This document shows, piece by piece, positions 1-64,000 of a DNA stretch of 64,000 nt (within the stretch, counting starts at the first letter, position 1; each line of letters starts with the position of its first letter). Both the position numbers and the translations under genes were made by a program. The notes under the pieces are model-generated. The model was not told the DNA's origin and did no database searches. It saw only the letters and a program-made list of their open reading frames with translations. The stretch is from Dipteris shenzhenensis. Its lineage: Eukaryota. Location of the stretch: NCBI GenBank assembly GCA_047967505.1, contig CM106538.1; one strand, given 5' to 3'.

Positions 1-14
1 TTAATAATATTTAA

Positions 15-292
15 TCTTTAAAATTTTGAAGGTCAAAAATATGTCCGCCCTTCTTTTGAAGGCCTATAATAAGTGTCCTTCTTTTGAAACATAAAAATAA
101 TAATGCCCTTCCATTCTGAAGGATAACTTAAACATGATAATTTCATTTGAATGTTTAAAAAAATTATCTCCTTCTGAGTTGAAGGATAATTTCAAAAATC
201 ATGATTCTTTTGAATGGCTTACAAAAATTTAGCCTTCTCTATAAGGGTAAACCCCCCTTTGAAGGGTGTTGCAACCTTCAAATTTGAGGGCT
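15..292. repeat. Array of about 7 short imperfect palindromes CCTTC-N(4-6)-GAAGG, possibly transposon subterminal repeats
   Basis: ccttcttttgaagg (49-62), ccttccattctgaagg (107-122), ccttctgagttgaagg (170-185), ccttcaaatttgaggg (~275-290) and similar variants in AT-rich context. Confidence 0.5.
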
Positions 293-1175
293 GTGACAAG
301 AGCTTCTCTGTGAGTCGTATGCAGACCTTTAGCTGCCGTGAAACGTTGGTATGCCAAAGCCTTGCCTTAAAACAAGACGTATTGATCTCGACATAAGAGC
401 CTCGCAGAGCCCGTTCTTTTCTTCTCCACCCTCGCACTGCGCAGACGCCTGCAACAATAGGACCTGTGTGCGCGCCATCGCCATCATCCTTGAAGCCTGC
501 GCAGCAGTCGCCTTTGGAAGCTTTGGGCCATGAACTGTACGCAAAGTCGTGTTACCTCAGCGCCTCATTAGCAGTAACTCGCAAATGTAGCACCTCCCTT
601 TTGAGTAGGACTTTCCTTTGGTAATCCCCCCAGCATGTTGGGGGTGTTGACTCTGCCTCCGGGCAACGCTGTAATCTTTCTCTTTTCTTTCAAGTTAATA
701 TAATCGCAGCTTTTCAAAAAAAAAAAAAAGTAACTCGCAGATGTATCACCTTGGCAGCCCCTTAAGAGACCTTGAAGTCTCTATCATTCTGCGCAACTCC
801 ATTCGCAGGACCTATAGTCGCCCACAGTACTTTGACCAGTGTGCCCGTCTGCATCTCTAAAAATCTGCACGCTCTCACCCATCCATGTCCGTGCCAGCGC
901 TACCTCTGCATACCTGCAGTCACCGGTAGCAGCAGCCTCTGGCCCTTAGGCCTCTGTCAACACGGTGCAGCCCCTCAGTCCTCATTGCGCCACCCTTTGG
1001 GAACGTTCTACCATCGCATGACACGCAAGATTTGAAGGCTTGTAGAAGACACCGTATTAGGTCAAAGGATGCTTTGACTAAACATAAGGTTCAAAGGCCC
1101 TCTTTATTTATTTAATTTTTTTAAAAAAAAAGAAAGAAGAAGAGGAAAAATGCAGCAAGCTACGGGGCTCCTATA

Positions 1176-1187
1176 GGTGATCAGAGC
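1176..1187 (+). promoter_or_regulatory. Degenerate tRNA-iMet primer-binding site
   Basis: ggtgatcagagc resembles canonical tggtatcagagc and lies ~350 bp upstream of the gag ATG. Confidence 0.55.
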
Positions 1188-1531
1188 TCAACAAAGCGAA
1201 GACCATAGCCAATTCTGAATGCTTGAATCAAAAAGGTGATTGGAACCACGAATCACCAAGCAATTAATTGGAGATTAGTCGAGTGCAAGCGCAAAGATGA
1301 CTACGAGCAACATCATCGGTCACATATCTCCCACTCTAGTCCTTTCTACCTCCGATCAAAGAGCAAGATAAGTGATTTCTTTTGCTTTATATTCCATACA
1401 CTTAGGATCTTCCGCCATCCATTTCTTACCCTACACTTGAGTCACATTTTTCTTTCATCCGTTTAAATTTTCATACACTTAGTATCCTTATATTTCTCCA
1501 CTCCGCTTTATTTGTATTTATCACAATTATC

Positions 1532-4500
1532 ATGGTGCATCAGCCACAGCCACCCATGCTCCAAGAGCAACTAGATGCACTTCAGGCACAATTGGCCAAT
1601 GAGTGTGAGCATAGGGAGAGATTGGAAAAGAAAATCAATGGTAAAAAAAGAAAGAGGCATTTATCTGATAATGAGTCATGCGACGATGATTCTGACGATG
1701 ATCCTATTATCAGGACAATCAAAGCCACACTGAGAGCATAAAATTTGAGAAAAAAGAGTAAGATAAGTAGAAAATCTTTCTCATTTCAAAATTTCGATAG
1801 AAAGAAAGAAGCACGCATTGTCTTATCTTGGATCAGTCAGCTAGATGATTATTTTTCAGGGGAGAAATTCTCTGAAAAAGATAAGATTAAATGTGATGCA
1901 AATCATTTAGTAGAGAGTGATGCACTGTGGTGGAACATCACTAAGCATAGTAAAAGGCGACCAAAATCTTAAGTCTTTTCAAAAACTCATCAAGAGAGAT
2001 TTCCTTCCCTCACATTTCAAAGCAAAAACCAAACAACAGTGGGATACTTTTAGGCAGTTTGATAAGGAAACGATCTCCACATATACTGATAGATTTTGGC
2101 AAACATTGATCCAACTACAATCCTTAGAGAAAGTTAATGAGCGAGATCAATGCAGGAAGTATGCCGCAGGTCGCAGGTCTAAAGTCTAAGTTGAGAGCCA
2201 AGATTAACATGTTTCATCCTCGCTCACTGAGCTCTACAATTTCTCTTGCAATGAATTGTGAAAGGAAGAATGGAATCCCAAAAGAAGGGAAAGATTGAGA
2301 ACGGCATGTACCCTTCCATAAGAAAAGAGATTTCATAAAAAGCCCTTCTTTAAATCTAAAAATGGTTTTGTTCCACAGAAGACAAATTCTTCTTTGAAGC
2401 CGAACGGTGGAAATTTTCTAAAGAAAGAAATAAGGTGTTTCAAGTGCAACAAGGTGGGACACATAGCCACTGAGTGTCCTGAAAGAAAGAAGACCCTGAC
2501 GGTGAAAGTGCACATGATTGACGACGAAGCAGCCAAGCAAGAGGGAGGTAAGTATAATTGTCATGCTCTTCTAAAAATGAAAGGTTTCGTTAATGGCAAA
2601 GAGGTTGTTATTCTGCATGATGATGGTAGTACACATGATTTCATTTCGGAAAGAGCCTTAGCAAAGCTAAACCTAGAGTCTTTCCCATCTAACTATTAGG
2701 TCAAAGCTGCTTTTACCAAAACAAAGTACAATTGCACTAGAGAAGTCAAGAATCTTGAAATCTCAATCAAACCCTACAAGGATACACAAGACTTTCTAGT
2801 GGCACCCCTATAGGGAGTGGACATTATCTTAGGAATGCCATGGAGGCATCAATATAATCCTAAGATAGATTATGATTCACATCAGATGTGGATTGAGGAT
2901 AGATAAGAAATATGTCCAAAAAGCTCAATGAGACCTGAGATCACAGTCCTTTACTCAACCACACACAAGCCAAAAGAGCAATTAGAAAATGTGAGAAGAC
3001 ATATCTAATTTTGGTGAATACGGTAACGGCTACTTAGCCAAACACTAAGCCTACACACCAAAAGTTTCTTTCTCAATTTTTTGATTGTTTCTTAGAGGAT
3101 TTACTGCCTAGACTACCATGTTCTTGACTTGAAGATCATAGTATAGAAATATTACCGGGCAATACTCCACCTTGCAAAGATCCTTATCGAGTCAATCAAC
3201 TAGAACAAAAAGAGATTCAAAAGCAAGTGGAGGAACTGATAGAGAGAGGATTAATAAGACCTAGCAGTTCTCCCTATGGAGCACCTGTCTTGTTAGTCAA
3301 AAAGAAAAATGGAACCTATTGAATGTGCATAGACTATTGTACACTAAACAATATCACAGTGAAGAACAAATATTTAATCCCTAGGATTGATGATCTTTTG
3401 GACAAATTGAAATAGGCCAAGGTCTTCAGTAAGATAGATCTCAAATCCGGCTATCATCAAGTTCGTATGGTAGAAGAGGATATATACAAGACTGCCTTTA
3501 GAACTCAGATGAGACATTATGAGTTCCTAGTTATGCCTTTTGGGCTAACTAATGCTCCAGCTACTTTTAGTAGAATGATGAACCGAATCTTTCTTAAAGA
3601 CCAAGATTATGTAGTAGTATTTTTTGATGATATTCTGGTATTTAGCAAAGACATTGAGGAGCATCAGGAACATCTGAAGCTAGTCTTTTCACTCTTGAAA
3701 GAAAATCAATTGTACGTAAATCCTGAAAAAAGTGGTTTCTTTCAAGATCAGAAGAGTATTTGGGTCACATTGTATCTGCCGATCGGATTCGAGTAGATCC
3801 AACGAAGATTGAGTGCATAGTCACGTGGCCTAAACCCTGAGATATACATGAATTAAGATCAGTCTTGGGATTGTGTAGCTTTTATAGAAAGTTCGTCAGA
3901 AATTTCGCATACATTGCACATCCATTGATAGACCTTCTTAGAAAAGCTAAGCATTTCTCATGGATTGAGTGTCAAGATAAATCTTTTACAGCTTTGAAAG
4001 GACCTCTCACAAAGCTCCTGTGTTACAACTACCCGATTCCTCTAGACCATTCTTTTTAGTTGTAACTGATGCTAGTGGATATGGAATTGGAGCTGTACTA
4101 ATGCAAGATGGACATCCAATAGCATATGAGAGCCAAAAATTAAAACCAGCAAAATGCAATTATATCACATATGATAAAGAACTAACCGCTATTGTGCATG
4201 CCTTACGAATGTGGAAACATTATTTGATGGGATCTGAGTTGCTTATCGAAACCGATTAGCAAAGTATCAAGCATTTGTTGACTTAGCCACTTATATCCGA
4301 TAGGCATATCAAGTAGGCATCATTTATACAGAGTTTTCAGCCCATGATTCAGTATCAACCTGGAAAAGAGAATGTAGTTGCTGATACTTTTAGTAGAAAG
4401 CCAAGTATTAATCACATCATTGCTGTAGAGACCCAGCCTTTTGAAGGTATGAAGAATTCTTATCAAGGGGATCCAGACTTCTCCGATATATGGAACAAAT

Positions 4501-5865
4501 TAGAGACTAATAATTGGAATCCTATGTTGGACTATTCATGCAATGATGGATACCTCTTTTATCAAAAGAAATTATGCATCACTTGACCCTTTAGACAAAT
4601 TGTAATGGAGGAAATGCACCAACCACCATATATGGGACATAGGGGAGTGACTGCCACTTTACAAGTGATAGCAAGAGAATTTCATTGGCCTACTATAAGA
4701 AAAGATGTGGCTAAGTTTGTAGCCGAATGCATCACTTGTCAGAAGATCAAGAGTTACAAAGGAAAGACCCTAAGATTGCTAATGCCTTTGCCTATTCCTA
4801 TGCAACCTTGGGAACAAATATCTATGGATTTCATAACAGGTTTTCCTACTATAGCGAATCAAAATGATATGATTTGGACGATAGTAGATCGCTTTAGTAA
4901 GCAAGCTTATTTCATCCCATGCAAGAAGACTTTAACAGCTCAACAAGCTACACATTTATTCATTAAGCATATCTTTGTTCATCATGGCTTGCCAAAGATT
5001 ATAGTGTCTGTTGAGATTCAAAGTTTTGCAGTAATTTCTGGACTGCATTATTTCATAATCTAGGCACTAAGTTAGATTTCTCATTAGCCTTTCATCCCGA
5101 ATCGAATGGACAAACTGAGGTTACAAACATCACTATTCTAGATATGATAAGAGCTTATGCGGGAAGTCAACCAAAGACTTGGGACAAATACATTCATCTC
5201 TTACAGTTTGCTTATAATAATACTCCTCATTCTGCAACTGGAAGAGCACCCTTTGAGATTATCTATGGGAAGGTTTTACGTATTCCTATCACACGATTGA
5301 CCCATAGAGTAGAGGCAGTAGATGTATTTACCCATGACTATCAAAATATTCTCAAAGAGGTTAAAGAAGCCATTGCAATTGCATAAGAGAAAGAAGTACA
5401 CAAAACAGGCTAATAAGAAATGGAAACACATGCTTTTTAAAGAAGGCGATTATGTACTTCTTCAGATTGAGAAAATAAGATTGCAGAATGTTGAGAAATG
5501 GCCAGTAATCAAGATGTCACCACATTTTTATGGACCATTCAAGGTGATTCAAAAAATCAATGATCTAGCTTATAGGCTTGAATTACCTGATAATTGGAAA
5601 ATACATAATGCTTTCCATATCAGCCTCTTAAAGCCCTTCCAAGGAGCTTTACCTATTCATCCTGTCTATGAAGAGGCTCCATTGATTGTTGATGAAGAAG
5701 AAATTCTAGAACTTGAATGCATTATTGATCATCAATAGACCTCGACCCGAAAAGAAAATGTCTATATTAAATACTTGCTCAAATTTAAGAATCATCCGAG
5801 GGATGATGCTCAGTGGATGCTGAGTGGTTCTTTCGAACTTCCCAAACCTCATTAGTTCCTATAAT
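1532..5865 (+). pseudogene. gag-pol pseudogene (gag, zinc knuckle, protease, RT, RNase H, integrase, chromodomain) with many stops and frameshifts
   Basis: CFKCNKVGHIATEC knuckle; LHDDGSTHDFIS protease; [12 protein letters not shown] and [24 protein letters not shown] RNase H; H..PYMGH...CITCQ and SMDFITG integrase; GPFKV; KYLLKFKNHPRDDAQW chromodomain at ~5770-5820. Confidence 0.93.
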
Positions 5866-5896
5866 CAAACACGCAACTGAGGTCAATTGCAATCCA

Positions 5897-6400
5897 AGCA
5901 AGAGGGATGTTATAGAAATTATATTTTCTAATATATCTTGCTTTGGATATTATTACTTTAGTCAAGTGTGACTATGGCAAAGTACTCCATAGGAGTGCAC
6001 TAGATGCAGCAGGGGTCCTAGTGGATACTTTGTGTGGTTAGTTGGGGACGCCTAACTATCTTGTGTTTTGCCATGCTAGATGGTCGGTATTGTGGGTGAT
6101 TCCATGTTAATACTGATGTCGATAGTGTTATTGGTATTATGCTTGATTATTGTACTTTGAGCGCGGTTATGTTGGGATCGATTGATTCGGTGATTCATTC
6201 AATCGATTGTTAATAACTAATGTAATTGGCGGCTTGAGTACAAGTGATGGAACTCATAGTGAAGATTGGAGTTAGTGAGAGGGTACCGATCGAGGTGTCG
6301 CATAGCACATTATATATGGCCATGGGCCAAATTTTGTATTTGTTTTATTATTGCAAGTTTGAGCAATATATTTTGTAGTGGACATAATTCATTTGAGGCT
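5897..6400 (+). repeat. Polypurine tract and probable 3' LTR of the chromovirus (end uncertain)
   Basis: Purine-rich ...caagaggga immediately followed by tgttatag at 5908; TATA-like tatatat near 6311. Confidence 0.45.
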
Positions 6401-9400
6401 CTAAGATGGCTATGTAAAGCAAATCCCTAATTTTAGAAGGGAGGGATAATTTTGTCTCTTTGGTGCTTTTATGAAATATCATATATACTCTAGATGAGGA
6501 AGCGTGAGCCACTCATCTAGGGGGGGCAGATTATACCCAATCTGTTGTCGCTTTTGTGGTGTGATTGTGTTCTTCTCCAATTGATTAAGTGGTGACTTTG
6601 TGTGTGGAAGAAATACCCTTTTGCTTTCACAAGTCACCTCCTCTTGATGTTTCAAGCAATCTAGCATTTTGTTTAGCATCCACTCCAAGTCAAAGGTGAG
6701 ATGCTCATGCATTAAAGACTCATCATGCAACTATTTGAGGATATTATTCTTCTTTTCCTTTGGGTGCAACTTGAAGTCCATCATGACTTCCTCGAATTTC
6801 GATACAATCATTGCATTTGAGAAAGTATGGAGGATTCCCATTTATGAAAAGTGTAAAGAAGCATCATCATCACATAAGTGTTGGATACCACTCAATCCAT
6901 GTGAATGAGAGGTGCTAGTACAACAAGAGTGATGACTCCTAACAATTGATGCTTGTGATGCATGAGACTGAGACTGCATGCTCTCAGACTTCACATACTC
7001 CATATCCACATGATTGTTAAAGATAATGTAAATTGCACTATCCATATAGCACATAGGGGCAAACCCTAACCCTAACCCTAAGGGGTTCACATGTATATCT
7101 TCATGTTCATTGTCAATACACTTAGTGTACAAGTAGCTATATCATATGCACTCCTCTCTCTCTCTTCCCCTCTCTCACTTCTGCTATCATGGTATCAATG
7201 CCAATGGTGCTCCCACTCCCTTCATGAGTGTCAAGCCCTCCTTGCGCGAGGCATCCTTCTTCGAGAGAGTTTTTCGTCAGAGAGAGTGTGGCTTCATTAA
7301 GGCATAAGCCCTTGCTTTTGTCAAGGCACAAGCCCTCTTTGGGAGGCACCTTCATTATCTTCTCAAGCTCATCTTCTAGAGCTCATTTTGCTCTTCAATT
7401 TGCATAAGAAAGCTCATCGTTCCGAGCTATGGAGAGAGAGCTGTCTTCATTTTAGTGTTCATGCTTCTTTATGTTTCTGAGAGCGATTTAGTGTTGTGGA
7501 AGATAGGTTTCATCACTTTTAGTTTTGCATCCTTTCCTACTCAGAAAAGCAGTACAACAAAGAAGCAAGCCTCAAGCTAGGCTTCAGGTCCTTCAACACA
7601 AAGCAAACGAGTTGGCTCAATCCGCTGACACTTGAAGATCAACAATGGCAAAGACGCAAGTCGACTGGATCCTCTGCTTAGTCTGTGAGCTCTTGTATAG
7701 CTCACTGTTCAGTAGCCCAAAGAAGACTGAGTATTTTGTTGCTCTTGTAGAACTCAACCAAGGGGGCTCAAAATGCCCTCAAGCTGGCTCCTAAGGTGGA
7801 ATGAATGAGTAGAGATGCTTCAGCAACGTCAACGACTCCAATAGCTGAGGGTGGTGCATTTGTTTGCTTGCGACATCCTCAGCATGAACTTTATTTGGGA
7901 CGCTGCAATTCTCAACGTAGCCAACCTCTCTATCTCTACAACTCTCTCCTAGCCCCAAAGGCCCTTAGATGGTCTCTTCGTAGCTTCCCAGCCTCCATGA
8001 CAGAAGAGGCATTGACAACGATAGTCCTTCAATAGCAACTGCCACCAACAGACGTCCACTATAGCTCCACACTTAGGCTAGGCAACTCCTTCATGGCGGC
8101 ACTTCACTAGAACTCGACATACGACGGCCTCCCAACTACACTACCCGAGCAACCCTTGACACCTTCACAATGGCTGAACGCAGCTACAAGCCTACAAATC
8201 TCGAAAGCTAGCTCCAATGCACGGTTTGCCCTCATGGCCCAAATGACTCAGGAGACCCTTGCTTCGCCCATGAGCTCCTATAATGCACTCAGCTCTCGAG
8301 CTCCTCCACAAGCTGCACAACTAGCTACATGTAGCAAAGGCGACTCGCCAGTGAGCAGCACCTTCACAATGACTCCATGCATTGCTCTTGACTGCGTCGA
8401 GACAACAAGCTCCTTCGGCTAGCAACCCTCAACGGCCACTACCCTCTAGTCGCTCCTCGATGAGCCATCGACCAACACCCATGCACAAGCTCTCTCCAAA
8501 CACTCGGTTCCCACGACCAGATCCAGACCACAGATGCCTACAACAATGCGGCCTTCAATGCTCATGCCCTCATCTACAGCCATGATAAGCCGACTCTTCA
8601 CGACCTCGACTCTAAGCAGTGAACCTCATAGCAATGGAAAACAACAGAGCCTCCCTAAGGTTCTCAGACCTTAGACACGACACGTGTTAAGATAAGGCTG
8701 AGCCCTGGTTAGGTTCCCCTTATTGTGGGTTAGAAGGATTAGTAAATTTTACAACATGTGGCACTCTCATCACCGTAAGGGTTGGGTGAAATTGACTCGA
8801 GTTAGTAGAGTTAACCTTGGGTCAGCTATACTATCAGGTTGTGGACCATAGTTGAACTAGGTTAGCCATAGTTGGTCATTTTTATGTCATGTGGCAACCC
8901 CAACCTCTTTGTGCTCCACATCAGTAGCCCCATCCTGCCCAATCAGCAGCACAGTCAATTACCATGCTATGACATGAATATGTAGAGGCAATGGACCCTT
9001 GAAAAGTGGTGTCATACTTGAAATCATCAATATAATCGTCTATTTTTTTGTATGACGTCCTATTTTTAAATTTTTTTTGAAGCTAGTTCTATATTGATAG
9101 TCATTTCGATGGTTAGGATTTTGTATACAATTATTTTGACTTACGAGTTTCTTGATTTAAGTTTTTGGTTGAAAACTATATTTTCTATGATAGATAATTG
9201 TTTGTTATGTATATTTTGTAATAAAATTTTATGGGATAATTTTTTTTGACACTTGTAGATGTCATTGAGCACTTCAAATATGATAGACCAATGTTGAAAT
9301 CATTTTGATTGCCTACAAGAGAAGACATTATGTGAATGTGCATCATGCAAGGGTGTCATAAATAGACTATGGGTGTTTCAAACTGCAAGCACATGTATAA

Positions 9401-10560
9401 AACAATGAAGGGTATAAGCATGAGGATTTGTGCAACTATGTGTCACTCAGTGTGACAAGAGGTGTGTGACTAAACCCATCTCTCTAGGGGTAAGATGCTA
9501 CCACATGTTTTGATGATAAGATTGAGTGAAATCTTGAAGATTTTGATAGAATCTTTGAGATTCCATCTTGCAGTGTCGATGTGAGAGTGGCGGTCATTGT
9601 TGGAGGTCGTGGGAGCTTTCCATCGCCTCATTGTTGATGGAAGCCTCGGGTGTTGCGTGTTGGTCAATCGATGTGTTTGGTGGAGGCACTTGTTGTAGAC
9701 TATCCTGCATTGTAGTTCATTGGAGGTGGTTGGATGTGAATGGAGCCTTGAGTCATCCATTGTGTGCTGGTTGGAATTGCTTCATGGGAGTTTGTGTTGG
9801 CTCGTTGGAGCGCTAGCATTGTGAGCTTGTGAAGTTGACCATGGAGGCAAAGATTTTTGTTGATGCGCATGTGAGGGGTGGTTGAGTCATTGAAGTTTGG
9901 AGACTCTTGTGAGCTCATCGGTTGATGGCATCTTGCTATGTTTGGTGCTTACTTGGAGCTTATTGGAAATGATTGTGTTAAAGCTTTGCATCTACTTTGT
10001 GGTCCTTGTCTTGCCTGCGAAGACTATGTTTGTCCGTCATTGCTATGGTGAGTTGTACTCTGCCGTGGACTATAGGAGGCTCATGTTGCATTAAGGTGGC
10101 CACTTAGCATGGAGCCATCAAATTGTGCTATTGCTTGGAGCTAGCATGTTGTTGGATCGATGTGTGGAGGTGTAGGAGCCTTCATCATTGTAAGTGCTGC
10201 AACCAAGTCCTTCGTCTTGCATGCAGGGTCGCTCTTGTGTGAGATCCTTGCTCGCTTGGCTTGGTGTTGGATGTTGATGATGTTTTGGTTGTGTTGTGGT
10301 GTACGAGTTGACATTGCTTGAAGCTCATGGTTGATGCTCGTGCTAGACGGAGCTTTGAGTTGCCCTTTTGAGAAGTTGGTTGTGCCTATTGCTTGCTAAG
10401 GCCACTTGTGTAGTCGACGATTGTGTGAGGCACCTTTGACTTGGCTAGAGTCTTTGCCAATAGGAGTCTCATGTTTCTTGCTGTGAGCATATTTCATTGT
10501 TGAAGCCTTTGCTTTGTGTTGACTCTGTGCCAACATGAACTTATGTAGAAAGAGAATGCG

Positions 10561-10799
10561 ATACAACTTTGTGATACAACTTTGTGTTACAACTTTGTGT
10601 TACAACTTCTACATGTAGAAAGAGAATGTATTACAACTTTGTGTTACAACTTTGTGATACAACTTTGTGTTACAACTTTGTGTTACAACTTTATGATACA
10701 ACTTTGTGTTACAACTTTGTGTTACAACTTTATGATACAACTTTGTGTTACAACTTTGTGTTACAACTTTGTGATACAACTTTGTCTTACAACTTTGCG
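10561..10799 (+). repeat. 13-bp tandem array (WTACAACTTTGTG) in the 5' LTR
   Basis: 3 full units, a 31-bp interruption, then 13 full units. Confidence 0.95.
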
Positions 10800-11233
10800 T
10801 TACATGAAGAGAGAGAAGCTCTCCAACTTGTATAAATACCCCATAATGGAATGAAGCCCACACTCTTTGGGGCATTGTGTTGAGTCTACTTTGGTATTCC
10901 AAGCATTTGTCTCAAGTGTCCATGCTTCCTTGCACTCCATGTCCAAAAGCATGTCCTAACCTTGCAACTCCTCCTCCCTTCTCCTCCAACCTTGCAACCC
11001 ATCCTCTCCCTCTCCTCCTCCATCCTCCTCCTTTTTCCTCCTCCTCCCTCCTCCTCCTCCTTCCTCCTCCTCCTCCTCCTCCCTCCTCCTCCTCCCTCCT
11101 CTCTCTTCTTTTCCCTATGCTCTTACACCTTCTTCCTCTCCCACTCCTATGCTCCCCCTAAACCCTTTGTTCCTCAAGCCTTAAAACTCCATGATCTACG
11201 AGGGAGATGAGTTCTCCACCATGTACTCTACCC

Positions 11234-11440
11234 TAAACCTTGGAACCTCCTTCTAAACCCTGGAACCTCCTTCTAAACCTTGGAACTCCTTCTAAACCTT
11301 GGAACCTCCTTCTGAACCTTGGATCCTCCTTCTAACCCTAGACTCCTTCGAAACCCCTAACCCTGGACTCCTTCTAAACCCTGGAACCTCCTTCTGAACC
11401 CTAGAACCTCCTTCTAACCCTTAAACTCCTCCTAAACCCT
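11234..11440 (+). repeat. ~20-bp tandem array (TAAACCCTGGAACCTCCTTC-like) in the 5' LTR; second copy at ~24203-24409
   Basis: About 10 degenerate units, each containing aaaccct/aaccct followed by ctccttct. Confidence 0.9.
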
Positions 11441-11695
11441 ACAACCCCCAATGAAGGAGAAAGCCTTCATTACCTCAACAAAGATGATTTACATTCCTTT
11501 TACACATGCATGCACTTTGTTTGCTTACCACACTTAAGCCTACGTCTCTCACCGGAACATGACTTGAGGTCCTGAGCTACACGTATACTACAATCGACAA
11601 CTCTAATATATCTATAGGTGACAAAAAGCCTCGGAACCCTGCAAACATAGAATACCCAGCTCTTTCTACGGAAGCAGTAGGAAAGAGCAAACATT

Positions 11696-11713
11696 TGGTG
11701 CCATTGCTGGGGA
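11696..11713 (+). promoter_or_regulatory. tRNA-Asp-type primer-binding site
   Basis: tggtgccattgctgggga 2 bp after the LTR end; differs from the Athila consensus tggcgccgttgccgggga only by C>T/G>A changes. Confidence 0.8.
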
Positions 11714-11994
11714 GACTAGCATCTCAAGTAGTGAGTAAACATACATAGGTATGTGTAAAAAACAAACTACTTCGAACTTTCATGAACTTAACACTCAAGG
11801 GCAAGGAGAGTAAATTTTTTTTTCCATTTCTAGCCAAACATATCAATCCCAAGCATCAACCTTGGGTTACTACCTGAAGAAATTTTCTTTATTTCTTAAA
11901 TAGAAGACACATGATAAACAATTAGGCTAGGTAGTGGACACGAATGCGTAGAGCTTCCAATTTCGATCATTTCACCTTTTTGTAGAAAAGCAAA

Positions 11995-12094
11995 NNNNNN
12001 NNNNNNNNNNNNNNNNNNNNNNNNNNNNNNNNNNNNNNNNNNNNNNNNNNNNNNNNNNNNNNNNNNNNNNNNNNNNNNNNNNNNNNNNNNNNNN
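11995..12094. other. Assembly gap (100 N)
   Basis: Run of 100 n; true gap size unknown. Confidence 1.
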
Positions 12095-13499
12095 TCTGTA
12101 ACCCTCCCCCCACCCCCACTCTCCGCCCCCATCTCTGCCCCCTGCCCACCCTGTGGCGGTGCATGCAGTGCTGCCCCGCCCTGCCTCGCCCCATGCTCTC
12201 CGCCCCTCACCCGCCCCTCGGTGCTGCCCTCCCCCCCGACACTGCCCCGTAGTGCCACCTCGCCTCGCCCCCCCGCTCTCTGCCCCCTCTTTGCCCCTCG
12301 CCCACCCCGTAGCGATGAACGTAGCGTCCCTAGCTCTCTGCCCCCCCTGCCCCCCGCTCTCCACCCCCCTCTCTGCCCCCCGCCCGCCCCGCGGTGCTGC
12401 TCCGTAGCGTCGCCCCACGCCGCCCTGCACCCCGCTCTCTACTGCCCTCACCCCCACCCCCTCTCCTCTCACCCCCCTCTCCTCTCACCCTCCTCTCCGC
12501 TCACCCCTGCCCTCACCCCCCGCCCCCTCTCCCATCACCCCCCGCCCCCCTCTCCTCTCCCCCCTTGCCCTCCCCCACTGTGCAAAACCCCCCCACCCCC
12601 CACCCCCCGCGCCGCCGCGAGCGACACCCCCCCACTGTCCAAAAAACAAAAAAAAAACCAAAAAACCCTAAACTAACTTTAGTTAGGTTCATTAAGTTAG
12701 GTTAGTATTACCCTGGGTTAGGTTAGTATTGCCCTCTATTAGGCTAATTTTAATCGTAGCTAGGTCAGTCTAACTGTTAGTTAGTTACTCTAACTAGGTT
12801 AGTTGAACTAACTATGGTCAATCTAACCATCACAAGGCTAGGTTAGACTAACTGATTAGCATCTAACTAGACAAATAGGTTAGTTAATCTAACTAGATCA
12901 ACTTCGTTTCAACCCCTTGGCTGGACTTAAAGTCCATTCACACCACCATTAGGACCCCCCAATGCAAAATTCACCTACTTTAACCTCTCGAAACTCATCC
13001 GTTTGGGACCCAAATTGAACCCCGTTCGAACCCAAATTTCACACACGGAAACACACGCTACGGGGTATTTTTCTAACCCATTGCACACCATTTTGGCATC
13101 CCTAGCACTCGTTCATTTGCACCCCCATGTGGGCCTCGTTTCGCACAAACTCGATCATATCTTCACATTGTGACCTCCGATTAACGATCCGTCTGCACCG
13201 ACACATTTCCCTACACATGTAGAACAATCTTAGGCACATTATTAACACGACGGTCCCTACACAAACTAACACCACTCTAACTCTCCTAACAAAGCTACAT
13301 CCACACCCGCACTTGGGGCAGCGACACCCTTGGCAAATCATGCACAATCTACATATAGCTACATTTCGGCCAATGCCTTCGACTCCAATGCTCACCACAT
13401 CTGCATATAACTCCGCTGCAACAACTGCCACCACCAATCCTCTACCCTGAATCCCCCCCTGAGATTCAACCACTCCCTCTAACTCCTCCACGCCCCAAC

Positions 13500-14620
13500 A
13501 TGGCTGGATGCCATCATGACAATGATGGGGATCTCGACCTTGATGCAGAGGCTGACAACTTCCATTGAAGAAATAACAACATCAAGGTTGACGCCCCTTG
13601 GGAAAACTAGAACTTCCCAAATATAATGGTAGGGGAGACCAGCCCACTTCCTCCAGCATTTTGATACCACATGTCGAGCAGGTGGCGATCAATCCCATGA
13701 AACCAAGGTGGCTTGGTTTCCAATGGCCTTAATTGATGAAGCATCAGAATGGTACCTAGACCTTCTCGTGGAAGAATGCACCACATGGGACCTACTTCAA
13801 ACTGAATTCAAACGATGCTTTCAAACGGAGAGGTTACAAGATGATCCCGCTCTCCAACTCAGTAAGATCGAACAAGGCCGGAGGGAAGATGTACGCACAT
13901 ACCTCAGAAAGATGAAGAGATTGATCACCAAATGTGACCCACGCCCAGATGCAAAGTACCTCATGGCATTGGAGACATCGAGGATGGCATGACAGATTCA
14001 GACACTAGCAGTGATGATGGCAAATCAAATACATGAGATAAGCACTCGAAAAAGGGTAAATCAAAGGACACTACCGAAACATCCAATGAAGATCACCTAG
14101 AGGCCACCTAGAGGCCATGACCTTGAAGCTGAAAGAAGATATGATGCAGGCCATGGATCAAAAACTCCACTTGTCTCAGCCGCCAACTCAAACATATCCA
14201 CGGCGAGAAAATGTTTAGTGTCCACACTGCTTGGCAAATCATAAAGCAAATGAGTGCCCAGTCCTAAGAGCTAGGATCACTGCACAAGAAAATCCACCAC
14301 CACGGTTGTGGTGCCATATCTACATCGTCGATGGCCATGATGAGAACAGTTCCATCTTCAACATGCGCAACAATCCACCTCGACCTCCACAATACCAAGC
14401 AGCACCCATGCCAATATACAGGCAAGCAGCAATTGCACAAGTACCCCCAACTCTGAGGCTAAATGCTTTTCCCGTTCGGACACAAGTCCCACAACTACTC
14501 AGGAATCCGAATCCACGACCGTATCCAAGAGCACCAAATCCAACTCCTCAGGCAGTTCCCATACATCAATTACAAGCCGAGGTGGCAGAGGACATGCCTA
14601 TATGGATTTTCCCATGAAAA
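13500..14620 (+). pseudogene. gag pseudogene with two zinc-knuckle-like motifs
   Basis: FPMALIDEASEWY...TWDLLQTEFKRCF...IEQGRREDVRTY retrotransposon-gag signature; CPHCLANHKANEC and degenerate WCHIYIVDGHDENS. Confidence 0.8.
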
Positions 14621-15289
14621 ATAAGGTCCCAGAACAAACAAAGACTAAGCCTGACGTCCCCATCAGCATCATTGGGTGGACCATCAAAGTCTGGGTTTGG
14701 CAAGTGTAAAGTCACAACCTGTCAATGTAATTACACGCCAATAGAAAGAGGCCACCAAGGATCCTAACATTCCAATCCAACCAAAGTGACTTCTGAAAAA
14801 GAAAGCACAAGTGCCTCCCCCTCAGCCAAGCAATGAGCAACCGAGCTCATCCACATCAACTCTTGAGCCTCAAATAAAAGAAACTCCATACCCGAATGCA
14901 AAGGTGGAGAAGGCTCGTTTTCAGGTACTTCAGCAATGGGTCCAAAATGAACAAGCTCAATTTGAGGCTGAGAAACAAGCTTAAGACCCAATCCATGACT
15001 TGGCCCCACAAAGTATTGATATTGTACTCAAGCCTTTGTTCCAACAACAGACTCCACAACAGAATGTACCGCTATGTCAACTTGAAGGAGCCGCACTCTC
15101 TAGCATCCTGAGTTGCCCTATGTCAATTCCCATCGGAATCCTCCTACGAAACTATCCCAATCTCTGGGAGAGTTTCAAAGGATGGATTCAACTTGCAAAT
15201 CCCCCTCCACCTATGAACGACATTGAAGACATCCCTGTGCGGATGGGTGAGAGAGATGACATATGCAACATTACTATGCCTTTGATCTA

Positions 15290-18200
15290 GAAGGCATATA
15301 ATGAAGTCCAAGCCATAGTGGATGGTGGAGCAGGTGTCAATGTCCTATCAAAGGAGATCTACGAAGAATGGGGTCTCCCACCAATGCAAAAGGCTAATTT
15401 TAACATACGCCTTGCTGATGATTTATGGGCTAAACCCTTGGGAATAGTGAATGGCATGTCCACAAAGATTGCAGGAGTCTGCTTTTCCCTTCAATTCACA
15501 ATCTTGGATCTCCCCAAAAAATCCTATCAAATCTTACTAGGATGTCCTTGGTTACGGGAACCATCAGTCCTCCATGACTGGGGAACTGATAGACTGACAA
15601 TCCAGAATCGAGACACTGCAATCAAGGTGAATGTGGGGATAGAAGCTATTAAACCAATTGTTCCTAGAGCATTGGGTGACACATCTTCCACGACAATCTC
15701 AAGCAAATCAGCTCCCTTGCGACATCATGCCATAGCAGGTGACTCACAAAGCAATGTTAATAACTGGATACAAACATTGGCAACCATCGACAACTGCCAT
15801 TCATTAGACCCCATCTTCTCACAGATAGATGCTAATGCACTATAGGTCGATCCTCCATCGACACATGAAGAACCAATCAATCTAGAGATGCCATTCTTTA
15901 TGGCTGACCTCGAATGGGATAATGAACCTAAAGAAGATACCAATACCAATGATGACTCTGATTTTCCTTGGGACCTTGAAACAGAGGCTGCGAATGTTGA
16001 AATTGAAGATCAAATCTTTGATAATGACCTAGCCATTCTGCATGCCCTAATGGCAGTCAAGCTCCCAAAAGTTGAACCTCCATAGTTGAATAATAGTAGA
16101 AGATCCCACAAGAAAGCTGCAAGAGGAAATCACAGGAAAGCCAAGGCCGAGCACTTTAATGAATTCGAATGAGTCCAATCAAGGATTGTCGAATTGTACC
16201 TTGCAAAGTCAGCTCCCTCAAAATCAGAACCATTGCCTCTTGAATGGTCCCCTGAGGGACTAGAAGGAGTATGTGCAGCACATGAACCCTTACTTGGAAA
16301 CACCTTACTAGTGGAAAAGTTACCCCACAGTTCCCAACATAAGAAGTTTCGGAAATATAAGCCACATGTGCGGATGAAGCTCGATCAAGCAATTTCAGAA
16401 AAAGAAAGAAAAGAAGAGCCTAACAAATTAATCAATGCAACTATGCCACCCAGTACACATGACACATGTCAGGCTAGTTCAACCCCATCAGAGGCCGATC
16501 TTCAAGAAGTGCTAGAATACTTCAAGAATTATACAAGTGATAGTGCAATAGTGCACCAATAGCAATGCCAAGACCACTCACAGAGTCTGAAGTTCAAGAA
16601 ATTGATAGCATTGGAGAAACTCCAATATATGAGGGACCGGCAAAAACATGCACAATAAACCTTGCCCTTGAAGGGGAGGAAGAGAAATTGGTTTTCATTG
16701 GGAAACAACTCCGTCAAGAAGATGAAACCAAACTCAAAGAACCCCTAATGGAATACCATGACTGCCTAGCATGGTCATACAAAGAGATGAAAGGAATTTC
16801 ACCAAAAGTGGTAGTACACACGATACCTATAAGGGAAGGTGCTCACCCTAAGGTATGTGGACCTTATCGCACAAATCCTAAATATGGCACCATGGTTTAT
16901 GACAAGCTAGAAAAACTCCTAGATGCCGGATTCATCTACGAGATAGAGCACACTGATTGGGTTTCACCCATTGTCATTGTACCTGAATGCAACAAGAAGC
17001 TCAGAATATGCATAAACTTAAAAAATGTGAATGTCGCTACAATTAGAGATCACTATCCTCTACCCTTAACAGAAACAGTGTTGGAAAAGGTGACAGGATC
17101 CGAAATATATAGCTTCTTGGATGGCTTCAATGGCTATAACCAAGTACACATTGCTCCTCAAGACAATCAAAAACAGCATGTGCTATAGAATGGGGTATTT
17201 TTGCATATAGAGTCATGCCATTCGGCCTTTGTAATGCCCCAGCCACATTCTAGCGAGTCATGTTCATAGCTTTCAAGTCATCTTTGAATAAGTCTTTACA
17301 GGTGTTCTTGGATGATTTGTGCATCCATTCAAACAAACAGGACCACTTCAAATGTCTTGAAGAAGTACTAATCAAATGTAGGGAGTATGGCATCTCCCTA
17401 AATCCAACAAAATGCTTGTTCATGGTCACCCATAGAGTTGTTTTGGGACACATTGTCTCTCAACATGGGATTGCAACTGACATGGACAAAATCAAAATCA
17501 TCATGGAATTGCCTCCTTCTACAAATTCCAAAGGTGTACAGGTCTTTATGGGACATGCCGGCTATTATAGAAGATTTATATTATGGTATGCCATGATAGC
17601 TAGACCACTTTACAAATTATTAGTGGAGTTCTTATGGACCGAAGAGTGCGACCAAGCCTTTGAGCGTTTAAAGTGGCACCTAATCACAACACCCATCCTT
17701 ATATCTCCCAATTGGGATATTGATTTTCATGTACATACTGATGGATCCAAGTATGCAATTGGGAGTGTGCTTTGTCAACCTAGTGAACATAAGAAAGACT
17801 ACCCCTTCTACTTTGCCAGTCGATAACTCAATGATGCAGAGATCAACTATACAACCACAGAACGAGAAGCCCTAGCAATGGTGTATAGCGTAAAGAAATT
17901 TTGGCACTATCTCCTCGCAAATGATTTTGTCTTCTACATTGACCATCAAGCATTGCTTTATCTTGTGAACCGTCCGTGTACCACAGGAAGAATAACCAGA
18001 TGGCTCCTCTTGCTGCAAGAATTCAACTTCAAAATCGTGGTCCGCGAAAGTGCCCAACACTACATTGCCGATCACATGTCTCGAGTCAAGACAAGAGAAG
18101 AAGCCACTGGAGTAGAAGACAACTTACCAGATGCCACACTATTTCAAATAGATGCTGTTCTAGAATGGTATGGAGATATCATTGGGTACGTGATGGCAGG

Positions 18201-19430
18201 AAGACCACCCTTTGACATGAAAGTAGTAGATGCTAGAAAATTGATTCTAAAAATTGCACCCTATCAACCCATTGCAAGACAACTGTACAAGATGGGCAAG
18301 GACTAGATATTAAGAAGATGTGTAATGCCTCATGAGATCATGCCAATCCTGAGTGAAGTCCATGAAGGCATTGCAGGAGGACACTTCCAAGGGGAAGCCA
18401 CAGCAAGAAAAGTTCTCCTTGCAAGCTACTGGTGGCCAACACTATGGGCAGATGCCTATGAATATGTAAAAGGCTGTGATGTTTGTCAACGGACTATTTA
18501 ACCACAACACAAAGACTTCAATCCCCTAACACCAATTGTTGCATAGAAACCATTTGAAAAATGGGGGATGGACTATGTGGGTCCCATACATCTAGCAGCA
18601 AAAGGAACACAGGCATGCTACATCATTGTGGCCACTGATTACTTTACAAAATGGGCTGAAGCTAAAGTAGTCAGAAAGGTAGATGCCAGAAGCACAGCAA
18701 GATTCTTATACAAAAATGTGATCACCTGATTCGGATGCCCCATTGAAATTGTGTCAGATAGAGGCACACATTTTGTCAATGAGGTAATCCAAGAACTCTT
18801 GTCTGGCTTCATGGTAATCCATAGAAAAGGCACACCCTACTACCCCCAAGGAAATGGACTAGCAGAATCCACAAACAAAATAATATGCATTATCCTCACC
18901 AAGGTAGTAGAACCACAATGTTTTGATTGGTCAGAGAAACTGAATGTAGCCTTATGGGCATATAGAACCACATTTTGGTGTACGGCCTTGAAGCTGTGGT
19001 CCCACTCGAATGTGTAATACCAAGTCTACGCATCGCAGTATAGGAACGCATGGGTGACCATGAATCCTTGAAAGAAAGGCTCTATCAGTTGGAAAAGCAT
19101 ACAGAGACAAGACTAGTTGCCTACCATGCCATGACAACATAAAAACGTAGAGGAAAGGCATGGTTTGACAGAAACCTTGAAGCTAAAGACATCAAGGAAG
19201 GTGACTTAGTCTTGTTATACAATGCCAATGTACATAAGGGGAAACTGAAGTATCTAGGTCAAGGACCATACCGAGTACAAAAGGTGAATCCCATCGAAGC
19301 TGTACTGCTTGAAACATTGGATGGAGTCCAATTCAACACAATAATAAATGGGAGTGAAGCGCTACTACATCAACACGCAAGCCATCCCCGACAAAAATGA
19401 AGATTTGGGAAACCAAGTATTCCTTAGTTA
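15290..19430 (+). pseudogene. pol pseudogene (protease, RT, RNase H, integrase)
   Basis: VDGGAGVNVL...ILLGCPWL protease; WVSPIVIV, FLDGFNGYNQ, VFLDDLCI RT; HTDGSKYAIG RNase H; GGHF...CDVCQR, SDRGTHF, YYPQGNGLAE, GPYRV integrase. Confidence 0.93.
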
Positions 19431-19758
19431 GGATTAGATTGTATCACGAGCACTCACTTGCATATGTATGTCTTCGCACATATAGGTAGCATCAATCGAT
19501 TTTACCTAGGGCTCAGAAGTGATGAATGAGTTCTAGCTGCCCTGTGAAAATCCTAGCAAAAAAGCATATAGTTAGTCCCTACCTAGCTACTAGGTCATGT
19601 ACACTCACACGCTTTCACTTAGACACATAGATGATTGCATGAACAATTGTACCACACACTTTCATTCCACACTCTCAAAGGAATTATAAAAAAAGATCTC
19701 TCTCCCACACACACACACACAGAAAGGTCATACCGGCATGCCAATCAATGTATAGGAC

Positions 19759-22300
19759 ATGCACATGGAAGCAGGTTCTGAAAAGATGTCGCCACTAAAG
19801 AGGATGCGCAGAAAGAGCCCACCGCCTCAACCATGGGACCCCCTCCAGAATTCACAGCCATCTACATCCTCTCAACCATGGAGACCACAGGCATTCGTGG
19901 TCCAAAGCGATAGCTCCGAAGAAGATTCAGTGCATGACCAAGCAGAACAAATGCCACCCCAATCACAACCAGCCTACACAACCATTAACAAGGCCCAATC
20001 ACTAGAACTTGTATGGCCACCCACATCGACTTATGCTCTTTCCCAGGATGCAACATTTTACTTAGAGCGGGGTCTAGGCAGTTTGCATGAGAGCCTCAAA
20101 TCCTTGGAGGACAATCCTACCCTGACCAGCTACATCAAGGACTTTCTCCATTCTTACTACTCCAGCAATGCAAAAGATGGCAAGTACGCTACAATCACTG
20201 TACAACAGAGCCCACTCAACGTTATCCTCGATAGTATAGTCATTCAAAAGGCTTTCTCACTACACAACAAGGTGGCAAATACCCTAAACGGTCTGCTGAT
20301 GCAAAGTTTATTGAAGTATAGTCTCTCCTCACCAAGGGCACATTGATCCATAGAGATGGCATATTGCTTCGCACAATCCTTGACCATCGCCTCAAGGAAG
20401 CAACACAATTCCTATCCACAATCCTGGGAATTAAGTAAGGTAAAGATGCTCCCTTCCACTCTGCACATTTGTTTTGCTGAGTAGGAAGCTAAAACAAGAC
20501 TGGGTCCAACACTTCGTCATTTTCTTTACAAAAAAACTCGATGGTTCTTCAGGCCAAAAATGTAAAATTCCACACTTATTGGCTATAATCATAAAAAAAG
20601 AACTACAAGAAAGAGAAATGACTCTACCCCAGTTACCAAAACCAATTAAGGAGTTGGACATACCCTTCTCACCAGTATGGGAGCCGTTATCAACTTCTCC
20701 AACTATCACATTGATAAGTGCAGATGCCTTAGCAGAAGTACCTAATTTGGAGGTCAGGATTGCAGAATTGCCCCATGAGATGCTACAGCTCGGTGCACAA
20801 CTGCAACCAATAAGTCTCCACCAACAGCACCAACTAGAGCTCGAGACAAGATCGGCACCCGAATTGGAGGAAAGATCGGCACTAGAGCCTAAGACTACAT
20901 CAGCACTCGAACCACCCATTGACGCCATGCCAGTCGATGAGCCACAAGGGGAGCTATCAATAGTATGACTATTGTACACAAGGGATTGAAATGCCATTGG
21001 AACAACCTCCCCCAAGTATGGCTACATGGGCACCACTTGTATCAGCAATACCACTAGACCTCATCACCATCTATCATTCTCCAACATCAAGCTAGCCAAA
21101 TGATCCAAATGTCAGAACTATTCACTAGCTTGGCCAAGGAAGAATATGCAAGAGAATTGGAAAGGCAGACTGCATCAGAAATCGAAGACCAATTCCAGGC
21201 AATCACCATAGAGGTCAAGGCACTTCGGGCACAGATAGATGAGAAGGAGGTAGAAGAAGTGTGCATGAACCAAGCTCTCCAAGCTCAAGAGCAGGCAGTA
21301 AGGGATGTGACCTCCAACCTCCACCAAAGTCAAACACAGCTGACTGTGGTAGTAGAAGCAACGGCAATCCTATAGACCTACTATAACTCCTTGACATCTG
21401 CACATGCACAACAGACGGAGGTAGTGGCACAAGCTCGACTCACTCTAATTCACAAAGAAGAAGAGCTCTAGGATTGCAAAGATAAGCTTGAAGACATGAA
21501 ACAATCTTTGGCAGTACGTGCCTTCAGCATTGATGAGCTTACAAGGGAATGCCGAATCTTAAAAGACCAACTTGCTATCGTTCAAGAGGCCAGCACTTCA
21601 CAAGCCCAAGTCTTGGACCAATGGTCCAATACCACCGAAGACATTCCTCAACAGGCAAAGGTCACCTTGCAAATGAGAAAGCTTAAGGAGGCATACACAA
21701 CCATCTACCATCAATACAAAGAAAAAATGAATGAGATGCACTCCCAAAAAATAATCATCTCCAAGCTTGAACTCCAATTGCTAGTGCACAACAATGAGGC
21801 ATTGGAAGACAACACCAATGACACCCCACTACAATGCACAACCGTGGTGTAGCAAGAGCTTGTGGATGCTCTATAAGTGGAAGATCACCTCAATGCATGC
21901 GTGCTTATCCAATGGAAGCAACTCCAAATCAGGATCATATCTACTCATCCAACAATCAATTGGGAATGTTCCATCGGGACTAAAACCCTGTGTATAATTT
22001 GCCAAGACTTGTTTGAATATGAGAAGAATATCTTCTGCCTGTCTACACATGTCGGGTTTATAACACTCAGGATGGATGCTTTCATTGCATATCTCTGCCT
22101 CATGGGTAGTCCTCCCCTTAGGGTTATTGTAGGTTTGTTGCCATTGCTACAAAGGCCATCCCTATTATTTGCACGGCATGACATAATTGACATCCCACCC
22201 ATGCAGCTGATTATCCCATCGCACTAGCAAAAAGAAGTGTCGAAAGATGACAAGGCCTATCTCACATCCAACTTCCCATATCTAACCACTCTTTCTGCCA
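19759..22300 (+). pseudogene. Extra ORF 1 (env-position ORF): plant-transposon-like domain, coiled coil and Cys-rich tail; frameshifted
   Basis: Sense ORF pieces 19759-20346, 20474-20968, 21100-21375, 21496-21852, 21877-22227; DWVQHFVIFF...KIPHLLAII motif; heptad-like E/Q/K/L-rich stretch; CIICQDLF. Confidence 0.6.
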
Positions 22301-22564
22301 ACATCATAACCTCACTTCCCCCTTGCTGCTACCACCATCTTAACCTTCCCCGAGCTCCATCCTCACATCTATTCCCTCCGTCGTCTCTGTGCTCATGCCT
22401 CTCACCATTTTCAACTTACCCAACAGTCACAAACTTATGAGCCCCTTACACCTAGCTTTTTCCCCTCCCTTGCTAATCCTACCCTTGAGGATTACCAAGC
22501 TGTTCAAACCATTTGCCCAATTCTTCACCCCCTCCCTTGTGCTCCCCCTTCCGCCACTATCACT

Positions 22565-23453
22565 TTGCCATATTTCTCCCCAATGTCCCCTGATTCTCTC
22601 CATGCCCCATCATCACCTCCGACACTTCTGGTGCTTCCATCAGTAATGACACAGTATTCGATTTTGAATATTAGGATTTGGATAACTTCCAATGATGGGT
22701 ATGATTTTGATGAGATACCACTTCCTAGTAACCCCATCAAGGAATTTTGGAGCAAATATCCTGATATGAAAACTGGAGGTGGATGGACCCTGGACAACTT
22801 TCCTACCGGCCTTTGTCAGCGTCAAATTAGTGAAGGTTGGATTATCAAGTTGGATCCACAACCTGATTGGTGCCGTCCCAAGCTCTTTGATGTAATCTTT
22901 TTAAAGGAGTACTTACGGGCACCTCCATGTCTTAGAACCCATCCCAAGTTCTATGTAGTTCCACGGCCTAAAAAATGGGAAGCCAACATACACACTTTGG
23001 CTGAAGATCGAGTCATTAATTGGCCAATGATTGAAGCCTACTCTGGTGTAGAATGGAATATCCAAGGCACAATGGTACGAGCACTTCAGCAGCATGAACA
23101 AATAATGCGCGGCAACATTGATCGCTTCCTTCACCAAAGTGCTATATTCTGTAAAACATTGGAATTCATTCTGGAGGTCCCATGTTACCTTGATTCCCAT
23201 TTGCCTCCACTCAGCTTTAATCCCAATGAAAGGGTTGATGCTCAAATTACAAGTTGGCTCTATCAAAGAGTGATCTTCTTAGAGCACGCCACATATCTCT
23301 GTTCGAGCAAATGGTGGATAGAGGCTACCTAGAAACTGCACAAAAATTGTATGGTGCCAAGGCTTTATAGCAGGATCGACTGGCACAACACAAGTTCCAT
23401 AGCCATTGGACTAAAAATATGGTAGCCCAGGTACGTGATCGCAATAAGCCATA
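22565..23453 (+). CDS. Extra ORF 2, unknown function (255 aa open; probable frameshifted extension to 23453)
   Basis: Uninterrupted ORF 22565-23332 with globular composition; a shifted frame continues ISLFEQMVDRGYLETAQKLYG...RDRNKP* and ends 35 bp before the 3' LTR. Confidence 0.55.
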
Positions 23454-23488
23454 ACTCGAGGACGAGTAATAAAATGGATCCGGGAGTA

Positions 23489-24654
23489 TGTTGACTCTGT
23501 GCCAACATGAACTTATGTAGAAAGAGAATGCGATACAACTTTGTGTTACAACTTTATGATACAACTTTATGTTACACTTTGTGTTACAATTTTGTGATAC
23601 AACTTTGTGACACAACTTTGTGTTACAACTTCTACATGTAGAAAGAGAATGTGTTACAACTTTGTGATACAACTTTGTGTTACAACTTTGTGTTACAACT
23701 TTATGATACAACTTTGTGTTACAACTTTGTGTTACAACTTTGTGATACAACTTTGTGTTACAAATTTGTGTTACATGCAGAGAGAGAAGCTCTCCAACTT
23801 GTATAAATACCCCATAATGGAATGAAGCCCACACTCTTTGGGGCATTGTGTTGAGTCTACTTTGGTATTCCAAGCATTTGTCTCAAGTGTCCATGCTTCC
23901 TTGCACTCCACGTCCAAAAGCATGTCCTAACCTTGCAACTCCTCCTCCCCTCTCCTCCAACCTTGCAACCCATCTTCTCCCTCTCCTCCTCCCTCCTCCC
24001 TCCTCCTCCTCCTCCTTCCTCCTCCTCCTCCTCCTCTCTTCTCCTCCTCCCTCCTCCTCCTCCCTCCTCTCTCTTCTTTCCCCCATGCTCTTACACCTTC
24101 TTCCTATCCCACTCCTATGCTCCCACTAAACCCTTTGTTCCTCAACCCTTAAAACTCCATGATCTATGAGGGAGATGAGTTCTTCACCATGTACTCTATC
24201 CTGAACCTTGGAACCTCCTTCTAAACCCTAGAATCTCCTTCTAGACCCTAGAACTCCTTCTAAAACCTGGAACCTCCTTATGAACCTTGGATCCTTCTTC
24301 TAACCCTAGACTCCTTCTAAACCCCTAACCCTGGACTGCTTCTAAACCCTGGAACCTCCTTCTGAACCCCAGAACCTCCTTCTAACCCTTAAACTCCTCC
24401 TAAACCCTATAACCCCCAATGAAGGCGAAAGCCTTCATTACCTCAACAAAGATGATTTACGTTCCTTTTACACATGCATGCACTTTGTTTGCTTACCACA
24501 CTTAAGCCTATGTCTCTCACCGGAACACGACTCGAGGTCCTAAGCTACACGTATACTACAATCGACAACTCTAATATATCTATAGGTGACAAAAAGCCTC
24601 GGAACCCTGCAAACATAGAATACCTAGCTCTTCCTATGAAAGCAGTAGGAAAGA
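23489..24654 (+). repeat. 3' LTR (last 7 bp missing)
   Basis: Collinear with 10517-11693 until ...gcagtaggaaaga; terminal gcaaaca is absent. Confidence 0.9.
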
Positions 24655-25057
24655 AATAGGGACAATGACATCTTATTTTTAATATAGTAGAGCAACAAGC
24701 TAGAGAATTGGCAGAGGAGGAATGGGGTGAGAGCTAGGCAAAGGGGCTTTGAATAATGAGAAAGATACAAAGCTAGCCGATAGGGGCTTTGAGAAAAGAG
24801 AATGATGAAGAGGGAAAAAAGAGGATGTGAAAAAGCACGTTGACCACCATGGGCTCCTATTGCTTGATATTGCATGCATCATTGAGGGTTTAGTAGGGTG
24901 AGTGTGCCACATGGTGCAACCTCCAAAATCCTACAAGATGCCTTTATAGAGGACTTTGAGGGCTGCTCTTGTGCAATGTGGCCATCCTAGCAGCCTTCTT
25001 ACTTGTCCCAAAGAACCTTTAATGCACCCCAAAGCAACACCCCAAAGCAACCCCCCA

Positions 25058-25093
<36 letters not shown>

Positions 25094-25132
25094 GACACAC
25101 ACAGACACACAGACACACACACACACACACAC
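25058..25132. repeat. Compound (CT)n(CA)n microsatellite
   Basis: Read directly. Confidence 0.95.
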
Positions 25133-27820
25133 TCCCATTGGGGGGAGATATTAAGTAGCACCTCAATCTTTATGGGGGTTTCTTTTAATGTAATGCATTA
25201 TTACATGGCAATGATTGGATATGTAATAGCACTTTTTCCATTTTATATGGATAGGAACATCTCGATACATGTTTAAAACAAGTAGTTATAGTCGGAGCTA
25301 TTTGATGTATAGGGACCAAAAAGAATGGAATACACTTCCAGTAATGAAGATGGAATTGGACACCTATGATATGGGAATTATGATCCCCATTAGTTAATAA
25401 GGGAGATAACAGGAAATGCCTCCCACTACAAGAAGTAATAGGAAGTGCCCCAATCTCATTGGGGCTTATCTCAATTTAATATATTACTGAGTGGTAATAT
25501 TGAATAGATAATACCAAAATTTCCAATGTATATAGATGTGGATATTTTGACACATGATTAAGGGGATCATAAGTAATAAATCATGTATGATATGCATGGA
25601 CTAAAGAAAAAGGGAGATGGCTTGCATCTATTTGCCAAGAATATTTTCAGACTTGATCGGAATATATTTTTTTGATCCAAGGGAATTGGAATTATAGGAG
25701 ATGCGTGATACAAAATTATACCACAGGAGTATTACTGGAGGAAACTAGATTAGCTAAGATATAGAAATATGAGAGGGTATTAATTCATGCCTTCTAGTCA
25801 TTTTAATGAACAAAAGTTATATTTATAATGGTTATGGAACCACCATGGGTTTAAAATGTATGATGACTTTGAATGGGAAATATATCCACGAAAGGACGAA
25901 TATGGGATTGAAAGGAAACCCATGATATATACCACCAATTGTTTAATGGACTATATGTTGGAGTCATCTTGGAACACTGATTTGTCCATGGGTAAGTAGA
26001 AGGGACATACAAATACCCATAGAGATTGATTTTATCCAAGGAACCCCGGGAGATGAATGAAGGGTAAAGAGAGGGATAAATATTATAATTTGAGTGTTGT
26101 ATTAAGATAGGTTCCTATCCTACCTTACCGAGGTAGATATATACACTAGGATGGGAACTGGGCACTAGTGAATACCGTGCATTGAGCAATTAGGAGATTG
26201 TAGCCAGAGAGATTTTTCACTGACAGGCAGCTGTAGGCATAATTGAAGGCAGTAAGTACCAGAGGACCCCCTGGGAGGGAGAGTCCTCCCCATTGCCCAA
26301 GGTACTGCAACACCCAGAGGGAGATCTAGAAAATAGGGAGCCCGCCAAAGGAGAGCTTGCAAAAGCAGGACTGAGCAAACCCGACTTCGAGACAAGCACC
26401 TCCAGTGGAGAGCAGCCAAGGCAACTTTGCTAGTGAGAAGCATGAGATACTGGAGGCACTGGAGCAAGAGAGACTAGTCCAATGTGAGAAAATAATAGCA
26501 AGATTTGCGAACTTGTGTTCACGCACCGTGAACACTCAAAAAGACGTACTCTATGCAGACAAAGGAGGATGGACGCTCAACAGGTAGGCTATTGCATCAA
26601 TTTGATTAGAAGCACGAAAACTAGGGCAGTATTAAGATGCCCTTAAGTCTCCCATTAGAGCCCATTAGCATGGTAGCCATTAGTAAAACATAGTAGTGCT
26701 CATGATAGTTAAACAATAGAGTTTGAGAAGCTATCTCTCATAATAGACGTGCGTAGCAAGAGAGATGGCGATGAACACTGTGTAGCCACTTCCCACTCGA
26801 TCGTATTGTTGTCTACGTGAATGATTGTTGGGAGGATGTGGGAAGCGAAGTCCACTATGGGACATCTCCCCTAATCCATGGAGATTGATCCAATAGTGTG
26901 GATTACCGTAGACTCGAGTCCTTTGGTTGGTAGTGAGCTCTTTGGTTGGTAGCGGAGCAGTAGCATGCATGCTGTAGCGCTTCTTTTATGAAGACAGTAT
27001 AAGGGTCAGCTTACCCCGAGGTGCGCCTCCATGATTCCTTACGTACTCTCATTTGTGAAGCACCTCCACAACAAACGAGTTTAATGAATAGACAGAGAGT
27101 TTCAACAATGCAAGCAGATCATCGAAGACCAAGAAGCAGCTGTCACGTAGCTCCCAATGAGCAACGGCAAATTAAAAAGGAGGGATTGGACCTCTGCCAC
27201 GTTCTCACCCCGCACTGATGTATAGAAGCATACTAGCAAGAACCACACACTCTGTTTACTTGAGAAACTCTATGAAAGCCTGTGAGCCAGAGAGTTCATG
27301 ACTCGGTTGGCATAGTGAGGATCCTAGTTGTGGGACTCTTGAGACAGCTCCAAGATATTAGGGTCTGTAGTATACTAGCGACCAACTATAAAACATCCTC
27401 ATGGAGCTCAATGTCCAAGCCATGACTTGTAGCCACAATGGAGATATGGGCTTCTCCCCTCGAGCTTCCTACCCTCTATTCCCTTGGCCTGCATCTCATA
27501 CTGACCGCCATTATAGGCCATCTTTCCAACTCTTCTTCCCAAGCCCTCAGGGATACCTTCATCTCTCTTTTCTTCACTTCCGCCCTCTGCAACAAAGATT
27601 CATAGTGATACGGATATCTCATTCCCACCACAGTGTGCAATATTCATGCATAGGAAGTAGAAGCTAAGGGAGTATGATTCCTGCAATTAGAAATAGTAAA
27701 GTTGAAGTTCAATGAATTAATGAAATGAATGATTCAAAGGTATTAAAGGTATTTGATTTTGAATGTATCAAGGATGTTGGAATGAGATGTGAATTAGAGT
27801 AGTAGAAATGTAGGTTGAAA

Positions 27821-27950
<130 letters not shown>

Positions 27951-28603
27951 TATGCTTTTTATATTTAAAAATTAGACTAGCCATTATAGCTAGACCATGA
28001 CTTTAATCTTTCCTTAGTCAATCATCTGATAGTCCGTGAGGTACTAATCTAAGAAGGTGCATTGCTATTAAGCACTAGATAATCCATGATGTGCTAAAAA
28101 CATTATAACAGGTTATACAACCTATGTTAAGCCAATGCATTAGGATTAAATACGGGCTCATTATGTGTTAATGACAACCGTTGGATAAAACATATGACTT
28201 TGTAATGACCAAAAGTCTAAAAGACTACTATAGCACATGGGCTTGGGAGTGCTCATTAAAATAAAGGGTGTTAAAGTAAATAAAGTCTATGCACACATAT
28301 TACAAGTAACTTTGTATGAAAGTTCATGTTTGGAATGAAACGACGAACGATGAGGAACTGACTATGTCAGTCGAGTACATAGATGGCTATATAAGCCTCC
28401 CATACACGCCTCTACAAACTCGAATTGTGGATTCTATGAGACACAACTCATACTTGTGCTCTGCCTTCAGTCTCAGCAAGTATTCTTCTTCTAATTCATC
28501 TTCTTTGCTTGCATACATAGCTAGTAAGCTTCCCATAAAGTATCACAGCACGAGTGAATATACAAGCCTTGGCTGACTGACAAGATGGAGGATAGCACGT
28601 GAT

Positions 28604-28637
<34 letters not shown>

Positions 28638-28677
28638 CACACACACACACACATGCATGCATGCACACATGCACACA
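28604..28677. repeat. (CA)n / (CATG)n microsatellite
   Basis: Read directly. Confidence 0.9.
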
Positions 28678-28855
28678 AATGTTGTCACATTAGGTGGCAT
28701 GAAATGGGCCTAAACACCTAGGACTAATAAAGGGATCACATGATGTAGTGTATAGCACACTGCCTTTGTGGATGTGCACTTTCAAGAGGATGGAATTTTG
28801 TAATAGAAATCTTATTAATCTAAATGGTTTAGGATCTAAATATGGATTAGTTTAT

Positions 28856-29529
28856 TGTTAACCCATTTCCATGGTTAACACATTGGCCATCCATGTTCGA
28901 TTAGATCTAGGGATTTTGTGCACATTTGCACTACATTGTATTACATTATTGGTGCACAAAGCATATGGTTTGCACCATAGGTTAGGAGGATTACATCCCC
29001 ATCCACATCTTGTTGGTTGCAATCCATGTGGCCTGTCATTGTATAACATGTGGCATAGAGGTTACCCTCTTTGATCTATATATTAAGAGCATGGCAAGAG
29101 TAGTGCTCATTCCTGCTAGCCCTAATTGGAATCCACTCTTGTGTCCTTGTGTCAACATGAGTTCTTGTCTCCTTCTTGATGCTCTTGTGTGGAAGAGTTG
29201 CATTGAGTGTGAGAGGCTGCATAGCTAGAGCTTGTGTAGCTAGGATGGGAGCACCTCATGATAATGCCCATGCCTTGTGCATGGCTAGAGTGGGTGATTA
29301 AGTGCTAAAGGAACAGGTTGAGAGGTAAGTGCGAGTTTAAAGAGAGATGAGAGAGAATGAGAGAGGAGTTGAGTCCTTTCTTATTTTGGTATTTGTTGTT
29401 TTATTTACGTTAATTTAGGTAAAGGCTAGATTAAATTTCTATTTTCTTGAGCTTGAGTTTTGGTCTCTCTCCTCCTATGTGGCTTCTAGTGCCATGTAGA
29501 TGCCTGGTGTGTTATTTGAAGGCTTAACA
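28856..29529 (+). repeat. LTR (probably a 5' LTR) followed by a degenerate Asp-type PBS
   Basis: tgttaacccatttcc...gaaggcttaaca, then tggttttattgccgag; inverted homolog at 29593-30506. Confidence 0.8.
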
Positions 29530-29592
29530 TTTTGGTTTTATTGCCGAGCCTTGGACTCGAGTCACTCGAGTGAGAGTGACTATCCTTCAAAA

Positions 29593-30506
29593 TGTTGAGC
29601 CTTAAATAGCACATGGGAATTGGAAGTGCCTCAAACAGCACATGCACTAGAAGCCACATAGGAGGCAAGAAACCCAAAACCCAACCTCAATAATACATCA
29701 ATTTAATTTAACCTATTCTAAAAGGGAAATACAACCTAAAACCTAACCTAGCCTAAAGAAAAAAACACATAGCAAAATAAGAGAAGGATTAAACTCTCTC
29801 TCTCTCTCTCATCTCTCTTTCAACTCACTCTCACCTCTCCACCTTTTCTTTTAGCAATAGTCTCCCACTCTAACCATGCACAATGAATGGGCATCATTAT
29901 GACATGTTCCCATCCTAACCACACAATCTCTAGCCATGCAAGCATGTATTGAATGGGGTAAATCAAGTCTCTACAAAAGGAGGAAATCAAGTACACGACC
30001 CATGTATCTCACTACTACAAATGAAGAACCTCCAAGACAAGAAGAAAGGAATGCTGCCGATGCAATTGCAAGACTCCTTCCACACCAAACACCACACTAC
30101 ATGAAGATCTTCAACCAAGATCTAGTGCATCTAAGTTATGAAAAGTCTCTCACACTCAAAGCAAACCTTCCACACAAGAGCATCAAGAAGGAGACAAGTA
30201 CTCATGTTAAGACAAGGACATAAAAGTGGATTTCAACTAGGGATAGACGGAATGAGTCCTCCTCTCACCATGCTCTCAATATATAGATCAAAGACGGTCA
30301 CCTTTGTGCCATATGTCATACAATGAGAGGCCACATCAATTGCAACCAATAGGATGTGGAGGGGGATGCAATCCTCCTAGCCTATGGTCCAAACCATGTG
30401 CTATGTGCACCAATAATGTAATGCAATGTACTGCAAATGTGCACACAAGCCCTAGATCTAATCGAACATGGATGACCAATGAGTTAACCATGGAAATGGG
30501 TTAACG
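29593..30506 (-). repeat. 3' LTR of the minus-strand gypsy element
   Basis: Minus strand reads PPT agtgggggca, then cgttaacccatttcc...aaggctcaaca; same family as 28856-29529 with ~240 bp extra internal sequence. Confidence 0.82.
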
Positions 30507-31260
30507 TGCCCCCACTTACAGTAAAGTACATTCCAACCTCAAAATGTGAATGTGAAACGTACATTAATGTAAGTGCAAAATATAGGGAATAGAAAATATG
30601 GCTCAAGGGGAAAATGCTGGCCGATGAGGAAATGTGCAAGATGCATGTTGATGAGGTACATGTTGATGTAGAAAGAGACTTCCCCTTAGATGATGTGGTA
30701 ATGAGAGGGGGAGGAGTTTCTATAGCATTAGGAAATAAAGGGGTGCATGACAATAATGATGGGGTGTTTTTCAATGAAAACTCAAGATGGCCTGAAAGTG
30801 GAGATAAAGGAGCTAGCATATCCAAAGGTGTTGATGAAGTATCCATGAATGTGCAAAGAGAATCTTCCTCAAAGAATGGAGAAATGAGGGGACAAGAGGT
30901 CTCCACAACATCATGTAAGGGAGGGGTCCTTGTAGGTGAATGAAGGCTTAGAGGGGCAGTCAATGATGATGATAAATCATGGGATGCCTCACTTGGTGGA
31001 ACAAACAAAGGACCATATTGCATAACATCCCACTGGCGATCTATATGAAAAAAGCCAAGATGATCCTACAATGTGGCAAGAAGTGTGGTAAACCTTGGAG
31101 TGCTATCACAAGTAGAACAAAACATGTCATCATGATGTGCAGTCCATGAACCCTAGAGTGTGTCATAGAGCTCATCACATGCATACTAGAGAAATGTTAT
31201 CGATGATCACAAATCATTGTAGCTACAAAGGAAAAGTGATATGTAGCTAGGGTAGTTTCA
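30507..31260 (-). other. S/P/T-rich ORF-like segment just upstream of the PPT
   Basis: 179-aa ORF 30484-31023 with an upstream in-frame extension through stops (CDELYDTL*GSWTAHHDDMFCSTCD...). Confidence 0.3.
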
Positions 31261-33934
31261 TGCTGTGGAGGTGGCATACAAAGGCATACATCAATGAGGG
31301 GAGATGGGGAATGTGAAGTAATACATTTCTAATGGGGGGGAGAAGGAAGGTGAATAATATTATGTGCAAGCTGGTCCATCCCATGCTCGAAATGCATGAA
31401 CATATACATGATCTAGGACTGTGAGCTTGTACGAATATGAAAAAGATGATTGAGCACATGGTGTTGACTTCAATGTTGATGATATAGAGTGGAGGAAAGA
31501 AAGAAAGAAAAAGAAAAAGGGGAAAGAGGGGGGGGAAAGGGAAAAGCAAGTGGGTAGGATTAAATTTATTAAAGGGATGGATGGGGTAAGGGGGTGAAAA
31601 AAAATATAAAAAGGAAAAAAAAGAGGGTGAAAAAAAATATAAAAAGGACCAATATTTTTAGTGGGTGGAGAAAAAGTAGACGGGAAAAAGGAGTGGGAAG
31701 GATTAAAATTTTGAAGGGGTGAATGGGATGAGGGGGAATGAGAGGAGAGGATAGGAGTATGAGGTGGTGGGGCAATGTGGGAAGCTTAGTGGTGAGGTAC
31801 ATGATAGGTGGTGGAGAGCATAGAGGGGTATGAAGTGGTGGAGGGGATAAGGGATTAAGGGTATGTGGAGGGGGTGAGGTAGAACATACGTTGTGGAGGG
31901 GATAAGGGATTAGGGTATGAGGGTTGAGGTGGTAAAGGTAGAGGGGGGGGGTGGGGTAAAATAGGGTTTCACCAACCCAACATCTTCCTGCTTAGCTCCA
32001 TGCTATTGCCTCGACAGAGACCTCCTTCGTACTATTGCTCACCTCAAAATTGTAGCTCGAGTGCTTTGAGAATCTGATGGGACAGTGGCCTCTGGAATAG
32101 GGTGAGGGTGGAGACCTAGGTCAGCTTCGAATTCGGAAAAGTCATGTTTGGACTCCATCGCAAATAGGAGGGGGAGTTGAGTGACGAGGAAATCGATGGA
32201 TGAGGAAGAACAGGAGGACATAAATTTGCTGGTGGGGATGTAGAGGAAGTGGGCAAGAAATTGTCAGATTTTTGGATAAATTTTGATAGAGTTTTGCTGT
32301 AACAGCTATGGCGATGACCTGACAGGATAGGCCTGCTTTTATAGATTTCTACCCCCCCAACCGAAGGGATATTGGTATGGCGACAGTCGATGCTGAATTT
32401 AATGGTGACGGTTGGTGGTGAACCTCGATGGCGATAGTTGGCGTGGAGTGTCTTATGCCGCAACGGGCATGGTACTCAAATGTTGACGAGGCGGTGCTAT
32501 TTTGGATGGTGATGATCCGTTGGGTATCATGATCACGATGGTCAATGGCACTATGAACATTTCGATGACGATCAATGGTGTAATGGCTTGGCAATGGTCA
32601 GTGGTGTAATGGCTTGGCAATGATCGACGGCGAACATTTCAACGGCGGTCGGTGGGGAACATGTTGGCGATGATCGGTGGTGAACATTTCGATGAGAGTC
32701 AGTAGGGTAGTGACTATGTAAAAAGAGGGAAAAGAGGAGGGAGGAGTGGGGTGGGGGAAAATGTGGACTGAACAGAGTGCACTTGTGTGGTGCAATGTGA
32801 TAGTGAGGTCAACATGCAAGAGCATGAACACTTGTAAAAGATGCAAGAGCGGCTGATCGTGTGTGTGCGTGCGGTGTGTTCAGTAGGGACTAGTGGCTAT
32901 GGGTGCATCGAGTGATATGCCTACTATACTGACTCACCTCGACATAGACGTGATGATTATGATGAATGTAGTAGAAGCAGCGCCATACTACAGCATAGCG
33001 AGTGAGGAGCCATGTAGAGTATGCATCCAGCTTGTTCCTTACCTTGGATGCCAGCGGCACCTTTGTGTCGGACTTTGTTGTTGTTGTGGGGTTAGATCTC
33101 CTTGGAGAATGAGCTTTCATGAATCTATCTATGGGGCTGGCCCCTACTTGTGTGAGTAGGGCGGTGCCATTACCTTCGAGTGTCCGTCCCTAGGGCAAGG
33201 TTCTTGTGTATCTCTTTGTGGGGTGGAATTCGGTTCCTGTAGAGTTTCTCGACTGGTGGTGGCGATGTTTGTGTTAAGTTGGACCGCCCTTGGCACCAGT
33301 GCATATTGGGTACCTTGAGGCTGGCCTATTGTGTTCGGTTCATTGTGGCAGGTTCTTGTGTTATTGTATCCCAAGAAGACATAGGCTTTTGTGGTGCTAC
33401 CTTCGATGCCTTCGGGAGTTGCCCTGTCTTTTTCTAGATCTAGGTGACTTTGTTGCCGTGACCACCCAAGCCGGCGATGTTTCTTGAAATGTCAGTGATG
33501 CGTAGCAGCGGCGGATGAGGCATGAGCTCACGGTGAAGCTTTCTTTGGTTAGTGCATGTGTGTGGGGGAAGCGATCTTAAGGTGACTAGAGCTATTGTTG
33601 CAGCGTTACCGCTCTAGGCATCAGCTCCGATCGAAGTGACATTGGGCATAGAGGATAGCATCTTGTACTTGCAGCTCTCGAACTTCTTGAGTGGAGGATG
33701 GTAGCATTGGTTGAGTGTGCAATGGCAGTGGTTTACCACTATGGTGAGCTTTCTTCTCTTTTTGAGTTGGGCCCTTAAGCAGTGTGCTAGTGGAGGCTGG
33801 GGCTTCCAAATAGCTTTGTTGTGTTGCTTCATTTTTGCATATCGACGAGGTCAAGGCTGAAGAGGGGGGCTTGGTCTGCATGGGTAGACTACTGCCGTTT
33901 GACCACCATTGGTAAGCGAAGCAGTTCGGGTGTG

Positions 33935-34270
33935 CTAGTCGATTTGGCAGTCGACAACGTAGCACCAGGTTCTTCCTAGAATAATTTGCCCTTCGGTGGC
34001 TTCTGTAGGGAGAACATAAAAGTGTATATCCGCAGCTTGGTGAACAACCATTAGACTTAGATTTACATAACCCAAGGTTTGCAGAAGTTGGCTGTCTATA
34101 TAGCCCTTATTGAGGCAATAGTGAGGGTTAGAGGTACATGTAGCTTTTCCCATACCTCTTGGGAGATGAAGTTGTGGCTCGCTCCTGGGTCCACGAGTGC
34201 TTTGATGCACATGTGCGGTACCTGTAGCTAAACAAGCAACCTGGCTAGCTCTATTGTTAGCCATCCATTA
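33935..34270 (-). pseudogene. Second retropepsin-like aspartic protease domain downstream of integrase
   Basis: CIKALVDPGASHNFISQEVWEKL (Asp codon at 34191-34189); after one frameshift, LGYVNLSLMVVHQAADIHFYVLPTEATEGQIILGRTWCYVVDCQID. Confidence 0.8.
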
Positions 34271-34289
34271 GTTGCATTTATTCAGTCGT

Positions 34290-37200
34290 TGCCTTAAGAA
34301 GGGTCATTTGTCTACGCTATCAGATCTTAGCATTATGGATTCTAGCTTCCTCAATGGCCTGGCACTTCATCCTAGCCACCTCTGCCTTGAGTTCCTTTTC
34401 TCTATGCACGGCTTGAAGGGTGGAGATAATGAGTGGTTCGTAGTATCTTTTCAATTTGCTTCCGTTTAGATAGCCATCCATTTCTATTCCATCAAGGGTG
34501 GCTATTCGGCATGACCCTTGAGGAGTGATCTCAACTATGTGGTAAGGACCATACCTCGATACTTAAGCTTATGTTTGGTGTTGCGGACACTGTACAAGAG
34601 TGCCAAGTCTCCTTTTGCCAGGTCCTTGTTCTTAAGGTTGTGGTCGAACCACTTTTTATGTCGAGCCTTTTCTACTCGGAGGGAGTAGGCTCTGCTCGCA
34701 ACCTTGTCTCTTCTAGCTTTTCAAGGTCGACTAGCCTTTCGGCCAGTGCGTCTTTCATGAGTCTTTCTTTTATGGCAAGACGGAGGCTAGGCACTACATC
34801 CATTGGCATTATTGCTCTTCCTTCTACCACTTAGTGAAGTAGTCGATGGTGAGTATGATGTATCGTGCCCTGGTCCCCTTAGCGACTAGTCTTATGGGAC
34901 CGATGAAATCGATGCCCCATTTCTTGAAGGGTTGGTCGACCAGAATTTTAGTCAGGGGCATCATGTCTGCCCTGTGGGATTTGGATGCACTGGTAGGAGT
35001 CACATCGTTTGACAAATTTGACAGCGTCTCCGAAGAGTGTTGGCCCCACCAGAGACCAGCTTGCAACACTTCACGTGCTGTAACCTCAGTGGCAAAATGG
35101 CCTTCTACAATTCTTGAGTGGGCTTCTTCAAGCACCTTGATGTATTCATGTTCGCACACGCATCTTCACAGTATGCCATCCTTACCCATGCGGTAGAGTT
35201 GCCTTGCTATTAGTTGATATGGCACTGCATCCTTAATGAGTTTACGGGCTCTATCCTTCTTGAGGTCCTAGCCTAGGGGTAGTCCATTAAGCAAGTAGTC
35301 CTAGGGGTAGTCCATTGGCCAAGTAGTGGTTGATTTCAGTAACCCATTCTGGAATGGCGCCGAGGAAGAAGAGGGAAGCATCTAGGAGATCATCTTCTAC
35401 TCCTGTTGGAGCTTCGCCGTTTTGGATCCTCAATAGGTGGTCGGCTAGAACGTGGGTTTTACCCTTATGCACAATGACTGTGAGGTTGAATTCTAGTAGG
35501 ATCAGCATCCACCTAGTGATGCATCCAGTCATGTAGGGTTTGTTGACCAAATATAGCAATGCTTGATGGTCCACAAAGAAGACAAACTTGTTGGCTAACA
35601 AGTAGTGCATGAACTTCTTAACTGCATAGACCATGGCAAGATCCTCCCTCTCAGTGGTAGTGTAGTTAACTTCGGCCTCATTTAGTTGACAGCTCGCAAA
35701 GTATACTAGGTAATCCAAATTATGCTCCCCGGGTTGGGCTAACACACATCTAATGGCAAAGTTAGAGGCATCAATGTGGACATGGAATATTAAATTCTAG
35801 TCAGGAGACCTCAATACTGGTGCAGTGGCTAGAGCTAGCTTGAGGGTTTCAAAGGATGTTTGGCACTCTTTGGTCCACTCAAAGGATACTAGCAGCTTGT
35901 ATAACGGGTTGGATGTATTGGCATAGAATAAGATAAATCTTCGATAATAGCCCCTATGGCCAGTAAATCGTTCTCCCTTAGCGTTGGTGGAAGGTGGTAA
36001 CTCCAAGAAGAGTTTGATTTTGTTGTGGTCCATAGAGATTCCATTCTGGGATAGTATGTGCCCTAGGATGACACCATGTTTGACCCAAAACTGGCACTTA
36101 AGGGGGTTGAGGGATATGCGGTATAAGCTGCACTTCTCGAGGACGAGCCTGAGATACTTCAAGTGGTCATCTCATTTTGAGTTCATGCCGATATTGTCCA
36201 AGAAGACTTCCACAAAGTCCCTCAGGTATTCCTTGAATACCGTGATCATCATACGTTGGAAGGTAGCCGGGGCATTGGTTAGTCTGAATATCATAACCCT
36301 GGCTGCATATACACCCCATTCGATTGTGAAGGTGGTCTTGTGTTGATCTTGGGGGCAATTGAGACTTGGTTTTAACCTGAAAATCCATCTAGGAAGCTAT
36401 ATGCTTTCTTTCCAGCTACCCTTTCTATGAATGGCAAGGGGTAGTAGTCACGTCTCGTGGCCACATTCACCTTCTTCAAATCCACGCATATTCTGATTTT
36501 TCCATTTTTCTTCAAGACTATCACAATCGGTGATACCTAGTCTGTATGCTCGATCTCATAGATGAATCCTGCATCTATGAGTTTTTGGATTTCTTCCCTC
36601 ACTATGAGTACATAATTAGGATTCACAGGGTAGGGGCGTTGCCATACTGGCCTGACATTATCCATCATGGGGATTGTATGCTGCACTATTGTAGCAGGTA
36701 TTCCTTTCATGTCAGTGTATTTCCAAGCCATGCAGTCCTTATATTCTCGTAGGAGAGCTATTAAGGCATTCTCCTCACTGGGAGTGAGGTCATCGGCAAC
36801 AAATATGAGCTATGGGTCCTGCCCTTATGGGGCTGTTGGTATAGGATCTTATGATCCTGGATAGTACAGGCCTTGTAGTGGGCTGATAATTGCCGTAGGT
36901 ATTCCTTATCCTCAATCTCCTTCTCTTTTTCTGTCGAAGTAGTGGACTTTTTGGTGTTAGCCTTGCCTTTTGATACAGGGGATTTGGGACTAGAAGGGGG
37001 CTCTTCCTTTGTACTTATAGAGCCGACGGGGGTGGTTACCTTACCATGTTTCCCCAATTAGAGGAGAACTTGTGGTGGGTAGTCATGGCACCTACTTAGG
37101 TCAGCCAGTGAAGATATGATTTTACCCTTACTACTCCCTTGCTTACCTCTCAGGGTTTGAGCATGTTGAACATCCTTAGGGGAACCACTGGGGTCAGACC

Positions 37201-37575
37201 CTCGAGCTCTGGGGTGGTGATCTGAAACCCTACTCTTTTCGAGACATCTATGTTGGCTAAGATGTGCATCCAGTTCTGTGAGAATTCTGGCTTGGGAAGA
37301 GGTGCATACTAGAAGTCGTCAAACTCCTTCTCATCCTCTTCCTTGTCATAGGGTTGGAATAGCTTTACAGAGGTGGTTTGGGCAGTGGTGTCAGACTCTA
37401 CGAAAGAGGTGTCTTGACAATGGGTGGGCCTTGTAGGTGTGTAGGTCCACTCTCATGTTTGCTCCTCGTGCCACAAGTAGCTATTATCATTGCGCCAGTC
37501 ATGCACGAGCCTGGACATTCGCAAGAAGGGCCTGCCTAGGATAGCTTCATATCCTAGCTGTCGAGTGAAGTCCAT
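34290..37575 (-). pseudogene. pol pseudogene (protease C-terminus, RT, RNase H, integrase with core deletion)
   Basis: YEAILGRPFL...HDW; AWKYTDMKGIP, GFIYEIEHTD, TNAPATFQR; NYTTTERE...FVDHQAL; EGHF, KWGIDFIGP, IDYFTKW, PYHIVEI, LNGSKLKRYY. Confidence 0.92.
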
Positions 37576-38442
37576 ATGGTGACCATAGGTCCGGCCCGTT
37601 TGGAGCCTCAGATGATCCCGAATGGCTGTGGGTCGAACGGTGACTATAGGTCGGTTGCTCTGTTTTGTGCACTAGTTCAATCGTATGGTCGGTGGCCTAT
37701 TTCGAGACTGTCGACCGTTTTGGGGGGACTGCATCGGCCACCCAATTGAGCCTAACCGACTACGACTGGTGGCTATATAAGAGCAAGCCCGTGAAGCCCA
37801 TTTCATCACTGGCTACAATGACCCTGATTCCTTAACATCTAGCCTCCGTCTTCTACTATTTCCAGCACGCCATCGAAGCTTCTTTCACAGGAGCGACGGT
37901 TGGGAGGCAGCGCCATCTATTGTATCAGTTCTACAGTAATCAAATTTTTGATTCTCCATACTGTCTTGTTTTCTTTCTTGCGTACGAGATCCTGTTATCT
38001 GTTGAGCACATACGTTGTATTATTTTCTTACAAATGCGATGGTGATGGGGAACAATTATGACCATGGATGGAGGGGTGGGTTCACCGCACCAGCGGCGAG
38101 GGGGGTAGTAGAATAGCAATGGTTGGTAGGAAACCACTATAGCGCCGATCAATGGCTTGTCAGGTCAATGCAAAAGTAACTCTAACATGCATTAACTTCG
38201 AGCGACGAGGTAACTTGTAGTCAGAGGTTAGGTCGGTGGGGAAGTGCTATGGCATTGGGTCAATGCAAGTTGATTGATGGGATCCGGTTAATGCATTGAT
38301 CAGCAGGGAAATCGGTCGATGCGATACGCTACAATGCTGACTCGGTGGGATAGTCATACACAATTTTGCCGACTGAGATTTGATGAGTTCTGAGAAATTT
38401 GCAGTTTCAATTCATGATTTTTTGTGATGGGGGGGTGCTACA
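37576..38442 (+). repeat. LTR-like fragment replacing gag and the protease N-terminus (strand uncertain)
   Basis: Protease homology stops abruptly at 37575; contains ggctatataag (~37770); ends ggggggtgctaca, a typical LTR terminus. Confidence 0.5.
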
Positions 38443-38829
38443 CTACCTAATCTACCTACTCGATGAAAAAAAACTTGAAAACAAACACTTTTTGGAAGTC
38501 AAAATGCAAAAACTCAAAAAAGGGGAGTTCTAGAACATAAAACTACTTCAAAACTTGACAAAATTTTTTACTTTTGTTGTTTTTTTGAGGTGATCACACA
38601 CACACCTTAGCAATCAAGCCTACTAAGATCCTATGAACTTGAAACACCAAAAAGCATAAACAACAAGCTTCCCATGCTCACAAATGGCATTCCTACATGA
38701 AAAAACAGATTTCCATCCTCTCTCTCTCTCTCCTACAACTCCACTAACAAGCTCCAAGGTAAGCTTGAAGACTTGTGCAATGGAATATATCGAAGGGAGA
38801 CAAGTGCAAATGCAAAAACATACCTTTTA

Positions 38830-39913
38830 TCCCTGGCAGTGGCGTCAAAAATGTAGTGGGTCTCATAGGTGACTCACATGTCGTGGGGTAGTTGAAGATA
38901 TGCCGACGGAGTCTCCACTCTCGGCTACTCCTTGTGGGAGCAATGCATAGCGAGAGCCATCCGCAAGTGTCACTCAAGCAGCCTCCGTATTGTTGCAGTG
39001 TGGTTTCACGTGAAGAAGAGGGAAGTGAAAGAGGGGAGGTGAGAGGGAGGAGGAGGGAGAAGGGAGGAGGAGGAGGGAGAAGGGAGTAAAGGCGGATAGA
39101 GTGATAACCACAAAGGCACTACAATGGAAACAAGAGAACACCCAAAACACTCTCTTGGAAGAGAAGAGGGAGCTTGTATTCAAACTTGTGCAAACAACAA
39201 TGAAGACCAAAGTCAAACATTTGGTCTTTTATACATGTCACCTTTTGAAGGGAGGGCCAACCCTTTTTCACTTTACAACCATGGGCTCTTGGGCTCATAG
39301 GATGCCAAGGCATATTTCTATTCTTACCGACTCTCCCTACTATCGGAAATAGCGCTTGTGTTAACCATATTAAAGCTCTAGGGACAAACCTAGTATTAGG
39401 AGGTGGTCGTAACCGGTTCCCAAATAGCGCTTGTGTTAGCCTCGCCACTCCTAGGCTCGAGTGATTTGGGGCTCAAACTCCCTGAGTGCCCTCACACCTT
39501 CACCTATCTGGGGTTCGAACCTCATAGACTAGGCTCAAAACCTGGAGTGACGAGGCTCGACTTCTAGAAGACACCCCATGGCAACCCTGAATGTTGCCAT
39601 CAGGAAGCCTTTTCTTTGGAATATTTGGGGGACAAACTCCTTGAGTTTGAGCTATATTCCTTCCGTGGCTATTTTCGTTGGCGTTGCTATTTTCTGTGGA
39701 TGTGGAGCTGAAAAGTGCAAGGCGGATGCAATCTTCGTGGCCCAAAAGTGTGCATCTCCTTGTTCTTGGTATTCACCTCCTTGTTTTGGGTGGGGGTAGC
39801 TGGAACATAGAGCCTGTGCCTGGGATCCTTGAATCCTTGGACTTTGGAGCGGGTCTTTGGGTATTTGGGGATCAAACTCCCTGAGTTTGAGCTATACTCC
39901 TTCCGTGTGCACA
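38830..39913 (-). mobile_element. 5' LTR and Asp-type PBS of a different Athila-like element (outer LTR boundary uncertain)
   Basis: Minus strand ...cccactaca (38852), ttt, tgacgccactgccaggga (38847-38830); tgtataaaa and CT-rich tract; internal tcaaactccYtgag repeats. Does not match LTR 29593-30506. Confidence 0.6.
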
Positions 39914-40136
39914 TTGCTTGTTGTAATCATTGACCTTGGTGTATTTGGGTATCAAACTCCCTTGAGCTTGTCCTGTTGATGTAGATTATTCGGCTTGGTC
40001 ACCTTTACTCACTAATTATCGTGCATTTGGTGACTGTACTCTCTGTGGATATTAACAAGCCATTATGAGTATGTGACTACCATCGATTGTTTATAGACAT
40101 GGGTAATACCCTATATAGACTAGAATTCTACTACTA

Positions 40137-40340
40137 CTAATTGCATCCTCGATTAAACATGCGATCTAAGAAGGTACTCAACAATACTAAATCCATGAAT
40201 ATTTGTGGTCTTTGATAGGCCCAACAAGACCTTCTATCACGTCTTCTCCTAGCAATCCACTCCCTTCTTACAGGAAAGACTTGAGCCATGCATTGACTAA
40301 TTACGACCAAGTTTTTCATACATTCATCAACACACAATCA
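40137..40340 (-). pseudogene. Possible PIF/Harbinger transposase N-terminal remnant
   Basis: RRRRDRRSCWAYQRPQIFMDLVLLSTFLDRMF(frameshift)SRMQL resembles the basic-W-x-R...F-x3-RM start of HARBI1-like transposases. Confidence 0.35.
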
Positions 40341-41756
40341 CTATAATTTTCTCTATTAGCTGAATCATTGCTATAATGGACACAATAATGGCTATAAGGA
40401 AAACACATATAACCATCTTGTCATCCATTCCTATGCAAAATACATATAACCATCTTGTCATCCATTCTTATGCAAAAGATGAAGTCTTGTCACATCTCTA
40501 AGTTGCATTGTCAAATTGAACACAATAAGAGTTATGATTGAACTAGAAGGTGTCAAATAATTTTCAATCTTAAAAGATTGATTCAAAAGTGATATTTAAA
40601 AAAAGTGACAAAAATTTTGATTTTACTCTAAAAGTGGCAATCAATCTTCAATATAAAAAGATTGATTTAAGAACACCTTTAGTACTTCTTGAAACTCCTC
40701 ATAACATTTAGAGGAAAATAGTAGAAGTTAGTTGCATGAGCATTTGAAGGTTTTGGCAACTCTTCTTTTCGGTCATATTTAGATGTGTTCGCATTTGTGG
40801 CCATATTCTTTGCAATACTAAGCAAGTCAATGAGTGAATCTTCAATCTTTCTTTCATTATTAGATTGTTGGGTAGCGAGATTAGAATTTGTTAGAGCTTT
40901 TGGCAGATCTTTTTCCTCTTTTGGTGGTTGTGATGATTGCTCTACATAGCAAGCTCAATGGTTGCCCCTTAAGTATTCCCTTCTATTGGTGGTGCATGTG
41001 AACCATATATCGACACCCTTTTAAGGAGTCTTGTTGAAGTCATTGGAAATGAAGGAAAAGGTGCACCACCCATACCTCCTTTCAAAGTTCTTATGTCTTT
41101 ATAGAGGAAAAAGTAGGATCCTTGCAATTATGTTGATTGTATTGGTATCCTTTGCTTTTCTTTCTCTCTTTGGAGCCTAATCTTTGTTGGGAAATTACCA
41201 TCTTTTGACTGTGGCTTGTCTGGTTGTTGGGCTATACGTTTCATGGACATTTTGTTGCCCAATTCTAGCTCGAAATGGACAACCACATCAGTTTTTCCCT
41301 CTAGAGTTAATTAAGGAACATTAATTCCTTTCCTTGCTCCCTTGTATAGAGAACATGCATAAAAAAAGAGGAATGTTGTAAGAATTCAATTTTAAAACAA
41401 GCAATTTTGAGTAGACAAACAATTGAAGATATTTGTATGATAATATATAATATATAATTATTATAATCACACATAGTGTGGGCAGGGAGGCCGCATGCTT
41501 CCTTCCCCAAAGAGTTATGATCTGAGGGAACGAGCCCTTCCCTGGGCACCAAGAATATAAACACCGAGAATATAAGCGTCAAAAATAAGTCTCGCAAATG
41601 GATAAGATATTGGCATATTACCTGGATCTCAATAGCCGTAATTGTATTTTTGTATATTACTTGTAAAGCCCATATCTTTTTAACAATTTCAATGTTAACT
41701 TGCATCCACAAATAGAAAAGGAGCAACATGAGGGTGAGAAGTAAAAAGATGGCAAG

Positions 41757-41926
41757 TGAGAGTGCTGTCAACGGAAGCAAGAACGGAAGAGGGAGAGAGA
41801 GAAACAGAGAGCCACACAAGTTTTGGTGGGTGCAGAACCCCCTAATCTTCTTTTTCATTCATTTATATATGTGTTTGAGTATTGTACATAACCGGGGTAA
41901 AGGCACAGTGACCTTTAACGCCCATA
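41757..41926 (-). repeat. Copia 3' LTR; PPT at 41927-41937
   Basis: Direct repeat of 45813-45982; the minus strand reads aagtgggaggt immediately before it. Confidence 0.95.
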
Positions 41927-41979
41927 ACCTCCCACTTAAAGGACAATGTGCCTTTAAGGGGAAACAACCAGTGAGCATA

Positions 41980-44391
41980 CTATCCAATGCCCATCAATAC
42001 ATGACAATACTCAAACTGCTGACTAGGTAGACTCTTCGTCAGCATATCTGCAGGGTTATCATCTGTATGAACGTTGACAAGCTCTATGCGCTTGTCCTCA
42101 AGTACCTCCCTGATGAAATGGTACCTGACCTCAATGTGTTTGGTCTTTGCATGAAAGACCGGACTCCGTGCTAGCTGAATAGCACTCATGGAATCACTAT
42201 GCAATGTCGGTATACCTGTATGAATCCCCAAATCTCCCACTAGCCGATCAAGCCATATAGCCTCCTTGCAACCCTCTGTGGCTGCAACATACTCAGCCTT
42301 TGTGGTAGACAAAGCAATGCACTTCTGTGCGCGAGACATCCACGACACTGCACCACCTGCAAAGGTGAACACATAACCAGAAGTGGATCTCCTACTATCC
42401 ACATGCCTTGCATAGTCTGAATCTGTGTACCCAAGTACACGCATGTCTCCTCTACCAAAGCAGATGCACATCTCCTTGGTACCCTTCATGTACCTCATGA
42501 TGCACTTAACTGCCTCCCAATGCCTCTTTCTTGGATTAGCCATATACCGGCTAACAACTCCCACTGCAAATGCAATGTCTGGTCTAGTAGCTATCATAGC
42601 ATACATAATATTCCCAACTGCTGATGCATAAGGAACCTTGGCCATCATGGCCCTTTCCTCATCTGATTTGGGACTATCTGTATGACTCATTTTCACATAT
42701 GGAGGCAATGGAGTACTCACTGCCTTCCCCCCCTCCATATTGAAACGCTGCAATACTTTTGTAACATACTCTTTTTGTGAAAGCCAAAGGAGTTTCCTAC
42801 TCCGATCAGGCGTGATGCGCATACCAAGAATATGACCTGCAAATCCCAAATCCTTTATATCAAAGGCCTCATGCAACTTGGCCTTTAATGCATCTAGCTC
42901 ATAAGTATTCTTGCTAGCCAATAGCATATGATCCACATATAGTGATAAGATTATCAGGCTATTATCCTTAGCCCTTTTAGTGTAGAGACAGTGATCAATT
43001 TCACTCCTTCTAAAACCCTGGGACCGAATGAAAGCATCAAAATTCTGATACCATTCTCTAGGTGCTTGCTTAAGACCATAGAGACTCTTCTTCAGCTTGC
43101 AAACTAAATGCTCTTTGCCCTTTTCTTCAAAGCCTTCCAGCTGCACCATCTAAATTTCCTCATGCAAATCCCCATGCAAGAAAGCTATCTTGACATCCAT
43201 CGGCATAAGCTCCATATCCTCTAATGCCACTAGTCCAAGCATGCATCTAAGTATGGTCATCTTCACAACTGGAGAGAATATCTCATCAAAGTCCACACCC
43301 TTCTCTTGCTAGAACCCTTTCGCGACCAAACGGGCCTTGTACCTAGGCATATCATCACCTCTGACCTTCATTTTGTAGACCCATTTACATGGCAATGCTT
43401 TCTTTCCATGTGGCAAAGAAACCAAGTCCCAAGTCTTATTCTTCATAAGTGAACTCATCTCTGATTGCATAGCATACTCCCACTTGCGTTGATCCTCACG
43501 CATCATAGCCTCTTTGTAGCAAGAAGGCTCCCCGCAATCAGTAAGCATCACATAGTCTACCCCTGGAACGAACTTATCAGGCGGTCTAGACACTCTAGAT
43601 GATCTTCTCAAGGGCATTTTAGCTTGCTGTCCCACCTGCATATTAGCCACATTTGGCTCATCATTTCCACCAATAGATGATCCATCATCTACCCTTGATT
43701 GTATACATGTGGGAGTACTTGGTGGTACCATTTCTTGCACATTTGGTGCATGGACAACTTGCTGTCTATCAACATATGCAGGTGGATTCACATCCTGGAA
43801 AGTGATTCTCCTCATTTCCACATCCCTCATGGGTGCCTTATGCATTTTCTTCTCATTGAAGACTACATCTCATGGCTGCGTATGATCTTCTTTGCTTCTG
43901 GATCCCAGAGACGATAGCCCAGCTCTCCACTTTTACCATAACCCAGAAAGATGCATTTCCTAGACTTAGGATCTAGCTTCTTTCAAAGCTCTTTTGGCAC
44001 ATGTGCATATGCCTCACACCCAAATATACGCAAATGAGAGTAAGAGGGCTTCTTGCCACTCCATGCCTCTTCAGGAATACCACCATCCAAACTCTTACTA
44101 GGTGATCTATTGATCACATGCACTGCAGTCTTCATTGCCTCAGCCCAAAAACCACCAGAAATAAACTGACTCTACAAGATGAAGTCTAATAGTAGACTTT
44201 GCTAATGCATCCAACTCATTCCAATCATCCTCAGACATATTTGCAGGCTTAGCTTCAATCCCTGCCAAGGGTTTAATCTGCTTCTTTTGAATAAGCACAT
44301 CCCTTATCTATTCTTTCTACAAAGAAAAGTTTGTCCCATCAAACTTTTTAATGTTGAAAAACTCCTTTTCAGACATGGAAGAGGATGCCAT
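41980..44391 (-). pseudogene. Copia gag-pol pseudogene (gag N-terminus fused to integrase C-terminus, RT, RNase H)
   Basis: MASSSMSEKEFFNIKKFDG; FWAEA...IFGCEAY; YKARLVAKG; KSLYGLKQAPREWY; LYVDHML (YVDD mutated); GYTDSDY; TKHIEVRYHF. Confidence 0.95.
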
Positions 44392-45798
44392 AATGCAAAT
44401 AAAACAAAATCCCAAATGCTAGTGCATACAAGAGAGAATCACACCAAATACCAGGTGCACCCAAATGTGTATGCCACAATAGAGTGAAATATCACTGAAA
44501 CTCACGTCTCAAAGCATCTGACTCATGTGCATATACTATGCATCCATATGAGCAAATCTGGCCCAAAAGAAAATGCCAACTGCAATGGCAATCCAAAATG
44601 CCAATAAGTGCCAAATGACTCAAGCATAAACACCGTCCACTGGCATATGCATTAATAATATCTCATCCAAGAGAGCATAGCACTATCAGTGCATCACCTG
44701 CAATGTGTCAAAGCTGTCCCTCAGCATAAAATAGCATCCATGTGCAAAGCGTCCATAAAAATAGCATCCCACAAGGTAATTTGGGCCTATCAGTGCATCC
44801 AATAAGGACCGCAATGCATCCAAATGGCCTATAAATCATCCACTGCAACCAAATGCACACCACGAATGAGCGCACACTGCTCAAACTGCAACCAGAGCGA
44901 TCTGCATAAGGTATGCTCAAGAAATCATGGTCCCACGGTAATGACCGCTACTGAAAATAGAACCTGAGATGCCTCAAAACATGGGTGCCATTGCATAATC
45001 GGACTCAGCAAGAAAATCTGCAAATATCTCTCTTCTGCCAGAACTCCAAAATCCCAACCGATGAGTGAGAAATGGGAGTCAACACTTATCCACTGCCATG
45101 TGGCATAAATCTAAGGTTTCAAAACCTTAGAATGAAAAATGCATAACAGAGAGACGAAATCGAATACACAGAGATCTATAACTCTAAAAATCCTCCACCG
45201 AATCTCGCAAAAACTGATAGGTAGGGGTTTTTGGGCATCCGGATTGCAATGGGATAGACGGTTTTGGAAACTGTGGTCTCAATCACTGGGTCCAACACAC
45301 GGGCTAAAAAACGTTTTTTGAAACAGAGCTATTTGTAAACTCCACCGGAGTGCGAATGATGAGTAACATAGAAGTTTTAGGACCTTCTGAGTCCACCGGA
45401 ACTGATAGATCTGCAAATGGTTGCTCCAAACTTGAGTTCCAACACCCGGACAGAAAAACGCAGAAACTGACACAATGAGTCAGAAATCCAATGGAATGAT
45501 CCCAGATTCAAGAATGAAGGTGTTTCCAAGCTCCTGAAGTAATGTGGACACCAAAAGCAAGCAATAGTTGCCTCTACAAGTCAATACGGAGTCTCTGTCA
45601 TCGAACGGAACAGGAAAAAGCTCAAAAAACGACTTTTTCTTTGAAAACACTTAACAGGCTCTCAAAACCACTTTGCAAAGCCAAAGTGACTTTTCCAAAG
45701 GTTCCTCCAAGGTCTCTGCACACTCGGATGCAAGTCACCCTCCTCCCACAGAGCTGTTGAGTTTCAAGCATTCGCGCACGCTCAGCTAGATCACCCGG

Positions 45799-45810
45799 GC
45801 TCTGAGACCA
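45799..45810 (-). promoter_or_regulatory. tRNA-iMet primer-binding site
   Basis: Minus strand tggtctcagagc, 2 bp from the 5' LTR. Confidence 0.85.
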
Positions 45811-45812
45811 GT

Positions 45813-45982
45813 TGAGAGTGCTCTCAACGGAAGCAAGAACGGAAGAGGGAGAGAGAGAAACAGAGAGCCACACAAGTTTTGGTGGGTGCAGAATCCCCTA
45901 ATCTTCTTTTTCATTCATTTATATATGTGTTTGAGTATTGTACATAAGCGGGGTAAAGGCACATTGACCTTTAACCCCCACA
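45813..45982 (-). repeat. Copia 5' LTR
   Basis: TG...CA termini; adjacent PBS and TSD. Confidence 0.95.
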
Positions 45983-47074
45983 GCAAGGTGGGGAAAGACG
46001 AGACTTTGTATTGTAGTTACCACATCTAGTAGTGGAATGCTTAGTAAAAAGGTGGCAAGGTGGGCATGGACACTGGGGCGAGATGAGACTTGTACCAAAT
46101 CAACCATCTCGGACTTCTTAGAATCATTGCTCATACTACTAGACATGCTCAAATTACTCTTGTCATCTTGCGAGCAACCTCCTTTATGGTCGATCCCTCC
46201 TCTGCCATACAATGATAATGCCCATCGTTTCCAAGAAGGTCTTGGCACCATCCACACTTGAAAAGTAGGGTGGCTCGGAATAGATCTAATATAGAGCATC
46301 CAAAGACGAGAACTCAGCTTGCCTTCAACCTTTTAATCCCCCACTGTCCCATCACAAATACGACCAGTTGTTGCAATGAGAAGTATAATCTCCTGACCGA
46401 CATTTTGATCGTTTGAAATGCTTGCAAGATGTGAATTGCATCAGTTGCATTGGATCTAGGCATTTGTGTTATTGGAACGGTAGCTTGCATCGGAAGAGTG
46501 GTAGTGGAATAGGTCTGGAAGCTTCTCTCTTTGACGATGGATCTTTTGACATTGATAGATTTGACTAATTTCATGAAGCTCGAACATGAGCTTGCCATCC
46601 AGAGGGGCTTAGAAATACTCAAAGGTTCATGAACATGGTCCCGTGGTTGTGTACTATCTTCGATCAAACGAGGCAAGGATCCTCTTAACAGCTTCTTCAG
46701 AATATTGTGCGTGCCAAACCTCGACCCAACTGGATAATATAAAAGGATGAGATCAACACTAGCGATGCCTCAGATCATCCTGATCTACATTAGACACTAG
46801 ACTGTATACAAAAAATTCAAGCGATTACGACTTAACATTTAGGCTTGTAGCTGAACTATGGGCATCCACGAATCGTCGAACCTCATTAGGCTTTAGACTC
46901 CGCAACGTAAAGGCACAGTTTGTAGCCCTGCAAGGGTCTTAGGAAAGGGTGGAGTTTTTCAGCTTGGGTTGGGAAAATGGGGATTTCTTTGGTATTGGTT
47001 AAGTTTGACTAGTTAGTGGAATCTCTAGGGTTGGTCGAGGGTTAGTTGGGTGGTTAGTCGTGTTTTGAATATAG

Positions 47075-47200
47075 GAGCTTTTCCTACATAGCAACTTTCC
47101 TACCCAAGAACTTTCTTATAGGAGTTTTTCGTCCGTAGCAACTTTCCTCCAGAGGAACTTTCTAGTAGCAAGTTTCCTACATAACCTTTCCTATGAACTC
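47075..47200. repeat. Degenerate short tandem repeat with AACTTTCCT core
   Basis: About 8 recurrences of (g/c)aactttcct-like motifs at 12-20 bp spacing. Confidence 0.6.
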
Positions 47201-48872
47201 CTTAAAGACACAGTTGCTGTAGTAACATGAACAACAAAGGAAGCGGCTTTGCAACTATGGAGATGCTTGCAAGGAGGGACTTCTACCATGGTTTTGCCAA
47301 CTGACAATGCACAAACGGGCCTGGAAGTGATTGAGAAGATGAAAGAGGAAGGACTAGAGATCAGCTTAGTTCCTAGTTTCCATCCATTTGGGTCTGTGTT
47401 GTTAGGGTTTTCGTTTGTCATTGGATCTCTTGATCTCTGTCAACCTTCTCGATGCAACATTCCTTCAATCAATCCATAAGCTTTTCCATCGCTTTATCTC
47501 TCTAAACTTATTTGCGTTGTTTTTGGATTTCATCTATTTCATGAGATAAACTTTTTGGCTTGCCACGTCGAAACGTGGAAGCCTTATTGACGGTGGGTGA
47601 GCTTCTCAAAGCGAAAAGAATTTCATCCATTTTTCGTGCCCTTCTCTAATTTCCAAGTTCCCTCTCAAGGCAAGCCCCCTCCCCCCCCCCCCCCTCTCTC
47701 TCTTCTCTCTTCTCCTTGCTGCACATCCAAGTCCTTTCTCTCTCTTCTTCTTCTTCTTCTTCTTGTTCTCTCTCTCAGCTTCCAGGCCTTTGTTGTCTCT
47801 GTCAGCTTCGAGGGCAGGCCTTCTGAATGTATTCAACTTGTTTGTTAGAGTGGAAAATTAATTAAATTAAAAGAGAGAAAATATTCAATGAAACCAATTT
47901 TATGTTTGAGCAATGTGCCTTTTAACAATGCTCAAGACCATGGCTACGCTCACCTTTTCTACATCATCCCATCGCCCATATATATTTGAGAGCCAAACAC
48001 CAAGCAATGTCATCCAAATCTGTGAAACAAGGTGGAGAAGAAACAGCAGGTACGCAGACGCAGGAAATGGGAGACAATACCTGATCATGAAGAAACGGCA
48101 AGATCTATGCCGCCTTGCAACTGTCATTTCATGCGCAGCAGCAGGTCTTACATGATCCTAAAGCTTCACAATTGCAGAGTTCTCAGTTCCAAACTTTGAC
48201 AAAAATTAGAATGTTGATCCGGTTTTCCTTGAATACAACAAGGCGTGGATCTCGAATTTATCATATTGCTCCACAAATTACATGTAACAAAACAAGATAC
48301 CCACAACGAAAACCTTGCGAATATACACTGCGCAACCTTCAAGGTAGAACATGATCGTCCTTTGTCTGCTTGGTTAGGCAGAACGAGAATGCAGCAGCAT
48401 GCAAGCCATGAAAGAGAGTTTGCTCCGGCGTCTAAGATGAATTCAGAGAACACTGGGACACAAACATGTGAAACCAACAAAAAGGAGAGAAGAAACAGCA
48501 ACGGGTATCCTCATGCAACAAGCGGCGACGTTGGCGAGCAATCGCAGGAAGAAGAAGCCCAAACATGGGCAGCAGGAAGAAGCAACAATCGTTTGTCCGT
48601 TGGTTCAGCACACGAACAATTGCACAAAGAAAAAGCACGAACAATTGCCCATCAAAAATGGGCACCAGGAAGAAGCAATAATCGTAACCTGGCGCTGCCA
48701 TGCATTCGTGGAAACAGCAGCAGATTGAAGCTGATGGAAGAGGATGCGGCAAATCTCAATCCTCCAACGTGGCATCCTTTTAGCCTTTCAAATGATATCC
48801 ATTCCAACAATTCTATCAAGCAGTAATTGCACTCCAACTCCCAATTCTTATTCGTAACCTCTCCTCCCTAGC

Positions 48873-49019
48873 ATGGAATTCACGACTCAGTTTTCGACCT
48901 TGCTTCATCTATGCCCTTCTCTGCATCACCACCTTCCTCCATCTCCATCCCTTGCCCCTCCTCGTGCCCGCTTTGCCCCCGCCATCCGAGCAGGTCCGCC
49001 TCTGATCCAGACCCGACTG
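48873..49019 (+). CDS. Candidate first coding exon with transit-peptide-like composition
   Basis: MEFTTQFSTLLHLCPSLHHHLPPSPSLAPPRARFAPAIRAGPPLIQTRL, then ctg|gtaatt donor (phase 0); CT-rich context with ccaat and acgtgg upstream. Confidence 0.3.
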
Positions 49020-50039
49020 GTAATTCTCAGCTACTTTGCAAGCACAACTTCAGTTCGAGCTTCTCTTGGAAATACACGTAAACAAGAACCAATACAAACG
49101 CAGATTTCATTCTCGTTTTGGTTTCTTGTTAATCTTGAAGAAGCTCCCCTCATAATTAGTGTCGCATTCGCAAGACGCAAAGTGTGTGGTCGGCGCTAAA
49201 CTGTGGAGATCTTGCAATGCGTCTCATCAAGTACCTGAGGAAGGGACGGCTTGCGGAGACCCGTTGGGTATCGGAGACGTGTGATAGAAATTGGAACTAT
49301 ACAAAGAATCAGGGAGGTCTTTCCGTCCCACTGAGTCCATACGGGCTTCAACAGCAGAGTTAGCGCAAAGCATTTTGTCCTGAATCCGGTTAAACCAGCG
49401 GACAAAGCTGCCATAAGTCTTGGCAATCTTAAATTTGTAGCTGCATAACCACGGACACTCGGGAGATTCTTACCTTGTTCAGCTTGTTTACCAATGCCCG
49501 AGAAACTTAACATTTTATCGGAGACTGCTGATGGTGTTACCCCATTCACGCTCAATCCAAATGAACGTTTCAAATACCTGTCTTAGCTCGGCCGCCACAC
49601 CGGCACAGAAAGCACAATCATAGGAGATTATGGTGCAAATGTATCTCTTTCGACAACGCGTTCAAGATATAGGTCTTCTTAGTCTTGTCCTTTCGCAAAA
49701 GTCTTCCTTGGTGGATTTCAACTGCTGACTCGGAGTCTTCAACTGGCTTCTCCACCTCCTTGTTATAGATTGCCAGTCACACTAGTCTGGGTACCTTCGA
49801 GAGGCCTCTCGAATAATAGTCTTAGGCTATACTCCATCTCATGAAATATTTCGTTGCAGTGTGCACGCTACAATCTTCTTGCAAGAGTTTTAGCTTGCCT
49901 TCATAGTAAACTCTTCCTCTCTATCTAGTCTTCACAGTCCTCATTCTCCATTCGTTGAGCTTTTCAAAGGTTTGGGAATTCTTTTACATAACTTATCCTC
50001 AAATCATGGGATATAATTCTCAACAAGGGCTTATGATTA

Positions 50040-50830
50040 TCAAGTTTCAGAAGGTCATACTATTGTCTGATATGCACAATTGACCCACTACCAACACCAT
50101 GGAGTCCAATCTCAAATTGGACTGCTATCTCAATGGATGATGATGCACTGGATATTGATCCCAACATTACAAGTCTATCTGACCATCACACGTTCTCATA
50201 TGCAGCTGGTAGCTTAGTCAAACTTATGCGAAAACCAAGAAATATCTACAAGTAGCTAAAAGTCTACATAGGTACTTAAAAGGCTTATGGGATTATGGCC
50301 TGATATATGAGAACAAATCTGCTCTAGAATCGTTTGGATACACAAATGTAGATTAGGTAGGAAGGGTTGTTGATAAATCGATCAGTGGAAACCTGTTCAG
50401 TCCTACCCCAAAAACGATATCACAGCAACACGAGAAACAACCAATAGTGCACGATCTTCAATCAAAGCAGGAAAAATTCGGATACTTCTTCAGAGATCCG
50501 ACAACCCTTTCTTCAAAACATAATTAGCATTCAACTCGCAAAGAATCTAGTGTTTATGCCAAGACAAAACATTTTGAAGTTTACTATTCCTTTATTGAGG
50601 AAAAGTCCAAAGTGTGACGGTAGGCTTAGTTAATGCTACCTCTTATGAATAGGTTACATACATTTCACAAACCCACCATTATTGACAAATCCTTGCACTT
50701 TTGACAACAACATTGCATCGGCCAAAACCATCAGCATCTAACAAATGCGGTGCTTATTGTTGTTGAGCTTATATCTTGGACCTTTTAGTTCAAAAGTTCT
50801 AACTAATGCTAATTTAAGAGGGGTATTGAA
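50040..50830 (+). mobile_element. Heavily decayed copia RT/RNase H 3' fragment with PPT
   Basis: RYLKGLWDYGLIY, GYTNVD*VG, SIQLAKNLVF.AKTKHFEVYY; aagagggg purine tract at ~50816-50823. Confidence 0.8.
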
Positions 50831-50939
50831 GCACGTTACCTAGCTCTGATATATGCATTTAGGATACGTCCCCAAAGAGGACTCAAAATATGCTATGGAA
50901 TTCTAATTTTAAGACATACAGTTTCTTACTATCACATGT

Positions 50940-51830
50940 CCTACTTTGGCTCACACGCTCCTGAATTTGTGGAAAGCTCCTCCCAACAAGTGGTCAGGAT
51001 AGCTGCATCAATTGTGCTAGCAACTAGCTCCCTTAGTGTGAGAGGCTCAACAGCCTTCTCTTGAATTGAGTTGTATACATGTGCCTTTGTTCCAAAGGAA
51101 TAGGGTAGTTCGGTGGTGCCCATGTGATGTGCATACGAGCTTTAAGATTTCTTCCTATGTCTGAGATCTCTAGGTGCCATAGTAGGTCTTCGCATAGTGG
51201 ACTAGCCAGAGGTAGTGCCGGTTGCAGGCATCTCCATATTTGCATGAGGTTCCTCACCAATGGCGAGCTCTCTCTGCGAGGGGTTATCTGTGAAGACCCA
51301 TTTGAATGACACTTGCCAAGTCTTTCCTAAGCGCTGAGTGTTTCCATTTGTTAGTCAAGCCTCAAACTATAACCTGGCTCACCAAGCATGGCTCTGCATC
51401 TCCAGGTCATTGATCCCCAGCCCTCTTCCGTAAGAGGGAAGAACTTGTCTATAGGAAGTTCCAGCTCAGCTAACATAAGCATCCTCTGTGAAGTACCACC
51501 AAGAAGCAATATAGCAATCCGCCGTCACCAACAGTTCTGGTCACTCACGTAAGCTCTACTTGTGAGACAAAGGTATATGCTCCAATAGAGTAGTGTTTGG
51601 TAGATGCTCTCCTGTGCCGAGCTGAAATATCAACCCCTACCAGCCAAGATATCTGGAAATCGGTCCTGAATAAAGCTAACATAAACCCAGGACCTCTTCC
51701 CACTGAGGTTGAGGAGCCGTCTGGTAGATGTTTTCCAATTAACTTGTCCTCTGACACCAAGCAATGTCAGTATGGAAGCTTGTGGTGCCAATTTAGACTC
51801 GATGCCATCCTTTGCATGAACAAGGGGGTG
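50940..51830 (-). mobile_element. Decayed LINE ORF2 fragment
   Basis: Minus strand ISRYLGW (~51640) and LP..GRGLGINDL (~51410-51440), resembling the LINE KYLG and LPKEEGGLG..DL motifs. Confidence 0.5.
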
Positions 51831-53634
51831 TGATCTGTAAACTCAAAATTCTAGGAGGTCATGCTCTTGTTGAATCAAGGCTCTTGAGAATACTAGACCC
51901 AAGTCCTGCACTTGAGATAGTAACCTAGGCCCTTGGCTTGAAATATAAAGGGGGAAGTGGCAAGAGGGAATCCTTAATCAATCAATCCTGTCTTTTATTA
52001 TGACATCAATAGCTTCCCGAAAACACATTTTCTTTTTCATGATGCATATCGATTACTCTTTGGATTTTCTACTAGTCCATCTATCATTTCAATTGTACAA
52101 CAATAAGGGTGACTTAGTTAAATACTTATCTTTAAAAGTACTCCGCAATAGGCTTTGAGCTTGTCAAGATACTGCATTTACATCTTGTTGTAATTTTGGA
52201 ATTACAATTCTAGCTAGCTAGAAGATTGTAATGAAACTTTTAATCACATTGAATGAAATTCAAATACTCAAAAGAGGCCTCCAACTATTTCTGTGATCCT
52301 CCATCATACATTGCTTTTTGAGCCAAAGTGCAACTACATCGACATGAGGCTCACTACTTTCTTTTTGGTATACTATGTGGTTTTTATAGCACCTAACATT
52401 CACATATTTTTCTGGTATTTCTTGCAGTTATCCTTCACGGGAGGACATTCTTCTCGTTGAAGAGGGAAGGCCTCTCCCATGTCTCTGAAGGAGCACATGT
52501 CTCAATGCAATTGAGCACAACTCGAAGATATCATGAGTCCATCGCAGAGACACAAATACCACTACAGTGTTCTCTATGAAGTACAAACTCAATCTATCTT
52601 AAACATTCTTAACTACTAGAAGAGTGATGAGAGAACTATTTCCTCTGCTGCACCCCAGTCCTACTGCCATAGTATGAAGTACTGTCCAAAATGCTACAGT
52701 TTTGGAAAACTGTGTGCGTGTCATGCATTAGGAGGAGTTGGACAAAATATGCAATGCCAATATCTTTAAAATTGTATCAAGAAATGTGATTGGATGTCTT
52801 TATGGTTGTCTGCTCTGTTCCCTTCCCTGGAGATGAGGCATATCCATCACTGAGCGGAATGGAGGCGTTGTACATGAGCCAACAATCTTATGGAAAGTTA
52901 GCTGGAGTGGAATTGTAATGATGTTGTGTCAGAAGAAGCCTATATCTGAAGCAAGTTATTGGACGTTGCAAGAGATGGAATGACGTATGCTGGGTGAATG
53001 ATGCTGCTGTTTGTGACAAGGCGGAGGAGGTTCTCTGTGTATTAGATTGACTTCTCCCAGTATGAGGGAGCTCGAGGATTGCGCACCTCCAGCTGTAGGA
53101 GAACCTGTCTATTCAGAAGATCAGACTCAATGTTAGACTATCCAAACTGTATTGGAAGGGAGGCATGCCAGCTGGAGTCAAATATAGAGCCTCACTTTCA
53201 AACTTATAGTAGGTGACAGATCTCTTAGTGTAAACCCTGATGAAAGATGAGCCAGGAAAGTCTAGACAATCCTGAGATGGAGTCACTGAACCTCAGGACC
53301 TGCTGCTAAATAAGTCATCGTCTGAAAGGGTCCCTCTAGCTGAAGGAGAGTGGCCACAAACTCAGCTATGTGGGTCAAGAGGAATTACCCCGAATAAGTC
53401 TTGAAACATGAGGACTGAAGTTGCTCAAATTGGGATCAATAATGCCTTTGCAATTTGGGTCCAATATGGCCCCTCCATACATGGCTGCTGGTTTCACCAG
53501 CAAGTTTAAATTCCTTTATATTTCGTCTTTATGTCTGGGACACGGTCTGTGAAATATTGCCTCTCTAGTATGGAAAGAGATGTGTATTCCTTCCCTAACC
53601 AGGTACTATGCACAGAGCTCATACTGAGATTCAT

Positions 53635-53775
53635 CCTGCAAATGTACAAAATCATGGCATCAAGATATTTGTACAGACTTCAAAGTAGCACCCTGCAAAT
53701 GTACAAAATCCTAGAAACATGGCATCAAGATATTTGTACAGACTTCAAAGTAGCACCCTGCAAATGTACAAAATC
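53635..53775. repeat. ~56-65 bp tandem repeat, ~2.3 copies
   Basis: cctgcaaatgtacaaaatc occurs 3 times; catggcatcaagatatttgtacagacttcaaagtagcac occurs twice. Confidence 0.9.
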
Positions 53776-53998
53776 AGCCTCAGAGACGAGCATATGAAGT
53801 GTTAAAACTATGGCTTTTGTGTTGAAGAGATTCATTGAAAGTTTGCTGTGATAACAGAAGAAGTTTTAAGGCTCCAAATGGGCCTATACCCATAGTAATA
53901 GAGAGGAATTTTCGACAATCCATCGGTGATACAGACCTTGCGGAAATCTACCCAACTGCCTTGGTATCTGCAATGACAGCGCCTAATGTCTCACTACC

Positions 53999-55286
53999 AT
54001 GCAAAAACCTCAGCCTGCAAGCTCTCATGATACGGCTTGCCTGGCTTTGTCCTACGAAGCAACATTTTTCCATCATTGTAATGCAAGTTGGATCATATTG
54101 GAGAGTTTATTTCTACTGAATAGGCTGTTTTTGTTCCTCGGACTAGAACCTGCGATTCTGGTTTCTAAGGCTCAGGTTTGGTCGTAACTGCTTTTCCATG
54201 TCTGGACCTTAGTTGACTCTTTGGGGGAGAGAAACCGGATACATCAAGAATGAGTGTGGCACAGAATTGTTCTGCATTTGATTGATGTTTTTCCCCTAAC
54301 ATTCTGAGGCTTTGTGTCAAGCTGCATACAGGCTGGGAAAGGTTGTGCAAAGTGCAGAGGAAAAGGCTCGCTGGAGTGTCCAGGTTGTAAGGTAAGCTTC
54401 AAATACATTGCAGAATTCAATCTTTTGTAGAGAGGGGTTACACATGAATGAATGTCAGCATCATACAATGCCTATAGTGATGAATCATGAGCTGTTGCTT
54501 ACTCAGATGTGCAAATTTGCTTCTGTTTGCATAACCTGGCACTTCGCACTCAGGCTGGTTTTTCTGATTAGTCTGAGATCGTGAGCCCTTGATAGAGCGG
54601 TTGCTTTTTACACCAGTTTGAAAGCAAAGATTTAGATTTGGCTCACATGTAAGTGTGTGGTAGGAAAAAGTAGAAAATTTTAAGCCCCCAGTTTTCACTG
54701 TCACATATTCTGCTACATGATACAAGAGACGGGACGGCCCTTATGTTGTTATTAGCCTTTCTTGTATTCTTTTGGTCATGGCAAGGATTGGTCCATGTGC
54801 CTTACGAACTTAACATTTTCAATCAAGTATCTGTTTTTTGTAGGTGGTATGCTAGTAGACACTTATGTCTCCGTTTTCGTTGCCTTCAGGGCAGTGGGAA
54901 GAACAAGAAGAATGGAAACATGTTTGAGCGTTGGAAGTAAGTTTGGATTTACCCTGTTTTCTGGATGTTTCACAAAGCTTGGTTATTTCTTTTATGGATG
55001 CATTCTTTGCCATGACCCTCTACATCTCATTTTAGGCATCGATTCAGCCCTGCTGTGTACCAGTGTGTACGGTTTATTTTTCTATAAAATGCACTGAATT
55101 CAGGGCACTTAATGGAAGCAGCAAGTTATCTGAGACTTCAAACAAGCGGCTCACGAATAATGCATAGGAAGTTTCTGATTCCTTGTTTAAATGTGCAGGT
55201 GTTTTGATTGCCAAGGATTTGGCCTTATAAGCTGCCCAAATTGTGGTAAAGGTGGACTAACCCCTGAGCAAAGAGGAGAAAGGTGA
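53999..55286 (+). CDS. DnaJ-like zinc-finger (Hsp40 cysteine-rich domain) protein; model join(53999-54175,54332-54391,54890-54936,55199-55286), 123 aa; first exon uncertain
   Basis: GT-AG introns with consistent phases give ...VSKAQ|AGKGCAKCRGKGSLECPGCK|GSGKNKKNGNMFERWK|CFDCQGFGLISCPNCGKGGLTPEQRGER*: four CxxCxGxG-type repeats, no J-domain. Confidence 0.88.
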
Positions 55287-56257
55287 AGTTTTACAGGAGA
55301 GAACTCATGGATTTACGCAGATGTACAGTAATACACTAGAATACTGAAGTTGGCCCTGTTAATATTGTTTCTGTTTGTGAAGACGAAATTTAAGTTTTTT
55401 TGTGCTCTTGCCAGTAGGAGAGCTGAGACGAGAGCTAATTTCCACTATGTGGCCAGCTTCTTTGAGCAATATTTAATGTTGGACAAGAGCATTATAACAC
55501 GTGTCTGAGTCTATTTATTGATGAGATCATTTCATTGGTTTTGAGTCTGAATGTAGTCTTGAGCATGCTACCCATAGAACAGGATGGATCATGGAAATGA
55601 AAATAGGAAGTCTTTATAGTTGCGACTTTGCTAGTTTAAATTATCTGAATCTGACATACTATTGTTGTAAGCTGTGTAGCTCAACGTCCCATTTTACTAT
55701 GCTTTCATTGCATGTTAAACAGAAAACGAAAGGTAATCCCCTGTGATAGGCTTGCGAATGAGGACATCTTTCGTAAGCCTAATATTCTCTAAACACACTG
55801 AACAATAGATCAACCCTATGATTCAATGTATAAGCAACAGATAGAACATCTCCCTTTCATTGCAGTTGCTTCCACTTTCACTCCTTTTTTCCAGAAAACA
55901 TTTTCCATTTTATTGAACCTGCTTTCTTGTAGGATTGGATAGTGAAGTCAAATCATAAACTCTTGCCATACCTTTTAGTGGAGTTGAGGTTAGGCTGCAT
56001 TGTCGTTCATTTCCAGAAGGAATTTCACAGAATTGGGCTCGTGATGAGAGAAGATGGTAGCTCGCTTGATTGGCAGATAACGTTGCATGTATGATCTCAA
56101 TCAGAATATTCGCCAAACATTTATCGCCATGCTAGGTACATTCATAAAAATAAATAGAAGCAAAGGGTACCCGGTAAGATGAAAAAGAAAAGACAAGCAT
56201 ACATAGAGAACGATCACATAATGCTTAGTGTAGAAATGAATGGCTTAGACTCATAAT

Positions 56258-56798
56258 GAGAAGCATGACTTGTCATGATTGAACTGCCACCTTAAGAGCT
56301 AATCTAATTGACCGAAATATATTCAAGCTGATGTTCAGTACTGTTTTTACTCCTGGGCTCTACCAGATAAGGATTTCCTTATAGAGAGTAGGGCCTATGT
56401 GATGGCCTTGTAAGCCTTCACTAGGCAAGCTATTGTGGGGAGCTTCAGTAATGTGATCGTTTGGGTGCTGTATTTTTAGGGACTGCATGATCTCTGCATG
56501 CTCTGTCTGAGCTTATTGGAGTTTTGCCTTGATCACCCATCTAGGAGGCTAGTGGCTCTCTTGTGAGAAGCATGACGTGTGGGGATTGAGCTGCTACCTA
56601 AAGAGCTAATCTAATTGACGAAAATATATTCAAGCTGATGTTGGATACTATTTTTCCTCCTGGGCTGCTACCTTAAGAGCTAATCTAATTGACTGAAATA
56701 GATTCCAGCTGATGTTGGATTTCCTCATAGAGAGTAAGGCCTATCTGATGGTCTTGGAGGCCTTCACTAGTCAAGCTATTGTGGGGAGCTTTGGTAAG
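56258..56798. repeat. Local direct duplication (~200 bp unit, with an internal third partial copy)
   Basis: gagaagcatgac...aagagctaatctaattgac...caagctattgtggggagctt at ~56258-56450 and ~56565-56798; aagagctaatctaattgac occurs 3 times. Confidence 0.85.
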
Positions 56799-56799
56799 T

Positions 56800-57091
56800 T
56801 GTTGAAGTCTAAGGGTCGTTGGGCTGGTCATCATCCATGTGCATATGCTGTATATATGGGTAAATGGATAGGAGGATAGAGGCTCTAGCAGGGATCCTAA
56901 GTCCTTTTGTGAAAAGTCCTTATGGACTTAGGGCAACCCCCTTAGGGTTCAGTATATATTGTATCGTATTCATCTTTTTCATATGATAGAGTGTACACTT
57001 TGTATAGCCAACTTTGTAGGATCTGTGTCATCCTAGTTGCTGTGTGTATTGAGTGTAGGAGTGTGTGTCCTCTTTCACATGGTATCAGGGC
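56800..57091 (+). mobile_element. Orphan 280-bp 5' LTR with tRNA-iMet PBS
   Basis: tgttgaag (56800)...ctttcaca (57079) directly followed by tggtatcagggc; internal tatatat. Confidence 0.65.
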
Positions 57092-57704
57092 AGTTAAGGT
57101 CTTGCTTAGTAGGTGAGAGTTTTGATTATGTGTCAATGAATGTTAGATTTTTGAAGTTAGTGAAGCCATGATGCACTTGGTCTAAACTATGTTTTAGGTA
57201 AGAAAATGTAAAGAATGCTGGTTTAGCAAGAGATTTCCAAAAAGTAGTTGTAAAAATTAATGAAAGTGGGGATTCTTGCTAATGAAGTGTTAGAGCAATT
57301 GATAGATTACACACACAAGTGCATGGTTCTGGTTCAAGAGGGCCCAAGAAGGAGTATATGGGGACTGCAACCTTGATGGCTCGTGTATATATGCTAAATG
57401 AATTGTTAGAGAAATTGATAAAGTACACACATGTGCATGGTTCAAGAGGAGCAAAAAAGGAGCTAACCTAATATCTCATATACATATGCTCATTTCTGTT
57501 CATTTTCAATCTAGTGTATAGTTAGACCATTGTTGTTATGCATCTCGCTCACCCTCCACTTTGAAAATTGTATAACTCCTTCCTAAAGTGCCTATGCTTG
57601 TAGTGAAAGTGGACGGATACAAGTTTGTGTTTGTGTTCCTGCCTTCTAAGGGGGGCAATGAATCTTTTCTTTCCAATGGAGCATTCTGTCAACTCACTCC
57701 ATTT

Positions 57705-57963
57705 CCATCCCCATCTCCATCTCCATCTCCATCTCCATCTCCATCTCCATCTCCATCTCCATCTCCATCTCCATCTCCATCTCCATCTCCATCTCTGTCT
57801 TCGTCCCCGTCTCTGTCTCCATCTCCATCCCAATCCCCGTCTCCGTCTCTGTCTCCATCTCCATCCCAATCCCCATCTTCGTCTCCATCTTCGTCTTCGT
57901 TTCCATCTCTGCCTTCCTCTCTGCCGCCTCCATCTCCATCTCCATCTCCATCTCCATCTCCAT
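57705..57963. repeat. (CCATCT)n hexanucleotide microsatellite with a degenerate centre
   Basis: Read directly; explains the SP/HL/DG/EM/WR repeat ORFs. Confidence 0.97.
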
Positions 57964-59725
57964 ACCAATCATTCATTATCATGCATTATGAATATAGAAA
58001 TTTTGAAACATATTTGGCAATATATTATCCAAACACCAACACTAGGATAAACCTCAATCCATGAGTATCTATAATGACATGGGTAAGCATTTACATAAGA
58101 TTTTGGATAAGTCTCTATCAAAGAGCACCACAAGTATCAAGTTGGATAAGCCTCTAGTTGGGCGCACCACCTTAAATAAAGGTAAGCATCTAGAAGGGAG
58201 CACCTCTAGCATAAACGTCCATATGTAAGCACCATCATTAGCAAGAGTTTGGATAATCCGTAAAAAAGAAGCAACATCATAAGCCTCTTGTAAAGAGAAC
58301 TTCACTCAACTGTAAGAATCGTGAGTAGATCATATTCAAATTGAAAATCTAGGTACATATGGAATGCCATTGCCAAAAACAACATCACAATATGGAACAA
58401 GGAATTTCAAGGTTGGAGTCAAGAATCATACTTTCACGACATATGGGAAGATTATTCAAAACAAGATATCCTAGTACAACAATCAAACAATTATGAAGTA
58501 CCAACAACCATCCTTTATGCTCCATATCTATAAATGCATGTCAAAAGACTTTAAGTCCTATGCAAAGGACCTAAATTTCAAGCAAGTTAAAAGTATTCAA
58601 GAGAATAAAATCTTATAATCATTGTTCAAAGAGATTCTAGTTTAGATGATTTCAATTCAAGCATAGCACCGACATTGCAATATGCAATCATACTTTTGAA
58701 TGTCAAATCATGTTCTCAAAGCCACAATTCTTACATTGTTGTCAGTTGTCATTTAAGTTAAAATGCCCCAACTCTTGCTAATTTTAAGAATTCAATCTTT
58801 GATCATTATTGCAATCATTATAAACAATCCATTAGATCTAGAAGAACCATATAAAGATATGTTTCAGTATAAAAAATCATCAATTATATGAACATCCATC
58901 AAGCCGACGCAAGTTCTTTAACAATTATAGAAGCACAATCATTGAGACAATCACTAATAAAAACCAGGGGAAAAATTATGGGTGAATTTTAGCCCAAGGG
59001 CTAATTTAGAGGCTTTCCCAAGTTGGTTGGGCTACTATTTAGAGCTTTAAATTTGATAAATTAGCCCAAAAATAAAGGTGGGCTAATTTTTAGAGCCTCA
59101 AACTTGATAAATAAGCCCTAAGGGTGGAAGTAGGGCTAATATTTATAACTCTATATGGGGAAGGATTTGCCCATTAACCTACATTGTCATAATGTTGTTT
59201 CCTCCTTATTTTTTACCCTGATAAAAACATTGTGATAAGTCAGGAAATGGGATGGAGTTTTAAATACAAATGAATTCAAATATTGCATAGCGTTAATGCA
59301 TGATCAGGTGTAGCCAATTGCAAAACAATTTTTGGGGCCGCGATACCACACTCTAGTGCGTGAGATTTTGAATTTGGGGTGGACTCACGCACTCACCAAA
59401 AAATTTTCTAGCGTAATGATTGCCACACTAATCTAATAAATTTATGGAGACCATCTTCCTGCATCTCATACAAGTCTAAATTTTTAGAGAGCCGATTGAG
59501 GTGACGTGGAGACTTTTGGGGGGAGAGTCCAAAGATCCTGCATAATTACATGCTTCAAAATCCAAGGCTAACAACAAGATGAGAAAACTCTGCCATAAAA
59601 ATCCTTAGCCCTTCATCAACGTCTCTAGGCTATTCATAGAACACAACCAAAAAGAGGTCAGATGTGTACATCCCATCCAATTTGGCGATGTGAAGATTTT
59701 CTTCTTTTTTTGGGGCAAAAGTTAA

Positions 59726-62700
59726 GTTTTTTGTATTATATCAAAATATTTATACATTATCATTCCAGTGAGAAACTCAGAGAGGAGCCATAAAAAAAGC
59801 TCTAGATAAGTATTACAGCAAAAGCATGTCCAGAGAGATAAGCATATCACAGTGCAATAGAAGAAGAAACTAGAGCTACTGCTCTTCAAGATTATAAACT
59901 GGGAGAGTTGTCCGCTGCTCTGTCCTATAGCTTGGAAGTGGATACAATCAAGGTGCTTTTTCAAGTGTTCATCTTTCTCTTAAGGAGCCTTCATTGAAAT
60001 TCACCCTATCGAGGTTAAGCTATTCCTATGCCTGCTCATGACAACAGGGAGTTAGTCTTGCTAGTTAAACAAAATTTTCATGAAGGCAAGCTGTCTTTGG
60101 AGCTGAATTTAGCAAGCCAGTTACAAAATACTTCTTGTGCATCAATGAGAAGGTTGTTAAACTACAAGTTGTTCGTAGAGATCCAAATCTACCATAGTGC
60201 ATGTGCTCTAAGAAGAATGAAAGTGTCCTCTTTAATTTTTTGGGCATCTACTAGAAGAATAGCTTTCCAATTGATAGGTTCCCCTAGTTGAATTTGGACC
60301 ACATTCTTTACCAAAAAGGTGAAATATATCCTCTTTATGTCTTGGGCATCTTTTACAGTGTCCATCCCCTTTGAACCCGTCCCATCTATCCTTCATGGAG
60401 GCTTCAAAGCACATGGAAATCCCAAGAAGTCTAAAAATAGTGCCCTCGGGGATGTTGTGGCACCCAAGTGGAGCTAGTATGGCTTACTATTTTCCAAAGA
60501 GAGTGGAGTAACCTTTTGTGGTGTGGTTGATCACAGAGCCTGAGGCATTGCAAAAGATATGCAAACACTCCAAGATAGCTGAGACACCCTGAGGAGCGTT
60601 TTTGGGTGTCAATGTTGTGTCATAAGCAAAGTTCTGGACCACTTTGACTTTGGTTTGCCTACGACAAGGAGATTGTGGTTCAGCTCATCAAAGCAGTTGA
60701 TACATCCAAGAGTGTTTGCTGTGTGACCAAGTGCTTCCTAGATGGAATCTCTATTCCTTTGAGATATCCTCTTTCAACTTGATCTCTTAGCAGCCACCCT
60801 AAAGAGTCAACTGCAATGGCAAAAAGAAGGGGGGAAAGAGGGCACCCTTGCCTTATAGAACTTTTGAGAAGACTGGGATTTGCCATTAGACCACTAACAC
60901 AAACTTTTGCTGAAGCATTTGAAAGCAAAAGTTTGACATAAGAAACAAATCCATACCCTAGCCCAACATCTTGGAGAGTATGGATGATGAAGTCCCATTC
61001 CCATTCTAATATGTCACATGCCTGATCAAAATCTACTTTTAGAAAGAAGACATCCTAGTTTGTGTCATTGGCATACTCACATCCTTCCCACAAGTTGACA
61101 ATGGCTTCGAGTAGATGCCGACCTTCGATGAAACTTTTCTATTTAGGAGAATCCAAGAGTCCATTCTTTTCTGGATCCTTAGGGTCAAGGTTTTGGCAAA
61201 GATTTTATAACTGTAGTTTAACATTGTCAAGGGTCTCCAAGTTTTCAGTATTTGTCTGTCTCCTCCTTTTGGGATTAACTTTATGCCCCATCCATTGACA
61301 TGAGTAGGCAAGGCATGGGTTTGAAGACTTTATTCCAAGAGCTTTAGAAGGTGTGGCCCTATGTCTTCCTAGAAGACTTTGTAGAGCTCAATGGGGAGAC
61401 CATCCTCCCTAAGAGTTTTTCCATCAGCCATGATGTCCATAATTGCTTTTAGTTCCTTGGGGTGAGTGGTTGGTCCAGGTAGGGATTTTCAATGTTCTAG
61501 ACTACTTTGATTCTGGTTTGCCTGCATCTCTCTCTAGCTTGAAGGATCTAAGCATTTTCTTCTCTTGATGTAGAGGGTAAGGCTTGGAAGGATTACTGGA
61601 TTAGCTTAAGGTTGTCTTCTTTAGAGATAGAAATAGTTTGGTCTTCTTTTTTTAGGAGGAGGACCTCTTTTGCTATCCCTTTCCTCCTAATTAGTTCAAA
61701 GGTTTTAGGGGTTAGTCTGTCTATTTTCCTAGCCCACCAGTCCCTAAAGTAGACCCTATAGTCATTCATCTTCACCAATTTCTGACTTCTTAAGCTTTCC
61801 TTGGCAAGGAGTAGATCAACTTGGGCATATAGTTCACCCTGTCTTGCTCTACTTTCAAGAGCTTCTACAGTTTTGATTGATCCTGTCCATCCTTTGGGCT
61901 CTCATTGTTGCTCTATTTTTCCTCGCCCTCTTGAGAGAATCTTGGGTCATTTGCATTGCCTCTAGCCATGAGTCAGAAGTAGGTCTTTGGAAGGAGAAAG
62001 CATGAGTATATATGTCTCTTACCTGGGTTTGAATTGTCCTCAGGTAAAAACATTTGAGGTCAGCGAGGGAGACTGCTTGCCTTTGCCGAAATCACAAAGA
62101 AAGAGGACTGGTAAAAGAGAGAGAAAGTTGCAAAATTTTGTGAGGAGAAGTCTCTTCTCAAGCTCTTGACCATTTACTTTCACTTGTTCAAGGGCAAAAA
62201 ATGTTGGAGATAGGGAATTGGCTTTCACCCAAAAGGAGATTTCACACCTTGAAGGGTCTATTAATCCACACACATTTAGTGTGAGAAAGGATTTGGTTAC
62301 TATTCCTACTTTTCCACTTTAGCCTTGTGGGGAAGGGCTCTTAATCTGAGGTATGGATTCTTTTATCTGAGATAGTCTCCTCTTGTTATGTATAATATCA
62401 ATTGCTTTACCTTTATCTGTGAAGTCCTTTCCAACAGTTACTAGAGGGGGGAGTTCCTCCTCAGAGAGGTGTTCCTCACCATTCTCTGTCATCATATCAT
62501 CATTTTGGTTGACCTTATTTTCAAACTTTGAGGACCATCCAGGATGTGGGTCCTTGAGAGTTGCCTTGATATTCTCCATTATCCAATCCTTAGTTTCTTT
62601 ATCCAATAAAACTTCAAAAGTGTTCTTTGATAGGAAGGGGTCCTTTACTTTATCTCTTCGTGGCTTCCTTTGTAATTCTGTTACCCTCATCCTACGGTTT

Positions 62701-63630
62701 TTCCTACACAACTCTCTCTTTCTTATTGTGTTTAATCACCCAAGTTGGCTTACTCTTGGTTGAGGGCAACATAACCCCTCTCTTTTTCAAAGAGGAAAAC
62801 ATAAAAAGCTTTTCTCACGAACCTTACATTAGTAACAATGAGCCCTCTCTTGACCCAATTTGTTCTCACCCAATTCTAAATGACAAGGGTAGGGGGTATG
62901 GTGCCAAGGATGAACCCAATGAGTGCATGAGTGACCAACCAATTGACATATTCATATTGGATATTTTCATCAATAAGGGTAGAAACACTTGTACCTGGAC
63001 CAGTAGGCTCTGCATTGTCTTCCAATTCCCCTCCCTCTTCTTGTAGATCTTATGCCATTCCAAGTGTTCTTGCATCTACTCCTGGCACAAAATCGGTTCT
63101 TGCTTTACCATTTGCATGGGGGTGTGTGGCCAATTCCTCTTCTATTGGAGCCTGGGAAATGGAGTGCTCTCCTATTGCATCTCCATCAAAGGGAGAGTGA
63201 TCAATGTTTCTTTTGGTGGTGGGTTTAACAACAATTTCTATTCCTCCTTCAATTGTTGGGGTTCTACCTTTTCTTCATAAGGGGGGACCTGTTGCTGAGG
63301 TTGGGTAGGATCCCCCTCTGGCTCGATGCGCCATTCTTTTGGGTTGGGATTTCAACTGCTTGTTGTTATTTGGGATCTTGGGGTTCCTATTCCTCCAATA
63401 CATAACTACCTTGGTGAAGCATTCTACCTTCCATTCTTGCTCCTTTGTATTCTTTGAGCTTACCAAAGTAGCTCGGCCTCATGGAGGAAGGCATGTATTT
63501 ACTAGGATTGGGCCTAGATGATCCACCTCTCGCTGTCAAGCTGCCTCTCATGGTATTGCTTTTCATTAGGAAAAAATAGAGCTCATTTTGGGGCCTTTTA
63601 GCCAAAAAAGAGAAAAGCCCTGCACCAATC
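59726..63630 (-). mobile_element. Decayed L1-like LINE (ORF1 remnant, truncated endonuclease, RT, zf-RVT, A-rich tail)
   Basis: FLTLNVCGL endonuclease start (~62290); WRPLTMLNYSYKIFAK; IRQGCPLSPLLF; NFAYDTTL; CKRC...EDIFHLF..C; A-rich end near 59726. Confidence 0.88.
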
Positions 63631-64000
63631 AAAGGAAGGCCAACATAACATTGAAAAAATTAGAAAATGGAAAACAAAAGAAATGTGATCGAGTTTGCAT
63701 TCAATGAGGACAATTGAGCTACTTTATTATATATGATGTATGGTGAAGAATTTGGTACTTTTGACATCACCCACGCCTCTAGAGCAGGCTAAAACCCCCT
63801 TAAAGACTTTTGAAACACAAAAAACGGCCCTATGGAGGCCCAAAAAAGTCCAAAAAGGCTCGAAAAGCCATCTGTACAAATGAAAGTGATTTGACAGGTT
63901 GGATTCGGTGTTTTAAAAGTCTTTCTTAGGGTTTTGCCCCGGATGCATCGATGATGTGAGAAGTACCAAATTTTGCACCGTACATAAGTGGGATTATGTC

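Follow-up and report, generated by a model that had tools for sequence, protein, structure and literature searches.

Fixation of extra domains in LTR retrotransposons is termed rare in the sections of PMC9289625 consulted here, which give AlkB as a further case of an added domain. For plant gypsy elements, the corresponding sections of Neumann 2019 (PMC6317226) list aRH, CHD and CHDCR, plus extra ORFs, and present the chromodomain and aRH as marks of whole lineages and as clues to targeting and replication. We describe a gypsy family with a second retropepsin-like domain (PR2) behind the integrase, for which the OTA group (Athila, Tat, Ogre, Retand) offers a close comparison. Its members share with our family the PR-RT-RH-INT order, an integrase end with a GPY/F module and the ...NGS.L..Y motif and, in the sections of the Diaspora report covered (PMC1142308), a D-x-G-A-S protease loop whose second residue is neither Ser nor Thr, in which PR2 is alike; they differ in that the extra domains listed for plant gypsy elements include no second in-frame retropepsin after the integrase, and the likeness here was measured against a single neighbouring element (E2, below). 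No description of a second protease after the integrase was found in the literature searched (sections of openly available papers, Neumann 2019 among them), in line with an earlier sequence-only reading of this DNA, which knew of none.

The window analysed is a stretch of 64,000 nucleotides from Dipteris shenzhenensis (GCA_047967505.1, contig CM106538.1). Judged by architecture and homology, its minus-strand stretch from about 37,700 to 33,850 is very probably what remains of a non-chromoviral Ty3/gypsy element: a dead copy, truncated at the 5' end and lacking LTRs. The copy has the pol domain order of Ty3/gypsy (protease, RT, RNase H, integrase) and reads, on the minus strand, PR1 remnant, RT, RNase H, integrase, charged linker and PR2; the features are as follows, P numbers denoting fetched related proteins.

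37456..37671, minus strand: PR1 remnant, C-terminal part with YEAILGRPFLRMSRLVHDW, the N-terminal part being decayed (ORF and local alignment)
35797..36824, minus strand: reverse transcriptase, in several frames (tblastn with the RT ORFs of the neighbouring element)
35178..35796, minus strand: RNase H (Pfam RT_RNaseH, E 5.7e-27 on 35287-35796)
34827..35102, minus strand: integrase zinc-finger region and first 45 catalytic-core residues, with WGIDFIGPI and DYFTKW (tblastn)
34816..34826, minus strand: integrase-core deletion point, where 11 nt replace about 123 residues (P0033 residues 46-168)
34440..34815, minus strand: integrase C-terminal region with the GPY/F module, ending in LNGSKLKRYY, in three frames (tblastn, HMM)
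34255..34439, minus strand: charged helical linker and acidic stretch (aligned with the linker of the relatives across stops; HMM)
34102..34254, minus strand: PR2 N-terminal half, with the active-site loop ALVDPGASHNFIS (translation, HMM, tblastn)
34096..34101, minus strand: frameshift within PR2, ATATAG (comparison of frames)
33938..34099, minus strand: PR2 C-terminal half, with GYVNLSL, FYVL and IILGRTWCYVVDCQID (translation, phmmer, HMM)
33854..33937, minus strand: stretch after PR2, a TAG at 33935-33937 followed by about 27 alignable codons (tblastn)

The decay of this copy amounts to four frameshifts, several stops and the deletion of about 123 integrase-core codons. No direct repeat pair flanking it was found, which bears on the copy and not on the family, and no gag was found upstream of its pol. 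The strings quoted in the sequence-only reading were all recovered on the minus strand where it had placed them, including a separate canonical protease near 37500, whose ILGRPFL...HDW sits in the minus-strand ORF 37453-37671. This PR1 remnant aligns locally with the protease ORF of the neighbouring element over 22 residues (score 61, z 8.3, equalled by 0 of 300 shuffles); Pfam matched no protease family on the PR1 piece, and the neighbour's protease, used as a tblastn query on the window, did not pick it up at E <= 10. The neighbour, E2, a related gypsy element in the same window, spans 14 kb; it has LTRs and gag, and its 3' region is long. The copy is 52-62% identical to it in RT, RNase H and integrase. 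With its RT ORFs as queries, tblastn aligns 167 residues at 52% identity (E 3e-53) and 189 at 56% (E 5e-66), and with its RNase H it reaches 60%; for the RT, blastn gives 64.7% over 1127 nt. The pol of E2 stops 14 codons past INGSE, without a PR2.

The integrase of the copy was pieced together by tblastn, with P0025 residues 4-54 on 35102-34950 and P0033 residues 1-45 on 34961-34827. The latter match stops at 34827 and P0033 residues 169-210 resume at 34815, which bounds the deletion. Its C-terminal pieces are 63-81% and about 46-57% identical to P0007, P0009, P0013, P0022 and P0033, and an HMM of this region matches the window with E 9.7e-21 and 2.8e-14. From the alignment limits, there is little room for an aRH between the end of RNase H (35178) and the start of the integrase zinc finger (35102).

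Beyond the integrase, the linker EPLIISTLQAVHREKELKAEVARMKCQAIEEAR continues in frame directly from LNGSKLKRYY, which ends at about 34440. The sequence-only reading had the integrase run on without a stop into PR2; this holds for the linker, which lies in the same frame, but the frame of the window copy is broken before PR2 is reached. Tandem stops (TGA TAG, 34317-34322) close the linker frame 40 codons past RYY, and a frameshift lies somewhere between 34255 and 34281. The N-terminal half of PR2 is interrupted by an in-frame stop at 34228-34230 and carries ALVDPGASHNFIS at 34162-34200, with the Asp codon at 34189-34191; it is 41-49% identical to P0007 and P0033 (tblastn). That reading also named a frameshift as hiding the motif from the ORF track; one lies inside PR2, at 34096-34101, besides that between 34255 and 34281. 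The C-terminal half (33938-34099) contains IILGRTW and QID, and returned four matches by phmmer against 1.84 billion representatives (best E 1.1e-7).

Searched against the six-frame ORFs of the window, a PR2 HMM made from 17 relatives, in whose finding the N-terminal half played no part, matches the C-terminal half with E 1.2e-13 and the N-terminal half with E 9.8e-8, and a linker HMM matches with E 6.3e-10. With HMMs of the relatives matching both halves and the linker, PR2 in the window goes beyond a chance resemblance. Pfam alone is blind to it: on the two broken PR2 halves of the window itself, no Pfam protease family was matched.

The integrase end motif is held by 20 of the 46 related proteins fetched, and all 20 read at least 25 residues onward into the linker. 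Nine of these reach the D-x-G loop of PR2 in the same open frame (P0007, P0009, P0010, P0013, P0017, P0023, P0029, P0033 and P0047, with P0023 placed by alignment); they fall into six 90%-identity clusters and two clades about 36% identical in PR2, although the contigs on which these ORFs were called are short and may come from few genomes, and the open frames are in part an effect of selection by ORF calling. The window is colinear with them through integrase end, linker and PR2, and a C-terminal extension past PR2 is present in the relatives. In P0033, a single ORF of 685 residues comprises integrase core, linker, PR2 and tail, and stays open for 392 residues beyond the integrase end; Pfam places rve on its residues 9-109 (E 1.7e-11, above the cut-off) and gag-asp_proteas on residues 377-455 (E 2.5e-4). 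The sequence-only reading had seen two dangers for its proposal, that other family copies might lack PR2 and that the junction might be unique to this locus; none of the 20 relatives with an integrase end stops there, and the junction recurs in one open frame in the nine relatives from six clusters.

Within the main family, mean identity reaches 0.85 in the integrase C-terminus, 0.77 in PR2 and 0.63 in the linker; between the clades (P0007 and P0017), the corresponding values are 0.49, 0.36 and 0.26. By these comparisons, PR2 is better conserved than its linker. When the integrase end and linker of the window served as query against longer proteins only, 31 candidates were returned, none with E <= 0.001, and no related locus was found in metagenome contigs searched with A2 and P0017 or in viral contigs searched with A2. 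An unrooted tree built from 14 rows and 123 columns of the integrase C-terminus resolves three groups, with good support for 2 of its 11 inner branches, and is compatible both with loss and with original absence of PR2 in E2.

By structure modelling, PR2 has the retropepsin fold. AlphaFold2 modelled P0007 with a block-wise pLDDT of 69-91 over residues 141-260, preceded by one helix equivalent to the linker (residues 86-128, pLDDT 80-94 mid-helix). Searched with Foldseek against the PDB, the PR2 model gave 68 matches with E <= 0.001, the XMRV and HIV proteases among them, the top match being the RVP domain of DDI1 (E 1.9e-6, TM by target 0.68); VIA-align superposes it on the Ddi1 RVP domain (Z 13.8, rmsd 3.5, 122 aligned) and on the EIAV protease (Z 12.0, rmsd 2.8, 100 aligned). 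For P0017, from the second clade, the PR2 part of the model reaches a pLDDT of only about 40. An ESM Atlas search with P0007 leads to protease clusters, with a best score of 0.75, which we take as a lead. In sequence, ASPRV1 is the best match of the alignment A1 profile among solved structures (E 8.4e-4, Asp on Asp), and the PR2 HMM matches E2's canonical protease ORF (15291-15842) with E 2.2e-8 over HMM positions 15-112, as does hhalign with E 1.7e-4 over 94 columns. Pfam scores of PR2 (19.3-24.2 bits for gag-asp_proteas, 16.2-23.5 bits for Asp_protease_2) lie below the respective gathering cut-offs of 28.2 and 24.3 bits, and the neighbour's canonical protease is equally sub-threshold (22.1 bits).

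The catalytic Asp is found in all 16 proteins that cover the loop and in the window. D-P-G-A occurs in 10 of the 16 and in the window, D-L-G-A in one and D-S-G-A in P0017, so that the main clade has D-P-G-A-S and the other D-S-G-A; in 4 of 16, the Gly of the triplet is replaced (one DPS, two DPR and one DSR). All seven alignment rows agree at D, A and N, at LG within ILG, at W and at the Asp of the closing D-W, and the second retropepsin motif, [IV][IVL]LG.[TL]W, occurs in 14 proteins and, as IILGRTW, in the window. The neighbour's protease ORF has D-G-G-A-G, and the conserved protease catalytic motif reported for Diaspora, of the Athila lineage, is AMLDLGAS in the sections of PMC1142308 covered, so a strict Thr/Ser rule for the second residue fails in that group. 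Proline in D-P-G was considered as proof of inactivity and dropped, in view of the neighbour's D-G-G and the Athila-lineage D-L-G-A-S.

In all likelihood, the pol of this family extends in frame past the integrase into a linker and a retropepsin-like PR2. Homology and colinearity support this architecture, as do the fold and the frame that is open in nine relatives from two clades. Behind the integrase come a charged helix (about 45 residues) and an acidic stretch, then PR2 as a retropepsin-fold domain of about 115 residues, and beyond it an S/T/P-rich stretch and a basic tail bearing a W-x-P motif repeated twice. PR2 would derive from a duplicated Athila-type gypsy protease and be kept by selection on active copies. 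As for the PR-RT-RH-INT-PR2 lineage that the sequence-only reading had proposed, its INT-linker-PR2 part recurs in the nine relatives, but PR1 and PR2 occur together only in the decayed copy of the window, where PR1 rests on 22 aligned residues; the fetched relatives begin within or after the integrase zinc-finger region, and PR1 lies outside their span.

If this architecture is real, the likeliest function, at about even chances, is that PR2 is still a working aspartic protease, which would dimerise when the C-termini of two Pol chains come together and would cleave inside the C-terminal extension, thereby releasing the integrase from the tail or trimming the tail. On the same premise, PR2 may, more tentatively, be a module that dimerises or tethers the integrase without cutting. 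Doubtful, but worth weighing, is the further possibility that PR2 is a pseudo-protease whose main clade lost catalysis through a change of Ser to Pro in D-S-G and kept the fold for dimerising or for binding host proteins on the integrase C-terminus, in the role that chromodomains have in chromoviruses. The D-P-G triplet of 10 of 16 proteins and the window, set against D-S-G-A in the divergent P0017, would fit this, as would the long, confident helix ahead of PR2 and the position behind the integrase, which known tethering modules, the chromodomains, occupy (Neumann 2019, PMC6317226, in the sections covered). However, the D-L-G-A-S of the Athila lineage (as far as its source was covered) and the D-G-G-A-G of the neighbour make the second residue non-diagnostic in this group, and both clades retain Asp, Gly-Ala, ILGR and the closing D-W; DDI1 RVP domains as best structural matches, which could also be read in favour of a pseudo-protease, say little because gypsy proteases generally resemble the DDI1 RVP domain.

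That PR2 rides along as a neutral passenger, the product of a single internal duplication that became fixed in one master copy, without function and slowly decaying, we regard as quite improbable. The triplet Gly is gone in 4 of 16 sequences and the related E2 manages without PR2, but the arrangement is common to two clades that are only 36% (PR2) and 26% (linker) identical, the hallmark motifs are kept, PR2 is more conserved than the linker and the P0033 frame is open throughout the 392 residues past the integrase end. That PR2 is the gag-protease fragment of another, nested or adjacent element, brought next to the integrase by accidental insertion or deletion, has a negligible probability: stops and frameshifts between integrase and PR2, the lack of LTRs and the large deletion make rearrangement plausible a priori, but the same junction is open in nine relatives, 20 of 20 continue past the integrase end, the window aligns residue by residue with the relatives through the whole linker, and no gag or zinc knuckle was found before PR2 in the window copy.

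An in-frame PR2 behind the integrase recalls several known systems. Chromoviruses likewise carry an extra folded domain in frame on the integrase C-terminus and keep it across the lineage; theirs, however, is a chromodomain, whereas here the fold is that of a retropepsin and any targeting role is putative, and Pfam at E <= 0.1 found no chromodomain in P0033 (only rve, protease families and weak coiled-coil-type matches). The Tat lineage with its aRH, as presented in the sections of PMC6317226 covered, is alike in that a type of enzymatic domain already represented in pol occurs a second time, fixed in the lineage, but the aRH differs in kind from the RH of the element, while PR2 resembles a duplicated gypsy-type protease and is placed after the integrase and not beside its paralogue. 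With the DDI1 RVP domain and ASPRV1, PR2 shares the fold (Z 12-14), but it is embedded in a retrotransposon pol and identity is low (11-20% by Foldseek, 11-18% by VIA-align for Ddi1). DDI1 carries a ubiquitin-like domain beside its RVP domain; no Pfam match to such a domain was found in P0033, P0007 or P0006, and PR2 lies between the integrase and a low-complexity tail, with no Pfam family recognised in its flanking stretches. Pepsins arose through duplication and fusion, and bilobal pepsin-like proteases are alike in having two homologous retropepsin-type units in one polypeptide, but PR1 and PR2 are parted by RT, RH and integrase, and their pairing is hypothetical.

A bolder version of the working-protease reading, which we consider unlikely, is that a plant gypsy lineage fixed a duplicated, catalytically live retropepsin at the far end of Pol for a job of its own, either as a separately timed second protease that would free the integrase from its basic, motif-bearing tail or as an asymmetric two-lobed enzyme with PR1. 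Such a PR1-PR2 pairing, if true, would be a living intermediate between retroviral homodimeric and pepsin-like bilobal proteases. More generally, a second protease behind the integrase would add a new lineage marker, and would pose the puzzle of why a protease that already works as a homodimer should have a second copy kept at the opposite end of Pol. Screens for unusual domains of the type described in the sections of PMC9289625 covered start by removing the usual classes, the protease among them, so that a duplicated protease is invisible to them; Pfam cut-offs likewise overlook PR2, and annotation would misread INT-PR2 copies as two nested elements.

Past PR2, the ESM Atlas gave no usable match to the P0033 tail by feature search and a TM of at most 0.24 by structure search. 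In the window, HMM and motif scan did not find the later tail motif of the relatives. The TAG at 33935-33937 replaces the Trp of their QIDW, and tblastn alignments continue beyond it, to 33854 with P0005, P0011 and P0019 and to 33887 with P0033. Further downstream, tandem repeats amount to one short array, at 32572-32622.

The integrase-PR2 junction lies in a decayed Ty3/gypsy pol on the minus strand, from ~37,700 to ~33,850, whose features are listed below together with those of a neighbouring gypsy element, E2. PR1 denotes the canonical protease and PR2 the retropepsin-like domain after integrase.

Decayed pol
37456-37671, minus: PR1 remnant, ending ...ILGRPFLRMSRLVHDW, from alignment with the E2 protease ORF
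35797-36824, minus: reverse transcriptase, from similarity to E2
35178-35796, minus: RNase H, from similarity to E2 and Pfam RT_RNaseH (E 5.7e-27)
34827-35102, minus: integrase zinc-finger region and core residues 1-45
34816-34826, minus: deletion point, ~123 catalytic-core residues of integrase gone
to ~34440, minus: integrase C-terminal GPY/F region, last residues LNGSKLKRYY
34317-34322, minus: two tandem stops in the linker
34255-34281, minus: frameshift on the linker side of PR2
minus, from translation: PR2 stretch in another frame, one stop at 34228-34230, reading ...IELARLLV*LQVPHMCIKALVDPGASHNFISQEVWEKLHVPLTLTIASIRAI
34096-34101, minus: second frameshift
minus, from translation: PR2 C half IDSQLLQTLGYVNLSLMVVHQAADIHFYVLPTEATEGQIILGRTWCYVVDCQID, then TAG

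E2
10517-24654, plus: 14-kb gypsy element with 1.19-kb LTRs (10517-11686 and 23489-24654, 92% identical)
13633-13989, plus: gag
15291-15842, plus: protease ORF, loop VDGGAG
16544-18303, plus: RT/RH
18370-19397, plus: integrase

The reverse transcriptase and RNase H of the decayed copy are 52-60% identical to their E2 counterparts, and a 22-residue piece of the PR1 remnant aligns with the E2 protease ORF (score 61, z 8.3, reached by none of 300 shuffles), in agreement with the separate canonical protease that the sequence-only reading had placed at ~37500. With no gag found upstream and no LTR pair flanking it, this copy is a dead fragment. The same reading had integrase running on through a charged linker into PR2, with a frameshift hiding the motif from the ORF track. 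All of its motifs are present in place on the minus strand, and the charged stretch after LNGSKLKRYY does stay in frame for 40 codons, up to the tandem stops, but beyond them the frame of this copy is broken at several places. Neither PR2 half is recognised by Pfam by itself; HMMs built from relatives match the C half (E 1.2e-13), the N half (9.8e-8) and the linker (6.3e-10).

These relatives were collected by a phmmer search of 1.84 billion representative proteins with the 54-residue PR2 C half, which gave four matches (E 1.1e-7 to 6.9e-5), each a short ORF on a short contig, and by two word-index searches and one cluster look-up seeded by them, for 46 related proteins. The integrase end motif NGS.L..F/Y occurs in 20 of the 46; all 20 enter the homologous linker for at least 25 residues, and in nine the frame stays open as far as the active-site loop of PR2. 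Clustering at 90% identity sorts the nine into six groups; they belong to two clades, the main family and a second clade comprising P0017 and P0023. Mean pairwise identity within the main family is 0.85 in the integrase C-terminus, 0.63 in the linker and 0.77 in PR2, and between clades 0.49, 0.26 and 0.36, respectively. PR2 is thus better kept than the linker across two old clades, which argues, at the protein level, for selection on it in propagated copies. The order in one frame is integrase, charged helix, acidic stretch, retropepsin fold, S/T/P-rich stretch and basic repeat tail, as in P0033, a single ORF of 685 residues on a 3.5-kb contig:

residues 9-109: integrase core (Pfam rve, E 1.7e-11), followed by a GPY/F region, INGSKLRRFY and the linker
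residues 377-455: PR2 (Pfam gag-asp_proteas, E 2.5e-4), followed by the S/T/P-rich stretch and a basic tail with the motif W-(I/V)-P...LL..QG....G....W-(L/V)-P-(R/K), repeated twice

The window aligns with the relatives residue by residue over the integrase end, through both linker stops and through PR2, with identities of 63-81% in the integrase piece before GPY, ~46-57% in the piece that starts at GPY and enters the linker, and 30-49% across PR2. Together with the HMM matches, the shared open junction and this alignment make the integrase-linker-PR2 junction a family feature and not an accident of one locus. The observation of PR2 behind integrase is thereby confirmed, and the proposed PR-RT-RH-INT-PR2 lineage supported: the junction is not unique to the window, and every relative with an integrase end reads on into the linker. 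The tail motif, as W-(I/V)-P..LL..QG(F/Y)(F/Y).G....W-(L/V)-P-(R/K), sits in the basic stretch after PR2 at residues 560-582 and 615-637 of P0033 and also occurs in P0006, P0016 and P0018; it has no match in Pfam or the ESM Atlas and is absent from the window. Three relatives share the same end, ...RTHQ(R), beyond which P0033 continues.

An AlphaFold2 model of the relative P0007, built from an alignment of 20 relatives, is confident at residues 141-260 (block pLDDT 69-91), with one long helix (residues 86-128) ahead of the PR2 domain. Foldseek returned 68 PDB matches at E <= 0.001, and those listed at this threshold are retropepsin-type except 2pma, a functionally uncharacterised DUF785 protein; they include DDI1 RVP domains (E 1.9e-6, TM by target 0.68-0.73), the XMRV, HIV and M-PMV proteases and a rickettsial retropepsin. 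For the same candidates, VIA-align gave Z 13.8 for the Ddi1 RVP (rmsd 3.5 A, 122 aligned) and Z 12.0 for the EIAV protease. BFVD matches were caulimovirid, retroviral and DDI1-type proteases. In a sequence-profile comparison with solved structures, the family matched ASPRV1 (E 8.4e-4), its Asp aligned to the catalytic Asp. Pfam protease families cover PR2 nearly full-length at 19-24 bits, below their cut-offs; since the canonical E2 protease ORF scores equally low (22.1 bits), low scores are characteristic of gypsy proteases of this group. The E2 protease is matched by the PR2 HMM (E 2.2e-8, HMM positions 15-112) and by hhalign (E 1.7e-4, 94 columns), and by these profile matches PR2 is a paralogue of gypsy-type proteases.

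The active-site loop, compared in 16 proteins and the window, has its Asp in all of them and reads D-P-G-A-S in the window and 10 of the proteins, D-L-G in one and D-S-G-A-D in P0017; its Gly is replaced in four of the 16. Columns identical among five PR2 proteins, the window PR2 and E2 PR1 include the Asp, Ala, LG of ILG, Trp and the Asp of the closing D-W. Taking the loop Pro as a mark of an inactive domain was dropped: the E2 protease ORF has D-G-G-A-G, and the conserved catalytic motif published for Diaspora, a single-protease element of the Athila lineage, is AMLDLGAS (PMC1142308).

E2 is related to the decayed element and has gag, protease, RT, RH and an integrase, 54-62% identical to P0033, but no PR2 detectable with HMMs built from relatives. 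Its reading frame ends 14 codons past INGSE and is followed by a 3' region of ~4 kb with ORFs, some coiled-coil-like (21058-21849), that matched no Pfam family; a 100-N run lies within the element (11995-12094). An unrooted tree of integrase C-termini is compatible with either loss of PR2 in E2 or its primary absence.

We infer that duplication of an Athila-type protease gave rise to PR2 and that the domain is functional. The reading we favour, at about even odds, is a working protease; it would dimerise, like retropepsins, where two Pol C-termini meet, and the proposed dimer would cut inside the C-terminal extension, freeing integrase from its tail. In the main rival reading, which is less probable, PR2 would dimerise or tether without cutting, at the site occupied by chromodomains in other lineages. 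A neutral passenger, which is improbable, would fit the absence of PR2 from E2 and the copies that have lost the Gly, but not the conservation between clades. A nested foreign fragment is excluded, the junction being common to relatives in open frame and the window aligned with them throughout.

Full-text searches of open-access main texts turned up nothing relevant on LTR retrotransposons with a second, an additional or a duplicated protease, in line with the first reading, which knew of no description. The extra domains of plant elements named in the available text of Neumann et al. (2019, PMC6317226) are aRH, CHD and CHDCR, and the accessible portions of Vicient and Casacuberta (2020, PMC7264820), a 2025 Retand study (PMC11963269) and Alvarado-Marchena et al. 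(2022, PMC9289625) do not mention a second protease. The last removed the protease class ahead of its unusual-domain screen, so that a duplicated protease would be hidden.

Elsewhere in the window, a third integrase fragment (4587-5060, plus strand; Integrase_H2C2, E 5.3e-18) is another gypsy remnant, accompanied by weak RT matches at 3137-3999. A Ty1/copia reverse transcriptase lies at 41980-43866 on the minus strand (RVT_2, E 7e-33 and 2e-10). Two direct repeats of 168 nt (41757-41924 and 45813-45980, 97% identical, 4056 nt apart) may represent the LTR ends of this element. The ORF at 46314-46766 (minus strand) matches Hs1pro-1_C, a plant gene family, just above the cut-off of 29.3 bits (29.5 bits, E 6.9e-7), and may be the sole non-transposon coding piece seen. 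An inverted repeat pair (28857-29218 and 30144-30505, 88% identical over 362 nt) encloses a 720-nt stretch (29218-29940) with a 70% match to its own reverse complement. Downstream of PR2, at 31247-32900, each of the three minus-strand frames has long ORFs that overlap one another and have a high content of Pro, Ser, Thr, His and Leu; a single short tandem array was found there, at 32572-32622.
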